From: a virus
Lineage: Duplodnaviria > Caudoviricetes
Length of the DNA stretch: 55,699 bases
Direction: 5' to 3' (one strand)
IMG/VR virus record: IMGVR_UViG_3300032087_006210
Span: 1 to 55,699 of that record
In this document: positions 1 to 55,699 of the stretch, piece by piece
Position numbering within the stretch: position 1 is the first letter of the stretch
Layout of the letters: the number at the start of each line of letters is the position of its first letter
Translations under genes and position numbers: made by a program
Notes under the pieces: generated by a model
The model's input: the letters and a program-made list of their open reading frames with translations, nothing else
Told to the model about the DNA's origin: nothing
Databases searched by the model: none

Positions 1-27
1 CCCCGCCTTCGGGCGGGGTTTTTTTTG
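1..27 (+). terminator. Intrinsic terminator of upstream gene
   Basis: CCCCGCC-TTCG-GGCGGGG stem-loop followed by a T run. Confidence 0.85.
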
Positions 28-59
28 TGAAAATGCGCAATAAAAGTGTATAATATAAC

Positions 60-1595
60 GTGGCACGCAATAGAGTAATTTATCAAAGTCAAGCCCTGTA
101 CATCTCACCAGCTTCGACAGGGTATCATTTGCAGTCTGGTCAAGGTAGTGTTGATGAAGCTAGTGGACCGGGCAAATGGGATTATAACGCAAACCTGTCC
201 CAAGACTCAGCTTATCAAAGCGGCTCTTTAAGATGGAGCGGTGTCAATGACCCAGCTACAGGAAATAGTACTTCCTACCTTGGGCCTAGCGGATCAATTT
301 ACAGATCATTGATAGAGCCAATCAATCGCGTTCAAACTATAAACTTTGATTTTAATATTAATAGACAAGATATTAATGAATTTGGTAGGTTAGCTAGAAT
401 AGATTCAATTGTAATGGAATCCCCTACGGTCAATCTAAGTTTTGATTACTATTTGACCGACGGAGAAAATGAAAGAAAAATGGGATTTAATGTGCCCACT
501 AGTAATGGAGACGGAGGTTTTCGCCCCTCAAGTGCAGATTACTGGACAGGCGATTTAGCATTGTCTGGTTATAGCGCCTTGTCCGGTTTGATAGACGATA
601 CAATTGGAAATAATTATTTTATTTTGGTGGGCAAAGAAGGTAAAGATGTTGAAGGCGAAGCTATCACTTCATATGTTTCGGACTCTACAAATTTTGATGT
701 AATTAGCATAGGCAACGGATTTATTAGCGATTATAGCGTTTCGGCTTCTGTCGGCGCTGTGCCAACCGCATCTGTGACTGTTGAAGCATTTAATATTAAA
801 ACAGATAATAACGCTTCCGGTAACTCAACGGCTCATCTAACTAACAGCACAGGCCCGTTGACATCTGGAAATGGTTTAAATTTTCCTTCTATTCCCGCTG
901 TAGATCAAACGAATGGCACAACAGGTATACAATTATCTGACACTGCCAATTTCGGGGGCTCTTCTTGGGCTAGTATACCTCGTTTTGCTAGATACGCAGT
1001 GCCAACTTATAGCACTGGTAACGCAGATGTTGCCGCATTAAGACCCGGAGATATATTGTTTTCAATGGGTAATTCTGGAGATTATATTGGTTTTACTGAT
1101 ATGAATGGAGACGGAAATGCTCATCTTCAAAGCATGGACATTAGTGTACCAATGAGCAGAACTATCTTGCAAAGACTTGGTAATACTTTTGGTTATAGCA
1201 GAGTTATTGATTTGCCTCTTAATGTAGATGTGTCACTTTCTGCTGTTCTTTCAGAATTTAACAAAAATAATCTTTTTGAAAATTTAGCCTCTACGCAAAA
1301 ACATGACTTTACTTTGACATTGCGTACCCCAAACGCCTTAGATGGAACTGCGGGCGATACAGCATTAGTATTTAAAGTCAAAGGCGCTAGGTTAGACAGC
1401 GAAAGCTTTACCAGCGCAATTGGAGACAACGAAACAGTTGATATGACTTTTAGTACGCAAGTAGGCGGCTCTAATGATACCGACAACGGTTTATTTATGG
1501 AAGGTAGTTATTTCAGATTCCCGACAATCAATTATTATCCGTTGGGAACTAAGAAAACTTTAGATGCAGCTTACAAAGGAGACGGTGGTCAGTAA
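60..1595 (+). CDS. Virion structural protein, probably major tail tube protein
   Basis: 511 aa, G/S/T/N-rich beta-strand pattern (RVQTINFDFNINRQDINEFG..., SFTSAIGDNETVDMTF); GTGTA motif upstream; next to head module. Confidence 0.55.
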   Translation: MARNRVIYQSQALYISPASTGYHLQSGQGSVDEASGPGKWDYNANLSQDSAYQSGSLRWSGVNDPATGNSTSYLGPSGSIYRSLIEPINRVQTINFDFNINRQDINEFGRLARIDSIVMESPTVNLSFDYYLTDGENERKMGFNVPTSNGDGGFRPSSADYWTGDLALSGYSALSGLIDDTIGNNYFILVGKEGKDVEGEAITSYVSDSTNFDVISIGNGFISDYSVSASVGAVPTASVTVEAFNIKTDNNASGNSTAHLTNSTGPLTSGNGLNFPSIPAVDQTNGTTGIQLSDTANFGGSSWASIPRFARYAVPTYSTGNADVAALRPGDILFSMGNSGDYIGFTDMNGDGNAHLQSMDISVPMSRTILQRLGNTFGYSRVIDLPLNVDVSLSAVLSEFNKNNLFENLASTQKHDFTLTLRTPNALDGTAGDTALVFKVKGARLDSESFTSAIGDNETVDMTFSTQVGGSNDTDNGLFMEGSYFRFPTINYYPLGTKKTLDAAYKGDGGQ

Positions 1596-2143
1596 CCGAC
1601 CCTTCCTCTATAATCATAAGCCGCATAAATATCACCGCTAGCGTTCGTAGAAGCGTCTGTACCAGCAACTTGGATAGGCTCCGCTGCGTAGATATTATAT
1701 TTTGCTACAAGGTCGTCTAGACGCTCCTGAGCGTCCTTAGCGAAGCCTCTGTAAGTCTTAGCGATTTCATTTTTGTTTGTTCTGGTGATTACAGAATCGC
1801 CCTCTCTCAAAGATATGAAATCTACAGAGCTGTCAATGCCTTTTAAGACAGCCCGAGCTTTTTTGGTATAATAGTTTGTTAGATATACTTGCTTGTATAT
1901 ATCAGCCTCTTCAAAACGGAAACTGCCCGAAGGTTGCACTACCGTATCATCTGGGTATTCAGTTACAGATCCTGATCCAGAAAATGCCGTATAGAGAGTG
2001 GTATTTAGAAGGCCTACATTATTAGCTAACCAACCTGAAATAGATGCTATTGTCGCAAAGCCAGTGTCGGAATCAAACTCATCATTAAAGATCCCTGTGG
2101 CTATAGTACTAACTAAATAAGGTGTTTTTGACCTGTCTGGCAT
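1589..2143 (-). CDS. Putative head completion/neck protein
   Basis: 184 aa ORF two genes downstream of capsid gene; GTGTA motif 10 nt upstream; function from position only. Confidence 0.4.
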   Translation of the reverse strand: MPDRSKTPYLVSTIATGIFNDEFDSDTGFATIASISGWLANNVGLLNTTLYTAFSGSGSVTEYPDDTVVQPSGSFRFEEADIYKQVYLTNYYTKKARAVLKGIDSSVDFISLREGDSVITRTNKNEIAKTYRGFAKDAQERLDDLVAKYNIYAAEPIQVAGTDASTNASGDIYAAYDYRGRVGY

Positions 2144-2164
2144 ATAATATATTTACACTTAAAA

Positions 2165-2563
2165 TCAAAAACCTTCGCTCATTAATTTTTTTGCTTTTTC
2201 GTGGTTTGGATGATTAGGGTCGTGAATAGGAAGCGGATCTTCCATACTAACAGTGCGAGATCCTTTTGTAATTCTTTTAAACTCTGATCTCAACTTTTCT
2301 TTTAGCCTTGGTAGGCTGCCATCTGGAAAGAGTCCAATTTTCATGGCTAAATTTTGCAAATCACTCAAATTAGAGTCTTTTAATTTATCTTCAAATATGT
2401 TTGGGTCGTTAGTACCAAATGGGTTTACCTGTTTGATCCCAAGAACCTCCTCTAATCGCTTTACTTTTTCGATAGCATCATCTTCTAATCTGCCAGTTGT
2501 AAAATTTTGCAAATCTTCAAGATTGGCTTTTTTCTTTGCTGTTTTTCTTTTCTTCGCTGCCAT
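2165..2563 (-). CDS. Hypothetical protein (head module)
   Basis: 132 aa, basic N-terminus, helical; TTGTA variant motif upstream. Confidence 0.6.
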   Translation of the reverse strand: MAAKKRKTAKKKANLEDLQNFTTGRLEDDAIEKVKRLEEVLGIKQVNPFGTNDPNIFEDKLKDSNLSDLQNLAMKIGLFPDGSLPRLKEKLRSEFKRITKGSRTVSMEDPLPIHDPNHPNHEKAKKLMSEGF

Positions 2564-2596
2564 GTTAATATATTACAACTAAAAACGTATTTTTCC

Positions 2597-2629
2597 AAAA
2601 AAAACTCCGCCTCTTTCGAGGCGGAGTTA
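2597..2629 (-). terminator. Terminator of capsid operon
   Basis: AACTCCGCCTC-loop-GAGGCGGAGTT stem with T run on the minus strand. Confidence 0.85.
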
Positions 2630-2633
2630 AGGA

Positions 2634-2653
2634 GGCCGGCGGGCCGGCCGCGA
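2634..2653 (+). repeat. Isolated copy of the core of the 47-bp element
   Basis: GGCCGGCGGGCCGGCCGCGA, identical to the centre of the repeat copies at 32567 and 37688. Confidence 0.85.
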
Positions 2654-2664
2654 TGAGACCTGAA

Positions 2665-3822
2665 TTACATGATTAAGCCCACTAAGGCTCGGTTATCCAA
2701 CACCATGCGTCCCTCTTCCAAGGCACCGTAGTAACCAATTCTCTGCTGTCTAGAAGAGAACTGATCGTCAGCGACTAAGTTGAACTGAGAGCCAGTTTCG
2801 GAGTCAACCGCGATAGCGCGAATCATTGCATCTCTGCTGCGATCCAAACCAACGATAATTTCCTCTGAAGCACCATTGAATGCGCTAGAAGCGGAAGTAG
2901 AACCGTGATCAAGATAATCGGTAGTTCCAGCGACCGTGTCGAACACGTCGTTGAATCTCTTACCAACACCCATCTCCAGAACTTCCATAATGGCAACACC
3001 GAAGAATTCGGTTAAACCACTCTGGCCGAACACAGAGTTTCTAACAGTGTCGGTAGCAGCGATACCAGCGCCGTCACCGTGAGTAGCAGCGGTTCCGTCA
3101 GGACCTAAAGTGCTAACCGGGTTGTAAGCCATGGAGCGAATCTGCTCAACAACTTCAGGTGAAACCAAAAGATCAGTCAAGGCTTTACGAGCGCCAGCGG
3201 GAGTGCCACCAGAGAAAGAAGCGTTAACTCTCTTCATCTTAGTGAACAACTTGTTTAAGTCATCCAATAAGAAGCGGTTTGCCTGAGCGGTTCTGAAAAC
3301 GTTACGATTAGAAGCAGTGAAAGCTGCTTTACCATTCGTAGCGTTAGCCAAAGCCGTCATAACCAAGTTAGAAGAAGTTCTTTCCTGCTTGAGGAGAACT
3401 TCCTGAGCCACGCGAGTGAAAGTCTTACCAATCACATCAAGGCGTGAGCGCGTAGCATACTTTCTATCGAAAGAAACTGCGCTGTCCAAGTTGTAAGTAG
3501 CGAACTTCAGCTCGGAAGCTGTAGGCTGAACGTAGTTTGTCGGAAGACCGCCTGCTACAGACTGGCTGTAGACTCGAATATAATCTTCGTCGAAAACATC
3601 ATAATACAAATCCAACGGAATCGAAGGATTGTCGTCTGCGTTGTACTCTAAAGCAGTAAATAAGTTACTGAGAGTAGGAGCGTTGTTAATGACTTCGGCT
3701 AAAACAGGGCCAATAAACTCTGCTAATGCAACCTGAGCTGCGAAAGCAGTCTCTCTGTTACGAGAGCCCATTGCTTTTACCAATTCCACTTGCTCGTCAG
3801 TTCTTTTTAATGTAATTTTCAT
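2665..3822 (-). CDS. Major capsid protein (HK97-fold likely)
   Basis: 385 aa; follows portal, protease/scaffold and decoration genes; AAAGGA upstream, strong terminator, biased codons. Confidence 0.8.
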   Translation of the reverse strand: MKITLKRTDEQVELVKAMGSRNRETAFAAQVALAEFIGPVLAEVINNAPTLSNLFTALEYNADDNPSIPLDLYYDVFDEDYIRVYSQSVAGGLPTNYVQPTASELKFATYNLDSAVSFDRKYATRSRLDVIGKTFTRVAQEVLLKQERTSSNLVMTALANATNGKAAFTASNRNVFRTAQANRFLLDDLNKLFTKMKRVNASFSGGTPAGARKALTDLLVSPEVVEQIRSMAYNPVSTLGPDGTAATHGDGAGIAATDTVRNSVFGQSGLTEFFGVAIMEVLEMGVGKRFNDVFDTVAGTTDYLDHGSTSASSAFNGASEEIIVGLDRSRDAMIRAIAVDSETGSQFNLVADDQFSSRQQRIGYYGALEEGRMVLDNRALVGLIM

Positions 3823-3854
3823 TTTAATTAAATATCCTTTCTTTAGTTAAATGA

Positions 3855-4517
3855 TTAAGCAACATCAATAGAATTAGAGCATTCTAACGCTACTAACGCG
3901 TACTGCGCAGTACCTGTACCAGCGAACTGATCGGACTGACCATTCTGAGATTGGCGGTTACCGGTAGCCAAAATGTGACCAACCAGAGTGCCAACAAGAT
4001 CAGCGAGACCTTCGCGGGTAACACCTGTCAATTTGCCAGCATTAGCCGAGATAGCTGCGACATTACCGGGAACCCAGTTAGAGTCTTTCTCGTATGCAGT
4101 TTCGTCGAACGTAAACAGGCCTCGTGTTGCGACCGGGCAAGCCTGACCGCTGAGAACTGCTTGAAGCTCGTCTCTTTTGACGGGGTTATAAAGGAGCTTT
4201 TCTCCATTCTCGTCGTTCTTAATCGTCTGATTAAGAGTGACGCCTAATACCGGAGCACCAGTTGTAGCAGCTACGACACGTAAAGGTACGACTGGGTACT
4301 TATCAGCTCCCAAGAACGGATAATCAGTTTTACCCAAGTAGTCACTTCCAATTAAATCGAAAGTGTCTTGGTTCAGATTACCGCTCAATACCTTAACCAT
4401 CACACCTGCACTACCGTTACCATTGGTCGTGGGATTGTCGTCTACTACGTTGTTTGCAAACAAGTTGACGACATCCGAATCGTTATATTGCCTAAATGGG
4501 TATAATCTAAGTGCCAT
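3855..4517 (-). CDS. Putative capsid decoration/cement protein
   Basis: 220 aa between scaffold and capsid genes; AVLSGQACPVATRGLFT beta motif. Confidence 0.55.
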   Translation of the reverse strand: MALRLYPFRQYNDSDVVNLFANNVVDDNPTTNGNGSAGVMVKVLSGNLNQDTFDLIGSDYLGKTDYPFLGADKYPVVPLRVVAATTGAPVLGVTLNQTIKNDENGEKLLYNPVKRDELQAVLSGQACPVATRGLFTFDETAYEKDSNWVPGNVAAISANAGKLTGVTREGLADLVGTLVGHILATGNRQSQNGQSDQFAGTGTAQYALVALECSNSIDVA

Positions 4518-4530
4518 AATGTTTTAATTT

Positions 4531-6141
4531 TTAATAGGTTATTGAAATATTTTCGGTGTTAAAAGCCTTTTTGAACTGGTCAGATAAAGACTCTTCAGTT
4601 GACGAAGCCTCATTGTTGTTGGCCATGCTGGAGTGCGGGACTTCAACATTTTCAACTACTTCTTCAACACTTTCATCGGCTTCAGCAACAGCCTCTTCAG
4701 TCACGTTAGCAACCGCTTCTTCTGTAGAAGCGGAAGCCAAGCGTTTCTCAAGCTCTTCCTGAACCTTTGCCTCAAACTGTTTTTCCTGCTCCAATTTAAA
4801 AGCTTTGCTCTTATGATGAAGAAGAGAAGACAATTTGCCCTGATACGATTCAAAAGCCTCGTCAGAAGCTTCTAAACTTTTAACCTCATTCGCCAAAACC
4901 GTGCGGTCTTGATCGGAAAGGTCGTAAAGCTCATCGATAGCTTCCATGCGACTATTGAATAATTGTTCTGCAGCAGCAGCGTTGATGGAAGACTCTAAAG
5001 AATCAATTTTCTCATTTGCTTCTTCCAACTTTTTCTGAAGATCTTCCATGGAAGCTTTAGCTTCAACTGCATCCTTCTCGGCTTGAGCCTTTTCAGCCTC
5101 AATAGCCTCTCTTTCAGCCTTATACTCCTGATCCTTCTCGCGAATCTTTTCGACCACGTGAGAAGTGATAGTAGCTACGGCTTCCTGAGTGAATTCAGCA
5201 TTGTCCGCTAACTTCGAATCGAGGACCTTCTCGAACTCGGTTTTGAACTCTGTAATATCCATAGTATTAGTATTTTTTACATTAGTTATTTCACTTTGTG
5301 AAATTTTTAAAATATTATTTTTAAAATTATTTTTAAAATTATTTTTTTCTACTGATGCGTCTCTTTTATCTTTGACGTCTAGGTTGATGTTCTTTTCGAC
5401 TATCAAACCGCTAACATCTGCAGCTGGATTTGTAGTGAATCCAATTCCTAAAGGATAAACATCTCCAACAACTAAACGATAAATAGGAGTTCCATCATTT
5501 AAAGCCCCATTTCCATCAAAAGCTTTTAAATAATGCTTCATTTCTTCAATATGATTAGGGTTTGATATAATCTCGGCATCGTTTAAATCTTTAGATCCAA
5601 CCGCCAAAACGAAGTCATTAAATCCTAACTCCCAACTGGCGGAGATTTTTTTAAAGTAGTCGCTTTCTTCATCGCTAGACTTTAGCAATATATCCGCAAA
5701 ATCTTTGTTTACTGTTTTGTAAATTACGGCTGCAAGGGAAATATAATATGGCCCGTTGTTAGATAACGCCGCAGCATTTCCAATAATTTTTTCGTTGTTA
5801 AGGTCTGTAAAACCGGCATTTACAATGTGGCCAACCACTTTTTGCTTTTTGTGTTCGATGTTGGTGGGTTTGTTTACAAAATAGTCAATCAAGTCCACTG
5901 CGGTTTCAGAATTAATTCCGTCTCCATTTTTATTAAACTTGTTGACTACTGCGGCATTAAATGCGGCTCCGACCAAATCGATGTTCCTTTCTAGGTCTAT
6001 TGATTTAGGGATAAGCGGCTTTAAGTTTTCCAAAGAAGCTCGGCTGATATTTAAATCATTTTCTAAATCGGTAGTTGCGTACACCTCACAGTCATAAGTT
6101 GTGGTATACTTACATGATGTATTTTTCATATTCTTTGGCAT
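4531..6141 (-). CDS. Prohead protease-scaffold fusion
   Basis: N-terminal NKNGDG/NIEH...VVGHI/SASWE protease-like motifs; long acidic coiled-coil C-terminus. Confidence 0.7.
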   Translation of the reverse strand: MPKNMKNTSCKYTTTYDCEVYATTDLENDLNISRASLENLKPLIPKSIDLERNIDLVGAAFNAAVVNKFNKNGDGINSETAVDLIDYFVNKPTNIEHKKQKVVGHIVNAGFTDLNNEKIIGNAAALSNNGPYYISLAAVIYKTVNKDFADILLKSSDEESDYFKKISASWELGFNDFVLAVGSKDLNDAEIISNPNHIEEMKHYLKAFDGNGALNDGTPIYRLVVGDVYPLGIGFTTNPAADVSGLIVEKNINLDVKDKRDASVEKNNFKNNFKNNILKISQSEITNVKNTNTMDITEFKTEFEKVLDSKLADNAEFTQEAVATITSHVVEKIREKDQEYKAEREAIEAEKAQAEKDAVEAKASMEDLQKKLEEANEKIDSLESSINAAAAEQLFNSRMEAIDELYDLSDQDRTVLANEVKSLEASDEAFESYQGKLSSLLHHKSKAFKLEQEKQFEAKVQEELEKRLASASTEEAVANVTEEAVAEADESVEEVVENVEVPHSSMANNNEASSTEESLSDQFKKAFNTENISITY

Positions 6142-6164
6142 TTTATATAAAATGTTACACCTAA

Positions 6165-8195
6165 TTATTTATCCAGAGAATTTTTTCTACTGTGATGCAA
6201 AATCGCTGCAGCGTAATCATCTAGCTCATGTTTTGCACTGATTTCCAATACGGCAGGCAACGGTTTTAGAGATAAGATTTTATCTGGATTTTTAATGCAG
6301 GCTTTGCCGGTATCCACCCAATCTTTTTTATCTTTAGCTACAACTACAGATTCGCATACTCTTTCTAGCATTTGTTTTTGAACTTTGCTCAATCTTTTCT
6401 TTTTAAATACTTTTTTAGCTTCGCTTGTCAAAGTTACATAAAGTTGATTTGTAATATCTGCCGTATCCTTAATGGCAGAAACAGAATATGTTTCTTTGGA
6501 TTTGGCAGTTGATCTTGATCCTGCTGGTCTGCCCGGATTGGAAGCACTTCTAGCTCTATTGTTATTGGCAACTTGAGCCGCGCCTTGAGGATGTTTAATT
6601 TCTTCAATTTGCTCTTCTTCTTCAAAAGTCATTGGTACAGGTGCTCCTCCAACTATAGGATTGTAGTATCCTTTTAATCTATCTTCGACAAATTTCTCTT
6701 GAGACTTTTCTAGTTCTGAGGCTGAAGGAAATACGCCAGTCTCAATAACCTTTATGCCTTCGTTTGGAGGCAAAATGCCCAACTCCATCATTCTGGTGAT
6801 AACTCTTTGAATTTGAGCTTGATCTTGAAGGTCGATAGTTTCGAACTTAGCAACGGGTGCATTTTTGAAGCCATAGTTTTTGCAAATCTGTTTGATTTCA
6901 GGCTGCAAAAAGCTATTAAGAAATGCGTCTCTAGATTCCTTTAATCTTTGTAAGAACATCTGAGCTTTAACTTCTGTGCTGGCAAATTTTTCTTGACTTA
7001 AGATAATATTCTGAAGCCCTTCTTTGATATCTTGATTGACCACTTCATATTTTGATGGGCCAATGACCTTTTGTATGTCAGGTATAACAAATTCTGCTTT
7101 AGTCGTATAATCGCTAACTAAAATGCGACCAACACTTTGATTTTGAAATAAGTTTTGCATAGCCCTGATATTCCTTGGATTTACACCTCCCTTGTCGGGC
7201 GTAGTTCCCATGGTTATCATTAAGACTACGTTTTCGATGGTGCGGCAAATAGCTTGATCAATCTTTTTCATCTCCATTTTAAATTCAATATCATCTAAAA
7301 CTGGAAAAGCAAAAGGCACCGCAAATGGCTCATAGTCTTGCTTCTTGAAGAAAGCGTAACGCAGTCGTTTAGGATCTAAATCTATTTTTACTCCATTTGT
7401 ATTCCAAGAGTCATTCTTAATTCTTTTTTTGATCTCTGGGTCCAATGCATCATACAATTCTCTATCTTCGTCAGTTTTTGGATTTTTCAATCTCTCTAAC
7501 TCATACTCACTTAAAACTTTAGCGTAAACTCCCATGTCAAAAGAAGTAGAGCGCTTCATTGTGATATCGTATGGATTTAAAAGGATATATCTGACGGGTA
7601 ATTTGTTAGTTTTTAAAGTTAAACCTAAATTTCTAACCTTTGCAAAATCTTCTAAATTAATTTTACCTTCGACTGTATACAAAAATACATTGCCGCTTCT
7701 ATAAAACTCTCTGAAAAATTGATCTTTTAAATTCCAAATTTTTATCTTTTTGAGCCAAGCATTAATAAAAGCTCTTGACTTGGCGTTGCCTCCCTCTAAA
7801 TACAAACTAGAGTTTGCAAAATCTGACATCATGTCTATAGCATTTCTAACTACAGCAATATTGCAATAAGCTTTTTGAGTCAATTCGATAGCATCTCTAA
7901 CATTTACGCCATCTAAACCATACTCGTATGGCAGCATTCCCGCTCTAATATTATTGTATTTGAAAAGTTTTGGAGCAATTGAAATATTATTTCTACGTGT
8001 TGTGGTTGTAGAGCTTGGGGAATTAGCTCTTCCGTAAGCTTTTGACTCGTAGTTGTAGAACGACTCACCGAGCAATTCTGGCTCATATTTTTCTTGAGCC
8101 GTGCTATGCATCATACTCTCCAAAGATTTTTCATGCTTTTCTTTGAACTTATTCCAATAATCCGATCTTTTGGTATATCTTCTTTTTTCGGCCAT
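6165..8195 (-). CDS. Portal protein
   Basis: 676 aa directly after terminase; AVVRNAIDMMSDF and FFREFYRSGNVFLY portal-type motifs. Confidence 0.8.
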   Translation of the reverse strand: MAEKRRYTKRSDYWNKFKEKHEKSLESMMHSTAQEKYEPELLGESFYNYESKAYGRANSPSSTTTTRRNNISIAPKLFKYNNIRAGMLPYEYGLDGVNVRDAIELTQKAYCNIAVVRNAIDMMSDFANSSLYLEGGNAKSRAFINAWLKKIKIWNLKDQFFREFYRSGNVFLYTVEGKINLEDFAKVRNLGLTLKTNKLPVRYILLNPYDITMKRSTSFDMGVYAKVLSEYELERLKNPKTDEDRELYDALDPEIKKRIKNDSWNTNGVKIDLDPKRLRYAFFKKQDYEPFAVPFAFPVLDDIEFKMEMKKIDQAICRTIENVVLMITMGTTPDKGGVNPRNIRAMQNLFQNQSVGRILVSDYTTKAEFVIPDIQKVIGPSKYEVVNQDIKEGLQNIILSQEKFASTEVKAQMFLQRLKESRDAFLNSFLQPEIKQICKNYGFKNAPVAKFETIDLQDQAQIQRVITRMMELGILPPNEGIKVIETGVFPSASELEKSQEKFVEDRLKGYYNPIVGGAPVPMTFEEEEQIEEIKHPQGAAQVANNNRARSASNPGRPAGSRSTAKSKETYSVSAIKDTADITNQLYVTLTSEAKKVFKKKRLSKVQKQMLERVCESVVVAKDKKDWVDTGKACIKNPDKILSLKPLPAVLEISAKHELDDYAAAILHHSRKNSLDK

Positions 8196-8221
8196 ATTTA
8201 AAAATTACACTTAAAGTTATT

Positions 8222-8244
8222 AAAGTGACTTTGAAAGTTACTTT
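8222..8244. promoter_or_regulatory. Tandem AAAGTNACTTT palindromes (operator-like)
   Basis: AAAGTGACTTT-G-AAAGTTACTTT between terminase and portal; same motif doubled at 46363-46384. Confidence 0.4.
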
Positions 8245-8246
8245 AT

Positions 8247-10112
8247 TTACATTATAAACTCAGGAACGAATGTTTCTATAACATCTTCTTGTTGCACATG
8301 CTGAGAGTCAAAGTGGACTTTGGCCATCCAATTTGCTAAAACTAAAGCTGAGTAAGAGTCTTTTCTTGCTTTGTCTGGACCAGTTTGCCTTCTAAGATTT
8401 GAAGGTAAATCAAATGTTTGAGTGCCTTGTGAAGTTGTAGTAATCTGAACTAAAGCGCACTCATTTTTTGTCAAATCTATCATATCTGACTGGTGCTCAA
8501 TAAAATCAATCATTTTAGCTCCGGCGCTTTGCTTCGCTTCTTCCGCGGTACGCAAAAACTTTATATCTTGTATAGGAATGCTTTTGTTTTTTTGTTTTGT
8601 ATATGAGTCGTCTGTGGCCCGACTTGCAAAATATATACGCCTATGGTCGAAATTTGCCTGCAGCAATTCGTTGGCCTGCCTAATCCAATTGCTTGTTGGC
8701 TTTCTTAAAATGACGTACTTATGCTCTTTAGAATTGTATTCGTTCTTGTATTTTTTAAGATCATTTTGATATTCTTCAGGTTTATCTAGCCCTACGTCTA
8801 TCGTTTGGAGTTTTATATTTTTTTCTTTGAAAGTTTCGCTTTCATTGCAAGCTTGTAAAAATTGCACGCCGCCGTTATAGTCACCGCATACTCCAACAAC
8901 GTTAAAGTTTTGCAAACAAAATAAAAAATAATTTATATGATGCTTGAGTGAAGTGCCCGACAATGCATAACTGTGCACGAGAGTTGTTTTTTGTTGTTCT
9001 GGATGTAATTTCAAAATTTGTATGGCGAAATCGTCAGAACTTTCCGTTTGAGACCAAGATGGGTCAAAAGCTAAAATATATTCTGAATCTGGTTCACCTT
9101 GAACTTCAATGCACGGCAAGTCTCCATCTGGAATAGTGCACAGCGCCATCTTGCTAGTTTTAAAATAACCAGAACTATCATCTGTAAATATAGCCCCAAA
9201 TTCTCTTTCAAACTGAGATTGGCTCATCGTTGCTTTTGCTTGGTTAATTAAGTTTTCATCATATAGTTGCTTCGGAGCGCAATCATAACTGTATTGCATA
9301 ATACAACGAGAAGCTTTGTCTTTTTGTTTTTCTGCTACGATTAAATTTTCAAATTGAGTATAGAGCTTATATAAATATTCAAATTTATAAGACGCAGAAG
9401 AAAGAGCTATGAGTTTATTATTGGGCCAAACATACCTTTCATCTTCCGTCATTTTACCCTCCTCTATAAGCCTATTTTCTAATTTGTACAAGTCGTCTCT
9501 TTGAGTTGGATTTTCTACAACAGACAAAAACGGAACAATGACTTCGTTGTAAATTCGTTCTGGCATCAAAAGAAACTCATCAATAATTATTCTATGAAAA
9601 CGAAAGCCACGCAGTTTTTCACCATCACCCAAAGGTAACGCTCTTATTCTGCTTGAACCAATTTCCATCAACCACTCATCATTACTTTTTGAAGTCTTAG
9701 TTATACATTGTCTAAAAAAACCTGCCTCTGGCTTGACCGCTATATCTTCAATCTTTTTGAAAATCATTTTGGCCTGCCTGAAAGATTTTGACAGTATTCC
9801 AATTTCAACCCCTTGATTTAGTACAGCATCAAGAGCTGCATAGATACCAGTTGTAAAAGACTTTGACATCCCACGGCTCCATACGCCCATAAAATAATCT
9901 CTTTCAAACATGGACTTGATAGCCATATGCTGAAATGGAAAAAGCTTGACTCCTAATATAAGGTCCGCAGAAAAAGTAATGTTATTTCGTAAAAATTCAT
10001 AAAGAGCCAGCTTGGCTTCCTTTTCTTCCAAGAAGCCATCTACTTTTAAAAGCTCTTCATTATCTCTTAATTGATGCGAAGGCTTGCCTTGATTTCCTTC
10101 ATGCCAGCTCAT
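8247..10112 (-). CDS. terL: Terminase large subunit
   Basis: Walker A-like SRGMSKS, LRGFRFHRIIIDE Walker B, nuclease LAFDPS and C-terminal KDSYSAL. Confidence 0.92.
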   Translation of the reverse strand: MSWHEGNQGKPSHQLRDNEELLKVDGFLEEKEAKLALYEFLRNNITFSADLILGVKLFPFQHMAIKSMFERDYFMGVWSRGMSKSFTTGIYAALDAVLNQGVEIGILSKSFRQAKMIFKKIEDIAVKPEAGFFRQCITKTSKSNDEWLMEIGSSRIRALPLGDGEKLRGFRFHRIIIDEFLLMPERIYNEVIVPFLSVVENPTQRDDLYKLENRLIEEGKMTEDERYVWPNNKLIALSSASYKFEYLYKLYTQFENLIVAEKQKDKASRCIMQYSYDCAPKQLYDENLINQAKATMSQSQFEREFGAIFTDDSSGYFKTSKMALCTIPDGDLPCIEVQGEPDSEYILAFDPSWSQTESSDDFAIQILKLHPEQQKTTLVHSYALSGTSLKHHINYFLFCLQNFNVVGVCGDYNGGVQFLQACNESETFKEKNIKLQTIDVGLDKPEEYQNDLKKYKNEYNSKEHKYVILRKPTSNWIRQANELLQANFDHRRIYFASRATDDSYTKQKNKSIPIQDIKFLRTAEEAKQSAGAKMIDFIEHQSDMIDLTKNECALVQITTTSQGTQTFDLPSNLRRQTGPDKARKDSYSALVLANWMAKVHFDSQHVQQEDVIETFVPEFIM

Positions 10113-11055
10113 GTTTTTTTTGGTCCCAAAAATATTGCATGTCAGTACGCCAAATATTTTTACCGTGCATTAAAACTCTTGGGATAAATTTTGAAGCACT
10201 TTCTCTGTCATCAACAAATACAAATTGGCAACACCTAGGAAAATCATGACATAAATCTTTAATCTGCCTAAGCGTGAAATCTACATTGCTACGCCGATTA
10301 AAAATTTTATTTTCTTTAATCATCTTTTCTACATTGGATTCTATCACAATAAATAAATAGGAATCCATTTCTTGCGCTCTTTGTATCTCTCTTCTAAATC
10401 TTTCTATGTTATGTTTATTTAAAGTCCCTTGCAAATCGTTGCCAGATTTTCTATCTACAAAAGTGTAATTGTAATATTTGCCTAATGTAGTATAATCCCC
10501 TATATCTAACTTCAGCACTTCTGATTGGCAAAAATCAAAACTCAAAGGTTTTTGCTCCCTTGTGTCTATAGCGATTTTTAGATCTTCAGGAATCTTATCT
10601 GTAAAAAAATTTTTAGGCAAGTTTTTGTCAAACAAAGGTTCGCAGCCTAAAACTTCGCAAGCCGCATTATAACTGCCAAAAATCTTTTTGTAGACGGAAA
10701 GAGGCGGCAAAAAAGAATTTTTAGTCTCTAAATGAAACGCGCCATACTTTCTATTTTTCTTGTTATGTCTTTTTTCAAGAAGTGACATTGCGTATTTTTT
10801 GACTTCTTCTGAAGAATTCTCTTCGCACCATTTGAATAATTGCTGCTTGGTGGAAAAGTCTCGTTCAAAATATTCTTCATATCTTTTGAAGGGCAATGGG
10901 TCACCTGTTAATTTGTTTTTTCTTGGAAAGTGTTTGGTATAGTAAGAAGCTAAATTTAAACCATGCTGTTTAAAATGTTTGTGCAATGAAGCTCTACTTG
11001 CAAACTCTTTGCCGCATTCTGCACAGGTAAAAACTTTGGACTCCACCACTTCCAT
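10099..11055 (-). CDS. C2H2 zinc finger plus ERCC4/XPF-type nuclease
   Basis: CAECGKEF...LHKHFKQH; IAIDTREQKPL, LDIGDY, VDRKS..DL. Confidence 0.8.
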   Translation of the reverse strand: MEVVESKVFTCAECGKEFASRASLHKHFKQHGLNLASYYTKHFPRKNKLTGDPLPFKRYEEYFERDFSTKQQLFKWCEENSSEEVKKYAMSLLEKRHNKKNRKYGAFHLETKNSFLPPLSVYKKIFGSYNAACEVLGCEPLFDKNLPKNFFTDKIPEDLKIAIDTREQKPLSFDFCQSEVLKLDIGDYTTLGKYYNYTFVDRKSGNDLQGTLNKHNIERFRREIQRAQEMDSYLFIVIESNVEKMIKENKIFNRRSNVDFTLRQIKDLCHDFPRCCQFVFVDDRESASKFIPRVLMHGKNIWRTDMQYFWDQKKHELA

Positions 11056-12125
11056 TATATCGCATCTTCCTTGCTGATACCCAAGACCCTAGCTTTCCAG
11101 TCGGACATTTTCTCTATTTCGTCCGCCTCTTTTCTGATCGCTTGCTTTTGCATATCTGCCATTTTGATCATCAGCTTTCTTTCATTTTCATCTTGAAATA
11201 ACTGCACTAACGAAAGAATAGAGGCATTGCGTTGCTGTTGATTTGCAACCCTCTTTGCTCTTTCGCCATTTAGCTTGGCTAACATTTTATCGATTCTGTT
11301 GATGCATTGGTTATACTCTTCAGCTTTAGTTTTTAACATCTCGGTCAATCTCATGGTCAAATCATTTTGACCCTCAGTGTCATCGAACATTAAATTTAAT
11401 TTTTGCTTCTGCTGCTCTATCTCTTTTAGATTGACATAATCCATGCATACATTAACATACAAATTTAGTTCATCAGAAGTTAAATCAGGCTTGTCCCAAG
11501 TGCTTCTAATATATTCTGATTCAAACAATTCTCGGTTCTGTTTTGTAATGTAAGAATTTATAACTTGCATGAACCTAGGCGCGCATAGATAAGAGATTAA
11601 TTTTTCTACGCATTTTTTGTCTTGCACATTTAGCTTGGTTGGCTCAAAAGATCTTGACGCAACTTTATTCAATCTTTTGATGGCAGTTGAAATTATTGTG
11701 GGCGGTACATACTTTTCTCCAGCCGCATCGTCACGAAGATTGGTTGTGGATGGAAATTCTTTGTTGATATATTCGCAAAGAGCGATGAACTTATCTGTCT
11801 CACTAAAGCCTTTGCTCTCAGCGTCTTTTGGCCACAACAGTTGACCAAGTTCGAGCTTTGTCATTTCAGGGCAATAGTGCTGCTTTACAAAAGATTTTTC
11901 ATCATCATTTAAAAAATGTTTAACAACTCTTTTTTTAACTTTTGTTCTGTAGCTCAGCCCTTTTTCGACCCAATACTTTCGCAGAGCCCTACCTCTAACA
12001 GTGCTGCCTTTTTCATTTTCGTCTTTGAATAATTTTTTAGTGGCTTCGCTTAAATCTCCATCTAGCTCTTGAAATAATTCTAAGCTACGCTTTTTTTCTT
12101 CGTCTGTTAAGGTATACTGCTTCAT
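11055..12125 (-). CDS. Hypothetical protein, possible terminase small subunit
   Basis: 356 aa, coiled-coil C-terminus, translationally coupled upstream of the nuclease and terL. Confidence 0.4.
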   Translation of the reverse strand: MKQYTLTDEEKKRSLELFQELDGDLSEATKKLFKDENEKGSTVRGRALRKYWVEKGLSYRTKVKKRVVKHFLNDDEKSFVKQHYCPEMTKLELGQLLWPKDAESKGFSETDKFIALCEYINKEFPSTTNLRDDAAGEKYVPPTIISTAIKRLNKVASRSFEPTKLNVQDKKCVEKLISYLCAPRFMQVINSYITKQNRELFESEYIRSTWDKPDLTSDELNLYVNVCMDYVNLKEIEQQKQKLNLMFDDTEGQNDLTMRLTEMLKTKAEEYNQCINRIDKMLAKLNGERAKRVANQQQRNASILSLVQLFQDENERKLMIKMADMQKQAIRKEADEIEKMSDWKARVLGISKEDAI

Positions 12126-12844
12126 TCGAAAAATATATCTGTTTCAAGGCAAATTCTTTTAGCTATTTTCTTGTAAAAATTTTTAAGATTTTTGATTTGT
12201 TTGTAACCGGCTTTCCTGCCTTTTTCGTTACTTTTGTAACCTAAAACTTTGGCAACCAGTTCTTCATCAATATAATCTATAAATAACATTTTATAAATTA
12301 TGTAATGCCTATCATTCAAATACTGCCTCATTTTCAGATGCATATGATTTACAGCTTTGTCAATTTTATAATGATCTTCCGGCGAAGTGTGGCGATCGAA
12401 ATCATTAGTTTCGAGTGAAACTGGTATCTTTATATCATAAGCCTGTTTTCTAGTTTTATACCACTTTGCGTAATCTGGACATTCGTCGGATTGCAATCCG
12501 CTAGATGTCAGAGAGCATAAATTAGAGACTTGGCCCGCGGCTTGTTCTTTTGATTGGTTGTGTTTACAGCTAACGCAAGGCCTTGCAAAATTAGAATAAT
12601 TATTACGTAAAATATTTTTGAGCTGGTTGGATATAATTTTGTTGACCCACGGCTCTATAGGTCTAGACTGGTCCCATTGATCCCATTTGTTATAAATGTG
12701 AGCTCTGATAATTTGCGATACGTCGTCGAAATCTAACCAAGCGAGAGCATGTAAATGCCACTTGTAGTATCGCTTTCTAATCTCGTTATCAATTACCTCA
12801 AATTTATCTTCGTACGTTTGTTTATTGTTGTCCGGCACTGCCAC
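12122..12844 (-). CDS. Phage sigma-factor-like protein
   Basis: DFDDVSQIIR..IYNKW..WD...PIEPWVNKIISNQLKNILR (region 2-like); C-terminal EELVAKVLGY HTH; Cys insertion. Confidence 0.65.
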   Translation of the reverse strand: MAVPDNNKQTYEDKFEVIDNEIRKRYYKWHLHALAWLDFDDVSQIIRAHIYNKWDQWDQSRPIEPWVNKIISNQLKNILRNNYSNFARPCVSCKHNQSKEQAAGQVSNLCSLTSSGLQSDECPDYAKWYKTRKQAYDIKIPVSLETNDFDRHTSPEDHYKIDKAVNHMHLKMRQYLNDRHYIIYKMLFIDYIDEELVAKVLGYKSNEKGRKAGYKQIKNLKNFYKKIAKRICLETDIFFE

Positions 12845-13214
12845 CTACATCCTCGTAATTCCCGCGAGAGCTGCCGCATTCGCGTTGGGACACTTTTAAA
12901 AAATCCTCCTTGGTCATTTTTTTGTACCCCTCAGTGGCTTCAGCATTGTATGCAATTTCTTCCGGATTAATTGGATTATTTACCAAAGTTTCAATTGTAA
13001 CTTTACTTTTTGGCAAATCGATTTCATACTCTAATTTTGAAATGTTAGGCACGGAATCCTCGTCTCGTGAACTGGCAGAAGACTCAGATTTTACTGTTGA
13101 GCCTTTAGCCATTCCAAATGCCGAAAAAGTCTCACCGCAACTTTGACAAAAGTTCGGCTTCTTTAAAGTGAAGTGATTTTTAGCTCCACACTCTGGACAA
13201 AATATACTAGCCAT
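12822..13214 (-). CDS. Zinc-ribbon protein
   Basis: FCPECGAK...FCQSCG. Confidence 0.75.
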   Translation of the reverse strand: MASIFCPECGAKNHFTLKKPNFCQSCGETFSAFGMAKGSTVKSESSASSRDEDSVPNISKLEYEIDLPKSKVTIETLVNNPINPEEIAYNAEATEGYKKMTKEDFLKVSQRECGSSRGNYEDVGGSAGQQ

Positions 13215-13224
13215 TTTTTATATT

Positions 13225-13947
13225 TTATTTTTGTAGGTTATTTTCTAATTTATTTACAATAAATTTTAATATTTCGCTGCGAACAATATCCTCGTCTGTA
13301 AAACGAAAAGTGTAGATTCCTTGCTCTTTAGATTCTTCATTGTCAAATATTTCCATAATCGGAGCAAATCCAGTTTTTCCATTTATGTCAGATTGCATCG
13401 GGTCACCGCATATGAAGTACTTGGAATTTTCACCTATCCTTGTTATCAAGGTTATCAACTCTTTTCTTGTAAAGTTTTGAGACTCATCTGCGATAATCAG
13501 TTTATTAGCCCAGCTAGCACCCCTTAAATAATTTATTGGGGCGCACTGTATAATATTTTCCTCTATTAGCATTTTTATTTGATCTTTTTCCAAAAGCTCT
13601 TCAAGTTTATCTTGAAGCGGCATCATGAAAGGATGAAATTTTTCATCTACATCTCCCGGCAAGCTGCCTAAATTCTTTTCTCCACTTTCTGCTATTGTTC
13701 TAACATAAAAAACATCTTGGTTCATATTCATGTTAAAAAGCTGTAAAGCCGCATAAATAGAAACAAAAGTTTTCGAAGACCCTGCTGGTCCTGAAACAAA
13801 AATTATTTTTGTATTTTTATCAAAAGCTATTTTTAAGAACTCATGTTGCTTTTTTGTTAACTCAAAATTTTTCAGATAAAGCTTGTACTTATTTTCATTT
13901 AATGCTATTATCTTTTCCGACGCTGAAGACTTCTTCCGTCTGCTCAT
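13225..13947 (-). CDS. phoH: PhoH family ATPase
   Basis: GPAGSSKT, LGSLPGD..EK, YLRGASW, IADESQN, ITRIGENSK, GDPMQSD, DIVRS. Confidence 0.95.
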   Translation of the reverse strand: MSRRKKSSASEKIIALNENKYKLYLKNFELTKKQHEFLKIAFDKNTKIIFVSGPAGSSKTFVSIYAALQLFNMNMNQDVFYVRTIAESGEKNLGSLPGDVDEKFHPFMMPLQDKLEELLEKDQIKMLIEENIIQCAPINYLRGASWANKLIIADESQNFTRKELITLITRIGENSKYFICGDPMQSDINGKTGFAPIMEIFDNEESKEQGIYTFRFTDEDIVRSEILKFIVNKLENNLQK

Positions 13948-14001
13948 TACATAATATTACACTTGACTTAGGTAAAATACCTTTTAAAATATAAAGAAGA
14001 T

Positions 14002-15105
14002 ATGATTTTCCATGTTCTGTCAGTTCCAATTTACCCTACACGAAAAGAAATAACACTTTGTGCATTCACGCAAAAAGTTTATAAATTTTGCACCGAAATG
14101 ACAAAAAGAGGTCATACGGTATTTCATTACGGGCATCCTGATTCAGACGTAAATTGTACAAAACATTTTGATGTAGTCTCAAGGAACACTTACAACAAAG
14201 TTTACGGTAAACAAAGCTGGAAAGAATTTCACAACCAAAATGTTGATAACGAAGTTCATAATGAATTTAATAAAAATGCTTCCAAATTAATTCAAAAAAA
14301 CAAGCAAAGCGAGAGCGATCTAGTTTTAGCTTTTTGGGGTTTTGGACATGCTAACTGCTGCAATCAATTGAAAGACTTTATAATAGTTGAGCCAAGCGTA
14401 GGATATGATTCTGGATTTGCTCCATTCAAAGTATTTGAAAGTTATGCTCAATTGCATAAGTTACAACATCAGTTATATAAAAACAATATACCATCTTTTG
14501 GTGACGCTGTCATACCTCCGGGCTTCTACTTTGACGACTTTATTTACGAAAAACAAAAAAATGACTATATGCTTTTTCTAGGCAGAATGGTAGATGCTAA
14601 AGGTATAATTCTGGCCCAAGAAGTTTCAAAAATATTAAAATTACCAATAAAATTTGTTGGCCCACAAAATATGAAAAACAGTCTGGCTAAAGATAATCCA
14701 AGAGCTGAATATATTCACACTGTTAGTTTTGATGAAAGAAAAAATTTTTTGGCAAAAGCTAGATGTTTGATAATGCCAAGTTTATATTCTGAGCCTTGCG
14801 GATGGACTATGATAGAATCTTTCATCTCTGGCACTCCAGTAATTTCTACAGATTGGGGTGGAATGTCTGAGTACAACATTCACAGAAAAACCGGATTCAG
14901 ATGCAGGTCTTTAAATGAGTTTGTGCATGCTGTTAATCAAAGTGCTCAAATTCGACCTCAAGATTGCAGAAAACATGCGGAAGATAATTTTGCGATTTCT
15001 GATATCATGGCCACGTACGAAAGGTATTTTTCTTCTGTTATAAATTTAAAAAAATATCAAGGACCGAACTACGTCCTTGAAAAGTGCAATTTTATTGTCA
15101 AATAA
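14002..15105 (+). CDS. Glycosyltransferase family 4 (GT-B)
   Basis: LFLGRMVDAKG; PSLYSEPCG...IESFISGTPVISTDWGG. Confidence 0.9.
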   Translation: MIFHVLSVPIYPTRKEITLCAFTQKVYKFCTEMTKRGHTVFHYGHPDSDVNCTKHFDVVSRNTYNKVYGKQSWKEFHNQNVDNEVHNEFNKNASKLIQKNKQSESDLVLAFWGFGHANCCNQLKDFIIVEPSVGYDSGFAPFKVFESYAQLHKLQHQLYKNNIPSFGDAVIPPGFYFDDFIYEKQKNDYMLFLGRMVDAKGIILAQEVSKILKLPIKFVGPQNMKNSLAKDNPRAEYIHTVSFDERKNFLAKARCLIMPSLYSEPCGWTMIESFISGTPVISTDWGGMSEYNIHRKTGFRCRSLNEFVHAVNQSAQIRPQDCRKHAEDNFAISDIMATYERYFSSVINLKKYQGPNYVLEKCNFIVK

Positions 15106-15152
15106 AAATATAATAGTATTTTTAAAAAATCTGTGTATAATATATCCGTAAT

Positions 15153-15455
15153 ATGGGAGAGCAAGGAAAAAACAAAATAAGCTTTGGTGATCTTGATACA
15201 TTTCTTAAAATAGCGCCAATTATTGGGCTAGCTATTTTAGCTTACCTTCAAACATTGTTTCCTAGTAAAGTTGAATTCGAAAAGTTAGAAGACCATTTAA
15301 TTCAAATGGATAAAAAAATAACAGAAATTACAATTCTTCAAAAAGACACTTCAAACAATACGTCCGAAATTAGAAATTTAAACGCAAGATTGAGAGAGAT
15401 AGAATTAAAATTAGCGCAACATCACCCCTCAGCTCTAAAAACAAAAAACCCATAG
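15153..15455 (+). CDS. Small membrane-anchored coiled-coil protein
   Basis: One TM segment plus heptad C-terminus; GTGTA motif upstream. Confidence 0.6.
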   Translation: MGEQGKNKISFGDLDTFLKIAPIIGLAILAYLQTLFPSKVEFEKLEDHLIQMDKKITEITILQKDTSNNTSEIRNLNARLREIELKLAQHHPSALKTKNP

Positions 15456-15485
15456 AAAAACAAATTTTAAAAAATATTATAACAA

Positions 15486-15911
15486 ATGGCACACTTATCA
15501 GGAACATACACTTATACTTTTAGCCGGTTAGATCCGATGTACAATAACTCCTTGAAAACCGGAGTTGAATCTTTGGTTGTGGGCTTAAGCTGTCAATATA
15601 GCGGTCTTGATGAAAACGGAGTATCTGTTGTTGAAGGCGCATATATTGACGGCACCACAGGATTTTCTCAATGGTATACTGATTTAGATACTGGTACGCA
15701 CCCCTCAAGTTCTGGTTATATTAGTGTTAATTACACCCCTGAATATGTATCTGGAAATATTAGCGGGCTGGCTAATGAATATGTTTCTGGACTAGGGTGG
15801 CTGCACCAGTTAGAAGATCAGATTTATAGCAAATTGCATACGCCGATCCCATGGTCAGATTTTCCATTTCCTCACGACGGGATACCCCCTGTTAATCCAG
15901 AAGATGAATAA
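15486..15911 (+). CDS. Hypothetical protein, possibly tail-fibre associated
   Basis: 141 aa ORF followed by terminator. Confidence 0.55.
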   Translation: MAHLSGTYTYTFSRLDPMYNNSLKTGVESLVVGLSCQYSGLDENGVSVVEGAYIDGTTGFSQWYTDLDTGTHPSSSGYISVNYTPEYVSGNISGLANEYVSGLGWLHQLEDQIYSKLHTPIPWSDFPFPHDGIPPVNPEDE

Positions 15912-15944
15912 AGAAAAGCCCCGCAAAAGCGGGGCTTCTTTTTT
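15912..15944. terminator. Bidirectional terminator
   Basis: AAGCCCCGC-AAAA-GCGGGGCTT flanked by A- and T-rich runs between convergent genes. Confidence 0.85.
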
Positions 15945-15956
15945 ATGTAATTGGTA

Positions 15957-16355
15957 TTATTCGCCGGGCTTATTACCCTCAATTACTTTGTCGCGTTTGT
16001 TTGCAAATTCTTTTTTGATCTCAGTCATACGCTTTTTCATTTCTTCTGCATGTTTCTTGCGCAGTTCGTGAAGCTCTTTGGTAAGCTCGCGCATTTTTTC
16101 ACGAAGCTCATTTAATTCTTCACTTTGTATACGTTTACCATCCCATCTGCCAAAATGTTTAGGCTTTTTAGTTCCACGCTGCTTTTTTCTTTTTTCGGCA
16201 GCAGCTTTTAAACGCTCTTTGACTTTTTCTCTATCAACCTTCTTTTCCGGACGAGGTTTGTCCGGCTTATCTTTATGTTTATTAGGGCGCGCTTGAACTG
16301 TAGATAATGACATTGCGATAATCGCAACCAATAAGATTTTAGATAAGTATTTCAT
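15957..16355 (-). CDS. Secreted basic coiled-coil protein
   Basis: Signal peptide MKYLSKILLVAIIAMSLSTVQA then K/E/R-rich helix; start moved to 16355. Confidence 0.65.
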   Translation of the reverse strand: MKYLSKILLVAIIAMSLSTVQARPNKHKDKPDKPRPEKKVDREKVKERLKAAAEKRKKQRGTKKPKHFGRWDGKRIQSEELNELREKMRELTKELHELRKKHAEEMKKRMTEIKKEFANKRDKVIEGNKPGE

Positions 16356-16447
16356 ACTTAACATAATATACACCATAGGGGCTTTTTAGTTACATAAAAA
16401 TATTTGGCGCCAAATATTCTTTGTGAGTGTAAATTCTTTTTGGAGAA

Positions 16448-16714
16448 GTGTTCAAAAGAATAATCATATTGTTTTGTTTTTTTGTTTTATCGGGCTGCAA
16501 GTCGATCGAAGGCGATGGCAGAGTAGAAAAAATACGCGTTTCAATTCCCGCGTTTTTGTCTATAGAGATGGATTATTACAAAGATCAAGAAAATAAAAAT
16601 CCAGAAGGGATGACAAAAACTACAAGTTTTACACCTGTATCAAAAGAAGAAATTGAAATTCCGGGGGTAGGGATAATGCCCAAATTGATGGACATGACCA
16701 AAGGGGGAAAATAA
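16448..16714 (+). CDS. Lipoprotein
   Basis: Lipobox VLSGC. Confidence 0.6.
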   Translation: MFKRIIILFCFFVLSGCKSIEGDGRVEKIRVSIPAFLSIEMDYYKDQENKNPEGMTKTTSFTPVSKEEIEIPGVGIMPKLMDMTKGGK

Positions 16715-17158
16715 ATGGAAACTCAACTTTTAAATAATTTAACAAATTTAGTTAATACTAACGTATTAAATCAACTACAATCTTTTGACAAAAGTCAAGC
16801 AGAAAATATAGCCAAAACTTTATTTTCCGAGTACGGGTGGCTTTTTGCCGCAGGTGTCGCAGTTATTCTGATTAAAGATGTTATGATGAATTTTGCTAAA
16901 GGAATTCTTATATTCTATGGCTCTCATTTTAATAACGACGATATAATTTATATTAGTGGACGTCAAGCAAGAATAGTAAGAGTAGGCTTGACCACTACTA
17001 CGTTTTACATGACAGACCGCAAAACGAAAATGGTCGTACCGAACGAACAGCTTAAGGAGCTTACAATTGAAAAAACTTTACCGCTCAACGGCGGATCTCC
17101 GTATCTACCTAAAGGCAATGACCCTGAGTTTGAAAAACCAAGCTCAAGTAAAAAGTGA
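16715..17158 (+). CDS. MscS-like (mechanosensitive channel beta-domain) membrane protein
   Basis: TM helix then FNNDDIIYISGRQARIVRVGLTTTTF...VVPNEQL. Confidence 0.65.
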   Translation: METQLLNNLTNLVNTNVLNQLQSFDKSQAENIAKTLFSEYGWLFAAGVAVILIKDVMMNFAKGILIFYGSHFNNDDIIYISGRQARIVRVGLTTTTFYMTDRKTKMVVPNEQLKELTIEKTLPLNGGSPYLPKGNDPEFEKPSSSKK

Positions 17159-17436
17159 GTAAATCTCAACAAAAACTCAAAATGAAAAGAAGAAAACTCT
17201 TGGCAAAACAACAAAGAGCCGAAGCTCTAGAAAAGAAAAAATCTTTAAAAAAGAAAATTATTTTAGGTATAATAGTTATTGTTATCTCTGTTGCCTGCGC
17301 ATTCACATTTGGCAAAAAGCAAGAAATAAAAGAAAAAATTGCTGAAAAAGCTGTAGAACATGTAATTGATGACGCCACAGAAAAGCTAAAAGATAAGGCG
17401 TTAGAAAAAATAACAGAAAATTTTATTATAAAATAA
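17155..17436 (+). CDS. Small membrane protein
   Basis: Basic N-terminus and single TM; overlaps upstream stop. Confidence 0.55.
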   Translation: MSKSQQKLKMKRRKLLAKQQRAEALEKKKSLKKKIILGIIVIVISVACAFTFGKKQEIKEKIAEKAVEHVIDDATEKLKDKALEKITENFIIK

Positions 17437-17437
17437 C

Positions 17438-17635
17438 ATGAAATATAATTACAATTTTAATCGAGATGAAGACGTGGACCCTACAGGCCAAGTCGTAGAA
17501 AATATTAGCACAGCAATAAACGGTGATGCCACTAATTTAACTTTAGATGCTGTTTTAAGTGGCGTTGAGAGTTTCACTATCGCTTGTGGTTTTGAACTAA
17601 ATGGAAGTGGTGTAGGACTGGTCAGTAAAGGCTAA
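17438..17635 (+). CDS. Hypothetical protein
   Basis: 65 aa in operon. Confidence 0.5.
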   Translation: MKYNYNFNRDEDVDPTGQVVENISTAINGDATNLTLDAVLSGVESFTIACGFELNGSGVGLVSKG

Positions 17636-17805
17636 GATTTTTTAATAATTTCAATTCTATTTTTGTATTTTGAAATTAGCGCTATAATTTCATCAGCTAC
17701 ATTTTCAAAATCCTCTTCATCCATTTTAGAAGAACAATACATTAACTGCGAGACTAATTGACATGTGTACGCATATGCTTCATGTCGTTTTTCTTCGTTG
17801 TGCAT
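17632..17805 (-). CDS. Hypothetical protein (57 aa, not in ORF track)
   Basis: MHNEEKRHEAYAY...KIIKKS fills the gap after the 17810 gene. Confidence 0.45.
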   Translation of the reverse strand: MHNEEKRHEAYAYTCQLVSQLMYCSSKMDEEDFENVADEIIALISKYKNRIEIIKKS

Positions 17806-17809
17806 TTCT

Positions 17810-18412
17810 TTATGTTAGTTGATAAAATATTGCGGCAACTAATCGGCAATCTTTTTGCGTTGCTCCCCACGCTTGTTTTGGGAATTTTGAATGAAAATAT
17901 TCAGCCGGATATGCAGTCAATCTATTTTCAATTCCCCCAATGACAGAGCTTAATTCCCACTTTTCAATATTATTATAGTCTTTATTGGAAATTTCTAACA
18001 TTTCTTTTTGCGGGATATCTCTAGGCATTGAGTATCCTAATTCTTTATGCCTCCAGAGTGCTGTCCCACTTAAATCTTGATCGTTTTGGCTAATATAAAA
18101 TACAGCTCCATAATCTGGAATTTTATCAACGCCAACAGATAGATCAGAATGTATCGCCCAGTTTTTATCCAGATATTGCGTAGCTTTACGAATTGTAGAT
18201 AATACCACCTCAATTTTGCAATGATGAATTTTTTCTAAAGTTTTAACTATGGATTCTTGCAATCCGTACGGCATATCTGTTATATAAAATTTTTTATTAT
18301 TATCCCCCTCTACCATTCGATAGACAGCAACATTTTGTAAATAATTTTTATATTCTTCAAACTCTTTTTCGTCCAAAACTTTATCGACAATAAAAGAAAT
18401 ATTTTTCATCAT
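17810..18412 (-). CDS. 2OG-Fe(II) oxygenase-like protein
   Basis: IHSD (HxD), GAVFYI, SGTALW, NRLTAYPAEYFHS, RLV. Confidence 0.75.
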   Translation of the reverse strand: MMKNISFIVDKVLDEKEFEEYKNYLQNVAVYRMVEGDNNKKFYITDMPYGLQESIVKTLEKIHHCKIEVVLSTIRKATQYLDKNWAIHSDLSVGVDKIPDYGAVFYISQNDQDLSGTALWRHKELGYSMPRDIPQKEMLEISNKDYNNIEKWELSSVIGGIENRLTAYPAEYFHSKFPKQAWGATQKDCRLVAAIFYQLT

Positions 18413-19134
18413 GCGGAAGGATACTCTGGCAAATCTTCGGTATACATTTTAGATCTTAACGGACTAGGCTCTTTAGTCTCTTCCTTATCTTCTTCAGGAT
18501 AGTGATTATAGAAAAAATAAGGGCTATTACCATATGAACGATCGATGTCTTCAGACGTCATTGCGTCTTTAAATATTTTTACTTTTGGCGGGTTATCCAC
18601 AGGATAAGGAACAATAAAATCAGGGTTATGCCAGCGAAGTAGATTATTAGGAGGTATGGCGTAATTTCCATCGTCCAATTGTAAAAAGTGATAACACTTT
18701 GAATCTTGGTCGTTAGCGTATCCGATATTGAGCTCGTTAAGATCTCCCTCGTAGTCGTCAATAGTAAAAACATACTGACCAGAACGCCATACTCTGTCGC
18801 GGCAGAATACGTCAACTCTACGGTTTTGCAAAAAGCCGAACGTTGTAACTGCAATGTCATTATCCTGACAATCCCACGTCTGTAGTAGAGATAATCTTCT
18901 TTGTTCATCTTCGTGCAACGGATCATAATCCTCTTTATGGCAAAAAGCAGATATAGGCATTTGCCAAAAAATAGCGCCAAAGCACGATTGAAAGTGAAAG
19001 TGCATCGGCCTATTGATCATAGATTTTACACCGAAAATGTAACCTTCGGTTAGTCCGGGGTCATCATTTCCAAAAATATATTTGTTTCTTATGAAACATT
19101 CGATGTATGGGGTATTTGCATTTAATTGAGCCAT
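18409..19134 (-). CDS. Phage hypothetical protein
   Basis: Likely start MAQLNANTPYIECFIR; divergent promoter upstream. Confidence 0.65.
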   Translation of the reverse strand: MAQLNANTPYIECFIRNKYIFGNDDPGLTEGYIFGVKSMINRPMHFHFQSCFGAIFWQMPISAFCHKEDYDPLHEDEQRRLSLLQTWDCQDNDIAVTTFGFLQNRRVDVFCRDRVWRSGQYVFTIDDYEGDLNELNIGYANDQDSKCYHFLQLDDGNYAIPPNNLLRWHNPDFIVPYPVDNPPKVKIFKDAMTSEDIDRSYGNSPYFFYNHYPEEDKEETKEPSPLRSKMYTEDLPEYPSA

Positions 19135-19147
19135 TTTGATTCTTTTG

Positions 19148-19193
19148 AGTGTAATATAAAAGACTTGACATGCACGTGTCAACTCACTATTAT
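19148..19193. promoter_or_regulatory. Overlapping divergent sigma70 promoters
   Basis: TTGACA-tgcacg-TGTCAA at 19165-19182 supplies a -35 on both strands; plus strand TTGACA-17-TATTAT. Confidence 0.6.
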
Positions 19194-19237
19194 CTTAGCA
19201 GGTTTTGACCTACCTTTAAAAGGTTTTTTTACAAAAT

Positions 19238-19969
19238 ATGAAGAAATTATTTCTTACAACATTATTGATTGGTTCTTGCCTCTCTTTGAGTGCGCAAGAA
19301 GTGGCTCCTAAGCCCTCGTTTACTGCAATCGCCGGCTACGCCGATGAGATCAACATTCGCGGTTTATCTTATGGTGGAGATGGTTTCCTTGCAGGGATTA
19401 ACGGTAAGTTCCCAGTTACACTTCTAGACCAAAGTTGGACTATTGATTCTGGAGCTTACCATCTGTTAGCTTCAGAAGAAGAAACGCAGTCGCATTTTCA
19501 TATCGGCCTTGGTAGAGGCTGGGAGATTGGCGGTTTTGGCCTGAAAACTTCAGGCGGAATCAGCAGTCACCAGATTGCCAATCCTGCCATTGATAGCAGC
19601 GTGGCTGTACAAGGAACTGTGAAGTTAGCTTCTGATCCTTTAGGTGTTAGCGAATGGGTGACTCCATCGATTTCGCTTTGGAAGGATGTAGATTACGGGT
19701 TCACTGGCGCTACATGGAAAGTAGAGAAGGATTTTGGTTTAAATCTTTTAGGAAAAGATTTGTCTTTAACTCCTTCTGTAGCTTGGGGAATTGGCGACGA
19801 GTACGACTATACTCAATTGTCTTTAGGTGCTTCTACTGACATTGAGCTTTTTGGTACAACTTGGGAGCCGAACGTTAACATCACTTATCTTGATAATGAT
19901 GTCGACGTAGACGGACTTAAGGCCGACGAACAGGTTTCTGTTTGGCTTGGCATGAAATATAAGTTCTAA
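19238..19969 (+). CDS. Outer-membrane beta-barrel protein
   Basis: Signal peptide, alternating amphipathic strands, C-terminal VWLGMKYKF beta-signal. Confidence 0.8.
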   Translation: MKKLFLTTLLIGSCLSLSAQEVAPKPSFTAIAGYADEINIRGLSYGGDGFLAGINGKFPVTLLDQSWTIDSGAYHLLASEEETQSHFHIGLGRGWEIGGFGLKTSGGISSHQIANPAIDSSVAVQGTVKLASDPLGVSEWVTPSISLWKDVDYGFTGATWKVEKDFGLNLLGKDLSLTPSVAWGIGDEYDYTQLSLGASTDIELFGTTWEPNVNITYLDNDVDVDGLKADEQVSVWLGMKYKF

Positions 19970-19992
19970 AAACTAATTTAAAATATTAGTTC

Positions 19993-20023
19993 AAAACCCT
20001 CGGATGAACTCCGGGGGTTTTTT
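19993..20023 (+). terminator. Intrinsic terminator
   Basis: AAAACCCTCGGA...TCCGGGGGTTTTTT. Confidence 0.75.
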
Positions 20024-20037
20024 GTGTAAATACTTAT

Positions 20038-20358
20038 GTGATTTCTAATACTTTGATATTTTGCGAAGGTATTGTTGAGCCACCTACAGAAAGTTTAGCG
20101 GTTAGAAGTTTATGTTTGTATTTAGATGTTTTCAGCGATTCCCCTTCGTTTTTATTTGAGACTGAAAAAGATACTACCGATTTATATTACAACTGGCTTA
20201 AAAAAACAGGTATTAACGATTTTATAGAAGAAATCATACATCCAGAATATAATATAAAAGGTTTGCGTTTATCAGAAACAATGAGGCGTTCACCTTGCTT
20301 TAAAATAGATAGGATATCTTGGGATAATTTAAATTTTATTTTAAGCAAAATATCATAA
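20038..20358 (+). CDS. Hypothetical protein
   Basis: 106 aa; GTGTA motif upstream. Confidence 0.55.
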   Translation: MISNTLIFCEGIVEPPTESLAVRSLCLYLDVFSDSPSFLFETEKDTTDLYYNWLKKTGINDFIEEIIHPEYNIKGLRLSETMRRSPCFKIDRISWDNLNFILSKIS

Positions 20359-20382
20359 CAAGTGTATACATTTTAAAGAAAA

Positions 20383-21465
20383 ATGGAAATCGATTTTACA
20401 AAGAAGATTCTAGCGGCCAACGAAAATAAAACTCTTAACAAGCCTTTCAGGACACCAAAAGGCCCCAAAAAGTTCTCTGTGTACGTCAAGAACGAGAAGG
20501 GCAATGTTGTTAAGGTAAATTTTGGCGATCCAAATATGGAGATCAAAAGAGATGATCCCGATCGTCGCCGCAACTTTCGCGCACGCCATAATTGCTCCAA
20601 TCCCGGACCAAAAACCAAAGCTCGATACTGGTCCTGTAAAATGTGGGAAGCTGGCAAATCTGTCACTGATTACACCAAGGGTTCTGCAGATTGGGATGGA
20701 GTTAGTTTAGCTGACCATGATGAATTATTGAGTATTGATCCAGAGTTAGCTTTTGTTGAAGAAGAGGTTACCGAAGGAGAAGATGATTGTGGTTGCGGCG
20801 GCTGTGGATGCAAAGAAGCTCAAGCTGCTGATGATGATCAAGAATCTGGCATGATTTTATCTCAAATTTCTAAATCTATAGATCAGCTTACTGAACTAAA
20901 ATCGATGATCAATGCAATGCCTGAAGACGCAGACTTTGAAGGTTGGGTTCAATCAAAATTTACAAAAATTGCTGATTATGTAAATAGCGTACATAGTTAT
21001 ATTAAATATTACGAATCCGATGATGAAATGGAAGCGTCTTTTAATTATGACATGACTTCAGAGGAATATGACGAAGTTATGACCATTGAGGATATTATTA
21101 GCGCTGCAAGGCCCGGCCCAAAATCTGCAGCTCAAACTCCAGCCAAACCTAGCGAAAGAAGAAAAGGATCAAGTAAAAACAAGCCGGGAAGCGCTGGAAG
21201 TAAAGGTGGTAAGATTAATTTTTCAGAAAGCATAATTACTTCATTAAAAGAAAAAGTAAAAAAACATAATGCGAAATACTCAAAGAAGGTAACGCTCGGT
21301 CAATTAAAGAAAGTTTATCGCAGAGGAGCTGGAGCGTTCTCTTCGTCTCACAGACCGGGCATGAGCCGCGGAGGATGGGCTATGGCGAGAGTTAATATGT
21401 TTTTGAAGATGAAGAGAGGCGGCAAAGTAAAAGACTCTTACAGGAAGGCTGACGGCGATATATAG
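20383..21465 (+). CDS. Modular phage protein, probably head-associated
   Basis: Modules KVNFGDP...NFRARHNC...ARYWSC, EGWVQSKFTKIADY and LKKVYRRGAGAF...WAMARVN that I associate with large-phage proteins. Confidence 0.55.
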   Translation: MEIDFTKKILAANENKTLNKPFRTPKGPKKFSVYVKNEKGNVVKVNFGDPNMEIKRDDPDRRRNFRARHNCSNPGPKTKARYWSCKMWEAGKSVTDYTKGSADWDGVSLADHDELLSIDPELAFVEEEVTEGEDDCGCGGCGCKEAQAADDDQESGMILSQISKSIDQLTELKSMINAMPEDADFEGWVQSKFTKIADYVNSVHSYIKYYESDDEMEASFNYDMTSEEYDEVMTIEDIISAARPGPKSAAQTPAKPSERRKGSSKNKPGSAGSKGGKINFSESIITSLKEKVKKHNAKYSKKVTLGQLKKVYRRGAGAFSSSHRPGMSRGGWAMARVNMFLKMKRGGKVKDSYRKADGDI

Positions 21466-21474
21466 GTATAAATT

Positions 21475-22326
21475 ATGGGCGTTGACTACGGACCACCTTA
21501 CGGATCTCATCCCAATCTTCCAGATGGATTTAATTTAGCTCCATCTAGAAATCTTAACGTCAATCTTAATTACATTTGGGACGAAAACAACCAATATTGG
21601 ACTCCAGAAAAAGGAAGTTCTTTAACTTATGAGTCAATTATTGGCCAAGCAAAAGATCATATACATAAATTTGGAAGTAATCCTGATGTATCTAATACAG
21701 TTAGCTCCACTTCGCCCGAAACTGTTTGGGATGGCTCTGATGAATATACTTTTCCGCCTGACGGAGGAACCGGAATACAAATAAAATCATCACAAGCAGA
21801 TACTCAAGAATTTGTTGTTCAAGGTTTAGATGAGAATTTTGAAAGTCAATACTGGACAGGTAATTTAAATGGCACGAATGCTGTAAATATAGATGGAACT
21901 TGGAGTAGGGTTTTTAGAGCTTACAATAACGGAACAACTGATTACGGAGGAACTGTTGACATTCACGCCAGCGGTGATGCTTCTACTGTTTATGCAAAAT
22001 CATTAGCTGGCAATAACCAAACTTTAATGGCTGTTTATACTGTGCCTGCAACTTGCACCGGTTATTTATTAGGATATCATATGTCTGCGCATAATCCGGG
22101 CAGTGCAACTGAAATTGGATACACGGCGCAAGTTAAAACAAGAGAATATGGCAAAGTCTTTCGTGTTCAAGAAGTTACATCTGTGACTACCAGCTCCTTA
22201 GCTGAAAACTCTTATCCATTTCCATTACAACTACCTCCAAAAACAGATATTATCGTAAATGTTGTATCAGCGAATGGTAACAACGGGGCGGTTGATGCTG
22301 ACTTTGATATAGCTTTACTTTATTGA
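21475..22326 (+). CDS. Putative virion protein
   Basis: HKFGSNPDV...ETVWDG; G/T/N-rich beta composition. Confidence 0.5.
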   Translation: MGVDYGPPYGSHPNLPDGFNLAPSRNLNVNLNYIWDENNQYWTPEKGSSLTYESIIGQAKDHIHKFGSNPDVSNTVSSTSPETVWDGSDEYTFPPDGGTGIQIKSSQADTQEFVVQGLDENFESQYWTGNLNGTNAVNIDGTWSRVFRAYNNGTTDYGGTVDIHASGDASTVYAKSLAGNNQTLMAVYTVPATCTGYLLGYHMSAHNPGSATEIGYTAQVKTREYGKVFRVQEVTSVTTSSLAENSYPFPLQLPPKTDIIVNVVSANGNNGAVDADFDIALLY

Positions 22327-22535
22327 TTTTGATTTTTACGATCGACACATTCGCTCATTAAAGGCCACTCTAGGTTGGAGTAGTTTTTCATTTCCTTAAT
22401 TTCTCTTCGGCATCTGTCGCACTCGAATTTAGTTTTAGCTCCAGTGACCCATCTAATTGGGTTTTGGGTTACATGACCACAAGCGCAAAACCATTTTCTA
22501 GCTTCTTTTGGTTTTTGGAATGGATCAAAACTCAT
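22320..22535 (-). CDS. Small zinc-binding protein
   Basis: CACG...CDRC. Confidence 0.55.
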   Translation of the reverse strand: MSFDPFQKPKEARKWFCACGHVTQNPIRWVTGAKTKFECDRCRREIKEMKNYSNLEWPLMSECVDRKNQNQ

Positions 22536-23524
22536 GCTAAGATAGTGTTTTGAAAAAAGTCTAAAACGGCTGCAGGTTTGAATTTATCGGCGACAACTCC
22601 TCCTGTAAATAGAGGAGCATCTACATATTGTTGATAAAGTGAGTCGTCTTGGTCTATTTCTTTAATTCTTTCCACCAAAGCGTCCACCGACTCAAAATCA
22701 TTCAAATTAATAAATGATTGAGGATTGAAATCATTTGAAACGCTAGAGTGCCCCCAGTATATAGGTACCGCTCCAGCAGTTTTAGCGTGAAAAAGTTTTT
22801 CTGTGTGATAGCCCTCACGAATAGCATTCTCAAAACATATCACAAACTTATAATCTTTATAAATTTCGTACTTTCTTTTTTCGTATGGGTAAAAATCATT
22901 ACCAAACAATTGCCCATAACCATCAACTTTTTTGTAAGCGCTTAATTTTTCATGAATTTCTTCTCTGGGATTTTGCCAACTATTATTAAAAATTTGAACG
23001 CAGAACTTCGTCTTCTCAGTTCTTTTGTACTCATTGTCGTTGATTTGATCTTCTGGCAATAAAAAGTCTGGCTCACCGAAAGCCTCTTTGTTAAACCAAT
23101 TTATTTGATAAGCCCACCAAGGAAATCTATAATATCTAGAATCATCTATTACATCGTGAGCCAAAGCAAAATCACATTGACCATAAAAATAATCTCTATC
23201 TCCCGAGCCTTCGTTAAAACTTATTAATTTTCCGTTTTTTCTTGTCTTTATGCTTACTGGCGGAGGATAGGTGCTTTTATCGAATAACGGAGGAACGCCT
23301 TCTATAGTATAGAAAACTTTTTTTGCATTAGTGTCTTTAAATGAATCTCTTTCTATTTTTCGCCAAGGGTCAGATGATAAAAATAATATATCTGGATTTT
23401 CTTTGTCCAGTTCTACATCGTAAACAGTATCTAGCAAATAGTAAAAATAATTATTGTTGTGCCAAAAGTTTGGCCAAAAATCAATAAAATGTAATTTTAA
23501 TTTATCTCCAGTATTTATGCTCAT
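22532..23524 (-). CDS. Glycosyltransferase family 10 (alpha-1,3-fucosyltransferase-like)
   Basis: YKFVICFENAIREGYHTEKLFHA...GAVPIYWG GT10 motif. Confidence 0.9.
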   Translation of the reverse strand: MSINTGDKLKLHFIDFWPNFWHNNNYFYYLLDTVYDVELDKENPDILFLSSDPWRKIERDSFKDTNAKKVFYTIEGVPPLFDKSTYPPPVSIKTRKNGKLISFNEGSGDRDYFYGQCDFALAHDVIDDSRYYRFPWWAYQINWFNKEAFGEPDFLLPEDQINDNEYKRTEKTKFCVQIFNNSWQNPREEIHEKLSAYKKVDGYGQLFGNDFYPYEKRKYEIYKDYKFVICFENAIREGYHTEKLFHAKTAGAVPIYWGHSSVSNDFNPQSFINLNDFESVDALVERIKEIDQDDSLYQQYVDAPLFTGGVVADKFKPAAVLDFFQNTILA

Positions 23525-23840
23525 AATCAGGTGTGTTTTCTTTTAGAAGGGTTTCTCGCCACTCTGCTTTAGAATGTTCAGAAAGTAAAATGTGATTACC
23601 CGTGTTTGTGTCTTCGGATGGAGTCCATCTTCTTGCTAGTTGATACATTTGAGCTTCTTCATATTCAAACATATGTGTCAAGTTAGCAAACTTTTTTAAA
23701 AGTGTTCTACGAGGCGGTGGGTTTATTCCTCTTTCTATTTTGCGCCACATAGTTTTTTTCACTCCTAATATTTTAACAAATTTATCAAGGTTCTTAAAAT
23801 ACTTTAATCTATACTCTTTGATATAAACATTGAACTTCAT
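23502..23840 (-). CDS. XRE-family HTH protein
   Basis: IKEYRLK...FVKILGVKKTMWRKIERGINPPP. Confidence 0.7.
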   Translation of the reverse strand: MKFNVYIKEYRLKYFKNLDKFVKILGVKKTMWRKIERGINPPPRRTLLKKFANLTHMFEYEEAQMYQLARRWTPSEDTNTGNHILLSEHSKAEWRETLLKENTPDYEHKYWR

Positions 23841-24058
23841 TTTTCCAATTCGTTTATATATCTATTTAAATCGCAACACTCTTCAAGTAAATTAATAGCG
23901 GTGGTTCTCCAATATTTTCCTACATCTCGCAAAGCTTCGTTCTGATCTCGTAAAGCTTCAAGTTCTTGTTGTGCTTTATCGATAAAGGGACACGTATCCC
24001 CCGGTATTTCAGGGCAATCCTCTGTTAAATCTTTGTATCCTTTTGTCGGGAACTGCAT
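23837..24058 (-). CDS. Hypothetical protein
   Basis: 73 aa; TCPFID...LEALRDQNEALR. Confidence 0.6.
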   Translation of the reverse strand: MQFPTKGYKDLTEDCPEIPGDTCPFIDKAQQELEALRDQNEALRDVGKYWRTTAINLLEECCDLNRYINELEK

Positions 24059-24060
24059 TT

Positions 24061-24750
24061 TTATTTTTTTCGATCTCGGCTTCTTTCGTCGTATTGCCTA
24101 CGTCTCTCATTAGTTTCTATTTTGCGGTCTATTTTTTCTTGTCCGCTTTGAAGTCTTTCAAGCCTCTGAAGAATATATTCTTTTTTTTCTTTATCGTCTA
24201 TTCTATCTATATACTCTAAGCCCTTTTGTATAATTCTTGGATCTACTTTTGGTCGCCTAGAAGGAACAGTGATAACGTTTGGCTTAGGGGTTGTTGGTGC
24301 TGGTGCAGCAATTTTAACTAATTCACGCTTGTCGTCTTTCTTTTTTATGATTGTGGGTTTAGCGTTGAGCTTGGGTAATGTGACGATGGACGGTAGCTTG
24401 TGAGTGTCAAACGAAAGTAGCTCTGTCACCCCATTATTATCTACTTTCACTAATCCTCTCTCTACACTTAACAGTGTTACTCCGCTATCTGTTCTCCTTT
24501 TGGAGGACAAGGTCAAGAACCTTTTTGGCACATCTTTAGAAAACATGTAGACATTGGTAACTCCTCTCCTAGTTATAATTCCAGTAAGGTTTAGTTTGAT
24601 AGGTGGTTTCTCTAGGAGCTTTGGTAGCTCGACTTTAGCTGGAGGTTTGTCTAATAGCGAAAAAGCATTTCTATCAGTAATTACGTCATAATTTCTCTGC
24701 TCTGCGCTGACAGAACTAGCCAATAATAAAGGTAATAACAATTTCTTCAT
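24061..24750 (-). CDS. Secreted protein, GspC/PilP-like beta domain
   Basis: Signal peptide; RNAF...LNLTGII...VTLLSVERGLVKV; Pro/Lys-rich tail. Confidence 0.45.
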   Translation of the reverse strand: MKKLLLPLLLASSVSAEQRNYDVITDRNAFSLLDKPPAKVELPKLLEKPPIKLNLTGIITRRGVTNVYMFSKDVPKRFLTLSSKRRTDSGVTLLSVERGLVKVDNNGVTELLSFDTHKLPSIVTLPKLNAKPTIIKKKDDKRELVKIAAPAPTTPKPNVITVPSRRPKVDPRIIQKGLEYIDRIDDKEKKEYILQRLERLQSGQEKIDRKIETNERRRQYDERSRDRKK

Positions 24751-24758
24751 TTCTTTTA

Positions 24759-24974
24759 CTAACTATAAATTTTAAATATGGACTCAGCTAGGTTAATAGC
24801 TTTTTCTTTGTTCAAAACAACGTCCCAACAAAGATTTTTAGAATCATCAACTTCTTCAGGGCTACAAGAGTAATGGGTAATAGAAATACTCTCCTCATCG
24901 TCAAACTTAGTTATTCTCAAGAGATGGGCTTGACAGTCGCAGTCGGTAATTACATCGTGAGTAATATTATTCAT
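24759..24974 (-). CDS. Hypothetical protein
   Basis: 71 aa in operon; CDC..H. Confidence 0.55.
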   Translation of the reverse strand: MNNITHDVITDCDCQAHLLRITKFDDEESISITHYSCSPEEVDDSKNLCWDVVLNKEKAINLAESIFKIYS

Positions 24975-25210
24975 TTTTTTACTTTTATAGGTTCATGCTG
25001 CCTTGTTGTGTATATATGATGTAATTCATCATATGCTTCATTATAATTCCATCTTGGGCATTTTAAAGACATAGTTCTATGTTTTGGATAATCTTCTTGC
25101 CAAACCCATTTGCCAGCGCATCCTACAGTCATTAAACATAAAGTCAAGCCTATTATGGGGATATATAAAGTCCACCTTTCTAAAAATTTTATTTCTTTGT
25201 CAATATCCAC
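24971..25210 (-). CDS. Putative lipoprotein
   Basis: Hydrophobic stretch ending TVGC. Confidence 0.5.
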   Translation of the reverse strand: MDIDKEIKFLERWTLYIPIIGLTLCLMTVGCAGKWVWQEDYPKHRTMSLKCPRWNYNEAYDELHHIYTTRQHEPIKVKK

Positions 25211-25212
25211 GC

Positions 25213-25554
25213 TCAGTCGTCTTTTCTTGTTGGGGTGCGCTTGGGGGGCACACCTTTGCTAATCGGCCTGCTAGGGGCATTTACGGGCCGCTGTGGCCTA
25301 TTTGGGAGCGGCTTCGACTTAGTCACATGCTCATGGTAATGTATTTGCCTTGGGGTATAGTGATGATAGTGATGGTGATCTACATGGTGATCAAAATGGT
25401 GATGATGGTCACAATGATGATGATCGCAATCGACAACTTCCCAATTAGCACACCCTGTCAATAAAAATAACAATAAAAATGCTGACATGCCTGCTATTAT
25501 TACTTTTAGACAATCAAATGCTATATTTGCGTTATTTTTAAAAATTTTTTTCAT
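25213..25554 (-). CDS. His-rich lipoprotein
   Basis: LLTGC lipobox then DHHHCDHHHHFDHHVDHHHYHH. Confidence 0.6.
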   Translation of the reverse strand: MKKIFKNNANIAFDCLKVIIAGMSAFLLLFLLTGCANWEVVDCDHHHCDHHHHFDHHVDHHHYHHYTPRQIHYHEHVTKSKPLPNRPQRPVNAPSRPISKGVPPKRTPTRKDD

Positions 25555-25757
25555 TTTTTAAATTTACACTTTAAAATGTTTATAATGTACCGTGGGGCCA
25601 CAAACACCCAACCTAAAAACATAAAAAATACCTCTAAGATCTTTTGTATTTTATTCATTTGTCTTTTTTCTTGATTTATGAGTTGATTTATATTTTTTAG
25701 CGCTTTTTCGTCTGCCGTCCATCTTTCGTCTTTCCAAGAAATACAATATATTTTCAT
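25551..25757 (-). CDS. Small membrane protein
   Basis: 68 aa, C-terminal hydrophobic segment. Confidence 0.4.
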   Translation of the reverse strand: MKIYCISWKDERWTADEKALKNINQLINQEKRQMNKIQKILEVFFMFLGWVFVAPRYIINILKCKFKK

Positions 25758-25893
25758 CTAATACCTGAGCCTACTTTTTCGAACATTAAGTCTTTAGTTG
25801 CCATATCGCCTCTAGGCTCACAAGACGAAACTGACACCGCTATAATAAATATAAGCCCTATCAGACACAAGACAAAATGTTTTTGCTTATCAT

Positions 25894-26124
25894 TCATATT
25901 GTAATATTCAACAACTCAAATTGTGTTGATAGCTGTATTTTACTTGCAACATATTCCTCAAAAAGTGTTTTTTCGTTTGCGCGTCTTTGTAGCGAGTTGG
26001 CCGCAAAGTCAGCTTCACGCACCCGTCTGTCTTGCCACGATTGTATTCCCTTTGAGTATATATCATTATCTTGTATTGTCCATGGCTTATACAATTGGGA
26101 AACCAGTTGAACTTTCCCTATCAT
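25894..26124 (-). CDS. Hypothetical protein
   Basis: 76 aa coupled to cyclase stop. Confidence 0.5.
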   Translation of the reverse strand: MIGKVQLVSQLYKPWTIQDNDIYSKGIQSWQDRRVREADFAANSLQRRANEKTLFEEYVASKIQLSTQFELLNITI

Positions 26125-27662
26125 TCAAGTTCAACTCTTTTTGTACCTCTCCAGTCCGGAAACTCTGTTCTGCCGAAGCCCGGACCATATGCCGTCCACA
26201 TATGAACTGTAGACCCATGCTTAACTATGACCTGCCCCCAATCTTCGAACTTCAATCCGGGGATATCCATTTCACAAACATATTGATGCACATGATTAGA
26301 AACTAAAATATGATCATTATCCCCAGCGTCCATGCAACGCTGGGCCATGTTGATGCCATCGCCCGAAACATTAGGGTTATCGTTGATATCTTTTACCGGA
26401 ACTACCGGTCCGGTATACAAACCCATTCTTAATCCAATTTGAGCATGTTTATATACTTTTTTTCCTACGTCCACGGCGCATTTAAATGCAGCGTGAACCG
26501 AATTAAAAAAAACTAAAGCCATACCGTCTCCGGTAGGCAATATAATCAATTTACCTTGTCTTTGAGCTTGCTGAAAGCTTTGGGTGCCTTTTACATACGA
26601 TATAAGTTCATCTGTTACTTTTTTTTGCTCTGCCGTACTTTTTTTGGAATATCCAACTATATCCATAAAAAATGTATGAGCTTCGCACGGTCTATCGTAC
26701 TCGAGCGATTCGCCTTTTAATTTAAATGGATCTTCTCCCCACTTCCATTTAATAACTCGCTGTCTTTTTTTCTTTTCTTCTTCTTGTTGGATTTTCTTTC
26801 TAGCTTCGGCGGCCTGACTCTCTTTTTGTTTCATTTGCGCGGCTGCCGCCTCTAATCTTTTTATTTTATCAGATTTAGACTCGAATAATTTGCCCAGCAA
26901 TCCTTCTGGTTGCTTAGGAACATCTTCGTATGTTAGACCTTTGAATTCCGGCTCATCATTACCAACTTTAATTTGACCTGCGGATTTTTTATATTTTACT
27001 TGGCCTCTTGTAGAATGCTTCATTGCGCCTTTGGAAACCAAATATTTTAGCATCTCCTCATTTTCATTATCGTTTGCTATTTCCCAAGGATTAAGTTGGT
27101 CTAGCTCTGGCTCAAATGTAGATCCGTTTACATTAGCTTTGTTTTCTACTAATAATTTAACTATATCAAAATTACCTATCTCAACAGCATAATGTATGGG
27201 CATCCAACCTCTATTATCTCTTTCATTTATTTTTATAGAGTCATCTTCAAGTAAACATTCGATTTCATCGATATCTTGCATTTGAACTGCTTGATGCAAG
27301 TTCAATTCTTCTGCGCAAAATTCTCCACCCTTTGATATGAGATTGTTTAGTATTTTTGTTCGATGAGGACCTTCGGCAACGTCCATAGGATGAACAATGG
27401 AAATTTTATGTTCTTTATTATCTTCTAATGCCAAATTCCAATCATTTTGTTTTTTTGGTTGAGGAGGTTTGCTTTTTATGTTTGGATTGACACCTGCATC
27501 CAAAATAATTTGAACTATCTTGGCTTTACTATAGTTTGCAGCATAATGAAGCGGACTCCAGCCTTGTTCATCATCTAACGACAAAAAAGCCCTCTTGTTA
27601 GAGAGAGCTTTCTTGATTCCTTTGATATTGCCTGTACTCGCTAAAGTATGGATATCTCCCAT
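26121..27662 (-). CDS. Ankyrin-repeat plus class III nucleotide cyclase
   Basis: GWSPLHYAA/GWMPIHYAV ankyrins; FMDIVGYS, TGDG, LRMGLYTGPV, GDGINMAQR cyclase motifs. Confidence 0.9.
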   Translation of the reverse strand: MGDIHTLASTGNIKGIKKALSNKRAFLSLDDEQGWSPLHYAANYSKAKIVQIILDAGVNPNIKSKPPQPKKQNDWNLALEDNKEHKISIVHPMDVAEGPHRTKILNNLISKGGEFCAEELNLHQAVQMQDIDEIECLLEDDSIKINERDNRGWMPIHYAVEIGNFDIVKLLVENKANVNGSTFEPELDQLNPWEIANDNENEEMLKYLVSKGAMKHSTRGQVKYKKSAGQIKVGNDEPEFKGLTYEDVPKQPEGLLGKLFESKSDKIKRLEAAAAQMKQKESQAAEARKKIQQEEEKKKRQRVIKWKWGEDPFKLKGESLEYDRPCEAHTFFMDIVGYSKKSTAEQKKVTDELISYVKGTQSFQQAQRQGKLIILPTGDGMALVFFNSVHAAFKCAVDVGKKVYKHAQIGLRMGLYTGPVVPVKDINDNPNVSGDGINMAQRCMDAGDNDHILVSNHVHQYVCEMDIPGLKFEDWGQVIVKHGSTVHMWTAYGPGFGRTEFPDWRGTKRVELE

Positions 27663-27677
27663 GTAATATTATTACAC

Positions 27678-27839
27678 TTAATCTTCATTCTTTTCGGCGG
27701 CTTCATCTATCAAATCTGAAATCTGTTTTTCTAATTCTTTGATTTCTTCACGATAACCGGCGGCTGTAGATTTTAGTTCTGTTTTGAGTTGAATGACTTG
27801 TTTAACAAGGTCAACAATTTCTTTTTCTTTATTTTCCAT
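27678..27839 (-). CDS. Small coiled-coil protein (53 aa, not in ORF track)
   Basis: MENKEKEIVDLVKQVIQLKTELK... Confidence 0.5.
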   Translation of the reverse strand: MENKEKEIVDLVKQVIQLKTELKSTAAGYREEIKELEKQISDLIDEAAEKNED

Positions 27840-27871
27840 ATGGTATAATAAGTATTAGATTTTAATTTCTA

Positions 27872-28606
27872 TTATGGATTTGATATTTCAATGACTTTTC
27901 TCCAGTTTTGCGGCATACGTCCGGTGAATTCAATTGTTTTAGCTTGAAGCGAATTGTTTAAAACCCAAACTGCTGTTCCAGCAGGTAAGAAATGTGATGG
28001 ATAGTCCCATTCTTCAAAGTCTGGGTCGTAAGAGTTGATTATCCATTTATTGTTGGTGTATTCGTATAAAACAAAATTAGGTGTTGCCCCAAAAATGTCA
28101 GTTACAGTATTATTGTGATAAGAAAACGGTATATGCAGCATGGAAAATCCTGAAGGTATAGATTTTCTTAATTTATATATAGCTGAAGTATTTCCTATTT
28201 CTAATATATAACCATTATAAACATGATCATTTTCCATATTTCTCATGCCCCCTCCATGCCATTCTCCATATTTATGATCATTAGAGTATTTTCCCGGTCC
28301 ATAGCCTACTCGCCAAGGTATATAATGCGAAGATTCGCCTGTGATCCAAGAGCCTCCATTTTCTGTGGTAGCCCCTATAGCCCATGAAATATCAACTGAA
28401 GAAATCATTAAAGGAAATAATTTTTTTAATTTATCTTCTTCTTCTGTAGTAGTGATGGTTACTAAATAACCTCCTCTTGATTCAGCGTCCGCTTTTGCTT
28501 CTAGCCACGTATACGTTTTATCATTAATCAGCTTGTAAGTATTTGGTCCAGCCATTAAAGAAACGGCGCTAAAAAGTATTATTAAAAATAAATATAATTT
28601 CGTCAT
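27872..28606 (-). CDS. Secreted C-type lectin domain protein
   Basis: Signal peptide; TWLEAKADAESRGGYLVTITTTEE, WITGE, YILE; leaderless start after TTGACA-17-CAAACT. Confidence 0.8.
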   Translation of the reverse strand: MTKLYLFLIILFSAVSLMAGPNTYKLINDKTYTWLEAKADAESRGGYLVTITTTEEEDKLKKLFPLMISSVDISWAIGATTENGGSWITGESSHYIPWRVGYGPGKYSNDHKYGEWHGGGMRNMENDHVYNGYILEIGNTSAIYKLRKSIPSGFSMLHIPFSYHNNTVTDIFGATPNFVLYEYTNNKWIINSYDPDFEEWDYPSHFLPAGTAVWVLNNSLQAKTIEFTGRMPQNWRKVIEISNP

Positions 28607-28649
28607 GCGAAAAGTTTGTTTGTTTTTGTTTGGATTGTCAAGAAAAATT

Positions 28650-29306
28650 TTAAAACTCATATTTAAAAATATCTACATCTACCTTAAAATGATCGTAAAT
28701 AATTTGTTTTTCTTTTTCTCCGTACCAAGCTTGGTATTTTTTTTGAGCTTCATTATTGTTGTTTTGCTTATGTGGAAGCTTTAAGTCAGGTAGCCCCAAA
28801 TTCTTCAGTGTATCTTCGAATTCTGTTTTTAAATTCTCAAAATGTAAAAATTTATCCACAAGGCATTTAAAATCATCACAATGAGCTTCGTATTGAGAAG
28901 CAAAATTTTGTTTAACAAAGCTAGTAGCTTCTACAGCCCAACCGCGAGCACAATTATCATAAACGTCCATAGCCTCGTTTAAACTTGCTTTAACTACTTT
29001 AGCGCTCTCATAATTAGGTGATCCATCTGGGTTCAAAGATCCCTGTTTAATATAAGTTAGATTTTTACTAAAAGTCGCTAAAACCCAATCCCATGGGTTT
29101 CTCACCACAGCAAATTTGAAATATTTTTTAAGTTCTTGATTAGATTCATTAAAAAAATCTCGAGGACAAATGTGTTTAGTTCCATTGTTATCATCATATT
29201 GTTTTGCGTCGTCATGATATGGCCCTAAAGCAGCTTGTATAGAAGAAGTGGCGCAATTTCCCACTGGACAGAAATAAATAAATTTATATTTATGCGAAAT
29301 AACCAT
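28650..29306 (-). CDS. Sulfotransferase family 2 protein
   Basis: ISHKYKFIYF...ATSSIQ, YFKFAVVRNPWDW, HFENL; start moved to MVISHK. Confidence 0.8.
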   Translation of the reverse strand: MVISHKYKFIYFCPVGNCATSSIQAALGPYHDDAKQYDDNNGTKHICPRDFFNESNQELKKYFKFAVVRNPWDWVLATFSKNLTYIKQGSLNPDGSPNYESAKVVKASLNEAMDVYDNCARGWAVEATSFVKQNFASQYEAHCDDFKCLVDKFLHFENLKTEFEDTLKNLGLPDLKLPHKQNNNNEAQKKYQAWYGEKEKQIIYDHFKVDVDIFKYEF

Positions 29307-29528
29307 TGTTGATTGTATATTTTTTTGTTTGAATTTAAATAGGGCCGCCGATTTTTTTGATTTAGTAAAATTTTGTTTTGTTTGGTTTTGGTTTACATAT
29401 TGAAAAAAAGCACCCCCCGCCGTTATTATAAACATATCATAGTATAAAATTTCAAAAAATGGGTAGGGTTATTGTCAAAAACAATAATTTTAGGCCTAAA
29501 ATTTTTTTAATTTTTTTTGATTTAGGGC

Positions 29529-29556
29529 TTGCAATTTTCTGTGGTTCTGCTATACT
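29529..29556 (+). promoter_or_regulatory. First sigma70-type early promoter of the island
   Basis: TTGCAA-16-TATACT, nearly identical to promoters at 31448 and about 32666. Confidence 0.8.
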
Positions 29557-29601
29557 GTTTTCAGCAAGCGGGGGAAGACCCGCACAACATAAAAAAAAGT
29601 T

Positions 29602-29748
29602 ATGAAAGACATGAACAATACAGATAAGATGGAGCAGGGTTACGAGGAAGTTTGCACCGGATGCGGCGAGACAGTTTGCTTGTCAAAAGAAGAGCATGAT
29701 CAATGGGATCACGGATTCGACAACTTCATGTGCTGGGAGTGCGAATAA
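29602..29748 (+). CDS. 48-aa zinc-finger protein (not in ORF track)
   Basis: CTGC...CWEC; AAAGTTATG start after a hairpin leader. Confidence 0.7.
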   Translation: MKDMNNTDKMEQGYEEVCTGCGETVCLSKEEHDQWDHGFDNFMCWECE

Positions 29749-29805
29749 AAAAAGTTGAAAAAACTTGTTGACTTTCAAAAAAATTCTGATATACTGATCC
29801 CCGTT

Positions 29806-30072
29806 ATGAGAGATAAGAAACCATTTTTAAATGTTACCTTCAAAGTGGAGAAGAACCCAACCTACACCGGCAACCACTTCTCGGCCCGTGTTAACCGTGT
29901 CAAGGGCTGCACTTTCCCGCTTGGCACAACCGAGCAGGAAATGATCGACCAGTACCACAACCAAGTGGTGTTGGAGAAAGATATCGACGGCAACAAAGTT
30001 TTGGCTGGTGACATTCACCGCGTCGTTGAAATTGTCAACTGCTTTGAGGATCACGGCTACTTCAGCAAATAA
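29806..30072 (+). CDS. Early hypothetical protein
   Basis: TTGACT-16-TATACT-7-GTTATGAG start. Confidence 0.75.
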   Translation: MRDKKPFLNVTFKVEKNPTYTGNHFSARVNRVKGCTFPLGTTEQEMIDQYHNQVVLEKDIDGNKVLAGDIHRVVEIVNCFEDHGYFSK

Positions 30073-30125
30073 AAAAAAATTTCCTGTTGACTTTAACATC
30101 TGAATAGACAATAATTTTTCTGGTT

Positions 30126-30425
30126 ATGAGAACAAGAGACAATAACGAAACGGGCGGCTTCGAGCCGCATCAACGCAACCTCGGCGAAAAAGATTTCAGC
30201 AAGCGGCTGAACAATGAGGCCGAACGCTGCGAAGGAATGGCCAATATCAGCGCGGAAGACCTGCGCGGTATCAAGGAGGCTATCGCGGCGGGCTTCCAAA
30301 AGTTCATCCACAAAGACCGCAACATCTACGGCAAAAAAGTAGACCGTAGCCATATGCGCAACCCGTACAACGCGGGCAACTACAACTACGGCAGCAAAGA
30401 CCTGCCGAGCAACGGCACAATGTAA
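30126..30425 (+). CDS. Early hypothetical protein
   Basis: Own promoter, GTTATGAG start, hairpin after stop. Confidence 0.75.
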   Translation: MRTRDNNETGGFEPHQRNLGEKDFSKRLNNEAERCEGMANISAEDLRGIKEAIAAGFQKFIHKDRNIYGKKVDRSHMRNPYNAGNYNYGSKDLPSNGTM

Positions 30426-30491
30426 TCCTTGACGGGGTGCGCGCAAGCGCACCCCGTACTTGACAAACGAAATGCGAACATCTACAATGCC

Positions 30492-30719
30492 ATGAAGAAG
30501 CGAACGAAGAGCGAAGTCTTTAACGATTTTATCCAAGGAGAACCGGATATGCAGTTGAGAGAAAAATATTATATACAATGCTTTGACAAAAAAGTATTTG
30601 AAAAAGTGTCGGATGCACAAAAGCATGTTAAGAATCAGCAAAAGTATTACAAGACCAAGTCACGTATCTACCAATGCAAAATCTGTGGAAACTACCACAT
30701 CACAACAAAATTCAAATAA
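30492..30719 (+). CDS. Small zinc-finger protein
   Basis: YQCKICGNYHIT; TTGACA-17-TACAAT just upstream. Confidence 0.7.
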   Translation: MKKRTKSEVFNDFIQGEPDMQLREKYYIQCFDKKVFEKVSDAQKHVKNQQKYYKTKSRIYQCKICGNYHITTKFK

Positions 30720-30907
30720 TGAACCAAATAAACGTAAAGCCCGACCTAAAGGCAATTGAGCAAAAGATAAGAGAATTTAATCAACGATTCGACCCGCCCC
30801 GCGCAGAAAAAAAAGTTGAAAAAAAGTTATCAAAAGGGTTGACTCTGCGCTCAATATGGAATAAGCTTTTCTCAGCGGTTCGGAAGAACCCAAACACAAA
30901 AAAAGTT

Positions 30908-31123
30908 ATGATGACAACTGAACAAATCCTAAAGGAAATAGAGAGCGTACCACGCCACCACATCACCTACACTCGGCAGGATGGCCGCACCAACGAATAC
31001 ACGGTAGCCATCACCGAGCGTCACGCCGACCACATTATCGGCTACAAGTTCCAGAACGGCGAAAGCTGCGGCATTCGTCGATTCAACATCGACCAAATCG
31101 GTATCCTTGAGCCGGTCAGTTAG
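30908..31123 (+). CDS. Stand-alone WYL-like domain protein
   Basis: ITYTRQDG...IGY...IRRFNIDQI; own promoter TTGACT-17-TAAGCT; frame also open from 30719. Confidence 0.6.
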   Translation: MMTTEQILKEIESVPRHHITYTRQDGRTNEYTVAITERHADHIIGYKFQNGESCGIRRFNIDQIGILEPVS

Positions 31124-31335
31124 TGTAGACACCATGTGCATCTGGCGGGGCAGATGTAAAGCTAACCCCGACAATTTTGAGTCGGCGGAGTTAAATACCC
31201 CTGCGAGTTTTTATAGGCAGCTCGCGCCCGTTTTACTGCTGGTGGTGCGGCAGCGACTCAATAATCTGTGGACCCGTGTGTGCGTTGTCTACCTCATAAC
31301 AGTAAAACACCCCGCGAAAGCGGGGTGTTTTTTTT
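31124..31335 (+). ncRNA. Putative structured RNA ending in CCTCATAAC plus terminator
   Basis: Nested stems GTAGACA/TGTCTAC, TGCATCTG/CAGATGTA, TTGAGTCG/CGACTCAA, GCGAG/CTCGC; no credible ORF. Confidence 0.55.
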
Positions 31336-31356
31336 GAAAAAAAGTGAAGAAAAAGC

Positions 31357-31403
31357 TTGACGTCTAACGGCCGGCGGCCTTGCGCCCAAACGTTAGATGT
31401 CAA
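31357..31403. repeat. 47-bp dyad element copy 1
   Basis: TTGACGTCTAACG-GCCGGCGGCCTTGCGCCCAAA-CGTTAGATGTCAA. Confidence 0.95.
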
Positions 31404-31485
31404 CAAGAAAAATAAAAAAAGTTTTTTTATTTTTTTTAAAAAAAGGGTTGCAATTTTCTGTGGCTGTGCTATACTGTCTCCAGTT

Positions 31486-31629
31486 ATGAGAGATATGATT
31501 AAAAATGCTGAGTTTGCAAACTGGATACGCCAAGCGCAAAAAAAGGAATGGGAAATGATTCCCGAAGCCGAACGCCCCACATGGGAGCAGTTCAAACGCG
31601 GCTTAAAAAAGAAAAAAAATTCAAATTAA
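31486..31629 (+). CDS. Early hypothetical protein (47 aa)
   Basis: TTGCAA-16-TATACT-7-GTTATGAG. Confidence 0.65.
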   Translation: MRDMIKNAEFANWIRQAQKKEWEMIPEAERPTWEQFKRGLKKKKNSN

Positions 31630-31670
31630 CGCTTGCTTTTTTCTGAGAGTCTGATATACTTTTTTTCGTT

Positions 31671-31868
31671 ATGAGAGATATGTTTGATAATATGTACACG
31701 GTTCGGATTGCCAACTCTGGTGATGTTGCTGGTTTCGCACGTTCTCACGATGGTCTTGAAAAGGCCATCACGTTGGCCGCGCGGGAGGATACTGAGGTGA
31801 CCTTCGGCGGCGAGGTCGTTTGGCCGAATATACATTCTGCCACCATAAAGAATGGAGGTGCCAAATGA
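31671..31868 (+). CDS. Early protein, paralogue of 35492 gene
   Basis: Own promoter, GTTATGAG; FARSHDGLEKAITLA motif. Confidence 0.7.
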   Translation: MRDMFDNMYTVRIANSGDVAGFARSHDGLEKAITLAAREDTEVTFGGEVVWPNIHSATIKNGGAK

Positions 31869-32329
31869 TGTCGGCCAAATTAACAATGACCGGCAGCGAC
31901 GGATCGCGTTGCGTGGTGGACTTCGGTCTCGAAATGAGAGACCGTCCTTCCATCGATTGGCGCACACTTGAAAACGTTGAGTCAGCTTATACGTTCAGCG
32001 CGTCCGGTGAAATCTCAAATGATTCGTTTGGGCAAAATCTCGATGAAATGTATCGATTGAATGGTGATAACTATCTTTTTCGCCGTATATACAAATACTG
32101 GAAAAAATATCATCTAAATGATCTTCAAGCTGGCACTCAACAGCAAGCGGAAATTTTAAAAAAATGTCCATCAACAGATTACGATGATCGATGTGAATTT
32201 TTGAAAAAAAATGATCTGTATGTTGATCGCGGTTATACGTACGGCACAAAGTGGTTGACTCAAGTCATTCCCGACAATATAGTCAGCGAGATAAAAAAAT
32301 TGATAATTGAAGTGCGCGGCTGGAGTTAA
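31865..32329 (+). CDS. Phage hypothetical protein
   Basis: GGAGG SD, ATGA overlap; WKKYHLNDLQAGT...GYTYGTKWL. Confidence 0.7.
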   Translation: MMSAKLTMTGSDGSRCVVDFGLEMRDRPSIDWRTLENVESAYTFSASGEISNDSFGQNLDEMYRLNGDNYLFRRIYKYWKKYHLNDLQAGTQQQAEILKKCPSTDYDDRCEFLKKNDLYVDRGYTYGTKWLTQVIPDNIVSEIKKLIIEVRGWS

Positions 32330-32330
32330 A

Positions 32331-32540
32331 ATGAAAAAAATAATCTGTTTAGTTGGTGCGATCTGTTTAACAGGTTGCGTGGTTACCGAGAAGGAAATTG
32401 TGCATCGTAAAATATCGTTTGCCGATACTAACAGCGTCACAACGGTATATTATCCTCCGTCATGGGATAAGTTTGTCAAAGCTCCCGATGATGGCACGCC
32501 CAAAACTATGCTTGTGCGATTTGGTCAGGCGCTAGAATAA
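32331..32540 (+). CDS. Lipoprotein
   Basis: MKKIICLVGAICLTGC lipobox; terminator follows. Confidence 0.65.
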   Translation: MKKIICLVGAICLTGCVVTEKEIVHRKISFADTNSVTTVYYPPSWDKFVKAPDDGTPKTMLVRFGQALE

Positions 32541-32566
32541 AAAACGCACAAAGTGCGTTTTTTTTG

Positions 32567-32613
32567 TTGACGTCTAACGGCCGGCGGGCCGGCCGCGAAA
32601 CGTTAGATGTCAA
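32567..32613. repeat. 47-bp dyad element copy 2
   Basis: TTGACGTCTAACG-GCCGGCGGGCCGGCCGCGAAA-CGTTAGATGTCAA. Confidence 0.95.
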
Positions 32614-32704
32614 GCCTAAAATGCAAAAAATTTAAAAAAGTTTTTTTAAAAAAGTGAAAAAAGTGCTTGCAATTTTCTGAAGCTGTGATATACTGTTTTT
32701 CGTT

Positions 32705-32866
32705 ATGAGGGAAATCGACATCAAAATCCAAAAACTGGAAAAGGAAATCATGTTCGGCAAGTGGCTGGCCTTTGACCCGATCAAAGACCACCAGCTAAAA
32801 GTTCGTAAGTTTAACATCGAGAAGCGGAAGCTTCTCGATGCCGAAGCTCAAAAAAATAAAAAATAA
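32705..32866 (+). CDS. Early hypothetical protein (53 aa, not in ORF track)
   Basis: TTGCAA...TATACT-7-GTTATGAG; MREIDIKIQKLEKE... Confidence 0.65.
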   Translation: MREIDIKIQKLEKEIMFGKWLAFDPIKDHQLKVRKFNIEKRKLLDAEAQKNKK

Positions 32867-32908
32867 TTGTTGACTTTGAGCGCAAACTGTGATTTAATAA
32901 ACGGAGTT

Positions 32909-33148
32909 ATGAGGACGTACACGTTATACTGGAAGGACGAAGACACCAATAGGGTGCGCAGCGAAGAATTCTCCAACAAGACCGGTTGGGATCACTCTGC
33001 GATGAACGCGGCAATGGAGATGGCCGAAGAGGCCGACAAGAATGGGTTTCCGTGGGTGCTGGAAGAGGACGGTTGCCAAGTTGCCCACGGCAACAACGGC
33101 GACCTGCTCGGAGTCTATCGCTACCAAGGATTTCCCAAATTTGGCTAA
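32909..33148 (+). CDS. Early hypothetical protein
   Basis: TTGACT-17-TTTAAT-7-GTTATGAG. Confidence 0.7.
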   Translation: MRTYTLYWKDEDTNRVRSEEFSNKTGWDHSAMNAAMEMAEEADKNGFPWVLEEDGCQVAHGNNGDLLGVYRYQGFPKFG

Positions 33149-33195
33149 AAATAATTGTTGACTTTACCGAAAAACCTGATAAACTAATTTTTGTT

Positions 33196-33417
33196 ATGAG
33201 AGAAATCATGAACATATTCTATCGGCCCGAAATCCACAACGGGGTTATCAACAAGAACAACGACCTGCACAGCTATCGGATTGAGTTGGACGAATCTTTC
33301 GAGAATCGTTCAAACAACGAAAAGTTCGCTGGCATCGGCGGCACTTGCACCGAGACTGGCAAATACAAGCGGTTCCGCATGGATAGGTTGGAAGGTATGT
33401 TCCCCGTCGAAAACTAA
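33196..33417 (+). CDS. Second WYL-like small protein
   Basis: IFYRP...GTCTETGKYKRFRMDRLEG; own promoter and GTTATGAG. Confidence 0.55.
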   Translation: MREIMNIFYRPEIHNGVINKNNDLHSYRIELDESFENRSNNEKFAGIGGTCTETGKYKRFRMDRLEGMFPVEN

Positions 33418-33428
33418 AAATCAATAAA

Positions 33429-33908
33429 ATGAAAAAAATTCTTTTAAGCAAAAGTTTTAGAATCTTTTACTGGATCTGCTTGGCCATTGTTACCGTCTCT
33501 GCTTATGGAAACACGCACAAAAATCATCAACTCACTAGAGAGCAAAAAATTGTCGCCATTACCATTTTGGCGGAGGCCAGAGGGGAAGGGGAAGCGGGAA
33601 TGTATGCTGTTGGTGCTTGCATCGCTCAGAGAGCATTTGAAAGAAAACAAACCCCATCGGAGGTCTGTCTTAAAAAATGGCAGTTCAGTTGTTGGAACGG
33701 TAAAACCGTCAAAGACCTTGAGCATCTGTTGAAAGTACCGCAAGCCAAGTATGCAATTACCGTGGCCAAAAATGTCAAACATCTGTCGCGTGATTTCATC
33801 GGCTTCGCTAATCATTACCACGCAACATGGATGAAAAAGAAACCGTATTGGGCAAAAGGTCAAAAGCCTGTCAAAGTAATTGGACAACACGCATTTTACA
33901 AGCTATGA
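33429..33908 (+). CDS. Cell wall hydrolase, SleB/Hydrolase_2 family
   Basis: TILAEARGEG..GMYAV, QFSCWN, ANHYH, PYWA, IGQHAFY. Confidence 0.9.
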   Translation: MKKILLSKSFRIFYWICLAIVTVSAYGNTHKNHQLTREQKIVAITILAEARGEGEAGMYAVGACIAQRAFERKQTPSEVCLKKWQFSCWNGKTVKDLEHLLKVPQAKYAITVAKNVKHLSRDFIGFANHYHATWMKKKPYWAKGQKPVKVIGQHAFYKL

Positions 33909-34012
33909 AATCAATTAAGATAAACTGGAGTTTAGTTGACAAAAAAATTGAAATTGATATAGTCAAGGCACGCTTAAATCGTAACCGTAAATTAAAAAAG
34001 ATATTCAAATGA
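33905..34012 (+). CDS. Small basic protein
   Basis: ATGA-coupled on both sides. Confidence 0.4.
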   Translation: MKSIKINWSLVDKKIEIDIVKARLNRNRKLKKIFK

Positions 34013-34167
34013 AAAAACCATTGCCCGAACTGAACAGCGACGAAAAACTAATGCTGCGTTGTTACTTGAAAAAAATTATTCAGATTGGCGGCTTGTCCAA
34101 TCGCCTCGTCAAAATCATGGAATCGACTGACACAAAAACTCTGCAAAAAATTTCTTGTCCATCATAA
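34009..34167 (+). CDS. Small hypothetical protein (52 aa, not in ORF track)
   Basis: MKKPLPELNSDEKLMLRCYL... Confidence 0.45.
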   Translation: MKKPLPELNSDEKLMLRCYLKKIIQIGGLSNRLVKIMESTDTKTLQKISCPS

Positions 34168-34210
34168 CCTCATAACACTAAACACCCCGCTTCGGCGGGG
34201 TGTTTTTTTT
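34168..34210 (+). terminator. CCTCATAAC plus terminator
   Basis: CCTCATAAC-ACT-AAACACCCCGC-TTCG-GCGGGGTGTTTTTTTT. Confidence 0.85.
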
Positions 34211-34222
34211 CTAAAAAAAGTC

Positions 34223-34269
34223 TTGACGTCTAACGGTCGGCGGCGCCCCCGCGAAGCGTTAGATGTCAA
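34223..34269. repeat. 47-bp dyad element copy 3
   Basis: TTGACGTCTAACG-GTCGGCGGCGCCCCCGCGAAG-CGTTAGATGTCAA. Confidence 0.95.
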
Positions 34270-34352
34270 GCAAAAAAATAAAAAAAGTTTTTTTATTTTT
34301 TTTGGTATTAAGGGGTTGACATTCTCTGAGTTTGTGGTATTCTGATTCCGTT

Positions 34353-34508
34353 ATGAGGTTAGATCAACAGATCGCAGAGTTGGCCCAAGTTTCACTTGAG
34401 GAGGTTTTTCACAATGATCCCCACGCTCGCGCTGAATACGAGGCGCAGTGTGACATCTGGCGCGACGAAGCTATCGCCGCGCAGGATGAGGAGGTGTCCA
34501 ATGGGTAG
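34353..34508 (+). CDS. Early acidic protein (51 aa, not in ORF track)
   Basis: TTGACA-16-TATTCT-6-GTTATGAG; MRLDQQIAELAQVSLEEVF... Confidence 0.65.
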   Translation: MRLDQQIAELAQVSLEEVFHNDPHARAEYEAQCDIWRDEAIAAQDEEVSNG

Positions 34509-34719
34509 CCCGTTTGCCGATATCGATTGGGCGGACTATATGTCCACCTTTCCCACGGGCGACGCGCCCGCCAAGCGCAAGCCAGATCCGGCTTTTCCTG
34601 TGGCCGTGCGCCGTGCCGCTATGATGCTTTGGCTGAATGAATTCAAGCCCACCAAAAGCCCAAAAAAATTGGCTGAATTGGAAAAATTTTCTTTACTTGT
34701 TGAAAAATTTGTGCGATAA
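34501..34719 (+). CDS. Early hypothetical protein
   Basis: GAGGAGG SD then MGSPFADIDW. Confidence 0.55.
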   Translation: MGSPFADIDWADYMSTFPTGDAPAKRKPDPAFPVAVRRAAMMLWLNEFKPTKSPKKLAELEKFSLLVEKFVR

Positions 34720-34730
34720 TCTTTTTTGTT

Positions 34731-35072
34731 ATGAGAGAAATGAAAACCTATAAGTTCAAGCAGACCGACATGACACCGGAAGGTTTGCAGATAATCGAGG
34801 ACGGTCATGAGTTTTATTATGACCCCGAGGTCGAGCACGAGGATGATGTCAGTAAGATCTGGCACGACATCCATTGTGCTGTCACCACCAAGCGCGTGTT
34901 CCATCTCGACTGGTCGCCGTACTCCAAACCCTCCAGCATCGAACTGGAAATGTGGTTCTCGCTCGGCTGTCCTAATCGTTGGACTATCAACGACGGCAAA
35001 AGCGTCGGCAGCCTGACTAGGAAGCGGCTGCTCGAGGCGATGGGCCGCAACCTCAGTATCGAAGGATACTGA
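34731..35072 (+). CDS. Early hypothetical protein
   Basis: GTTATGAG start; EHEDDVSKIWH. Confidence 0.7.
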   Translation: MREMKTYKFKQTDMTPEGLQIIEDGHEFYYDPEVEHEDDVSKIWHDIHCAVTTKRVFHLDWSPYSKPSSIELEMWFSLGCPNRWTINDGKSVGSLTRKRLLEAMGRNLSIEGY

Positions 35073-35078
35073 GGTACG

Positions 35079-35152
35079 CGCGGGGTAGCCAAGTGGTAAG
35101 GCGGGAGTCTGCAAAACTCTTATCGGCGGTTCGATTCCGCCCCTCGCGTCCA
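35079..35152 (+). tRNA. tRNA-Cys(GCA)
   Basis: Cloverleaf: CGCGGGG/CCTCGCG acceptor, GGAGT-CTGCAAA-ACTCT anticodon arm, TTCGATT T-loop, U73 and encoded CCA. Confidence 0.95.
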
Positions 35153-35172
35153 AATTTTTTTTAAAAAAAGTC

Positions 35173-35219
35173 TTGACATCTAACGCTGGGCGGGCACGCC
35201 GCGAACGGTTAGAAGTCAA
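35173..35219. repeat. 47-bp dyad element copy 4
   Basis: TTGACATCTAACG-CTGGGCGGGCACGCCGCGAAC-GGTTAGAAGTCAA. Confidence 0.95.
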
Positions 35220-35301
35220 ACAAAAAACAAAAAATAAAAATAAATTTTTTTTCATTTTAGGGGTTGACTTATCTGAAAAATGCTGTATACTGATTTCTGT
35301 T

Positions 35302-35457
35302 ATGAGAGATAATGTTACTTGTGAGGAGGTTTTTGAGTTGCACGCGGATTCATGGGTTGCGGACGTTACTGTCCCGAACGGCTTCGACGATGTCGAGGCC
35401 GAGGCCGATGATCGGTGCTGGTGCAAGTTTTTTGAGTCATGCTCTGAATGCGCTTGA
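35302..35457 (+). CDS. Small acidic Cys-rich early protein
   Basis: TTGACT...TATACT-7-GTTATGAG; CWC...CSEC. Confidence 0.65.
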   Translation: MRDNVTCEEVFELHADSWVADVTVPNGFDDVEAEADDRCWCKFFESCSECA

Positions 35458-35491
35458 CTTTTTTTTAAATTTTGATATACTGTTTTTTGTT

Positions 35492-35707
35492 ATGAGGATT
35501 CATGCCAAATACTTTGTTGAGGTCAAGTCCGCCACCGGTCGGCTTGAGTTTGTCCATTGGTTCGCTCCGAGCCACGAGGGTCTTGAGGCTGCGATCACTT
35601 GCGCCCGTGAGGCCAAGTCCGCCGTCAAGTGCAAGGTCGCCCCGTGCGACCTGTCCAACTCTCCGTACGATTGGGAAATCGTATGGGAAGATCCCGAAAA
35701 AAATTAA
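35492..35707 (+). CDS. Early protein, paralogue of 31671 gene
   Basis: Own promoter, GTTATGAG; FAPSHEGLEAAITCA. Confidence 0.7.
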   Translation: MRIHAKYFVEVKSATGRLEFVHWFAPSHEGLEAAITCAREAKSAVKCKVAPCDLSNSPYDWEIVWEDPEKN

Positions 35708-35716
35708 TTTTTTTCG

Positions 35717-35763
35717 TTGACATCTAACGGCCGGCGGGGTCGCCGTGACAGATTAGATGTTTT
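35717..35763. repeat. 47-bp dyad element copy 5 (degenerate right arm)
   Basis: TTGACATCTAACG-GCCGGCGGGGTCGCCGTGACA-GATTAGATGTTTT. Confidence 0.9.
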
Positions 35764-35894
35764 TTTATAATTGCCTGATTATCAACATATTACAAAAGTA
35801 TAATTTATATATTTCAGGTTATTTAGTATTTATGTATTTACTATTTACTATTTCAGAGATTACTATTTGCAATAAAATAATTTATAGATAAAAT

Positions 35895-35924
35895 AAAAAA
35901 CCCCTCCCTTGCGGGAGGGGTTTT
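35895..35924. terminator. Terminator, minus strand or bidirectional
   Basis: AAAAAACCCCTCCC-TTGC-GGGAGGGGTTTT. Confidence 0.85.
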
Positions 35925-36080
35925 ATCGAACTATCCCCAATGCTAACCAGCGGAAACCTAAATGAAATACATCATGTATATAATAACAATGGTAACTTGT
36001 AACGCTCACACCGGAGCCCGACACCTCCCGCCCCAGATGGCTAGCAGATTCTGGGACGGGAGTGGGTTGTTGGCTGCGGC

Positions 36081-36314
36081 TTAGTTGCCGTTGGCCATAC
36101 GGGTCACGGTAGCCTTGTGGCCACGGTACTCGTAATCGGTCAGCTTGAACTGGCGACGAACAGCAGACTTGCTCTTGCCGGAGCGGATCGCGGCGCGAAT
36201 GTTGTTGCTGCGGTCGTTGCCTGTAGCAGTCGCACGGCGAGACGTCGGAGTCTCGGTCAATGCGTCAACTACTGCGCTGACGATTTTGGTAAGTTGGGAT
36301 TCAGTCAATTTCAA
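36081..36314 (-). CDS. Small basic HTH-like protein
   Basis: AAAGGA SD, TTG start, promoter TTGACA-17-CAAACT; IRAAIRSGKSKSAVRRQFKL. Confidence 0.65.
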   Translation of the reverse strand: MKLTESQLTKIVSAVVDALTETPTSRRATATGNDRSNNIRAAIRSGKSKSAVRRQFKLTDYEYRGHKATVTRMANGN

Positions 36315-36439
36315 TTGAATATTCCTTTCATTACATGGTTAGCATCAGGGCCACTTGGCCAGCACGCGAATGCTCCGTTATGCATCCCGCACTCCAAAAA
36401 GTTTGCACTAGTGTCTTCATGATGTCAACGATTAATCCA

Positions 36440-36538
36440 AACTTTTTTTGTGTTTTTCTTTCCGGGTGTACTTCGTTTTATCCCGGTGCACCACTGCAGG
36501 TGGCGCACTAAGTTTACGTATCTTCTTCCATATGTCAA
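36440..36538 (-). ncRNA. Promoter plus putative small two-hairpin RNA
   Basis: TTGACA-16-TAAACT then GCGCCAC/GTGGTGC and CCGGG/CCCGG stems; no ORF. Confidence 0.4.
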
Positions 36539-36656
36539 CAAGTTTTTTCAATTTAATTTTTTGATTTAATGTGTAGCATAATAGCAAACAATAAACCCCC
36601 CAATAATATAACTGCTAAATACACGGCCTGAAATATACTCGGTTGCTCGGTTCATG

Positions 36657-37598
36657 TCAAGCGTAACCTCCGCCGTGATGGGCCTTGATCGCACCGACTT
36701 GAGCCGGTGTGCATTTGTACATATCGCACAACTCATCACGGGTAAAACGAAAATATTTTAAATCTGAGGCAAGCTGAGATTTTTTCGAGTCGCTCAACGG
36801 CGCAGATTTTGGAGATTTTGGAGTGGCGCGGTTGATGCGCGAACGAATAGGATTGCAAACCTTCAAAACATCAGCACAATTGCTGAAGCCGATCATCATC
36901 ATCGGATGCTTTTGCGCTTGATACTCGACCGACATGATGCACTTGACCTTATTGCCCGTGCGTTCGTTAATGTAATCGACGACCACATCTGTGATGTGGT
37001 CGGCCATGATGCCGCCGCGCTCCTCAATCCTAGAATCAACAGCAGAAATAATTTCATCTGGCATACAAGACTTGGCAATGACGCAAGCGTCAAACGTGGC
37101 AAACACCAAACTATTATGGACAAAATTTTTGGGGTCAGTCACAATGTCCAAATTGGATTGACTCGGAACGCCCGTGAAATCATACCAAGCAGCAAAATTA
37201 TTTTTTGCGTGTTGGTTGCTGGGAATGTCACTCAAATGATATTCGCCGCTGAAATTAGGATAAAGATCGTTATCGTTACGCATAAAAGCGCGTGTCCCCG
37301 TTTGGGCGCAATATGTGGATTCGTCATTCTCAAAGCAATGCAAATTAATTTGGCCAGAATGCTTAACACCAAACATTGTGCTGATCTCGGACATTTGCAA
37401 ACTTCTAGCAGCAACAAAAGATTCAAAGTCCCAAAGTGTGGCTGGCAAACTGTAAACCGTGCCAACCTTCGCGGTGTATTTAGTGCCTTGCCTAGTCTTA
37501 ACAAAATTTTGCAAGCTATCTAGCCAAATGCTAAATGCTTTCATAACCCACACGCGCTGCTTGGCCTTTTCCTCGTTGACGCAAAGTGTCGTTTCCAT
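36657..37598 (-). CDS. Hypothetical protein, SAM-methyltransferase-like core with C-terminal HTH
   Basis: YSLP..., HCFEND, AAWYDFTG, VFATF pattern; leaderless ATG after TTGACT-16-TAAGAT. Confidence 0.45.
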   Translation of the reverse strand: METTLCVNEEKAKQRVWVMKAFSIWLDSLQNFVKTRQGTKYTAKVGTVYSLPATLWDFESFVAARSLQMSEISTMFGVKHSGQINLHCFENDESTYCAQTGTRAFMRNDNDLYPNFSGEYHLSDIPSNQHAKNNFAAWYDFTGVPSQSNLDIVTDPKNFVHNSLVFATFDACVIAKSCMPDEIISAVDSRIEERGGIMADHITDVVVDYINERTGNKVKCIMSVEYQAQKHPMMMIGFSNCADVLKVCNPIRSRINRATPKSPKSAPLSDSKKSQLASDLKYFRFTRDELCDMYKCTPAQVGAIKAHHGGGYA

Positions 37599-37687
37599 GC
37601 ACAAAATCTTACTACATAGACAGATAGAGTCAACCGTCTTTTTAAAAAAAATTTTAAAAAAAACTTACCGAAGGGAAGTTTTTTTGC

Positions 37688-37734
37688 TTGACATCTAACG
37701 GCCGGCGGGCCGGCCGCGAAACGTTAGAAGTCAA
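37688..37734. repeat. 47-bp dyad element copy 6
   Basis: TTGACATCTAACG-GCCGGCGGGCCGGCCGCGAAA-CGTTAGAAGTCAA. Confidence 0.95.
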
Positions 37735-37868
37735 GGAAAAAATGCACCTCCGGTGCATTTTTTTTGAGTGTAATTTTTTTTCGATTATTGTGTTTTTTAT
37801 GTTGCAATTCATCTCCAAATGGTGCATCATTTTTTCGTTGGCAATGAGGTCAACACCCTATCAAAGTT

Positions 37869-38636
37869 ATGACAGGTTTAATGTTACACTGCGGGGCGAA
37901 CCGAGTCGAGTACGGCGAAGTTCAGGATTCCGTGACGCCCGAGGCAACTCGGACGCACACGCCCATCCCCCATTCCCACCTCGTTGACCTAGTTCGCGAT
38001 GGTTTGGGCCGTGCGAATATGGCTATCCTTGAGGAAAGTCATGCTCTCACTCACGATGCAAATCGGTACTTCGGTTTGTTTCGCATCGGCACTGGTAGCG
38101 AATCCAGTGAATCTCAGGATTACGGTGCAGTCATGGGGCTGCGTAATTCTCACGACAAAACTTTTCCATCTGCGCTTGCGTTTGGTGCGAATGTTTTTGT
38201 CTGCGACAACCTCTCCTTCAACGGCGAGGTCAAGTTAGGCCGTAAGCATACGGTTCACATCCTCCGCGATTTGCCACAGTTGGTGTCCCGCACCATCGGC
38301 AAGTTGGGTGACGCATGGGGTTTGCAGAAGCAACGCTTCAACGCATACCGCGATCACGGGCTGTCCCGTTCCGAGGCGCACGATGTTATCATCGAGGCGT
38401 TCCGCGCTGGTGCTTGTACAAGCACGCAGATTCGCAAGGTGGTTGATCAATGGCACGCGCCAAACCACCCTGAGTTCAAGCCGCGCAATGCGTGGTCAAT
38501 GTTCAATGCCTTCACCGAGGTGTTGAAAGGCAACCTCAACGAGTTGCCCAAGCGCACGCAAGCTCTCCATGGTTTCATGGACGGTCACTGCGGGGTCAAG
38601 TTCGAGCGTCAGGCTGACGTCGTGCTGGAGGCCTAA
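37869..38636 (+). CDS. DUF932 family protein
   Basis: GLRNSHDKT...GANVFVCDNL...RKHT, NAWSMFNAFTE. Confidence 0.85.
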   Translation: MTGLMLHCGANRVEYGEVQDSVTPEATRTHTPIPHSHLVDLVRDGLGRANMAILEESHALTHDANRYFGLFRIGTGSESSESQDYGAVMGLRNSHDKTFPSALAFGANVFVCDNLSFNGEVKLGRKHTVHILRDLPQLVSRTIGKLGDAWGLQKQRFNAYRDHGLSRSEAHDVIIEAFRAGACTSTQIRKVVDQWHAPNHPEFKPRNAWSMFNAFTEVLKGNLNELPKRTQALHGFMDGHCGVKFERQADVVLEA

Positions 38637-38668
38637 CACCTTGGCCCTCCCTGCGGGGAGGGCCATGT

Positions 38669-38710
38669 CCTCATAACGCAAACCTACCCGCGCAAGCGGG
38701 TAGGTTTTTT
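38669..38710 (+). terminator. CCTCATAAC plus terminator
   Basis: CCTCATAAC-GC-AAACCTACCCGC-GCAA-GCGGGTAGGTTTTTT, preceded by a hairpin at 38642-38665. Confidence 0.85.
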
Positions 38711-38734
38711 CTTTGAATTTTTTTGATTTTTCCC

Positions 38735-38781
38735 TTGACATCTAACGGCCGGCGGGCCGCCCGCGAAGCGTTAGAAGTCAA
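38735..38781. repeat. 47-bp dyad element copy 7
   Basis: TTGACATCTAACG-GCCGGCGGGCCGCCCGCGAAG-CGTTAGAAGTCAA. Confidence 0.95.
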
Positions 38782-38849
38782 CCAAAAACTTTTTTAAAAA
38801 AAGTTTTTTTAAAATTTGACATTCGGCCGCTTTACTGTAGACTTGGGGC

Positions 38850-39059
38850 ATGGAAACAAATAAGAGCCATCAAATGGAATCTTTTCTTGAAAACATGGGC
38901 CAGCAATTGTTTGGCCGCAGTCGCGAGGTTTCTTCCGACAACCAATTGTGCATTTCATGCGGCGCAGATGCAAATCATTTCCGTGATGAAATTTCACGCA
39001 AAGAGTACGGCATATCTAAGCTGTGTCAAACGTGTCAAGATTCTGTGTTTGGGGGTTGA
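38850..39059 (+). CDS. Small zinc-binding phage protein
   Basis: CISC...FRDEISRKEYGISKLCQTCQD; leaderless after TTGACA-16-TAGACT. Confidence 0.75.
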   Translation: METNKSHQMESFLENMGQQLFGRSREVSSDNQLCISCGADANHFRDEISRKEYGISKLCQTCQDSVFGG

Positions 39060-39093
39060 CATTTGCACAGATAGCTGTTAAATTTTTTTTGTT

Positions 39094-39726
39094 ATGAGAA
39101 TGACCGTCAAAGAAGTCACACAGAAAGTTGGTTCGTTGTCCAAGCCGTCCAAGATGCCGGGCCACGGATACAGCACGCCAGCAAAAGATTGTATCACGGG
39201 CAGCAAGCTGGCCAAGATAGTTGATTCTATCTGTTCAATTTGCTACGCCAAAAAAGGCCGTTATGTTTTTCCGAATGTTATCGCGGCAATGGAAAAACGG
39301 TTAAAATCTTTAAGTAGTTTGCATTGGGTGGACTACATGGTTTTTCTTATCGGCAAGCAAGAGAAGAGCGGATATTTTCGCTGGCATGATAGCGGCGATG
39401 TTCAAGGTGTCTGGCATCTTGAGAAGATTGCAGAGGTTGCAAGGCGATTGCCCAACATTAAATTTTGGTTGCCAACCAGAGAATACGGTTTCGTGCGGGA
39501 GTGGATGAAATTCGCTAAAGTGCCAAAAAATTTGACAATAAGACTGTCCGCTTACATGATAGACGGCAAGCCGCCAACTAGCTTGGCAAAAAAATTAGGA
39601 TTAACAACAAGCGGTGTTTCTCCTGACGGGTTCAACTGTCCAGCCTCAAAACAGGACAACCAGTGCGCCGAGTGCCGCGCTTGTTGGGACGGTTCGGTTG
39701 AGAATATCAATTACAAAAAGCACTGA
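39094..39726 (+). CDS. GP88-like Cys-rich protein (radical-SAM-related)
   Basis: CSICYAKKGRY, FRWHDSGD, WLPTRE, CPA...CAECRACW. Confidence 0.8.
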   Translation: MRMTVKEVTQKVGSLSKPSKMPGHGYSTPAKDCITGSKLAKIVDSICSICYAKKGRYVFPNVIAAMEKRLKSLSSLHWVDYMVFLIGKQEKSGYFRWHDSGDVQGVWHLEKIAEVARRLPNIKFWLPTREYGFVREWMKFAKVPKNLTIRLSAYMIDGKPPTSLAKKLGLTTSGVSPDGFNCPASKQDNQCAECRACWDGSVENINYKKH

Positions 39727-39733
39727 GGTTGAT

Positions 39734-39763
39734 AAAAAAAATCTCCGAAAGGAGATTTTTTTT
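39734..39763 (+). terminator. Intrinsic terminator
   Basis: AAAAATCTCC-GAAA-GGAGATTTTTTTT. Confidence 0.85.
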
Positions 39764-39765
39764 CC

Positions 39766-39812
39766 TTGACATCTAACAGGCTGCGGGGTCGCCGCGCCGC
39801 GTTAGATTACAA
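39766..39812. repeat. 47-bp dyad element copy 8 (degenerate)
   Basis: TTGACATCTAACA-GGCTGCGGGGTCGCCGCGCCG-CGTTAGATTACAA. Confidence 0.9.
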
Positions 39813-39972
39813 ATTTATTAAAATTTTATAATTATATATCGCGCCCTTTATTTGTTATTAAGTTATTTATAATTCACTTATTTGTATTTGCCTTATTTAC
39901 AATTTATTTATTTACAATTATATTATTTACTTATTTAGTGTTTATTTATTTAGCTTTTTATTATTTACAATT

Positions 39973-40173
39973 CTATTTTTTATCCGGCCCATTATATATT
40001 ATTACATTGACATATTCGCTATCTTCGTAATCGTTGAGTGCCATGTTGCCGGTCGCCGCTTCCCACATACGAGAGATCTTCACCTTGTTGGAGGTCGTGG
40101 AGCTTTGCTCCACGACCTCCCTCCGCATATCCTCGATATGCTTACGCTGTTTTTGACTTGACATCTGTATCAA
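39973..40173 (-). CDS. Hypothetical protein
   Basis: 66 aa downstream of RuvB-like gene. Confidence 0.5.
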   Translation of the reverse strand: MIQMSSQKQRKHIEDMRREVVEQSSTTSNKVKISRMWEAATGNMALNDYEDSEYVNVIIYNGPDKK

Positions 40174-41086
40174 TATAATCGCTACCTGCCTTGGTGATAT
40201 GCCGCTTGCCGTCGATCTTAATAAGATTTTTCTTCATCAAATAAAGTTCAACGTCACGTTGAATCGCAGTACGACTCATGCCAGTTTTCGCGCACAACTC
40301 CTGCAACGATGCCTGACCTTCCTCGCGCAAAATCTTGAGAATTTTTTTCTCAATGTGACTCACGCCCAACGGATTGATACCCAACTGGTCGCAGAAGTCA
40401 GGGAAATCAGATTCCATGAATATCTTCGACCCCTTCGCGGAGCAAAACAACTCAATATCTTTTGCTCGTTTAACACAATCTCGCGCATTGCCGCGAGACG
40501 TTTCAGCCAACTTGACCAGCACCGATTCCTCAAACGAAATATCTTCGCATTGAGATTCAAGAATTTTTGCCAATTCAGATGCAGAATAATCCTCAAAATC
40601 AACTGTCGTGAGGCGATCTTTGAGCGGCGGGAACAACTTGTCTGGCTCGGTTGTAGCAAACAAAAAAGTCTGCTTCTTGAAGTCAAACGGGTATTCGCCG
40701 TCGCGCCAACGAAAGTCGCGGGTATGTCCGCGCTCAGTATTAAATACCGTGAGGAACGCATTGGTTACGTCCTTGGGCAACTCATGTGCCTCGTCGAACA
40801 ATACGGTGATCTCGTTGTCCATGACGAGCGGAATATAAATCTGGTCGAAGAATCCCTCCAGATTTTTTATTGTGGAGCAGTTAAGCTCAAGAAATGGGCG
40901 GGACTTACCATCTTGATTGCTCAAGTTACTGGCAAATTGCCGCGCAAACTCAGTTTTACCCAACCCCTTGGCCCCAACGAGCAATAGGAACGGGCAAATA
41001 CTTGTATTTTCAAACGCTTTTAAATAAAATTTTAAGCGTTTCTTGACGTTGTTTTGTCCAAACAGTTCAGCAAATGGTTCTGACAT
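40142..41086 (-). CDS. ruvB: RuvB-like AAA+ Holliday junction branch-migration ATPase
   Basis: FGQNNVK, GAKGLGKT, LFDEAH, ATTE...PLKDR, SRGNAR, C-terminal winged helix. Confidence 0.8.
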   Translation of the reverse strand: MSEPFAELFGQNNVKKRLKFYLKAFENTSICPFLLLVGAKGLGKTEFARQFASNLSNQDGKSRPFLELNCSTIKNLEGFFDQIYIPLVMDNEITVLFDEAHELPKDVTNAFLTVFNTERGHTRDFRWRDGEYPFDFKKQTFLFATTEPDKLFPPLKDRLTTVDFEDYSASELAKILESQCEDISFEESVLVKLAETSRGNARDCVKRAKDIELFCSAKGSKIFMESDFPDFCDQLGINPLGVSHIEKKILKILREEGQASLQELCAKTGMSRTAIQRDVELYLMKKNLIKIDGKRHITKAGSDYIDTDVKSKTA

Positions 41087-41087
41087 A

Positions 41088-41354
41088 TCAATCGAATGTG
41101 GTTAACTTGTATGCGATTTTTTCTTGCACCGCATCAGCAGCAGAAGAAGTGTCCTCTACTGGAGCAGGTTTGTCAACAATTTTTTTAAAAAGTTCATCGT
41201 TGAATTTTCTACCAATAACAACATCGTCATCATCACCAAGTCCTGCTGCGATTAAATCGCGCAATTTTACGGTCATTAAACTGACGCTGCCTTTCTTACG
41301 TCCGCTGCCTTTCTTGCGCGGCGTACCGTCTTTATTGTAAGTGACCTTGGCCAT
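41088..41354 (-). CDS. Small basic DNA-binding-like protein
   Basis: RKKGSGRKKGS; leaderless after TTGACA-17-TATATT. Confidence 0.6.
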   Translation of the reverse strand: MAKVTYNKDGTPRKKGSGRKKGSVSLMTVKLRDLIAAGLGDDDDVVIGRKFNDELFKKIVDKPAPVEDTSSAADAVQEKIAYKLTTFD

Positions 41355-41422
41355 GCGAAAAATATATGTCAGTCAACATATCATGTCAACTTTTTTTTAA
41401 ATATTTTTTTTAATAACTTTTT

Positions 41423-41716
41423 TTGATGTATATTATATGTGGTATGTCAAGTCTTAAATTCACCAATTACGAGGGACAAAAATATGAATTAAAAATACGT
41501 AAACCGCGAAAAGAAATTGAGGCTGAGGGAATTTGCTATCCGCCCAAGGACGGAGGTTGCGCCAAAATTTTAATAAATCCTCATCAAGATGATGATAATT
41601 ACAATGAAACTTTAATTCATGAATTGAGTCACGCATTTTTCTGGGGAACTGACGAGGAAAAAATTACTTATTTCGCTAAAAAACTTTCACAAATTTTAAA
41701 AAAATTGGGGCGTTGA
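41423..41716 (+). CDS. HExxH metallopeptidase-like protein
   Basis: ILINP...ETLIHELSHAFF. Confidence 0.65.
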   Translation: MMYIICGMSSLKFTNYEGQKYELKIRKPRKEIEAEGICYPPKDGGCAKILINPHQDDDNYNETLIHELSHAFFWGTDEEKITYFAKKLSQILKKLGR

Positions 41717-41813
41717 ACATCTATGTTTATGATTAGAAATACACTTTTTGTATTTACAATGTGAAACATACGATGAAACTACTTTTCAACTATACTTGTT
41801 ATTTAGCAAAAAA

Positions 41814-41999
41814 TCATTCATAATTTGGGTTATTTAAAATATCCTTTATTTGTTTATTTGCCGCTCGTAATTCAAACATCAACCTTCCGCGCAATTCTAA
41901 TAAATTTTTTTCAGCTTGTTTACGTTGTTTCTTGTCGCCAAATTTTAATAAATTTTTATTTAAATTTATCTCGTTGTCATAAAATTGTTCGTCATACAT
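41814..41999 (-). CDS. Hypothetical protein
   Basis: 61 aa helical ORF. Confidence 0.45.
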   Translation of the reverse strand: MYDEQFYDNEINLNKNLLKFGDKKQRKQAEKNLLELRGRLMFELRAANKQIKDILNNPNYE

Positions 42000-42300
42000 A
42001 TATTTGGTATAATATTGTTCATAATTTGAATGCTTATATTTCGCAAAATATCGTTCATAATTCCAACAAATTTAAAAAAATTTAATTTAATGCTTTTAAA
42101 TTTTAAAAAATTTTGGGCATTATATTTGGCAATATTTCATTCACAATTAGGCGTTTTCGTCGCGCCCCAAATCAATCTTCGGATTGTTCACAACCTGACG
42201 CATGATCTCGATGATGAGTTCGTCGCGGGGGTCTTTGGGTTTGAAGTCGGCCTCATTAGAAAATATTTTTTCTAATGTTTCAAGATCATAGTCTCCAATT

Positions 42301-42552
42301 TTAATTGTTACTGATTTCATTATTTATTTTATTATATTCTTTATCTATTTTTTGTCTATAATATAGAGTCATTTCTTCGTCTACCTTTTGTTCGTATCCC
42401 CTCTGGAACGAAATAAAACCAAATATAAACCACATACAATGTATTAGTATACCTGTTATTAAATCTACTTTACCTATAATTAAAGCAAGTAATAAAAACA
42501 CACTTAATATTAACATTATATTCTTATGTATTATATATTGTATTTGATTCAT
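42301..42552 (-). CDS. Small membrane protein
   Basis: Two hydrophobic segments; very AT-rich. Confidence 0.45.
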   Translation of the reverse strand: MNQIQYIIHKNIMLILSVFLLLALIIGKVDLITGILIHCMWFIFGFISFQRGYEQKVDEEMTLYYRQKIDKEYNKINNEISNN

Positions 42553-42726
42553 TTAAATTTTAATAAATTTTGGGGAAAGAGAGAGGCTGGCGAGAGAGAA
42601 AGGGGGCGTAGTACATATTTTTTAAATTTCCTTATATTTTTTTAAATATTTTAAATAATTTACTTTCTACTCTATTTATGTTTACCTATTGTTATTTATT
42701 TATTCTTATAGAGAATTATGTACGAA

Positions 42727-43143
42727 TTATATATTTTCGTAACAATGAATGAATAATGGGGTATAATCACCAACATACGCTGAAACTACGTTATATTCCA
42801 TAAATTCATGCGCTTCTTCAAGTGACATACCATCACGTTCACGCAAAATATCAATACACTTATGGTAAGAATAAGAAATACTTTGCGAATTACCATCCCA
42901 ACCAATAATAGCATCATCAAAGCCATCAGCAAATACTGACTCAGGAAAATTTTCCTCCAGTTCAATGCGCCGCTCAGACTTGGAAACAATGTCTCCCTCA
43001 GTCTCCAGCTTGTTCACCAGAGCAGTCAATTTGTGATACTGTTCTTCGTAGAACTCGCGAGTGTAACCCTCGTTGTGAGGTGCAGACATTTCAACTTGGC
43101 ACTTGCTGATTTGAGCTTTGATCTGATTTATGTCAGTAGTCAT
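42727..43143 (-). CDS. Phage hypothetical protein
   Basis: ADGFDDAIIG...GMSLEEAHEFMEYNVVSAYVGDYTP; leaderless promoter. Confidence 0.75.
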   Translation of the reverse strand: MTTDINQIKAQISKCQVEMSAPHNEGYTREFYEEQYHKLTALVNKLETEGDIVSKSERRIELEENFPESVFADGFDDAIIGWDGNSQSISYSYHKCIDILRERDGMSLEEAHEFMEYNVVSAYVGDYTPLFIHCYENI

Positions 43144-43155
43144 GCAAAAACAATA

Positions 43156-43359
43156 TCATGCGTCCTTCGATGCGTCAACATCTTTTTCAGACTTTTTTTC
43201 AATTTTTTCCAACGCATATTCCATGCTGCTCCACTCATATTTAAAACTTTTCTCCCATTCTTGTTGCGCTTCTTCGTCATTGTCGGCCCAAAAATAGATA
43301 TTGCTCCAATCTTTTGCGCCTTTTATTCTGTATTTTGCGGCGTATTGTTGTTTAGACAT
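43156..43359 (-). CDS. Hypothetical protein
   Basis: 67 aa. Confidence 0.55.
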   Translation of the reverse strand: MSKQQYAAKYRIKGAKDWSNIYFWADNDEEAQQEWEKSFKYEWSSMEYALEKIEKKSEKDVDASKDA

Positions 43360-43502
43360 GATGTATTACAATGTAATGAACAAGTGAAATGATTAAAATT
43401 GAGGTGAACATAAGCCCTAGAAGCACCAAAATCAGCAGCAAATTCTCATTAAATTTTTTTAAAACTTTTTCGATTTGTAGTTTTTGTTTTTCGCCCATGT
43501 AT

Positions 43503-43721
43503 TTAAACTAAATCGTAATTGCTTACGCCTTCAAGTATATGCCCCAATAATTCGTTCAATGTTTCAATTTGTTCTTCTGTATATTCGCTTCTTGTGCCGT
43601 GATACATTTCGTGCAAGTATTTTAAATCGTCTCCCTTGAAGTTAAGTGTCACTTCTTTTTCTGAAATAAACGTGCCTCCCAAATCGGCATCCTGTCTTGT
43701 ATGTGATTCAACTAATTCCAT
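43503..43721 (-). CDS. Hypothetical protein
   Basis: 72 aa acidic, AGGAG upstream. Confidence 0.55.
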   Translation of the reverse strand: MELVESHTRQDADLGGTFISEKEVTLNFKGDDLKYLHEMYHGTRSEYTEEQIETLNELLGHILEGVSNYDLV

Positions 43722-43722
43722 A

Positions 43723-43926
43723 TTAAATATCTCCTGCTGCGACTGTCGCTGAGTTTTCCCTTGCTTTTACCAAAATATAATCGAGCGATTCTTGCACTTG
43801 TTGTCTACCCCAACGGGTTGTAATTACCGTTTGCCCTGCTGCTCTTTCGATTGAAACAACCGTATCAAGATTAAATAATATTTCTTGATTAGTGTTTTGA
43901 TCTGTCAGTTGAATTAAATGCGCCAT
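43723..43926 (-). CDS. Small protein, FlbD-like
   Basis: LIQLT...ILFNLDTVVSIE...TVI...VQES..YI. Confidence 0.5.
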   Translation of the reverse strand: MAHLIQLTDQNTNQEILFNLDTVVSIERAAGQTVITTRWGRQQVQESLDYILVKARENSATVAAGDI

Positions 43927-44065
43927 TTTCTATATCGTCTTGGTCAGTAGTTGCTACTGCTCTAAACTTATCATACTTTTTTGCTGGTTTTTTCCAGTCG
44001 ATTTCATCAAAATTTTTTTTAAATTCTGACGAAAAACAGTTTCTTGGTTTATCTCCTTTACCCAT
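43889..44065 (-). CDS. Small phage protein (58 aa, not in ORF track)
   Basis: MGKGDKPRNC...FKKNFDEIDW. Confidence 0.5.
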   Translation of the reverse strand: MGKGDKPRNCFSSEFKKNFDEIDWKKPAKKYDKFRAVATTDQDDIENGAFNSTDRSKH

Positions 44066-44068
44066 AAA

Positions 44069-44299
44069 TTATTTATTTGCTTCTAAAATGGCTTTGCGTT
44101 CCCATTTTTTTTGCAATTTATTTAAATCATCTATCAACTTGACTTCCATTTTGAGCGTGTAGGTATTTTGCCAACTCGCTATGCTATTGATGAGGCGATC
44201 AAATTCTACTTTAGCAAACGGCATATTTTGATTTAATTCGTTTAATCTATTTGATGCTTTGCCGTAGTTGAGTTTTATTTTATTCATTGTCTTTAACAA
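44069..44299 (-). CDS. Hypothetical protein
   Basis: 76 aa in operon. Confidence 0.5.
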   Translation of the reverse strand: MLKTMNKIKLNYGKASNRLNELNQNMPFAKVEFDRLINSIASWQNTYTLKMEVKLIDDLNKLQKKWERKAILEANK

Positions 44300-44657
44300 A
44301 TTTCGCTATATCTAGTTGCTCTTGAAAATTTTCGTAAAGAAATTCGTCTGATAAATCGCTATTAGAGGGGTCGTAGTCAGGGTCTAAAAACGGATGCGCT
44401 TGAAATTCATTTGCGGTAATTTGTACGCGAGACTCTTTCTTCCAAGGACGCTTGGCCTCTTTGCATTTTGGGCAATTAAATTTAATAGTCGGGCCATCAA
44501 AATCAGAATCTACTTTTACTATATCAACTTCTTCTGTCATATAGTTTGGTATTTCTCGCTTTGATTCATCTTCCCGATAACAATCCTCGCAGAATACCCA
44601 TGTAATTATATCACGCGAGTTGCCATTCTGAAATTTTAAATAATTTTCACCGATCAT
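44280..44657 (-). CDS. Zinc-binding hypothetical protein
   Basis: CEDC...CPKC. Confidence 0.55.
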   Translation of the reverse strand: MIGENYLKFQNGNSRDIITWVFCEDCYREDESKREIPNYMTEEVDIVKVDSDFDGPTIKFNCPKCKEAKRPWKKESRVQITANEFQAHPFLDPDYDPSNSDLSDEFLYENFQEQLDIAKFVKDNE

Positions 44658-44662
44658 GTTTT

Positions 44663-44866
44663 TTAATCGTCAATGTCATCCCAATTATTCACAACGCTCA
44701 ACAAAATTGATGCTGCTTCATCATATTTGGCTGCTTGAGATTTGTAATATTCCTTGTCTTGCTTGGAATTTTTTTTAGAAATACGCTTCTTCGACTTTTC
44801 TGCGAGCAAATTTGCATAATGTCGAGCCGCGATTTGAGCTTGTCGGATGCCTTCGTATGTGGTCAT
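44663..44866 (-). CDS. Hypothetical protein
   Basis: 67 aa coupled to upstream stop. Confidence 0.55.
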   Translation of the reverse strand: MTTYEGIRQAQIAARHYANLLAEKSKKRISKKNSKQDKEYYKSQAAKYDEAASILLSVVNNWDDIDD

Positions 44867-45558
44867 TTCTCTAAAACTTTGCTCCAGTAGCGAGAATTTT
44901 TGCGATTCTGGTTCTTATCCCAATAAATGCAACGTGCCATGTACGGTGCAATGTCACGGTCTGCACTACGTTGTAGCCAATCTGCCTCAATATCGTTGTA
45001 TAACTTGGCATTTTTGCTTTGGTTTAATCCATAAACTTGAAACAAATGAGTGTCCATGCAAACAACTTGAGCTTCAAGTGGAAACATCATTTCGATTGCG
45101 AACGAAGTTTTCGCTTTGCCCAACCCAAGAATGCTTTTGGCAAGCCGATCACGCCACTCAGTCCATCCTTCACCAGTATTACGAGCGAGGTAGTCACTAG
45201 GATTGCCCCAAAAAGCATCAGAAAACTTGCCGATATAATTAGTTCGATTATTCTGCATACCAACCCTTGTCTCTTTGATGCGTCTGAATAAATCGTCCGA
45301 ATCATAATTCCAGAGTCGCATTTGCGGTTCGTCCTCGTATTGCCATTTGCTGAATTGTTTGATTGCATTATATCCTTTACAGTTGTTTTTCCAACTTGTA
45401 TGTACTGACATAAACGCAAACAAATATCTGCGAAATATCGCGCTTTGCGATTGTGGTTTCAATTCGCCCCAATAATCATTATATGCGGCAATATCCTTAT
45501 CTTTGATTGAATCAAAGAACTTTTCAACTTTTTCTGTTTGAATCATTTTTAGCAACAA
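44863..45558 (-). CDS. HhH-GPD DNA glycosylase/lyase-like protein
   Basis: ILGLGKAKTSF helix-hairpin-helix with Lys; VVCMDTH catalytic Asp. Confidence 0.75.
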   Translation of the reverse strand: MLLKMIQTEKVEKFFDSIKDKDIAAYNDYWGELKPQSQSAIFRRYLFAFMSVHTSWKNNCKGYNAIKQFSKWQYEDEPQMRLWNYDSDDLFRRIKETRVGMQNNRTNYIGKFSDAFWGNPSDYLARNTGEGWTEWRDRLAKSILGLGKAKTSFAIEMMFPLEAQVVCMDTHLFQVYGLNQSKNAKLYNDIEADWLQRSADRDIAPYMARCIYWDKNQNRKNSRYWSKVLEK

Positions 45559-45672
45559 TTTGATTTAAAACTTTCAACAAGGCAACTTCCTCTGTTTTGA
45601 GAGGCGCGATCTCGTCGTGAAGTAACTCTAGCATAGCAATGTCATGCTCGTCAACAATTATTTCAACTTTTT

Positions 45673-45942
45673 TCATATTTTCGGATAAAAACGAAATTCT
45701 ACATCTGCGAAATCAAAAAACTCATTTCCTTCTTTACTTACGCAAGCAACAATCAGTAATGATTTAGCTTCAACTGTCACGCAACTAATCGTAACAATAT
45801 ATTCTTTTGAAGTCTTTGCTGTACTCCAAGACAACTTATGTTCATTCAAGCCAGAAAAATGCAATGTAACATCATCGACTGACAACTTGGGGCGAATGAC
45901 TTCTGGCTTGTTACTCTCTAGTATCTTTATCTTGCCGATCAT
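45673..45942 (-). CDS. Hypothetical protein
   Basis: 89 aa. Confidence 0.5.
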   Translation of the reverse strand: MIGKIKILESNKPEVIRPKLSVDDVTLHFSGLNEHKLSWSTAKTSKEYIVTISCVTVEAKSLLIVACVSKEGNEFFDFADVEFRFYPKI

Positions 45943-46042
45943 TTTTTTTGCTTCGATTGTATGAGCCTTTACCCTTTTTGGGTTGATGAACTCTTTCTCC
46001 CGTGTTCCAAGGAACTTGCTTGCGTATCTTTTTCTTTTTCAT
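45911..46042 (-). CDS. 43-aa basic peptide with ArfA-like KKGKGSYxR motif (not in ORF track)
   Basis: MKKKKIRKQVPWNTGERVHQPKKGKGSYNRSKKNDRQDKDTRE. Confidence 0.55.
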   Translation of the reverse strand: MKKKKIRKQVPWNTGERVHQPKKGKGSYNRSKKNDRQDKDTRE

Positions 46043-46046
46043 AACT

Positions 46047-46171
46047 CATAACTCTTTGACTATTAACGGTTTAGAACTTTTGATTTTCAATAATCGTAAC
46101 TCTTTGATTATTAGAGACTTACGACTTAAAAAACTTTTTTTTCGTAAGTCTTTGATGATAAGTGATTTACG
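46047..46171. repeat. Three 29-bp imperfect palindromes at 48-bp period
   Basis: Copies start at 46047, 46095 and 46143 (e.g. CGTAACTCTTTGATTATTAGAGACTTACG). Confidence 0.75.
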
Positions 46172-46356
46172 ATTCTCGCACTACTGTTAACTCTTGTGCT
46201 ATCGCTAGTCGTAACAATGTATCCTTCTGAGCGCAAAGTTTTAATATAATTTTTAATAATATTTGCAATATTAGTTTTTGATTGATCTTGATGATATGCT
46301 ACTTCTTTTGCAACTACATCATAAATGTCTACCAATCTGATTCTAGGTTTCCGCAT
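46126..46356 (-). CDS. Hypothetical protein
   Basis: 76 aa; 3' end overlaps repeats. Confidence 0.45.
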   Translation of the reverse strand: MRKPRIRLVDIYDVVAKEVAYHQDQSKTNIANIIKNYIKTLRSEGYIVTTSDSTRVNSSARIVNHLSSKTYEKKVF

Positions 46357-46390
46357 TGTTTCAAAGTAACTTTAAAGTAACTTTAGCAAC

Positions 46391-46621
46391 TTATTTATCG
46401 TTCGTATTTGTATAGCTTTGCGCTTTTACGATGCGATATTCGTGGAACTCTTTGAATTTGTCAACGTATTTTTGTGCGTCCTTTCGATCTTCAAATGAAG
46501 CGTCAGGCTCAGTACCGTTTACATCCATAACGTAATAACGATAATCAACATGATCGTGATGCTTGTATTTGATTTGAGTGCAACCAGTAGTCAATAGAAT
46601 CGCGGCTAACAAGTATTTCAT
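46391..46621 (-). CDS. Lipoprotein
   Basis: MKYLLAAILLTTGC. Confidence 0.6.
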   Translation of the reverse strand: MKYLLAAILLTTGCTQIKYKHHDHVDYRYYVMDVNGTEPDASFEDRKDAQKYVDKFKEFHEYRIVKAQSYTNTNDK

Positions 46622-46634
46622 ATTTTTAAAAAAT

Positions 46635-46853
46635 TTATTCTTCAACAGTTTTTTCGATGGGCCAAATACCATCAAAATCCATCGTGCCTAATTCTTCGTA
46701 TCCTTTGCGTGTTTCGCGCAAAAATGTAACGAGTCCAGAAACACCTTGAAAACAATCAAAATCTTTTATCGCCACGAATCCTCTCTTACCGTGTTCAACG
46801 GTGATTCGTGCGTGAGTAGTGCCTTTTGGCCTTTCGAGTAAGTTCAAACTCAT
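46635..46853 (-). CDS. Hypothetical protein
   Basis: Leaderless after TTGACG-16-TAAAAT. Confidence 0.6.
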   Translation of the reverse strand: MSLNLLERPKGTTHARITVEHGKRGFVAIKDFDCFQGVSGLVTFLRETRKGYEELGTMDFDGIWPIEKTVEE

Positions 46854-46894
46854 GCGGAAATTTTATCAATCAGTTTTTGTTCGTCAAGCACTTT

Positions 46895-48076
46895 TTATGT
46901 ATTTATTCCATATACATGATTGTATGCGGTATAAACATCATCTTTCTTGTCAATATTTTTTAAAACTTCTGGCTTTTCTTGTTTTTTGGGTTGCACTTTT
47001 GGTTGTGGCTTGGGTTGTGGCTTGGGTTTTACTTGAGCTTTGGGGGCAATCTGCTTCTTACCGTGTATTTCTTCTTTCCAATTTTGCAACTGTTCAATCG
47101 CATAATCTTTCGCCTTTAGCTCGATCTCCCATGCAATCTCCATATCGTAAACAGGAATATTTTCGGCGGCATAATCAGAATGACTACGAATATTATCTTC
47201 TTTGCCCCAACTAAAATGAAATACTGGAACATTCTTTTTCCACGTTCCAGCAAACGCACTTACATTTTGTTCTTGTGTTACAATTTGATCTTGAAAAACC
47301 GTTGGATTACAATGGTCATGTAAGTTGTCATAAGTAAGAGGGAAAAAATGCTTATGCTGAGTGCCGCAATAATTATGAAAATACATGAATAAATTGCCGC
47401 AATTCCAGCATCCTTTATCTTCGTTTTCAACGACAAGTCTTTTTTGTACTCCTTCATCACATTGTTTGAATCCCTCATAAAATCTGTCAACTATTTCACG
47501 CAAATTTTCTTCTGTTTCATCTTTTGTTTTTGTGCTTGGATGAATTGATACGCTTGGATGTATGTTGATTGGTGCTGAGTAATCTTGTGGCAGACCGATC
47601 ATGTCAAGTATTTTTGCGTGGAAATTTAATTCTCGTATAGTTTTTTGAACAACATCGCTTCTTTTGCTCGCAAGTACGTTGAATTGGTCTGGATGTATTG
47701 ATATTGAAATGCCATGCTGTTTTGCAATTTGTCCGATTGTTTTTAGCTCGGCTACAATAGAATTGTAATTATTAAAATTTTCTATTGATAGATTCAAAGT
47801 TGTGTCCGTTATCAACGGGAACAACTTTGATGATAGTCGATAATGAAAAATATCATTGATAGCGCAATGCTTGAGTATTTGCTGAGTCAAACGAATATTG
47901 TGGATGATACGTTCCTCCAGTAAATACTCGGCACTAAAATTACATTTGCCATCAGCATATTTCTTACGCCAATCCAAAAAACTTTTACGAGTCATTGCTC
48001 GAAACGCAAGAGTCTTGTCTTGCTTTTTAAGTTTTTCTGAAATGCAAACTAAACCGTATGTGTATTTGTTGTCCAC
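46895..48076 (-). CDS. uvsE: UV damage endonuclease UvsE
   Basis: YRLSSKLFP, SIHPDQFNVLAS, LVVENEDK, YDNLH, SHSDY, ELKAKDYA. Confidence 0.92.
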   Translation of the reverse strand: MDNKYTYGLVCISEKLKKQDKTLAFRAMTRKSFLDWRKKYADGKCNFSAEYLLEERIIHNIRLTQQILKHCAINDIFHYRLSSKLFPLITDTTLNLSIENFNNYNSIVAELKTIGQIAKQHGISISIHPDQFNVLASKRSDVVQKTIRELNFHAKILDMIGLPQDYSAPINIHPSVSIHPSTKTKDETEENLREIVDRFYEGFKQCDEGVQKRLVVENEDKGCWNCGNLFMYFHNYCGTQHKHFFPLTYDNLHDHCNPTVFQDQIVTQEQNVSAFAGTWKKNVPVFHFSWGKEDNIRSHSDYAAENIPVYDMEIAWEIELKAKDYAIEQLQNWKEEIHGKKQIAPKAQVKPKPQPKPQPKVQPKKQEKPEVLKNIDKKDDVYTAYNHVYGINT

Positions 48077-48088
48077 GGCAAAACAATA

Positions 48089-48727
48089 TCATACTTTCCA
48101 ATCGAGCGCAAGTGAAATGTTTGGAAAATGTTCTACAAAAATATCTTTGCAAGCATTTGCTATGTCACGATGTTCTTTTTGCGTGTCCTCCTGCGAACGC
48201 AAATCAATATAATGAACCCATGATCGTATTGTGCCGCTCATATACATCGTAGTTTCTGTCGTGAGTGGTAACAATAACCTTGCTGATTCTTTTGCTACTC
48301 CAAGTTTAATGGCTTGATTGTATAGTGAAACTGATCGACCTAAATGCTCACGAACTTTTGCTAAAAATAAACCATCAGTAAATTCGTCGGTGCTGCTTTG
48401 CCTATTTTTTTCTGCTTGCTTTCGTAACTGGACTTCCTCCAAGTCTTGAGCGACAGAATATCTCTGGCTAAATTCTTGAAAACTAAAGCTGCGATGCCGT
48501 AAAATTTGAGCGGCAATCGCTCGACTTGTCTTGATTTCAAGCGTCATACTTGCCATTTCAAATGGCGACCAATGCTTATGTTTAATTAAATATTTTAATA
48601 ATTTTGGTGCAGTAGCAGTATTATTTTGATTTGATGGGTTGCTCACTCGCGCACAATAAGCAATCAAATCTTCACAATTCATACTGTCATCATGCGGTTG
48701 TGTAAGTGATACGAGTTTTACATTCAT
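48089..48727 (-). CDS. thyX: FAD-dependent thymidylate synthase
   Basis: AYCARVS, HWSPFE, RHRSFSFQEFSQRY, ESARLLLP, QKEHR. Confidence 0.97.
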   Translation of the reverse strand: MNVKLVSLTQPHDDSMNCEDLIAYCARVSNPSNQNNTATAPKLLKYLIKHKHWSPFEMASMTLEIKTSRAIAAQILRHRSFSFQEFSQRYSVAQDLEEVQLRKQAEKNRQSSTDEFTDGLFLAKVREHLGRSVSLYNQAIKLGVAKESARLLLPLTTETTMYMSGTIRSWVHYIDLRSQEDTQKEHRDIANACKDIFVEHFPNISLALDWKV

Positions 48728-48906
48728 ACAGTATTTAGGTTAATCTCATCTAAATTTTTCTTCAACCATTTACGTCTTTGATTATAGTCTTTTTTATTAA
48801 AAAAATCCTCTACAATTTCGCGTACTTTATTAGTGGGAATATTTGCCCTGACAACTACCTCATTCTGATTAGGAATGTCGTAGTGGATTGGAATATCGAA
48901 CTTCAT
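48724..48906 (-). CDS. Hypothetical protein
   Basis: 60 aa, ATGA overlaps. Confidence 0.5.
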   Translation of the reverse strand: MKFDIPIHYDIPNQNEVVVRANIPTNKVREIVEDFFNKKDYNQRRKWLKKNLDEINLNTV

Positions 48907-49046
48907 CGACCTTGGCCTCTGTACGGTTTCTGGTAGTTTTTGCTACGCTTTTGTGCTGATGACTTATTCTTCGCATGACGACCTTTCATATTCTTCTTAT
49001 CGTTTAGCGACCTTTTGATTGTTGATAATGATTTTTTACCTGCCAT
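48903..49046 (-). CDS. 47-aa basic peptide (not in ORF track)
   Basis: MAGKKSLSTIK...KNYQKPYRGQGR. Confidence 0.55.
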   Translation of the reverse strand: MAGKKSLSTIKRSLNDKKNMKGRHAKNKSSAQKRSKNYQKPYRGQGR

Positions 49047-49052
49047 ATTTTT

Positions 49053-49340
49053 TTAAATTAAATCTGCTTCGTCTATTTCTATAAACCTTAAAAGTTCTAA
49101 AATTTTTGATTGACCTTTTTCTGAACCCATGAACTCTATCGGCATTTTCTCGTCTAGCCCTGAGTTTGGAGTGAAGAACCATTCTCCAATATAATCTTCA
49201 TATTCACCTTCAAATACTTCGCAACATTCGTTTACAATATTTACAAATGCGATCAGATGATTCTCCAGAATATTTCGTAAAAGTTCAACTTTTATATCTT
49301 TATCTACCATCTGTTTCCTAGTAATACTTTTTCCTGCCAT
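49053..49340 (-). CDS. MbcA/ParS/Xre antitoxin C-terminal-domain protein (DUF2384-like)
   Basis: EVFE...EWFFTPNSGLDEKMPIEFMGSEKGQSKILELLRFIE. Confidence 0.65.
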   Translation of the reverse strand: MAGKSITRKQMVDKDIKVELLRNILENHLIAFVNIVNECCEVFEGEYEDYIGEWFFTPNSGLDEKMPIEFMGSEKGQSKILELLRFIEIDEADLI

Positions 49341-49864
49341 CGTATCAAATTTCGTTGGAATTGAATAATTTTTTTAAATAATTTCCTGACTGGTTTTTCT
49401 GGAGTAGGTTGCGTTTGAACAAGCTCTTGCTCTTTTATTTCTTCAAGTGCTATCTGCTTGATCTCATACAATTTGCCTTCAAGAAAAATAGCCTCAAATT
49501 CAAGCCAATATTCTTTACCTTTGCTTAATTCAACATTGGTATAAAACTGCAATGAAGTTGGAACTTTTGGTGCTGGCTCAAGCCAAGGCTTACCGTCTGG
49601 TTCCAAAAATGGAACATCGGCCCATGATTTTTTGCCGCGATATTTTTTAGGGTCAGGTTCTTTATATTTCTGCCTTCGGACATACAACTTGCCATTTACT
49701 GCTATTTTGAAATGTTCCATACAATTATCTAATGACTTTGTTTGGAACTGAATCTCTTTCCAAGAAAACTTTTTATTTAAAGCGGCAACTTGCTTGGAAT
49801 TTACTTCATCATTTGCCTTTAATGGCAACTTACGATGAACCTCTACTGTATCAAACATACCCAT
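49304..49864 (-). CDS. Phage hypothetical protein
   Basis: MGMFD...FQTKSLD...WLEFEAIFLEG. Confidence 0.7.
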   Translation of the reverse strand: MGMFDTVEVHRKLPLKANDEVNSKQVAALNKKFSWKEIQFQTKSLDNCMEHFKIAVNGKLYVRRQKYKEPDPKKYRGKKSWADVPFLEPDGKPWLEPAPKVPTSLQFYTNVELSKGKEYWLEFEAIFLEGKLYEIKQIALEEIKEQELVQTQPTPEKPVRKLFKKIIQFQRNLIRWQEKVLLGNRW

Positions 49865-49879
49865 GACTCTAATAATATC

Positions 49880-50071
49880 TTAATCAAAAGTAAATTCTAT
49901 ATCTCTTTTGATCGTATCTCCGAAATAAGTGATATATTGTTCTTCAATATCTTCATCACTCATATTGTTATAGCCTTTACATCCATCCATCAAAATAGAA
50001 TGTGTCGAGCTAAAGTCTAACAAGTTCATTTCTCGTTCCGCTAAAGCGGTTTTCATTTCATCTATTGACAT
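49880..50071 (-). CDS. Hypothetical protein
   Basis: Likely start MSIDEMK; GCKGYNNMSDE. Confidence 0.55.
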   Translation of the reverse strand: MSIDEMKTALAEREMNLLDFSSTHSILMDGCKGYNNMSDEDIEEQYITYFGDTIKRDIEFTFD

Positions 50072-50084
50072 ATTTTTAAATAAA

Positions 50085-50543
50085 TTAGTATTGTCCATAT
50101 ACTTTGCCATACATTTGTTTTGCTTCGTATTTAATATAATCCAATATTTGCGACATTTCAATCAACGTCATGTCCTTTGGTGCTTGCCCATTAAAAATAT
50201 AACCCCTCTCCTTGGCTCTAGGTAAATTGACTATCAGCTTTGACTCTGGATAAGACCATTGGTGCTGATTTCCAAAGTGACGGTGCTGAATATCCCCATA
50301 AAAATAAATGCTGATAATGCCCTGCTTCATGTTGTTCGTCCTGACCGTGACTCCCGCTGGAAAGTCCTCAGTTTTACCTTTCGGAATTTTTTGAGCGTCA
50401 GGTATGTTCGTATTACGTTTGACTTCTGAATTAGTCTCCCAGTAAATTTTCTCCTTCATCTTGTCTACTGAATTTTTCATATCGGCGGCAAATGTAGGCT
50501 GATCTTCATTGTAAAGCAAGTCTTTCATTTCAAATTGATTCAT
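50085..50543 (-). CDS. Hypothetical protein
   Basis: Likely start MNQFEMK, downstream of rIIB terminator. Confidence 0.55.
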   Translation of the reverse strand: MNQFEMKDLLYNEDQPTFAADMKNSVDKMKEKIYWETNSEVKRNTNIPDAQKIPKGKTEDFPAGVTVRTNNMKQGIISIYFYGDIQHRHFGNQHQWSYPESKLIVNLPRAKERGYIFNGQAPKDMTLIEMSQILDYIKYEAKQMYGKVYGQY

Positions 50544-50626
50544 ATATTTTAAAAAATTTTCGTATGCGTTGTTTTTAGAAAAGGGAGGATGCGCGGAGCG
50601 CACCCTCCCCATGTTGTTGCTATGTT

Positions 50627-51448
50627 TTAGAGATTACCAACGATCTCGCTGTATGCCGCATCGTAACCAGCATCGTAGCTTTTCTTATCGTAGTCCTCGT
50701 CCTCGGAATCGTCGTAGTATTCGTCGCAAATAGTGTCGGGCATCTTCGTCTTGAAGTGATCGACCACTTTGTATTTGCACGTTCTCAACTTCTGACAATC
50801 GCAGTCATTGGGAACCGAAACTACGTCTTGAGGGTCAATCTCGACAACCATCAAGTGACCTCCATTACCGAACGACTCAGCATAGTCCAAGCTACCAGCA
50901 TGGAAACCATGTGAACAACCTATTTGAGCGTCATCGCAAACATTGTTGCGAACCATTTCCAAAGTCTCTCCGACTTTGTTGCTAAACTTGCCGCTATACC
51001 AATCGGTATAATCGTCCTGAACTGCCTTGTATGCCAAGAAGTTGCCGTCTGGCGTAAGTGGCATTGCCTTATGCTCAAGGAAGCTATACAACTCATTTAC
51101 GGCACGACGAGAAGGATTACTCATCAACTTGTCAAAGAACCTGACAAGTGGCTTGAACGGCAAACCTTCTGCCATGAAGTGAAGAATCTTATCCACGCAA
51201 TAATTGTGAACTCCTTCACCCTTGTAATAAACCAGTCCATCTTTTACAGAGATATTACCTTCTGAATAATCTGCAACTGCTTTACTCGTATCGAACAACT
51301 GTTCGACTCTCTCATAATCCTCCGCTTGTAACGCATCAGTAGCGGCACGAAACGAGGGATTGTCTCCATTCATTGTTAACGATTTCCCGTTAAGAATGAC
51401 CGTTAGACTTTCGTTTGTCAGGATATATGGTATCATATCTTTCTCCAA
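50627..51448 (-). CDS. rIIB: rIIB-like protein
   Basis: TPDGNFLAYKAV..DY, CDDAQIGCSHGFHAG, DVVSVPND..KLRTCKY; follows rIIA; start may be 51436. Confidence 0.88.
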   Translation of the reverse strand: MEKDMIPYILTNESLTVILNGKSLTMNGDNPSFRAATDALQAEDYERVEQLFDTSKAVADYSEGNISVKDGLVYYKGEGVHNYCVDKILHFMAEGLPFKPLVRFFDKLMSNPSRRAVNELYSFLEHKAMPLTPDGNFLAYKAVQDDYTDWYSGKFSNKVGETLEMVRNNVCDDAQIGCSHGFHAGSLDYAESFGNGGHLMVVEIDPQDVVSVPNDCDCQKLRTCKYKVVDHFKTKMPDTICDEYYDDSEDEDYDKKSYDAGYDAAYSEIVGNL

Positions 51449-51458
51449 TAATTTACAC

Positions 51459-53822
51459 TTACTTGTTCTTTTTACTCACAACCGTTACGTCAATTAAATT
51501 AACGTATTCAACAACTTTTGTCCACAATTTTTCTATCTTTTTCGTATTGTAGGTATGGTAATCTACTGCTGATAGTAAATCGTAGCGTTTCATAACTTGC
51601 TCTACCAAGTCAAATAAATTGTGAGTAGGCTTGAAGTCCAACTTCTCAATGCGTGAAGCTAAATCAATATTCAACTCACGATAAGAACCTCCATCGACAT
51701 TACTCAAAACCTCCAACTGCTTTTCTTGATTTTTAGTTGGACGCATATCATTCCAAGCGTTCAAATACTTTTTCATCAACGAATCCTCAACAACAATTTT
51801 ATCTAAATATTTTTCAAAATTATTGCTCCTATCCTCTTGTCTGCCAAAGTCGCGCCTTTGATTTACAAGGTCAATGATTTCAAGGTCTTGCTGACGAACG
51901 TATTGATAATGCGCTTTAAGATGCTCAATGTCTTTTATCAACTGTCCAGTATTGTTGCGCTTAACAAAGTCGAGCATTTGCTTGTAACCCCACTCAGACA
52001 AAGTTGTCCAGTTGCTCTTGTTTTGAACCTTATGCACCGATTTAGACTTGAACGCATAAATCTTGGGCATGGGAACATTAAGATATTTATTTAAATTTAA
52101 AATAAATGTTTTGATAGCGTGAGGATGCGCTTCCCGATTACTTGCATCAAAGTCAACCCAAAATCTGTCAAGCTCAACATAAATACCGTCCTCAACTTCA
52201 TTCAAATTAACTGCTTCGGCCTTGAAAAATGCACTCCTTTGATTCTCATACGAACCTTTATCACAACCATAATCAAAAATAAATTCAAGACTTTGATGCT
52301 TTTTCTTATCAGCAGTAACACCGTGAGAATTAACATTTGCAGTAGCGGAACGAGGATAAATTGTAGTCAATTTAACCGACTCCAACTCAGAGATTTTTGC
52401 CATTGGTGCGTCAAAATTCAAATCTTTCACGACTTGATCTTTGTTTGGCCCAAAATTAACGAGATAAACCGCATCATACTGCTTCATGTCAGATGGGCGA
52501 CCATCATAATCCTCCAAGAGTGGAGTGATACGATTGAACATACCCCTCTCCAAATTTATATCGTTCTCTACGATTAAAATTTTCTTGTTTGGTTGTGCCG
52601 TTAACTTGTTTTCAATTCCGCTTTTTACACGTTTACCTCTCGCGTTGTAACGATTGAAATAACTTGGTTTAGCATAAATGTGGCATGATGCACCTTTGGC
52701 TTGGTTATTGGAAAAATCAAACCATGAATTAGATAATTTTTTTCCATTCCAAACAATTTTGTCCTTTTTGACAATGTTGCTCAAAGTATATCCAAAACCT
52801 CCATGAGAAAATGTGTTAGCAAATAAATTCTTTGCCTCCCACAATGTTTTGCAATTAGCAAAACTCTCAGAAAGAATTTTAGGTAAATCAGATAAAACTT
52901 CGTCAAGTCTTTTCTTAATCTCTAGCTGAGTAATATCGGTATATTGCAATGCCTCACGACTTGCGGCAACTTCTACCGTACCAATCGGCACATTTAAAAT
53001 TACGCCGCAAGAACTTAACATTTGAACACGGGCATCTCCATAAGGAAGATTCAAAGAACTCCGCTCAAGAGGATATGCGATGTTGCCCATGACCACAAAC
53101 GAGTCAGCACTTTGATACTGCACGTTATTCGTAATCTGCCAACTCTTATCTTTAGCTTCAATTAAAATCTTTTTAGGATTGAAGTTGGACTGCAATTCTT
53201 CCGAACTAACACCGACAATTTCTGGAGTAACCGCAAATCTTTCATAAAGGCTAAATGCCTTTTCTCTGAATGCGTCTACATCATCAACCGAAACAGGAAT
53301 GGAAATCTTGATGCCTTGCGGCTCATCTGAATCTACTTGCTCCATCTTGGCAATGCGACCTACCTTTGAAGGGTCAAGGAAAGCATTGTAAACAGTTTTT
53401 TTACCGTTTATCCATGATGTAATAACAAAATTATCACCATAGGCAAACCCACTTTTTGAACCCAATCCAAGTTGACCAATCTGCTCATTGGTTCCTCTCT
53501 TGGTGCTTTCACCATACATAGCGTAGATTTCACCAATCTCACGCTCAGTCAAACCTCTGCCAAAGTCACGAACCTCAAAATTTAAATTTAACTTTGTTGG
53601 CAATGTGACTTGGATTGGAGTGTCTTGATTTCCGAACTCGGCATGAGCGTCCAAAGCATTTGCGCTATACTCACGAATGACTGCAAGAATCTTATCAGAG
53701 TATAACTGATTGCGAAGGACATTGAAGATATGGGCCAAGCCACTCTCTTTGATGCCGAAAGAATAAGAAGTGAAGTCCTCAGACTGCTTCAACGATTTTG
53801 TATCAACTGCTTTAGTAATCAT
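51459..53822 (-). CDS. rIIA: rIIA-like protein (GHKL ATPase N-terminus)
   Basis: LYSDKILAVIREYSANALDAH, RDFGRGL, YGESTK, GQLGLGSKS. Confidence 0.88.
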   Translation of the reverse strand: MITKAVDTKSLKQSEDFTSYSFGIKESGLAHIFNVLRNQLYSDKILAVIREYSANALDAHAEFGNQDTPIQVTLPTKLNLNFEVRDFGRGLTEREIGEIYAMYGESTKRGTNEQIGQLGLGSKSGFAYGDNFVITSWINGKKTVYNAFLDPSKVGRIAKMEQVDSDEPQGIKISIPVSVDDVDAFREKAFSLYERFAVTPEIVGVSSEELQSNFNPKKILIEAKDKSWQITNNVQYQSADSFVVMGNIAYPLERSSLNLPYGDARVQMLSSCGVILNVPIGTVEVAASREALQYTDITQLEIKKRLDEVLSDLPKILSESFANCKTLWEAKNLFANTFSHGGFGYTLSNIVKKDKIVWNGKKLSNSWFDFSNNQAKGASCHIYAKPSYFNRYNARGKRVKSGIENKLTAQPNKKILIVENDINLERGMFNRITPLLEDYDGRPSDMKQYDAVYLVNFGPNKDQVVKDLNFDAPMAKISELESVKLTTIYPRSATANVNSHGVTADKKKHQSLEFIFDYGCDKGSYENQRSAFFKAEAVNLNEVEDGIYVELDRFWVDFDASNREAHPHAIKTFILNLNKYLNVPMPKIYAFKSKSVHKVQNKSNWTTLSEWGYKQMLDFVKRNNTGQLIKDIEHLKAHYQYVRQQDLEIIDLVNQRRDFGRQEDRSNNFEKYLDKIVVEDSLMKKYLNAWNDMRPTKNQEKQLEVLSNVDGGSYRELNIDLASRIEKLDFKPTHNLFDLVEQVMKRYDLLSAVDYHTYNTKKIEKLWTKVVEYVNLIDVTVVSKKNK

Positions 53823-53892
53823 AGCAACGAGAAAAATCTAGCAAGCATTGAACTCATCGTCAACCCCTTTCTGCAAAAAAAGTGAAAAAAAT

Positions 53893-53921
53893 TTTCAGCC
53901 CTTGATTATCAGTAACTTACG
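53893..53921. repeat. Further copy of the 29-bp palindrome family
   Basis: TTTCAGCCCTTGATTATCAGTAACTTACG upstream of rIIA promoter. Confidence 0.5.
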
Positions 53922-54427
53922 ATCTTTACTGAGGGACTATCCAAAGGCAAAAAAGCATTTTCTCTCTCGGTTGTTCCCTTATGATCGTTGCAACTATACA
54001 TGGTGCGAGTCTTGCGTGATTCAACTGGAATTGTCCATGCTCCTTTGTCATCTGTAATCTTGAAGCTAACAATCTTTTTCTCGGAGGGTAAATTTAAAAA
54101 AACAAATGATGGTATTTGTTTGATAAAGCTAATCTCTCGTAAATTGTCAATTTTTGTTTTGGTGATTAAATATTTGTTGCCGTAATTATTTTTAATAATT
54201 TCGAGCTTGTAAGGTATTTTATCTCTGCGATTAACGTATGGACGGCATTTGATTTCTGCTACTCCAAATAATTTTTTGTGATTATATATCCAGCAATCTT
54301 CTGCTTGAGTATCTTTTTTGGAATGAATAAAATCTAAACTTGGATATAATTTTTTTAAAATATTTGTAGTCTCATGTTGTGCATGAATAAAAGTGCGCCC
54401 TCTACTTGTATGACAATCAAGACTCAT
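53909..54427 (-). CDS. PD-(D/E)xK nuclease-like protein
   Basis: EDCWIY...VAEIKCR. Confidence 0.55.
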   Translation of the reverse strand: MSLDCHTSRGRTFIHAQHETTNILKKLYPSLDFIHSKKDTQAEDCWIYNHKKLFGVAEIKCRPYVNRRDKIPYKLEIIKNNYGNKYLITKTKIDNLREISFIKQIPSFVFLNLPSEKKIVSFKITDDKGAWTIPVESRKTRTMYSCNDHKGTTERENAFLPLDSPSVKIVSY

Positions 54428-54592
54428 CTATTTCCTCCAATTCTTTTAATGCAGCATCAATTTCTGCTTCGGTAGGATACCTCATTTTGTCTTTCATGTC
54501 TATTGGAATTTCTCCCAACCAACATACTGATCTATTATCGCTATCGCACTCGCCTTTGCAGGTATCGTTGAAGCAGTATTTGTTTTTACACA

Positions 54593-54931
54593 TTAAGGTT
54601 TATTATATCTTTTTGGTTCTTTTTTCTTCAACCATTTAATCGAATTAACTTCGTAGCCAGCATTTTTTACTAATCTCTTTATTTCGCTAGGATGTATTTC
54701 TATGCTAATATATTCAACCAAGCATATCTGCTTCTTTGTGTCAAATTTAATTTGTTTAATCAGCTTGGTTTTTTTTAAATTATTTTTAATTCCGATGGCG
54801 CAACTAGGGCAAACCAAACCATTTATTTTAATTTCTACGTCAGGATTAAAATTTTTTCCATATAATAATAATGCAGACGACAATAATAAAATTGCCGTTA
54901 ATAAAATTTTATTTGGCGTTTTTTTGTTCAT
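54593..54931 (-). CDS. Exported heavy-metal-associated (HMA) domain protein
   Basis: Hydrophobic N-terminus; INGLVCPSCAIGI...VKNAGYEV. Confidence 0.8.
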   Translation of the reverse strand: MNKKTPNKILLTAILLLSSALLLYGKNFNPDVEIKINGLVCPSCAIGIKNNLKKTKLIKQIKFDTKKQICLVEYISIEIHPSEIKRLVKNAGYEVNSIKWLKKKEPKRYNKP

Positions 54932-55169
54932 AAATAACCTCGTAATCTTCTATGATAGAATTATATAATAATTTATCTATTGCTTCTTGTATATTAGATT
55001 TAATTTCTTCGTCTGGCGCATCTTCTACTTGGAGTTCAATATATCTTCCTACGCTAACTTTTTTTAAATATTTGATGCCCATGCCTTCCAAATTTTTCTG
55101 AACGACCGCACCTTGAGGATCGCAAGTATTAGCTTTAGGTTTGGTCATTACTCTAGCTTTGATAATCAT
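54909..55169 (-). CDS. purS: Phosphoribosylformylglycinamidine synthase subunit PurS
   Basis: DPQGAVV...VSVGRYIEL...KLLYNSIIEDY. Confidence 0.88.
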   Translation of the reverse strand: MIIKARVMTKPKANTCDPQGAVVQKNLEGMGIKYLKKVSVGRYIELQVEDAPDEEIKSNIQEAIDKLLYNSIIEDYEVIYEQKNAK

Positions 55170-55375
55170 ATTTGGTAGTCTATATAATATACACCATTGT
55201 TCATTGACTCAATGAAACTTTCTATTGTATATGGAATAAAATTTTCTTCTATTAGTTTCATCTCACGCGCGATAAATTTATTTGGCGTTTTTTCTTTCAT
55301 AATTGGAGCCTCGCGCGGCACGAAATTATTTGGCGTTTTTTTATTCACTTTTAGGTCGCTCATATTCTTCGTCAA
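55166..55375 (-). CDS. Hypothetical protein with internal KTPN repeat
   Basis: KKTPNNFVPRE / EKTPNKFIARE. Confidence 0.4.
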   Translation of the reverse strand: MTKNMSDLKVNKKTPNNFVPREAPIMKEKTPNKFIAREMKLIEENFIPYTIESFIESMNNGVYYIDYQI

Positions 55376-55616
55376 GAAATTCTTCTCTCATTTTAATGCT
55401 TGAAGCGAATGAAGTTAAGCAACCATTTAAATAATCAGCCAAAACATAAGCTGGAACATTTAAAGTTTTATTGAGGTCGCATTTTGCGACCAGTTCCTCC
55501 AAGCCCTGAATAAATGCGACTTCGTTTTTTGCGTTTTTTTCAATATATTTGTCTAAATCGTCTTTCTTAACTTTTTCTTTACAATTCCTTCTCCACAAAG
55601 CTAACAAGTTGTCCAT
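55341..55616 (-). CDS. Hypothetical protein
   Basis: LNVPAYVLADYLNGCL. Confidence 0.55.
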   Translation of the reverse strand: MDNLLALWRRNCKEKVKKDDLDKYIEKNAKNEVAFIQGLEELVAKCDLNKTLNVPAYVLADYLNGCLTSFASSIKMREEFLDEEYERPKSE

Positions 55617-55699
55617 CTCTATGGCAAAGTCTTCGTGATCTGACTCTAAGGAACCGCAAACCTTGTTATATTCTTCGTGGCAAGAGGGGCAATAATAAT

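What the first reader, a model, noticed from the sequence alone, without database searches (positions are those of the whole stretch)
29500..39812. Phage gene-cassette array delimited by eight 47-bp mini-attC-like dyads
Seen: eight same-orientation copies (31357, 32567, 34223, 35173, 35717, 37688, 38735, 39766) of TTGAC(A/G)TCTAACG-N4-GCGG-N5-CCGC-N4-CGTTAGA(T/A)GTCAA. All are intergenic, 0.5-2 kb apart, mostly placed after a terminator or the tRNA and before an A/T tract and a sigma70 promoter. The outer arms and inner GCGG/CCGC stem are conserved while N4 and N5 vary. Known: integron attC sites have RYYYAAC...GTTRRRY ends with about 5-nt unpaired spacers next to the L boxes. Here (A/G)TCTAAC and GTTAGAT match those cores with 5-nt spacers, but the core-to-core span is only 37 bp against roughly 57 bp or more for attC. 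Inference: a recombination-site system that shuffles self-contained promoter-gene-terminator modules of early host-takeover genes. Alternatives are protein-binding sites for DNA entry or regulation, or cassettes like the T4-type PeSL elements. No recombinase is visible in the window.
Basis: partly seen in the sequence, partly recalled or inferred. Interest (0 to 1): 0.93.

Follow-up and report, generated by a model that had tools for sequence, protein, structure and literature searches.

The report
Conserved palindromic operator-like sites, phage early array
Eight copies of a 47-base palindrome stand at the head of the early transcription units of an uncultured marine phage. They look like binding sites for a regulatory protein inside repeated terminator-promoter modules where gene cassettes get reshuffled, not like integron attC sites.

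Summary
Exactly eight 47-bp dyads lie at the stated coordinates, none is expected by chance, and there are none elsewhere in the 55.7-kb contig. The same element occurs in 102 marine metagenome contigs and 2 related viral contigs. It is absent from cultured phages, and in 185,579 prokaryote genomes it occurs once, on a 2-kb MAG contig.

The attC reading is not supported:
- Across 134 copies the two arms vary independently, with no compensatory changes.
- 122 of 182 copies keep the outer TTGACA on one side only.
- There are no extrahelical bases.
- The cassettes carry their own promoters.
- Three partial genomes hold no integrase, resolvase or Y1 transposase.

Each dyad sits between a terminator and a phased A/T tract. 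Its centre lies about 70, 80, 90 or 100 bp before the -10 box of a strong sigma70-type promoter. Such 10-bp steps are typical of a protein site that must face RNA polymerase.

The whole module is repeated: terminator, dyad, A/T tract, promoter, leaderless start. Relatives differ by cassette deletion, movement and inversion. Some breakpoints lie in either dyad arm and some lie outside the dyad. This resembles the PeSL modules of T4-type phages.

Best reading: an operator-like site inside PeSL-like modules. The binding protein is unknown.

The parts
31357..31403 (.). dyad copy 1 (inner right half GCGCC in place of CCGC)
   Evidence: 44.5 bits
32567..32613 (.). dyad copy 2
   Evidence: 53.2 bits
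34223..34269 (.). dyad copy 3
   Evidence: 53.9 bits
35173..35219 (.). dyad copy 4, directly after tRNA-Cys (35079-35152)
35717..35763 (.). dyad copy 5; the right arm is decayed (ATTAGATGTTTT); followed by AT-rich 7-8-bp repeats and no promoter
   Evidence: (37.5 bits)
37688..37734 (.). dyad copy 6, between a divergent minus-strand promoter (315-aa gene) and the DUF932 gene
   Evidence: reading
38735..38781 (.). dyad copy 7
   Evidence: 55.3 bits
39766..39812 (.). dyad copy 8; the outer right hexamer is decayed (TTACAA); followed by 15-bp-period AT-rich repeats at 39848-39982
31305..31343 (+). terminator module (hairpin, T8, A7) before copy 1; homologous modules lie at 34180-34218 and 38681-38719
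   Evidence: family D11; one search lists the latter two
32540..32565 (+). terminator hairpin plus T-run before copy 2
   Evidence: reading
39733..39763 (+). A8-hairpin-T8 terminator before copy 8; a homologous module lies at 37655-37686 before copy 6
   Evidence: family D5
31404..31447 (.). phased A/T tract between dyad and promoter; equivalents lie at 32614-32666, 34270-34315, 35220-35263 and 38782-38815
   Evidence: families D1, D6, D8
31448..31475 (+). sigma70-type promoter with extended -10 (TGnTATACT); equivalents lie at 32667-32694, 34316-34343, 35264-35291 and 38816-38843
   Evidence: families D3, D4
37606..37633 (-). divergent promoter TTGACT-16-TAAGAT of the 315-aa gene. Its -10 box starts 100 bp from the centre of dyad 6, and the ATG lies 7 nt after the -10 box
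   Evidence: reading
31483..31490 (+). GTTATGAG start motif, 6-7 nt after the -10 box at 9 of its 12 sites (near-leaderless start). There are 12 copies between 29803 and 39091
   Evidence: 12 observed, 0.16 expected
36081..36314 (-). 77-aa protein with a strongly conserved C-terminal three-helix segment. It is a candidate DNA-binding regulator by inference only
   Evidence: fold matches not significant

Best explanation
The 47-bp dyad is a two-fold symmetric protein-binding site on double-stranded DNA, an operator- or enhancer-like element. It stands at the head of each early transcription unit of an uncultured marine phage whose genome is estimated at about 150 kb.

**Layout of a unit.** Each unit head is a repeated composite: terminator hairpin with T-run, dyad, about 45-55 bp of phased (bent) A/T tracts, a strong sigma70-type promoter with extended -10, and a near-leaderless start (GTTATGAG).

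**Proposed mechanism (inferred).** A dimeric or tetrameric factor reads TCTAACG and GCGG in each half. These blocks lie about one helical turn apart, so they share one face of the helix. From roughly -82, -92, -102 or -112 the factor acts on RNA polymerase at the first promoter of the unit. It could switch on or shut off all units together, or insulate them from one another. The factor is unknown. One candidate is the conserved 77-aa helix-turn-helix-like protein at 36081-36314.

**Consequence for evolution (shown by comparison).** The composite is repeated at 60-84% identity over 90 nt or more. The dyad is palindromic, so any two copies are both direct and inverted repeats of each other. The modules therefore also serve as crossover points for homology-driven or microhomology-driven recombination, which deletes, moves and inverts cassettes. 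This is the behaviour described for PeSL modules of T4-type phages.
For: **The dyad is sequence-conserved, not structure-conserved (shown).**
- In 134 copies (132 distinct), 81.4% of cells pair against 83.7% in shuffles. Changes on both sides number 4 against 27 expected, and 500 of 500 shuffles reach the observed covariation.
- The spacers keep a purine/pyrimidine pattern (SYYS / SRRS) without pairing.
- 122 of 182 dyads keep the outer TTGACA on one side only.

**Phasing with the promoter (shown).**
- The distance from dyad centre to the first base of an extended -10 promoter clusters at 69-72, 80-81, 88-92, 98-101 and 114-115 (73 promoters on 350 unique dyad sides).
- After collapsing to 39 spacer clusters, the Rayleigh test gives R=0.60 and p about 7e-7 at a period of 10-10.5 bp.
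- The divergent promoter at dyad 37688 lies at 100 bp (plus reading).

**Specific to this phage group.**
- 102 marine metagenome contigs hold the element, as do 2 related viral contigs.
- 185,579 prokaryote genomes give 1 hit, on a 2.1-kb MAG contig.
- Cultured phages give no match.
- The element is confined to 31.3-39.8 kb of the window.

**The composite is repeated.** Dyad plus A/T tract is 91 nt in 6 copies. Promoter plus start is 50-68 nt in 5-8 copies, depending on the repeat family. The terminator is 39 nt in 3 copies.

**Cassettes are reshuffled.**
- L091 lacks window 35465-35708. The same joint (35458 to 35709, 6-nt overlap) stands beside the full form in DNA runs of two studies.
- L074 lacks 38850-39091.
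- The DUF932 cassette is inverted and moved in L077, L009, L080 and L055, and there homology switches inside the dyad.
- In 106 dyad pairs with homology on one side only, the 21-nt interior is either 20-21/21 identical or near the random baseline (about 13/21 against 11.7). Crossovers therefore fall in either arm.
Against: - No binding protein is identified. The 77-aa candidate has only non-significant HTH-like fold matches (E above 1), and no family matched it at the thresholds used (E up to 1 in Pfam, up to 0.01 in PHROGs).
- Eight of the 12 GTTATGAG promoters in the window have no dyad, so the dyad is not needed for promoter activity as such.
- Two of the 8 dyads have no nearby promoter.
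- A strict extended -10 promoter was found beside only 70 of 182 dyads; a loose pattern finds one beside 145 of 182.
- The 10-bp steps could come from A-tract units of about 10 bp. The spacers are also related by descent, so the Rayleigh p-value overstates independence.
- Copies were collected with patterns that require the arm cores, so part of their invariance is by construction.
- No expression or binding data exist.
Confidence: 0.5

Rival explanations
1. The dyad is a passive DNA element with no dedicated protein. It would be a GC-rich clamp or cruciform-prone palindrome between two AT-rich stretches, acting as a topological or transcriptional insulator. Its main evolutionary role would be as extra homology in PeSL-like modules.
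For: It always lies between a T-run and an A-run in AT-rich DNA. Its single strands fold at -11 to -16 kcal/mol, z -3.1 to -5.2. It lies at unit boundaries after terminators. Rearrangement breakpoints fall in and near it.
Against: TCTAACG and CGTTAGA are invariant or nearly so across relatives whose genes are only 65-80% identical. That is more than a mere GC clamp needs. There is no compensatory change, and one-sided hexamers weaken any cruciform. The 4x4 mismatch disfavours extrusion. Helical phasing with the promoter points to a stereospecific contact.
Confidence: 0.2
2. The dyad is a site-specific recombination site, attC-like or of a new kind, cut by a recombinase encoded in the unseen 60% of the genome or by the host. 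It would excise, insert and invert cassettes.
For: The arms contain RYYYAAC in 8 of 8 copies and GTTRRRY in 4 of 8. The folded shape is stem, 4x4 bubble, short stem, loop, which recalls R box, UCS, L box and VTS (definition in PMC5027507). Homology between relatives switches inside dyads, and the interior travels as a block with one flank. The window is only 37% of the genome.
Against: There is no covariation. There are no extrahelical bases, the inner stem has 4 bp, and the length is 47 against 57-141 bp. Sequence is conserved rather than structure. The 21-bp interior is hypervariable, which does not fit a duplex tyrosine-recombinase overlap region (recalled knowledge). The odd length gives no central dinucleotide for a serine recombinase (recalled). 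Crossovers fall in either arm and also outside the dyad. No PF00589, PF00239 or PF01797 is found in three partial genomes totalling 138.6 kb, which partly overlap. The cassettes have their own promoters.
Confidence: 0.07
3. The dyad is a selfish miniature palindromic element (REP- or MITE-like) that has spread through intergenic DNA.
For: It is a multi-copy short palindrome in intergenic sites. Decayed and one-armed copies exist. It occurs in varied contexts: after a tRNA and between divergent genes.
Against: It is confined to 8.5 kb of 55.7 kb and is absent from 185,579 prokaryote genomes but for one 2-kb MAG contig. It keeps a fixed place and phase in a larger module. It is conserved at matching positions in distant relatives. 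No Y1 transposase is present. No direct-repeat target duplication is seen: the flanks are a T-run and an A-run.
Confidence: 0.08
4. The dyad acts at the RNA level in read-through transcripts, as an RNase III-type processing hairpin or a terminator.
For: The stem, internal loop and stem shape resembles the RNase III sites between T7 early genes (recalled knowledge). Three window copies show G.T where G.U would pair.
Against: It lies after strong terminators and before promoters, and in relatives between divergent promoters, so it is mostly untranscribed. The T-run precedes and the A-run follows, the opposite of a terminator. There is no covariation. Rfam has no match at the dyads.
Confidence: 0.04

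Closest known systems
PeSL (promoter-early stem-loop) modules of T4-type phages (Arbiol et al. 2010, PMC2839356; Comeau et al. 2014, PMC4122927)
   Same: Both are composites of a terminator stem-loop, an AT-rich region, a sigma70-like early promoter and a translation start. Both are repeated between small ORFs of a variable region. Both coincide with insertions, deletions and replacements between close relatives, with crossovers at varying points inside the module, for example between the -10 box and the ATG.
   Different: The phage is not T4-like: its TerL is at most 29% identical to any cultured phage, and the best matches are Bacillus and Clostridium phages. The module carries an extra, far better conserved 47-bp palindrome, phased with the promoter, which the PeSL text I read does not describe. 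The starts are near-leaderless instead of using a Shine-Dalgarno sequence. Mini-circles could not be tested here.
Integron attC sites (Nivina et al. 2016, PMC5027507)
   Same: They share an RYYYAAC ... GTTRRRY-like pair of inverted cores, an unpaired bubble next to them, a variable middle, and a position between gene cassettes.
   Different: attC is conserved in structure, not in sequence. It has extrahelical bases, an L box, 5-6-nt spacers and a length of 57-141 bp. It works with IntI, attI and a common promoter Pc on mostly promoterless cassettes. None of these is met here.
Upstream dyad operators of phage and plasmid regulators: phi29 p4 sites near -82, class I CRP sites at -61.5/-71.5/-82.5/-92.5, Fis sites upstream of rrnB P1, and KorB operators of RK2
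   Same: These are symmetric sites several helical turns upstream of the promoter, on a fixed helical face and often with bent A/T DNA between. Several copies coordinate many promoters.
   Different: The site here is unusually long (47 bp), with a GC-rich 21-bp middle. It lies further upstream (about -82 to -112), and no cognate protein is known.

Membership tests
integron attC | Recognised as a folded single-strand hairpin: structure conserved, sequence not (compensatory changes) | tested here: not met
   4 cells changed on both sides against 27 in shuffles; 500 of 500 shuffles reach the observed covariation. The arms are conserved in sequence.
integron attC | R box: RYYYAAC paired with GTTRRRY | tested here: inconclusive
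   The left arm fits in 8 of 8 window copies and the right arm in 4 of 8. A 7-nt degenerate word can match by chance.
integron attC | L box with 2-3 extrahelical bases on one arm | tested here: not met
   The arms are symmetric (13+4+4 / 5 / 4+4+13), with no unmatched base, and the inner stem has only 4 bp.
integron attC | Length 57-141 bp, unpaired central spacer of 5-6 nt per arm | tested here: not met
   47 bp, with a spacer of 4 nt per arm (definition).
integron attC | IntI integrase, attI, and promoterless cassettes read from Pc | tested here: not met
   No PF00589 in G000, G001 or G003, but all three are partial genomes. There are 12 cassette promoters with GTTATGAG starts.
integron attC | Crossover at one fixed point in the R box | tested here: not met
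   Crossovers fall in either arm, in a T-run beside the dyad, and at a start codon with no dyad.
PeSL modules | Composite of stem-loop, AT-rich region, sigma70-like early promoter and translation start | tested here: met
PeSL modules | Repeated between small ORFs of a variable region, at indels and replacements between close relatives | tested here: met
PeSL modules | Mini-circles formed by recombination between neighbouring modules | not testable with these tools
   Only contigs of public runs were available, not raw reads. 'Goes back' joints had short sides at promoter repeats and prove nothing.
PeSL modules | Carried by T4-like myoviruses | tested here: not met
   TerL is at most 29% identical to any cultured phage, and no T4-type genus is among those named in the hit summary. 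An RIIA homologue is present.
transcription-factor operator upstream of a promoter | Half-sites conserved in sequence, independently of each other | tested here: met
transcription-factor operator upstream of a promoter | Fixed helical phase relative to the promoter | tested here: met
   clusters about 10 bp apart, Rayleigh p about 7e-7 on 39 clusters. The clusters are not fully independent.
transcription-factor operator upstream of a promoter | A cognate DNA-binding protein and an effect on transcription | not testable with these tools
   There is only a candidate, the 77-aa protein.
REP/MITE-like mobile palindromes | Dispersed in the genome, with target duplication and a RAYT/Y1 transposase | tested here: not met
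   Confined to 31.3-39.8 kb. No PF01797. The flanks are a T-run and an A-run, not direct repeats.

The most novel reading that the evidence does not exclude
The dyads are the recognition sites of a dedicated cassette-shuffling machinery of lytic marine phages, whose recombinase lies in the unseen part of the genome. It would work like an integron, but with self-expressed promoter-gene-terminator cassettes. The palindromic sites would allow excision, insertion and inversion, and the variable 21-bp interior would travel with one flank.
Probability: 0.07. Interest if true: 0.9.

Novelty: new variant of a known kind. Interest (0 to 1): 0.55.

Why it matters
The element marks a widespread group of uncultured marine phages: 102 metagenome contigs hold it, and near-identical DNA occurs in seawater runs of 9 studies. 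It gives a handle on how such phages organise and rewire their early, host-takeover genes. If it is an operator, one small protein may control the whole early programme through six or more phased sites. That can be tested with a 47-mer and a few reporter constructs. The repeated modules also extend the PeSL idea, regulatory cassettes as crossover points, beyond T4-type phages. They show that a palindromic component permits inversion as well as deletion.

Tried and rejected
- **Cultured relatives.** Megablast of 29500-40500 found none. blastn of one dyad-plus-promoter module gave only A/T-tract matches. TerL and DUF932 have only distant hits.
- **Rfam.** Nothing at the dyads. Sub-threshold matches in 29400-40100 are terminator-like leaders.
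- **Asymmetry as a direction signal.** Orienting dyads by the A-rich spacer does not predict the side of the promoter: 67 against 81 of 144. The window's uniform asymmetry is therefore probably shared descent.
- **RNA.** No RNA holder is listed. Four runs labelled RNA-Seq may be DNA, and one of their contigs spans a dyad and the untranscribed A/T tract. They give no evidence either way.
- **Joints.** The joints at 29531 to 32689, 31678 to 32908, 32715 to 29780 and others have sides of 22-46 letters at promoter or start repeats. I do not count them as circles or deletions.
- **The 315-aa gene beside dyad 6.** A good model (pLDDT 85.7) gave weak matches to Rossmann methyltransferases (TM 0.25-0.38). 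It is not a recombinase.
- **The 77-aa protein.** No family matched at the thresholds used (E up to 1 in Pfam, up to 0.01 in PHROGs), there was one chance-level PDB sequence hit (E 0.9), and fold matches all have E above 1.
- **Literature.** No held paper contains the 12- or 13-mers of the arms: 0 occurrences of TTGACATCTAAC and of CGTTAGATGTCAA. PeSL motif tables in supplements could not be checked for a similar palindrome.
- **Papers seen.** PMC4122927: parts 1 and 2 of 3 of the full text. PMC2839356 and PMC5027507: passages by 'find'. PMC9964418 and PMC2864571: search listing only.

Full report
**What the window is.** The window is a whole IMG/VR virus record of 55,699 bp. CheckV estimates it as 37% complete, so the genome is about 150 kb. 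It encodes an RIIA homologue, a large terminase, a glycosyltransferase and similar genes. No cultured phage is close. Megablast of the region finds nothing, and TerL is at most 29% identical to Bacillus or Clostridium phage terminases. GC is 0.33-0.43 in the 2-kb windows outside 30-40 kb and 0.41-0.46 inside.

**The observation.**
- The eighth copy (35717) has a decayed right arm. It is found by the core pattern and by a profile of 134 copies (37.5 bits).
- With filters off the profile finds exactly these eight in the whole contig. The next best match scores 7.6 bits.
- Six copies follow a hairpin plus T-run, one follows tRNA-Cys, and one follows neither.
- Five are followed, after 44-53 bp of A/T tracts, by a sigma70-type promoter.
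- Copy 37688 has a divergent promoter on the other strand.
- The two decayed copies (35717, 39766) are followed by AT-rich short repeats.

**Distribution.**
- A scan of viral contigs found two related contigs (L005, L007) and one chance match.
- A scan of metagenome contigs found 102 stretches; the record names shown include TARA and marine ENA assemblies.
- A scan of one genome from each of 185,579 prokaryote species found a single 2.1-kb contig binned in a Flavobacteriaceae MAG. That contig carries several dyads and is probably phage DNA.
- Near-identical DNA stands in 20 public runs of 9 studies, mostly seawater.

The element therefore belongs to a widespread uncultured phage group and is not a host operator family.

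**Anatomy across relatives.**
- The consensus is: T-run, c, TTGACA TCTAACG, SYYS, GCGG, SSNSS, CCGC, SRRS, CGTTAGA TGTCAA, g, A-run.
- The cores TCTAAC and GTTAGA are invariant or nearly so, partly because the collecting patterns required them.
- In 134 copies (132 distinct) the proposed hairpin pairs in 81.4% of cells, against 83.7% after shuffling partners. Only 4 cells changed on both sides against 27 expected, and all 500 shuffles reach the observed covariation.
- The spacers keep a pyrimidine/purine pattern but not pairing.
- 122 of 182 unique dyads have the TTGACA hexamer on one side only. Where exactly one strict promoter is present, the hexamer is on the far side in 31 of 42 cases.
- The single strands fold well (-11 to -16 kcal/mol), but that follows from palindromy alone.

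Each half is thus conserved for its own sequence, which is how a duplex-DNA protein site behaves. TCTAACG and GCGG lie about 10 bp apart in each half. The four conserved blocks would therefore face one side of the helix (inference).

**Link to promoters.**
- On 350 unique dyad sides, 73 have a strict promoter of the form TTGNNN, spacer, TGnTAnnnT.
- The distance from dyad centre to the -10 box clusters at 69-72, 80-81, 88-92, 98-101 and 114-115.
- Collapsed to 39 spacer clusters, the Rayleigh test peaks at a period of 10-10.5 bp (R=0.60, p about 7e-7).
- The spacers are built of A-tracts and T-tracts.
- If the -10 box starts at -12, the centre lies near -82, -92, -102 or -112 (inference).
- The clusters are related by descent, and A-tract units are about 10 bp long, so the statistic overstates independence. 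The pattern is still what a stereospecific upstream site would give.
- Eight of the window's 12 GTTATGAG promoters are internal and have no dyad. The dyad therefore marks the first promoter after a terminator, not promoters in general.

**The larger module.** Repeat families in 29400-40400 are as follows:
- dyad plus A/T tract, 91 nt, 6 copies;
- A/T tract plus promoter plus start, 89 nt, 4 copies;
- promoter plus start, 50-68 nt, 5-8 copies depending on the family;
- terminator, 39 nt, 3 copies.

This composite matches the published description of PeSLs: stem-loop, AT-rich region, sigma70-like early promoter, translation start. It differs by the extra dyad and by a near-leaderless start in place of a Shine-Dalgarno sequence.

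**Rearrangements.**
- Relatives at 94-98% identity differ by whole cassettes.
- L091 lacks 35465-35708. The junction lies in a T-run between a promoter's TTGAC and the dyad. The same joint, with a 6-nt overlap, occurs beside the full form in DNA runs of two studies.
- L074 lacks 38850-39091. That junction lies at the start codons, with no dyad involved.
- L050 and L005 carry insertions in the noncoding stretch 31177-31264.
- Gene order differs in L026, L018, L046, L049 and L095, and in L005.
- The DUF932 cassette is inverted and moved in L077, L009, L080 and L055. There homology switches inside the dyad: the interior goes with the left flank, and the right arm onward goes with DUF932.
- Of 2796 internal ends of alignments at 80% identity or more, 318 lie within -30 to +40 of a dyad centre. 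Further peaks lie at promoters and terminators. At 1-bp resolution the ends pile up at the far arm and in the A/T tract.
- In 106 dyad pairs with homology on one side only, the 21-nt interior is either 20-21/21 identical or near the baseline (about 13/21; random pairs give 11.7). The crossover therefore lies in either arm.

This pattern fits exchange by homology or microhomology in conserved module parts. Palindromy makes every dyad pair both a direct and an inverted repeat.

**Against attC.** By the definition in PMC5027507, attC sites are conserved in structure rather than sequence. They have an L box with extrahelical bases, spacers of 5-6 nt and a length of 57-141 bp. They recombine at one point in the R box and serve mostly promoterless cassettes with IntI. 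Here every one of these features fails or is inconclusive. No PF00589, PF00239 or PF01797 is present in the three partial genomes. The unseen part of the genome leaves a small chance.

**Candidate binder.** A 77-aa protein (36081-36314, minus strand) has a C-terminal segment conserved across the contigs that encode it, 14 invariant columns in 16 sequences. Its model has three C-terminal helices (pLDDT 96 there). The nearest folds are HTH domains: TrpR, NarL/GerE and sigma region 4. All have E above 1, so this is only a lead. The neighbouring 315-aa protein has a weak methyltransferase-like fold.

**Verdict.** The feature is real, strongly non-random and widespread. It is most likely an operator-like protein site inside PeSL-like regulatory modules (0.5), with homology-driven shuffling of cassettes as a demonstrated consequence. 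The attC-like reading is unlikely (0.07). It is a new variant of a known kind, of moderate interest.

Noticed in passing
window 29803-39091 (12 sites: 29803, 30123, 31483, 31668, 32702, 32906, 33193, 34350, 34728, 35299, 35489, 39091): GTTATGAG occurs 12 times in the array, and at 9 of the 12 sites it follows the -10 box after 6-7 nt. At those sites the ATG would lie about 3-4 nt from the transcript start, giving near-leaderless mRNAs without a Shine-Dalgarno sequence. Twelve copies are observed against 0.16 expected.
   Followed up: partly
window 31293, 34169, 38670: CCTCATAAC stands 7-9 nt before three terminator hairpins. It is the reverse complement of the start motif GTTATGAGG, so the 3' ends of the units could pair with the 5' ends of the mRNAs. 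Its function is unknown.
   Followed up: partly
L005 11580-11759 and L050 190-371; corresponding gap in window near 31264: Relatives carry a manA RNA motif (RF01745, 56.3 and 55.7 bits, just above the 55.2-bit cut-off) in the noncoding stretch before the terminator. The window lacks it.
   Followed up: partly
window 35803-35853 and 39848-39982: AT-rich short repeats follow the two decayed dyads: TATTTAC with a 7-bp period, and TTATTTAC-type units with a 15-bp period in about 8 copies. The second block lies next to a minus-strand AAA+ clamp-loader-like protein with a C-terminal winged helix (40142-41086). It may be an origin or an iteron region.
   Followed up: no
window 35459-35708: This 250-bp cassette, one promoter plus a 71-aa gene, is polymorphic in nature. 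A contig joining 35458 to 35709 stands beside the full form in DNA runs of two studies and in contig L091.
   Followed up: yes
window 36657-37604 (-): This conserved 315-aa protein has no Pfam or PHROG match at the thresholds used (E up to 0.01). Its model (pLDDT 85.7) resembles Rossmann-fold methyltransferases weakly (TM 0.25-0.38). It is read from a leaderless divergent promoter 100 bp from dyad 6.
   Followed up: partly
window 35926-36080: The noncoding stretch downstream of the 77-aa gene is conserved at 72-80% identity in several relatives (alignments start near 35982-36036). It could be a 3' UTR or a small RNA.
   Followed up: no
window 30000-40000: The 2-kb windows of the early array have GC 0.41-0.46, against 0.33-0.43 for the rest of the contig.
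   Followed up: no
L110 (2.1-kb contig of a Flavobacteriaceae MAG): This was the only hit among 185,579 prokaryote genomes. It carries two full dyads plus the first 13 bases of a third at its end, so it is probably a mis-binned phage fragment and not evidence of the host.
   Followed up: partly

Follow-up and report, generated by a model that had tools for sequence, protein, structure and literature searches.

A dozen small genes of this phage DNA open with the same letters across their start codons, and the complement of those letters recurs at the ends of nearby operons. The question raised by this locus is whether the repeated start marks a class of mRNAs and, if so, what its complement does at the 3′ ends. 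The window, i.e., the whole stretch of 55,699 bases that was analyzed, is a fragment of an uncultured marine phage of roughly 145–170 kb.

The tag and its promoters

The first-pass annotation had assigned the motif GTTATGAG, here called the tag, to twelve nearly leaderless early mRNAs and had called for a count against expectation. Over both strands of the window there are 16 matches, compared with 1.44 expected (100 shuffles; s.d. 1.18, maximum 5), which bears out the excess, and all twelve of the listed positions, from 29803 to 39098, are plus-strand matches. These twelve tags lie 3′ of a sigma-70-type −10 box (TATACT and similar), which is preceded by a 16–17-nt spacer and a −35 box (TTGACT, TTGCAA and similar) and is extended (TGn) in ten of the twelve. 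The distance from the −10 box to the G of the tag is, as claimed, 6–7 nt, with 7 nt at ten tags and 6 nt at the other two (34350 and 39091). Each tag opens a small ORF of 47–210 aa that starts with Met-Arg (Table 1), and the first 40 nt of the tagged mRNAs are predicted to be weakly structured (folding values of −0.9 to −5.9).

Table 1. Tagged promoters, an untagged comparator, and anti-tag/terminator modules in the window
Feature	Position	Strand	Promoter (−35 / −10)	Motif	Details
Promoter + tag	29768–29810	+	TTGACT at 29768 / TATACT at 29790, TGn	GTTATGAG 29803–29810	CDS 29806–30072, 88 aa, MRDKKPFL
Promoter + tag	30087–30130	+	TTGACT / AATAAT	tag 30123–30130	CDS 30126–30425, 99 aa
Promoter + tag	31448–31490	+	TTGCAA / TATACT, TGn	tag 31483–31490	CDS 31486–31629, 47 aa
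Promoter + tag	31633–31675	+	TTGCTT / TATACT, TGn	tag 31668–31675	CDS 31671–31868, 65 aa, then SD-led internal genes
Promoter + tag	32667–32709	+	TTGCAA / TATACT, TGn	tag 32702–32709	CDS 32705–32866, 53 aa
Promoter + tag	32870–32913	+	TTGACT / TTTAAT, TGn	tag 32906–32913	CDS 32909–33148, 79 aa
Promoter + tag	33158–33200	+	TTGACT / TAAACT, TGn	tag 33193–33200	CDS 33196–33417, 73 aa
Promoter + tag	34316–34357	+	TTGACA / TATTCT, TGn, 6-nt gap	tag 34350–34357	CDS 34353–34508, 51 aa
Promoter + tag	34692–34735	+	TTTACT / GATAAT	tag 34728–34735	CDS 34731–35072, 113 aa; then tRNA-Cys 35079–35152
Promoter + tag	35264–35306	+	TTGACT / TATACT	tag 35299–35306	CDS 35302–35457, 51 aa, CEEVFE...CWCKFFESC family
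Promoter + tag	35454–35496	+	TTGACT / TATACT, TGn	tag 35489–35496	CDS 35492–35707, 71 aa
Promoter + tag	39056–39098	+	TTGACA / TAAATT, TGn	tag 39091–39098	CDS 39094–39726, 210 aa, Pfam GP88
Untagged comparator, truly leaderless unit	38817–39059	+	TTGACA, 16 nt, TAGACT, 6 nt, ATG at 38850		CDS 38850–39059, 69 aa
Anti-tag 1	31292–31300	+		CCTCATAAC	End of ~170-nt non-coding 3′ region (31124–31291)
Terminator 1	31308–31335	+		hairpin CACCCCGCGAAAGCGGGGTG	−16.7 kcal/mol, plus T8
Anti-tag 2	34162–34176	+		TCATAAC, then CCTCATAAC 34168–34176	TCATAAC over stop of CDS 34009–34167; predicted unpaired probability 0.95
Terminator 2	34183–34210	+		hairpin CACCCCGCTTCGGCGGGGTG	−16.3 kcal/mol, plus T8
Hairpin + anti-tag 3	38643–38677	+		hairpin GGCCCTCCCTGCGGGGAGGGCC 38643–38664, ATGT, CCTCATAAC 38669–38677	3′ of DUF932 gene 37869–38636
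Terminator 3	38683–38710	+		hairpin CCTACCCGCGCAAGCGGGTAGG	−18.0 kcal/mol, plus T6

The arrangement recurs in 11 divergent, non-redundant phage sources, which have at most 7% of their 25-mers in common (most pairs at most 3%), and in 45 further non-redundant metagenome loci. The 11 sources contain 207 predicted promoters, 85 of which have their first ATG 9–11 nt past the −10 box; among these 85, the leader is GTT in 80, position −1 is U in 83, A follows at +4 in 75 and G at +5 in 64, and position +6 is a purine in 75. Position −4 carries just 0.22 bits; conservation thus ends exactly at the G, as would fit a transcript whose 5′ end is that G. In the window and ten loci, the gap between the −10 box and the G is 7 nt at 70 of 82 promoter-proximal tags. 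The 45 metagenome loci have GTT in 201 of 210 cases and the exact 8-mer in 171 of 210, and the 8-mer occurs 288 times in them compared with six times for the reversed control. The 11 and 45 non-redundant sources yielded no relative whose tag differs.

Codon choice shows selection on nucleotides rather than on protein. Arginine at codon 2 is AGR in all 264 cases (75/75 and 189/189 in the two source sets), whereas past this codon AGR accounts for only 28% and 26% of the arginines in these ORFs; codon-2 serine is AGY 19 times and TCN once. Where +4 is not A, it is mostly G (8/10 in the 11 sources, 10/14 in the 45 loci), a substitution compatible with G:U wobble pairing. The same phages also carry a separate, truly leaderless promoter class (see comparator in Table 1), in which ATG follows the −10 box by 6–8 nt and 23 of 29 promoters are followed by ORFs of 50 aa or more. 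The coexistence of this class indicates that the tag marks a class of its own, and it calibrates the predicted start site to 7–9 nt past the −10 box. Together, these comparisons support the view that the tag is a single 8-nt unit, maintained at the nucleotide level at a fixed distance from promoters.

The complement of the tag beside terminators

The reverse complement of the tag, CTCATAAC, is found in the window within the longer CCTCATAAC, which has seven matches compared with 0.37 expected. Three are plus-strand copies (31292, 34168, and 38669), here called anti-tags, and the remaining four are the reverse view of tags with G at +6; the second TCATAAC reported at 34162 is present as well. 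The anti-tags do precede terminators as had been proposed, ending 7, 6, and 5 nt 5′ of hairpins that are each followed by six to eight T; the proposed spacing of 2–4 nt is obtained only if flanking A/U pairs are counted as part of the stem. Of the stems said to flank the anti-tag on its 5′ side, that at 38643–38664 is clear and that at 31292 is predicted only. The 47-bp element that was noted after each anti-tag does exist as three palindromic copies, but it is confined to the window and its closest relative and so does not belong to the tag system. Only three of about seven early operons in the window have an anti-tag.

Across phages, CTCATAAC is the top 8-mer within 18 nt 5′ of terminator hairpins in both source sets, preceding 13 of 261 hairpins in the first (14 within 24 nt; about 0.07 expected) and 23 of 348 in the second. 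The sense-oriented tag precedes none of the 261 hairpins and two of the 348. The distance from anti-tag to RNA hairpin is 1–8 nt. For terminator stems that also occur in tag-less phages, the anti-tag is present in 0 of 37 rows from the latter and in 10 of 10 rows from tag-bearing loci (eight exact, two ATCATAAC). Among the 20 metagenome loci that reach 5 kb and have three or more 8-mers, just 10 have a pre-terminator anti-tag, though many of the 20 are fragments.

The mean predicted unpaired probability of the anti-tag is 0.75 (n = 13), whereas 8-mers at matching positions beside 247 further hairpins, a control that was not matched for composition, have a mean of 0.50 (p = 2e-4 for the difference). 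A pyrimidine stands immediately 5′ of the anti-tag in 12 of 13 cases of the first source set and in 10 of 11 distinct-stem cases of the second, G in none (0/13 and 0/11), and this ninth base extends the complementarity to 9 nt; the 13 cases are partly orthologous and form about seven independent groups, so that the p-values overstate the strength of the flanking-base statistics. All 36 tag/anti-tag duplexes in the window have predicted energies of −11.2 to −20.7 kcal/mol, whereas background 20-mers have a mean of −2.7, with the 1st percentile at −10.0, and the values for untagged starts run from −2.5 to −3.7. These results support an anti-tag that is specifically pre-terminator, in one orientation, apparently single-stranded, and equipped with a ninth complementary base. 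The first-pass annotation had read the locus as transcripts starting at the G and silenced by a 3′-UTR-derived RNA; of this interpretation, the tag as a unit, the conservation edge at the G, and the placement of the anti-tag have gained comparative support.

Interpretation of the tag and its complement

The reading that we favor, tentatively and at somewhat less than even confidence, takes GUUAUGAG(R) as the 5′-terminal signature of a distinct early mRNA class that would fit the loop of the initiator tRNA and be masked by 3′-end seeds. Transcription by host RNA polymerase of the sigma-70 type would begin at the G, 7–8 nt past the −10 box. The resulting mRNA would lack a Shine-Dalgarno sequence and have a leader of only 3 nt, and the bases on either side of its start codon would extend complementarity over the entire anticodon loop of initiator tRNA. 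The module at the end of some early operons combines YCUCAUAAC, predicted to be single-stranded, with a strong intrinsic terminator, and its seed would pair over 8–9 nt with early mRNA tags, mostly in trans. By covering the AUG, the seed would occupy the very nucleotides that initiator tRNA and the ribosome need, and the outcome would be negative feedback on the translation of the whole early class, or its shut-off, from which truly leaderless and SD-led genes would escape. The start site at the G, stable 3′ fragments, pairing in vivo, and repression as the direction of the effect are parts of this reading that we infer. There is precedent for 3′UTR-derived sRNAs that repress their own operons in OppZ and CarZ (PMC7398697). 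Against the reading count the operons and loci that have no anti-tag, and a seed of 8–9 bp at 5–7 nt from the terminator stem is closer to it than in most described sRNAs. Because the anti-tag and its presumed targets are transcribed together, simple repression would set in as soon as infection begins. A private phage RNA pair would also not be predicted to keep its tag unchanged in phages as divergent as these; such constancy fits a fixed host partner better, and the role of the anti-tag could then be secondary.

Such a partner is at the center of a rival that we consider unlikely but the most serious of those weighed here, namely that the tag is purely a translation-initiation signal. CTCATAAC is identical at all eight positions to positions 32–39 of E. 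coli initiator tRNA (metZ), i.e., the tag is the exact complement of the anticodon loop of the E. coli molecule, which may not be that of the host. This match is absent from the first-pass annotation; with ATG fixed, the four to five flanking bases would agree by chance in roughly one case in 256 to one in 1024. GUU together with A+4 and G+5 would extend pairing to the whole loop (A38, A37, CAU, U33, C32, and perhaps C39) and allow efficient SD-free initiation near the 5′ end, and the anti-tag would have an unrelated or secondary role, e.g., as a loop mimic or decoy for a loop-recognizing factor. It is sterically doubtful, however, that +4 and +5 could pair with U33 and C32 while the tRNA is bound to the ribosome. 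A universal host partner would suit a tag that is invariant in 56 divergent sources; the near-constant U at −1 has experimental backing in E. coli, where its pairing with A37 raises initiation (PMC10018350), and a conserved 3-nt leader calls for a reason, since short leaders depress leaderless initiation (PMC8459731). GTTATGA also lies 5′ of three long-leader, SD-less window genes (29599, 30905, and 37866), where the G cannot be the start site, and GTT makes up 24 of 504 upstream triplets at non-SD, non-promoter first-ATG ORFs, compared with ~2% by composition. What an initiation signal leaves unexplained is a complement that is pre-terminator, in one orientation, single-stranded, and found only in tag-bearing phages. 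Moreover, the tRNA has G31, but G never stands in the corresponding place next to the anti-tag, so the anti-tag follows the tag and not the tRNA, and the truly leaderless class implies that the tag is dispensable for the host.

Pairing of the tag and anti-tag of one transcript as a panhandle, the alternative offered by the first-pass annotation, would shield both ends from nucleases or couple termination to translation; it appears improbable. In its favor, 8 of the 13 anti-tags are preceded on their own strand, at 0.8–3.2 kb, by a promoter-proximal tag, and the duplex energies are −11 to −21 kcal/mol, but about four of seven tag-led operons in the window lack an anti-tag, operons have several tags and one anti-tag, and a panhandle would block the AUG of its own first cistron. 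Furthermore, the operon ending at 38669 (gene 37869–38636) opens with a long leader and GTTATGAC, with no exact tag, which favors action in trans. We likewise give little credence to a DNA site, GTTATGAG/CTCATAAC, bound in either orientation by a phage or host protein that would repress early promoters at +1 to +8 and act as a roadblock beside terminators. The position is typical of repressor operators, a conserved protein would suit the invariance of the tag, and asymmetric, oriented 13-bp “stoperator” sites are described for Cluster A mycobacteriophages in the available text of PMC3203893. Against it stand the strict opposite orientation at terminators (13 vs 0 and 23 vs 2), the fixed 1–8 nt to an RNA hairpin, the predicted single-strandedness in RNA, a ninth base that obeys Watson-Crick or wobble logic, and G as the main non-A base at +4; no candidate protein was identified. 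Least of all do we expect the motif to lack regulatory function and merely to ride on a promoter cassette spread by duplication and recombination, with anti-tags as inverted remnants. The promoter-tag modules are direct repeats, and related-strain contigs diverge from the window at or beside them (29748, 29780, 29825, 32715, and 35494), consistent with cassette exchange at conserved linkers; yet the 8-mer is invariant despite highly diverged flanking promoter and coding sequence, codon-2 arginine is AGR without exception, and anti-tags have no adjoining inverted promoter and stand beside unrelated terminator stems.

Comparison with known systems

The tag/anti-tag arrangement suggests an undescribed way to start or switch off early protein synthesis. 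In 1992, Citron and Schuster reportedly described the c4 antisense RNA of phages P1 and P7, which shares an operon with its target and acts through short complementary stretches at a ribosome-binding region; c4 is said to differ in that it is processed to 77 bases and lies upstream of the one operon it targets, with no terminator-adjacent seed for a multi-promoter class.

Leaderless mRNAs, e.g., those of Caulobacter, resemble the tagged class in lacking an SD sequence and in having a start codon at or near the 5′ end with a promoter immediately upstream (PMC8459731). The tagged class, however, keeps a fixed 3-nt leader, which cuts leaderless initiation several-fold in the Caulobacter work, and has two fixed bases after the AUG. 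Extended pairing with initiator tRNA is approached by the U at −1 complementary to A37, from which the tag continues the complementarity; PMC10018350 describes one extra base pair with modest effects, whereas the complementarity of the phage tag spans the whole 7-nt loop plus C39, is invariant, and goes with a presumed 3-nt leader.

The SAS/ESAS motifs of Cluster K mycobacteriophages are likewise short, asymmetric, and invariant, occur at the start codons of many non-structural genes of unrelated families, are kept across subclusters, and are suspected of a translation-initiation role via an RNA or protein partner. In the available text of PMC3203893, SAS is a 13-bp motif that has an SD-like AGGAG core and precedes the start codon by 3–7 bp, is unrelated in sequence to the tag, is not promoter-locked, leaves the start codon outside the motif, and has no complementary terminator partner reported. 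OppZ and CarZ of Vibrio cholerae, as far as the available text of PMC7398697 describes them, share with the anti-tag an operon 3′-end seed beside an intrinsic terminator that is complementary to the initiation region in the same regulatory unit, so that regulator and target are made in proportion. In contrast, the phage-borne system has a putative seed just 1–8 nt from the terminator stem, and its 8–9 nt would address a class of at least a dozen mRNAs by way of the one 5′-terminal tag that they all carry and that includes the AUG.

Tagged promoters and predicted start sites

The first-pass annotation had described a 5′ tag shared by twelve early genes, and all of these sites are recovered: the 8-mer GTTATGAG (GUUAUGAG in RNA; a GTT leader, the ATG and two further bases) has 16 matches on both strands of the window, an excess over the 1.44 expected, and the twelve are all plus-strand matches within 29803–39098. 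Each of the 12 lies behind a σ70-type promoter with a −35 of TTGACT/TTGCAA, a 16–17-nt spacer and a −10 of TATACT or similar; 10 of the 12 carry a TGn extension, and the gap from the −10 to the G is 7 nt in 10 cases and 6 nt in two. The ORFs opened in this way encode 47–210 aa, all beginning Met-Arg. No Shine-Dalgarno (SD) sequence stands upstream of the tagged starts, where only 9–10 nt, mostly T-rich and ending in GTT, separate the −10 from the ATG; internal genes of tag-led operons do have GGAGG (31846 and 34487 regions). Two further promoters in the window have similar leaders of about 45 nt in which an A-run precedes GTTATGA (GTTATGAA, GTTATGAT), and a third long-leader gene starts at GTTATGAC (37866); the GTT-ATG-A context is thus also used away from the 5′ end.

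Judged by sequence comparison, the tag arrangement is a trait of a phage family and not a local repeat. Pattern and protein searches returned many IMG/VR contigs with it, and in two near-complete relatives the 8-mer is concentrated in one region of about 13 kb, often as two divergent arms, outside which its count is near that of a reversed-pattern control. Using rule-based promoter and terminator scripts written for this analysis, we predicted 207 promoters, blind to the tag, in 11 divergent sources including the window (at most 7% of 25-mers in common, most pairs at most 3%). An independent set came from a search with an early-gene protein family, which yielded 80 metagenome loci, 45 of them non-redundant (249 kb). 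The distance from the −10 to the first ATG is exactly 10 nt at 72/207 promoters in the 11 sources and at 169/320 in the metagenome loci. Among the 85 starts 9–11 nt after the −10, the leader is GTT in 80 (U−1 in 83, U−2 in 81), followed by A+4 in 75, G+5 in 64 and a purine at tag position +6 in 75; at −4 conservation drops sharply (0.22 bits, with hardly any G), and it falls off after +5. The 45 metagenome loci have GTT at 201 of 210 promoter-proximal starts and the exact 8-mer at 171, and contain the 8-mer 288 times, the reversed control occurring 6 times. These loci were retrieved with two peptide patterns, one of which starts with MRD and so gives tagged copies of that single gene a slight advantage; the remaining tags, roughly 200, do not depend on it. 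We looked for covariation of the tag and its complement, and found no lineage with an altered tag in the 11 sources and 45 loci.

Arginine occupies codon 2 in 68–77% of tag-led ORFs and is encoded by AGA or AGG in 75/75 cases in the 11 sources and 189/189 in the metagenome loci, compared with an AGR share of 28% and 26% among the arginine codons further along these ORFs. Where codon 2 is serine, AGY is used 19 times and TCN once. This bias leads us to reject a protein-level need for arginine at position 2; the selected unit is therefore G-U-U-A-U-G-A-G, not the peptide.

A separate, truly leaderless class comprises 29 predicted promoters with the ATG 6–8 nt after the −10, 23 of which lead into ORFs of at least 50 aa. 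One such unit in the window is listed in the table, and others follow minus-strand promoters elsewhere in the window or occur in the related contigs L026–L035. In these genomes most of the larger ORFs have no SD, and their upstream triplets are A-rich. The leaderless class calibrates the start site to 7–9 nt after the −10, so that the 5′ end of the tagged class is predicted to fall on the G (position 8, after a base other than G). The tagged ATG lies 3 nt beyond that of the leaderless class; from promoter geometry only, tagged messages would thus not be leaderless in the strict sense of a 5′ end that coincides with the start codon. Since the leaderless class is present, the host can presumably translate AUG-first mRNAs, and the GUU...AG context would be a mark of the class and not a necessity. 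According to PMC8459731, even short leaders cut leaderless initiation several-fold, so a strictly conserved 3-nt leader calls for explanation.

The complementary sequence at terminators

The 9-mer CCTCATAAC, which extends CTCATAAC, the reverse complement of the tag (anti-tag), has 7 matches on both strands of the window vs 0.37 expected; four are tags with G at +6, and the other three are anti-tags (see table). The earlier observation of the complement in front of terminators is borne out at these three plus-strand sites, which end 5–7 nt before hairpins of −16.7, −16.3 and −18.0 kcal/mol followed by T6–T8, the G+C-rich hairpin and U-tract of an intrinsic (Rho-independent) terminator.

An unbiased 8-mer count in the 18 nt upstream of 261 predicted terminator hairpins ranks CTCATAAC and its overlapping neighbours first, with 13 occurrences vs 0 in the sense orientation; within 24 nt it occurs 14 times, about 0.07 being expected by our own arithmetic. 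Forms with one mismatch (ATCATAAC, TTCATAAC and others) fill this slot five times. In the independent metagenome set the anti-tag stands at 23 of 348 hairpins, the sense orientation at 2. Orthologous anti-tags inflate some of these counts; the stems of the hairpins are mutually unrelated. Where the same two stems recur in phages without the tag, the motif fills the slot in 0 of 37 rows, many of which are one conserved family and hence not independent, compared with 10 of 10 rows in tag-bearing loci (8 exact, 2 ATCATAAC from one phage). A pre-terminator anti-tag was seen in only 10 of the 20 larger metagenome loci, many of which are fragments.

Folding predictions leave the anti-tag single-stranded, in a hairpin loop or in the stretch separating two stems, with a mean unpaired probability of 0.75 (n = 13) vs 0.50 for position-matched, though not composition-matched, 8-mers at 247 other hairpins (p = 2e-4). 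A pyrimidine precedes it in 12 of 13 cases (which we group into about 7 independent sets) and in 10 of 11 distinct-stem cases of the metagenome set; G is never found there. Together with the purine at tag position +6, this extends the complementarity to 9 nt, ending at the presumed mRNA 5′ end. The 36 window tag × anti-tag duplexes all have energies between −11.2 and −20.7 kcal/mol, compared with −2.7 on average for the background (1st percentile −10.0) and −2.5 to −3.7 kcal/mol for untagged starts.

Other origins for the anti-tags were considered. Minus-strand genes at these sites are rejected, the ORFs there running for only 2, 3 and 13 codons, as is a tRNA-gene remnant or attP, because no likeness to metZ extends outside the 8-mer. 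Rfam searches of the window tag and anti-tag regions gave no family at gathering score or E ≤1, bar chance-level leader and sRNA matches. In the closest relative, L031, a manA RNA motif (Rfam RF01745; 56.3 bits vs a gathering score of 55.2, E 1.4e-13), conserved in a second relative, L032, lies directly upstream of a hairpin, anti-tag and terminator orthologous to the window 31292 site. The window's own roughly 170-nt 3′ region (31124–31291) has no manA match at E ≤1; it has a roughly 27-nt stretch in common with the sequence 5′ of the relatives' manA.

Positions of features in the window and in related contigs
Feature	Position	Strand	Remark
Truly leaderless unit	38817–39059 (gene 38850–39059)	+	ATG 6–8 nt after strong −10
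Promoters with long leaders	29528–29610, 30838–30915		
Anti-tags	31292, 34168, 38669	+	sequence match
47-bp element	31357–31403, 32567–32613, 34223–34269, 35173–35219, 37688–37734, 38735–38781, about 39766–39812; match near 27574		palindromic
tRNA-Cys(GCA) gene	35079–35152		inside early region
tRNA-Cys(GCA) gene, relatives	L026, L027, L028, L029, L032, L035		in early region
A+T-rich repeat blocks	39825–39982, 35760–35880		
513-aa protein	26121–27662	−	ankyrin repeats
manA RNA motif	L031 17735–17914	+	Rfam RF01745
Points where related contigs part	29748, 29780, 29825, 32715, 35494		at or next to promoter-tag modules

The phage, its relatives and neighbouring elements

The 55,699-base window is the whole record of this genome and encodes a large terminase subunit, an rIIA homologue, ThyX, UvdE, glycosyltransferases and an ankyrin-repeat protein. 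No close DNA relative was found among 50,697 deposited phage records; identity of the terminase and rIIA to their counterparts in cultured phages reaches about 30% at most, and in the best rIIA match, DSS3_MAL1, the tag is not enriched (3 vs 2 for the control). Two IMG/VR relatives, of 144 kb and 170 kb, have completeness ratings of 90% and 100%, and others of 29–77 kb have ratings of 18–52%; the window thus probably represents about one third of a 145–170 kb phage genome. Among the matches listed, its early region is present in 20 runs from 9 studies, none on record as RNA, and the 16 runs with at least half of the region's sampled words are seawater, biofilm and ballast-water metagenomes. 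In an abundant family of uncultured marine phages the motif pair marks the early regions, and so offers a simple handle for annotation and for the design of metatranscriptome studies.

A scan for the promoter-plus-tag pattern in one genome per prokaryote species gave 42 loci, from which no host emerged; most are Clostridia without an ORF after the ATG, and three (L055, L056, L067) are short contigs that encode phage-like N-termini and were assigned to unrelated MAGs. The ORF-less loci, about a dozen in Lachnospiraceae and other Clostridia, are possibly a conserved RNA promoter. Three loci, in Planctomycetia (L059, L082) and Acetothermia (L093) MAGs, have lexA-like genes behind TGnTATACT, 7 nt and GTTATGAG, a promoter-to-start geometry identical to that of the phages. 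The best matches of a GP88-family protein are in Pelagibacter, Caulobacter and Roseobacter phages, which by sequence likeness gives only a weak hint of the host.

The early region (window about 30000–40000) has 41–46% G+C, compared with mostly 33–41%, up to 43%, elsewhere, and contains a tRNA-Cys(GCA) gene, as it does in 6 of 8 relatives scanned. The last early operon is followed by eight overlapping copies of an A+T-rich repeat (TTATTTA..., 15-nt period), and a second such block adjoins a bidirectional terminator; these iteron-like blocks may mark a replication origin. The C-terminus of the 513-aa ankyrin-repeat protein weakly matches an adenylate/guanylate cyclase catalytic domain (E 2e-4, narrowly missing the Pfam cut-off). 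Four runs labelled 'RNA-Seq' (the label is a guess) consist of assembled contigs of related strains, in which no starts or ends are visible and which carry no information on expression. These contigs part from the window exactly at or next to promoter-tag modules, a pattern consistent with exchange of early-gene cassettes at conserved linkers.

In the stretches from terminators to the next promoter lies a 47-bp palindromic element, its 13-bp arms TTGACRTCTAACG / CGTTAGAWGTCAA enclosing a G+C-rich centre of 21 nt. Of the 11 sources only the window (7 pattern matches) and L031 (2) contain it, and it is rejected as a component of the tag system; candidate identities are a regulator site and a small mobile repeat.

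Initiator tRNA, a possible mechanism and known systems

The anti-tag is identical to positions 32–39 of the E. coli initiator tRNA metZ, which reads ...GGG-CTCATAAC-CC..., and the tag is accordingly complementary to the whole anticodon loop and C39 of that tRNA, which may not be the host's. Against this loop, the bases flanking the AUG are complementary in the manner of extended initiator-tRNA pairing; by our own arithmetic such flanks, with the ATG given, match by chance about 1 in 256 (loop only) to 1 in 1024 times. To our knowledge, bacterial initiator tRNAs generally have this same loop. The invariance of the tag across very divergent phages argues, as a sequence pattern, for an external partner that is itself fixed. 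G never precedes the anti-tag, whereas the tRNA has G31 at that place, which speaks for an anti-tag that follows the tag and not the tRNA. In E. coli, base pairing between U at −1 and A37 has experimental support (PMC10018350); full-loop pairing was found nowhere in the literature searched by topic.

The most economical reading is that the tag forms the 5′ end of a special class of early mRNAs, placed there by the predicted start site, whose start region would fit the initiator tRNA loop. The loop sequence, present as a single-stranded copy at the 3′ end of some early operons beside a strong terminator, may then mask the tag; the direction of this effect and stable 3′ fragments are part of what we infer. 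Action in trans is favoured because the anti-tag operon at 37869–38636 has no exact tag of its own, most tag-led operons are without an anti-tag, and tags are far commoner than anti-tags (12 vs 3 in the window). We consider rather unlikely the stronger reading of an undescribed initiation code, in which the GUUAUGAG 5′ end would pair with C32–C39 to recruit fMet-tRNA and the ribosome with neither an SD nor strict leaderlessness, giving early messages priority, until the terminator-linked loop copy YCUCAUAAC competes with the tRNA and turns the class off.

If that code existed, a tRNA-loop mimic would serve as a class-wide translational switch. Should the tag work through the initiator tRNA loop, the one-base 'quadruplet' effect would widen to a full loop-pairing initiation signal, which would account for efficient translation of SD-free mRNAs with 3-nt leaders and bear on start-codon choice where the SD is missing. 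Should the anti-tag work as a seed, one very short RNA element would govern a whole temporal gene class of a virus, and would offer synthetic biology a compact, portable translational switch.

No description of the tag/anti-tag system was found by motif string or topic in the open-access main texts covered; among the matches listed, four motif strings hit only primers, siRNAs and the like. We give a small chance to its being a previously undescribed initiation code. The nearest precedent is OppZ/CarZ, autoregulatory sRNAs derived from 3′UTRs (PMC7398697). By sequence, the putative seed is likewise complementary to the translation-initiation region of its targets, here over 8–9 nt that include the AUG, and would lie on the sense strand in the 3′UTR, upstream of a Rho-independent terminator (orientation 13 vs 0; 23 vs 2). 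The nearest phage precedent for an invariant start-linked motif is the SAS of Cluster K mycobacteriophages, which PMC3203893 describes as a 13-bp GGGATAGGAGCCC-like motif with an SD-like core, 3–7 bp upstream of start codons; the tag differs in being an unrelated 8-mer that contains the ATG itself and has no SD-like core.
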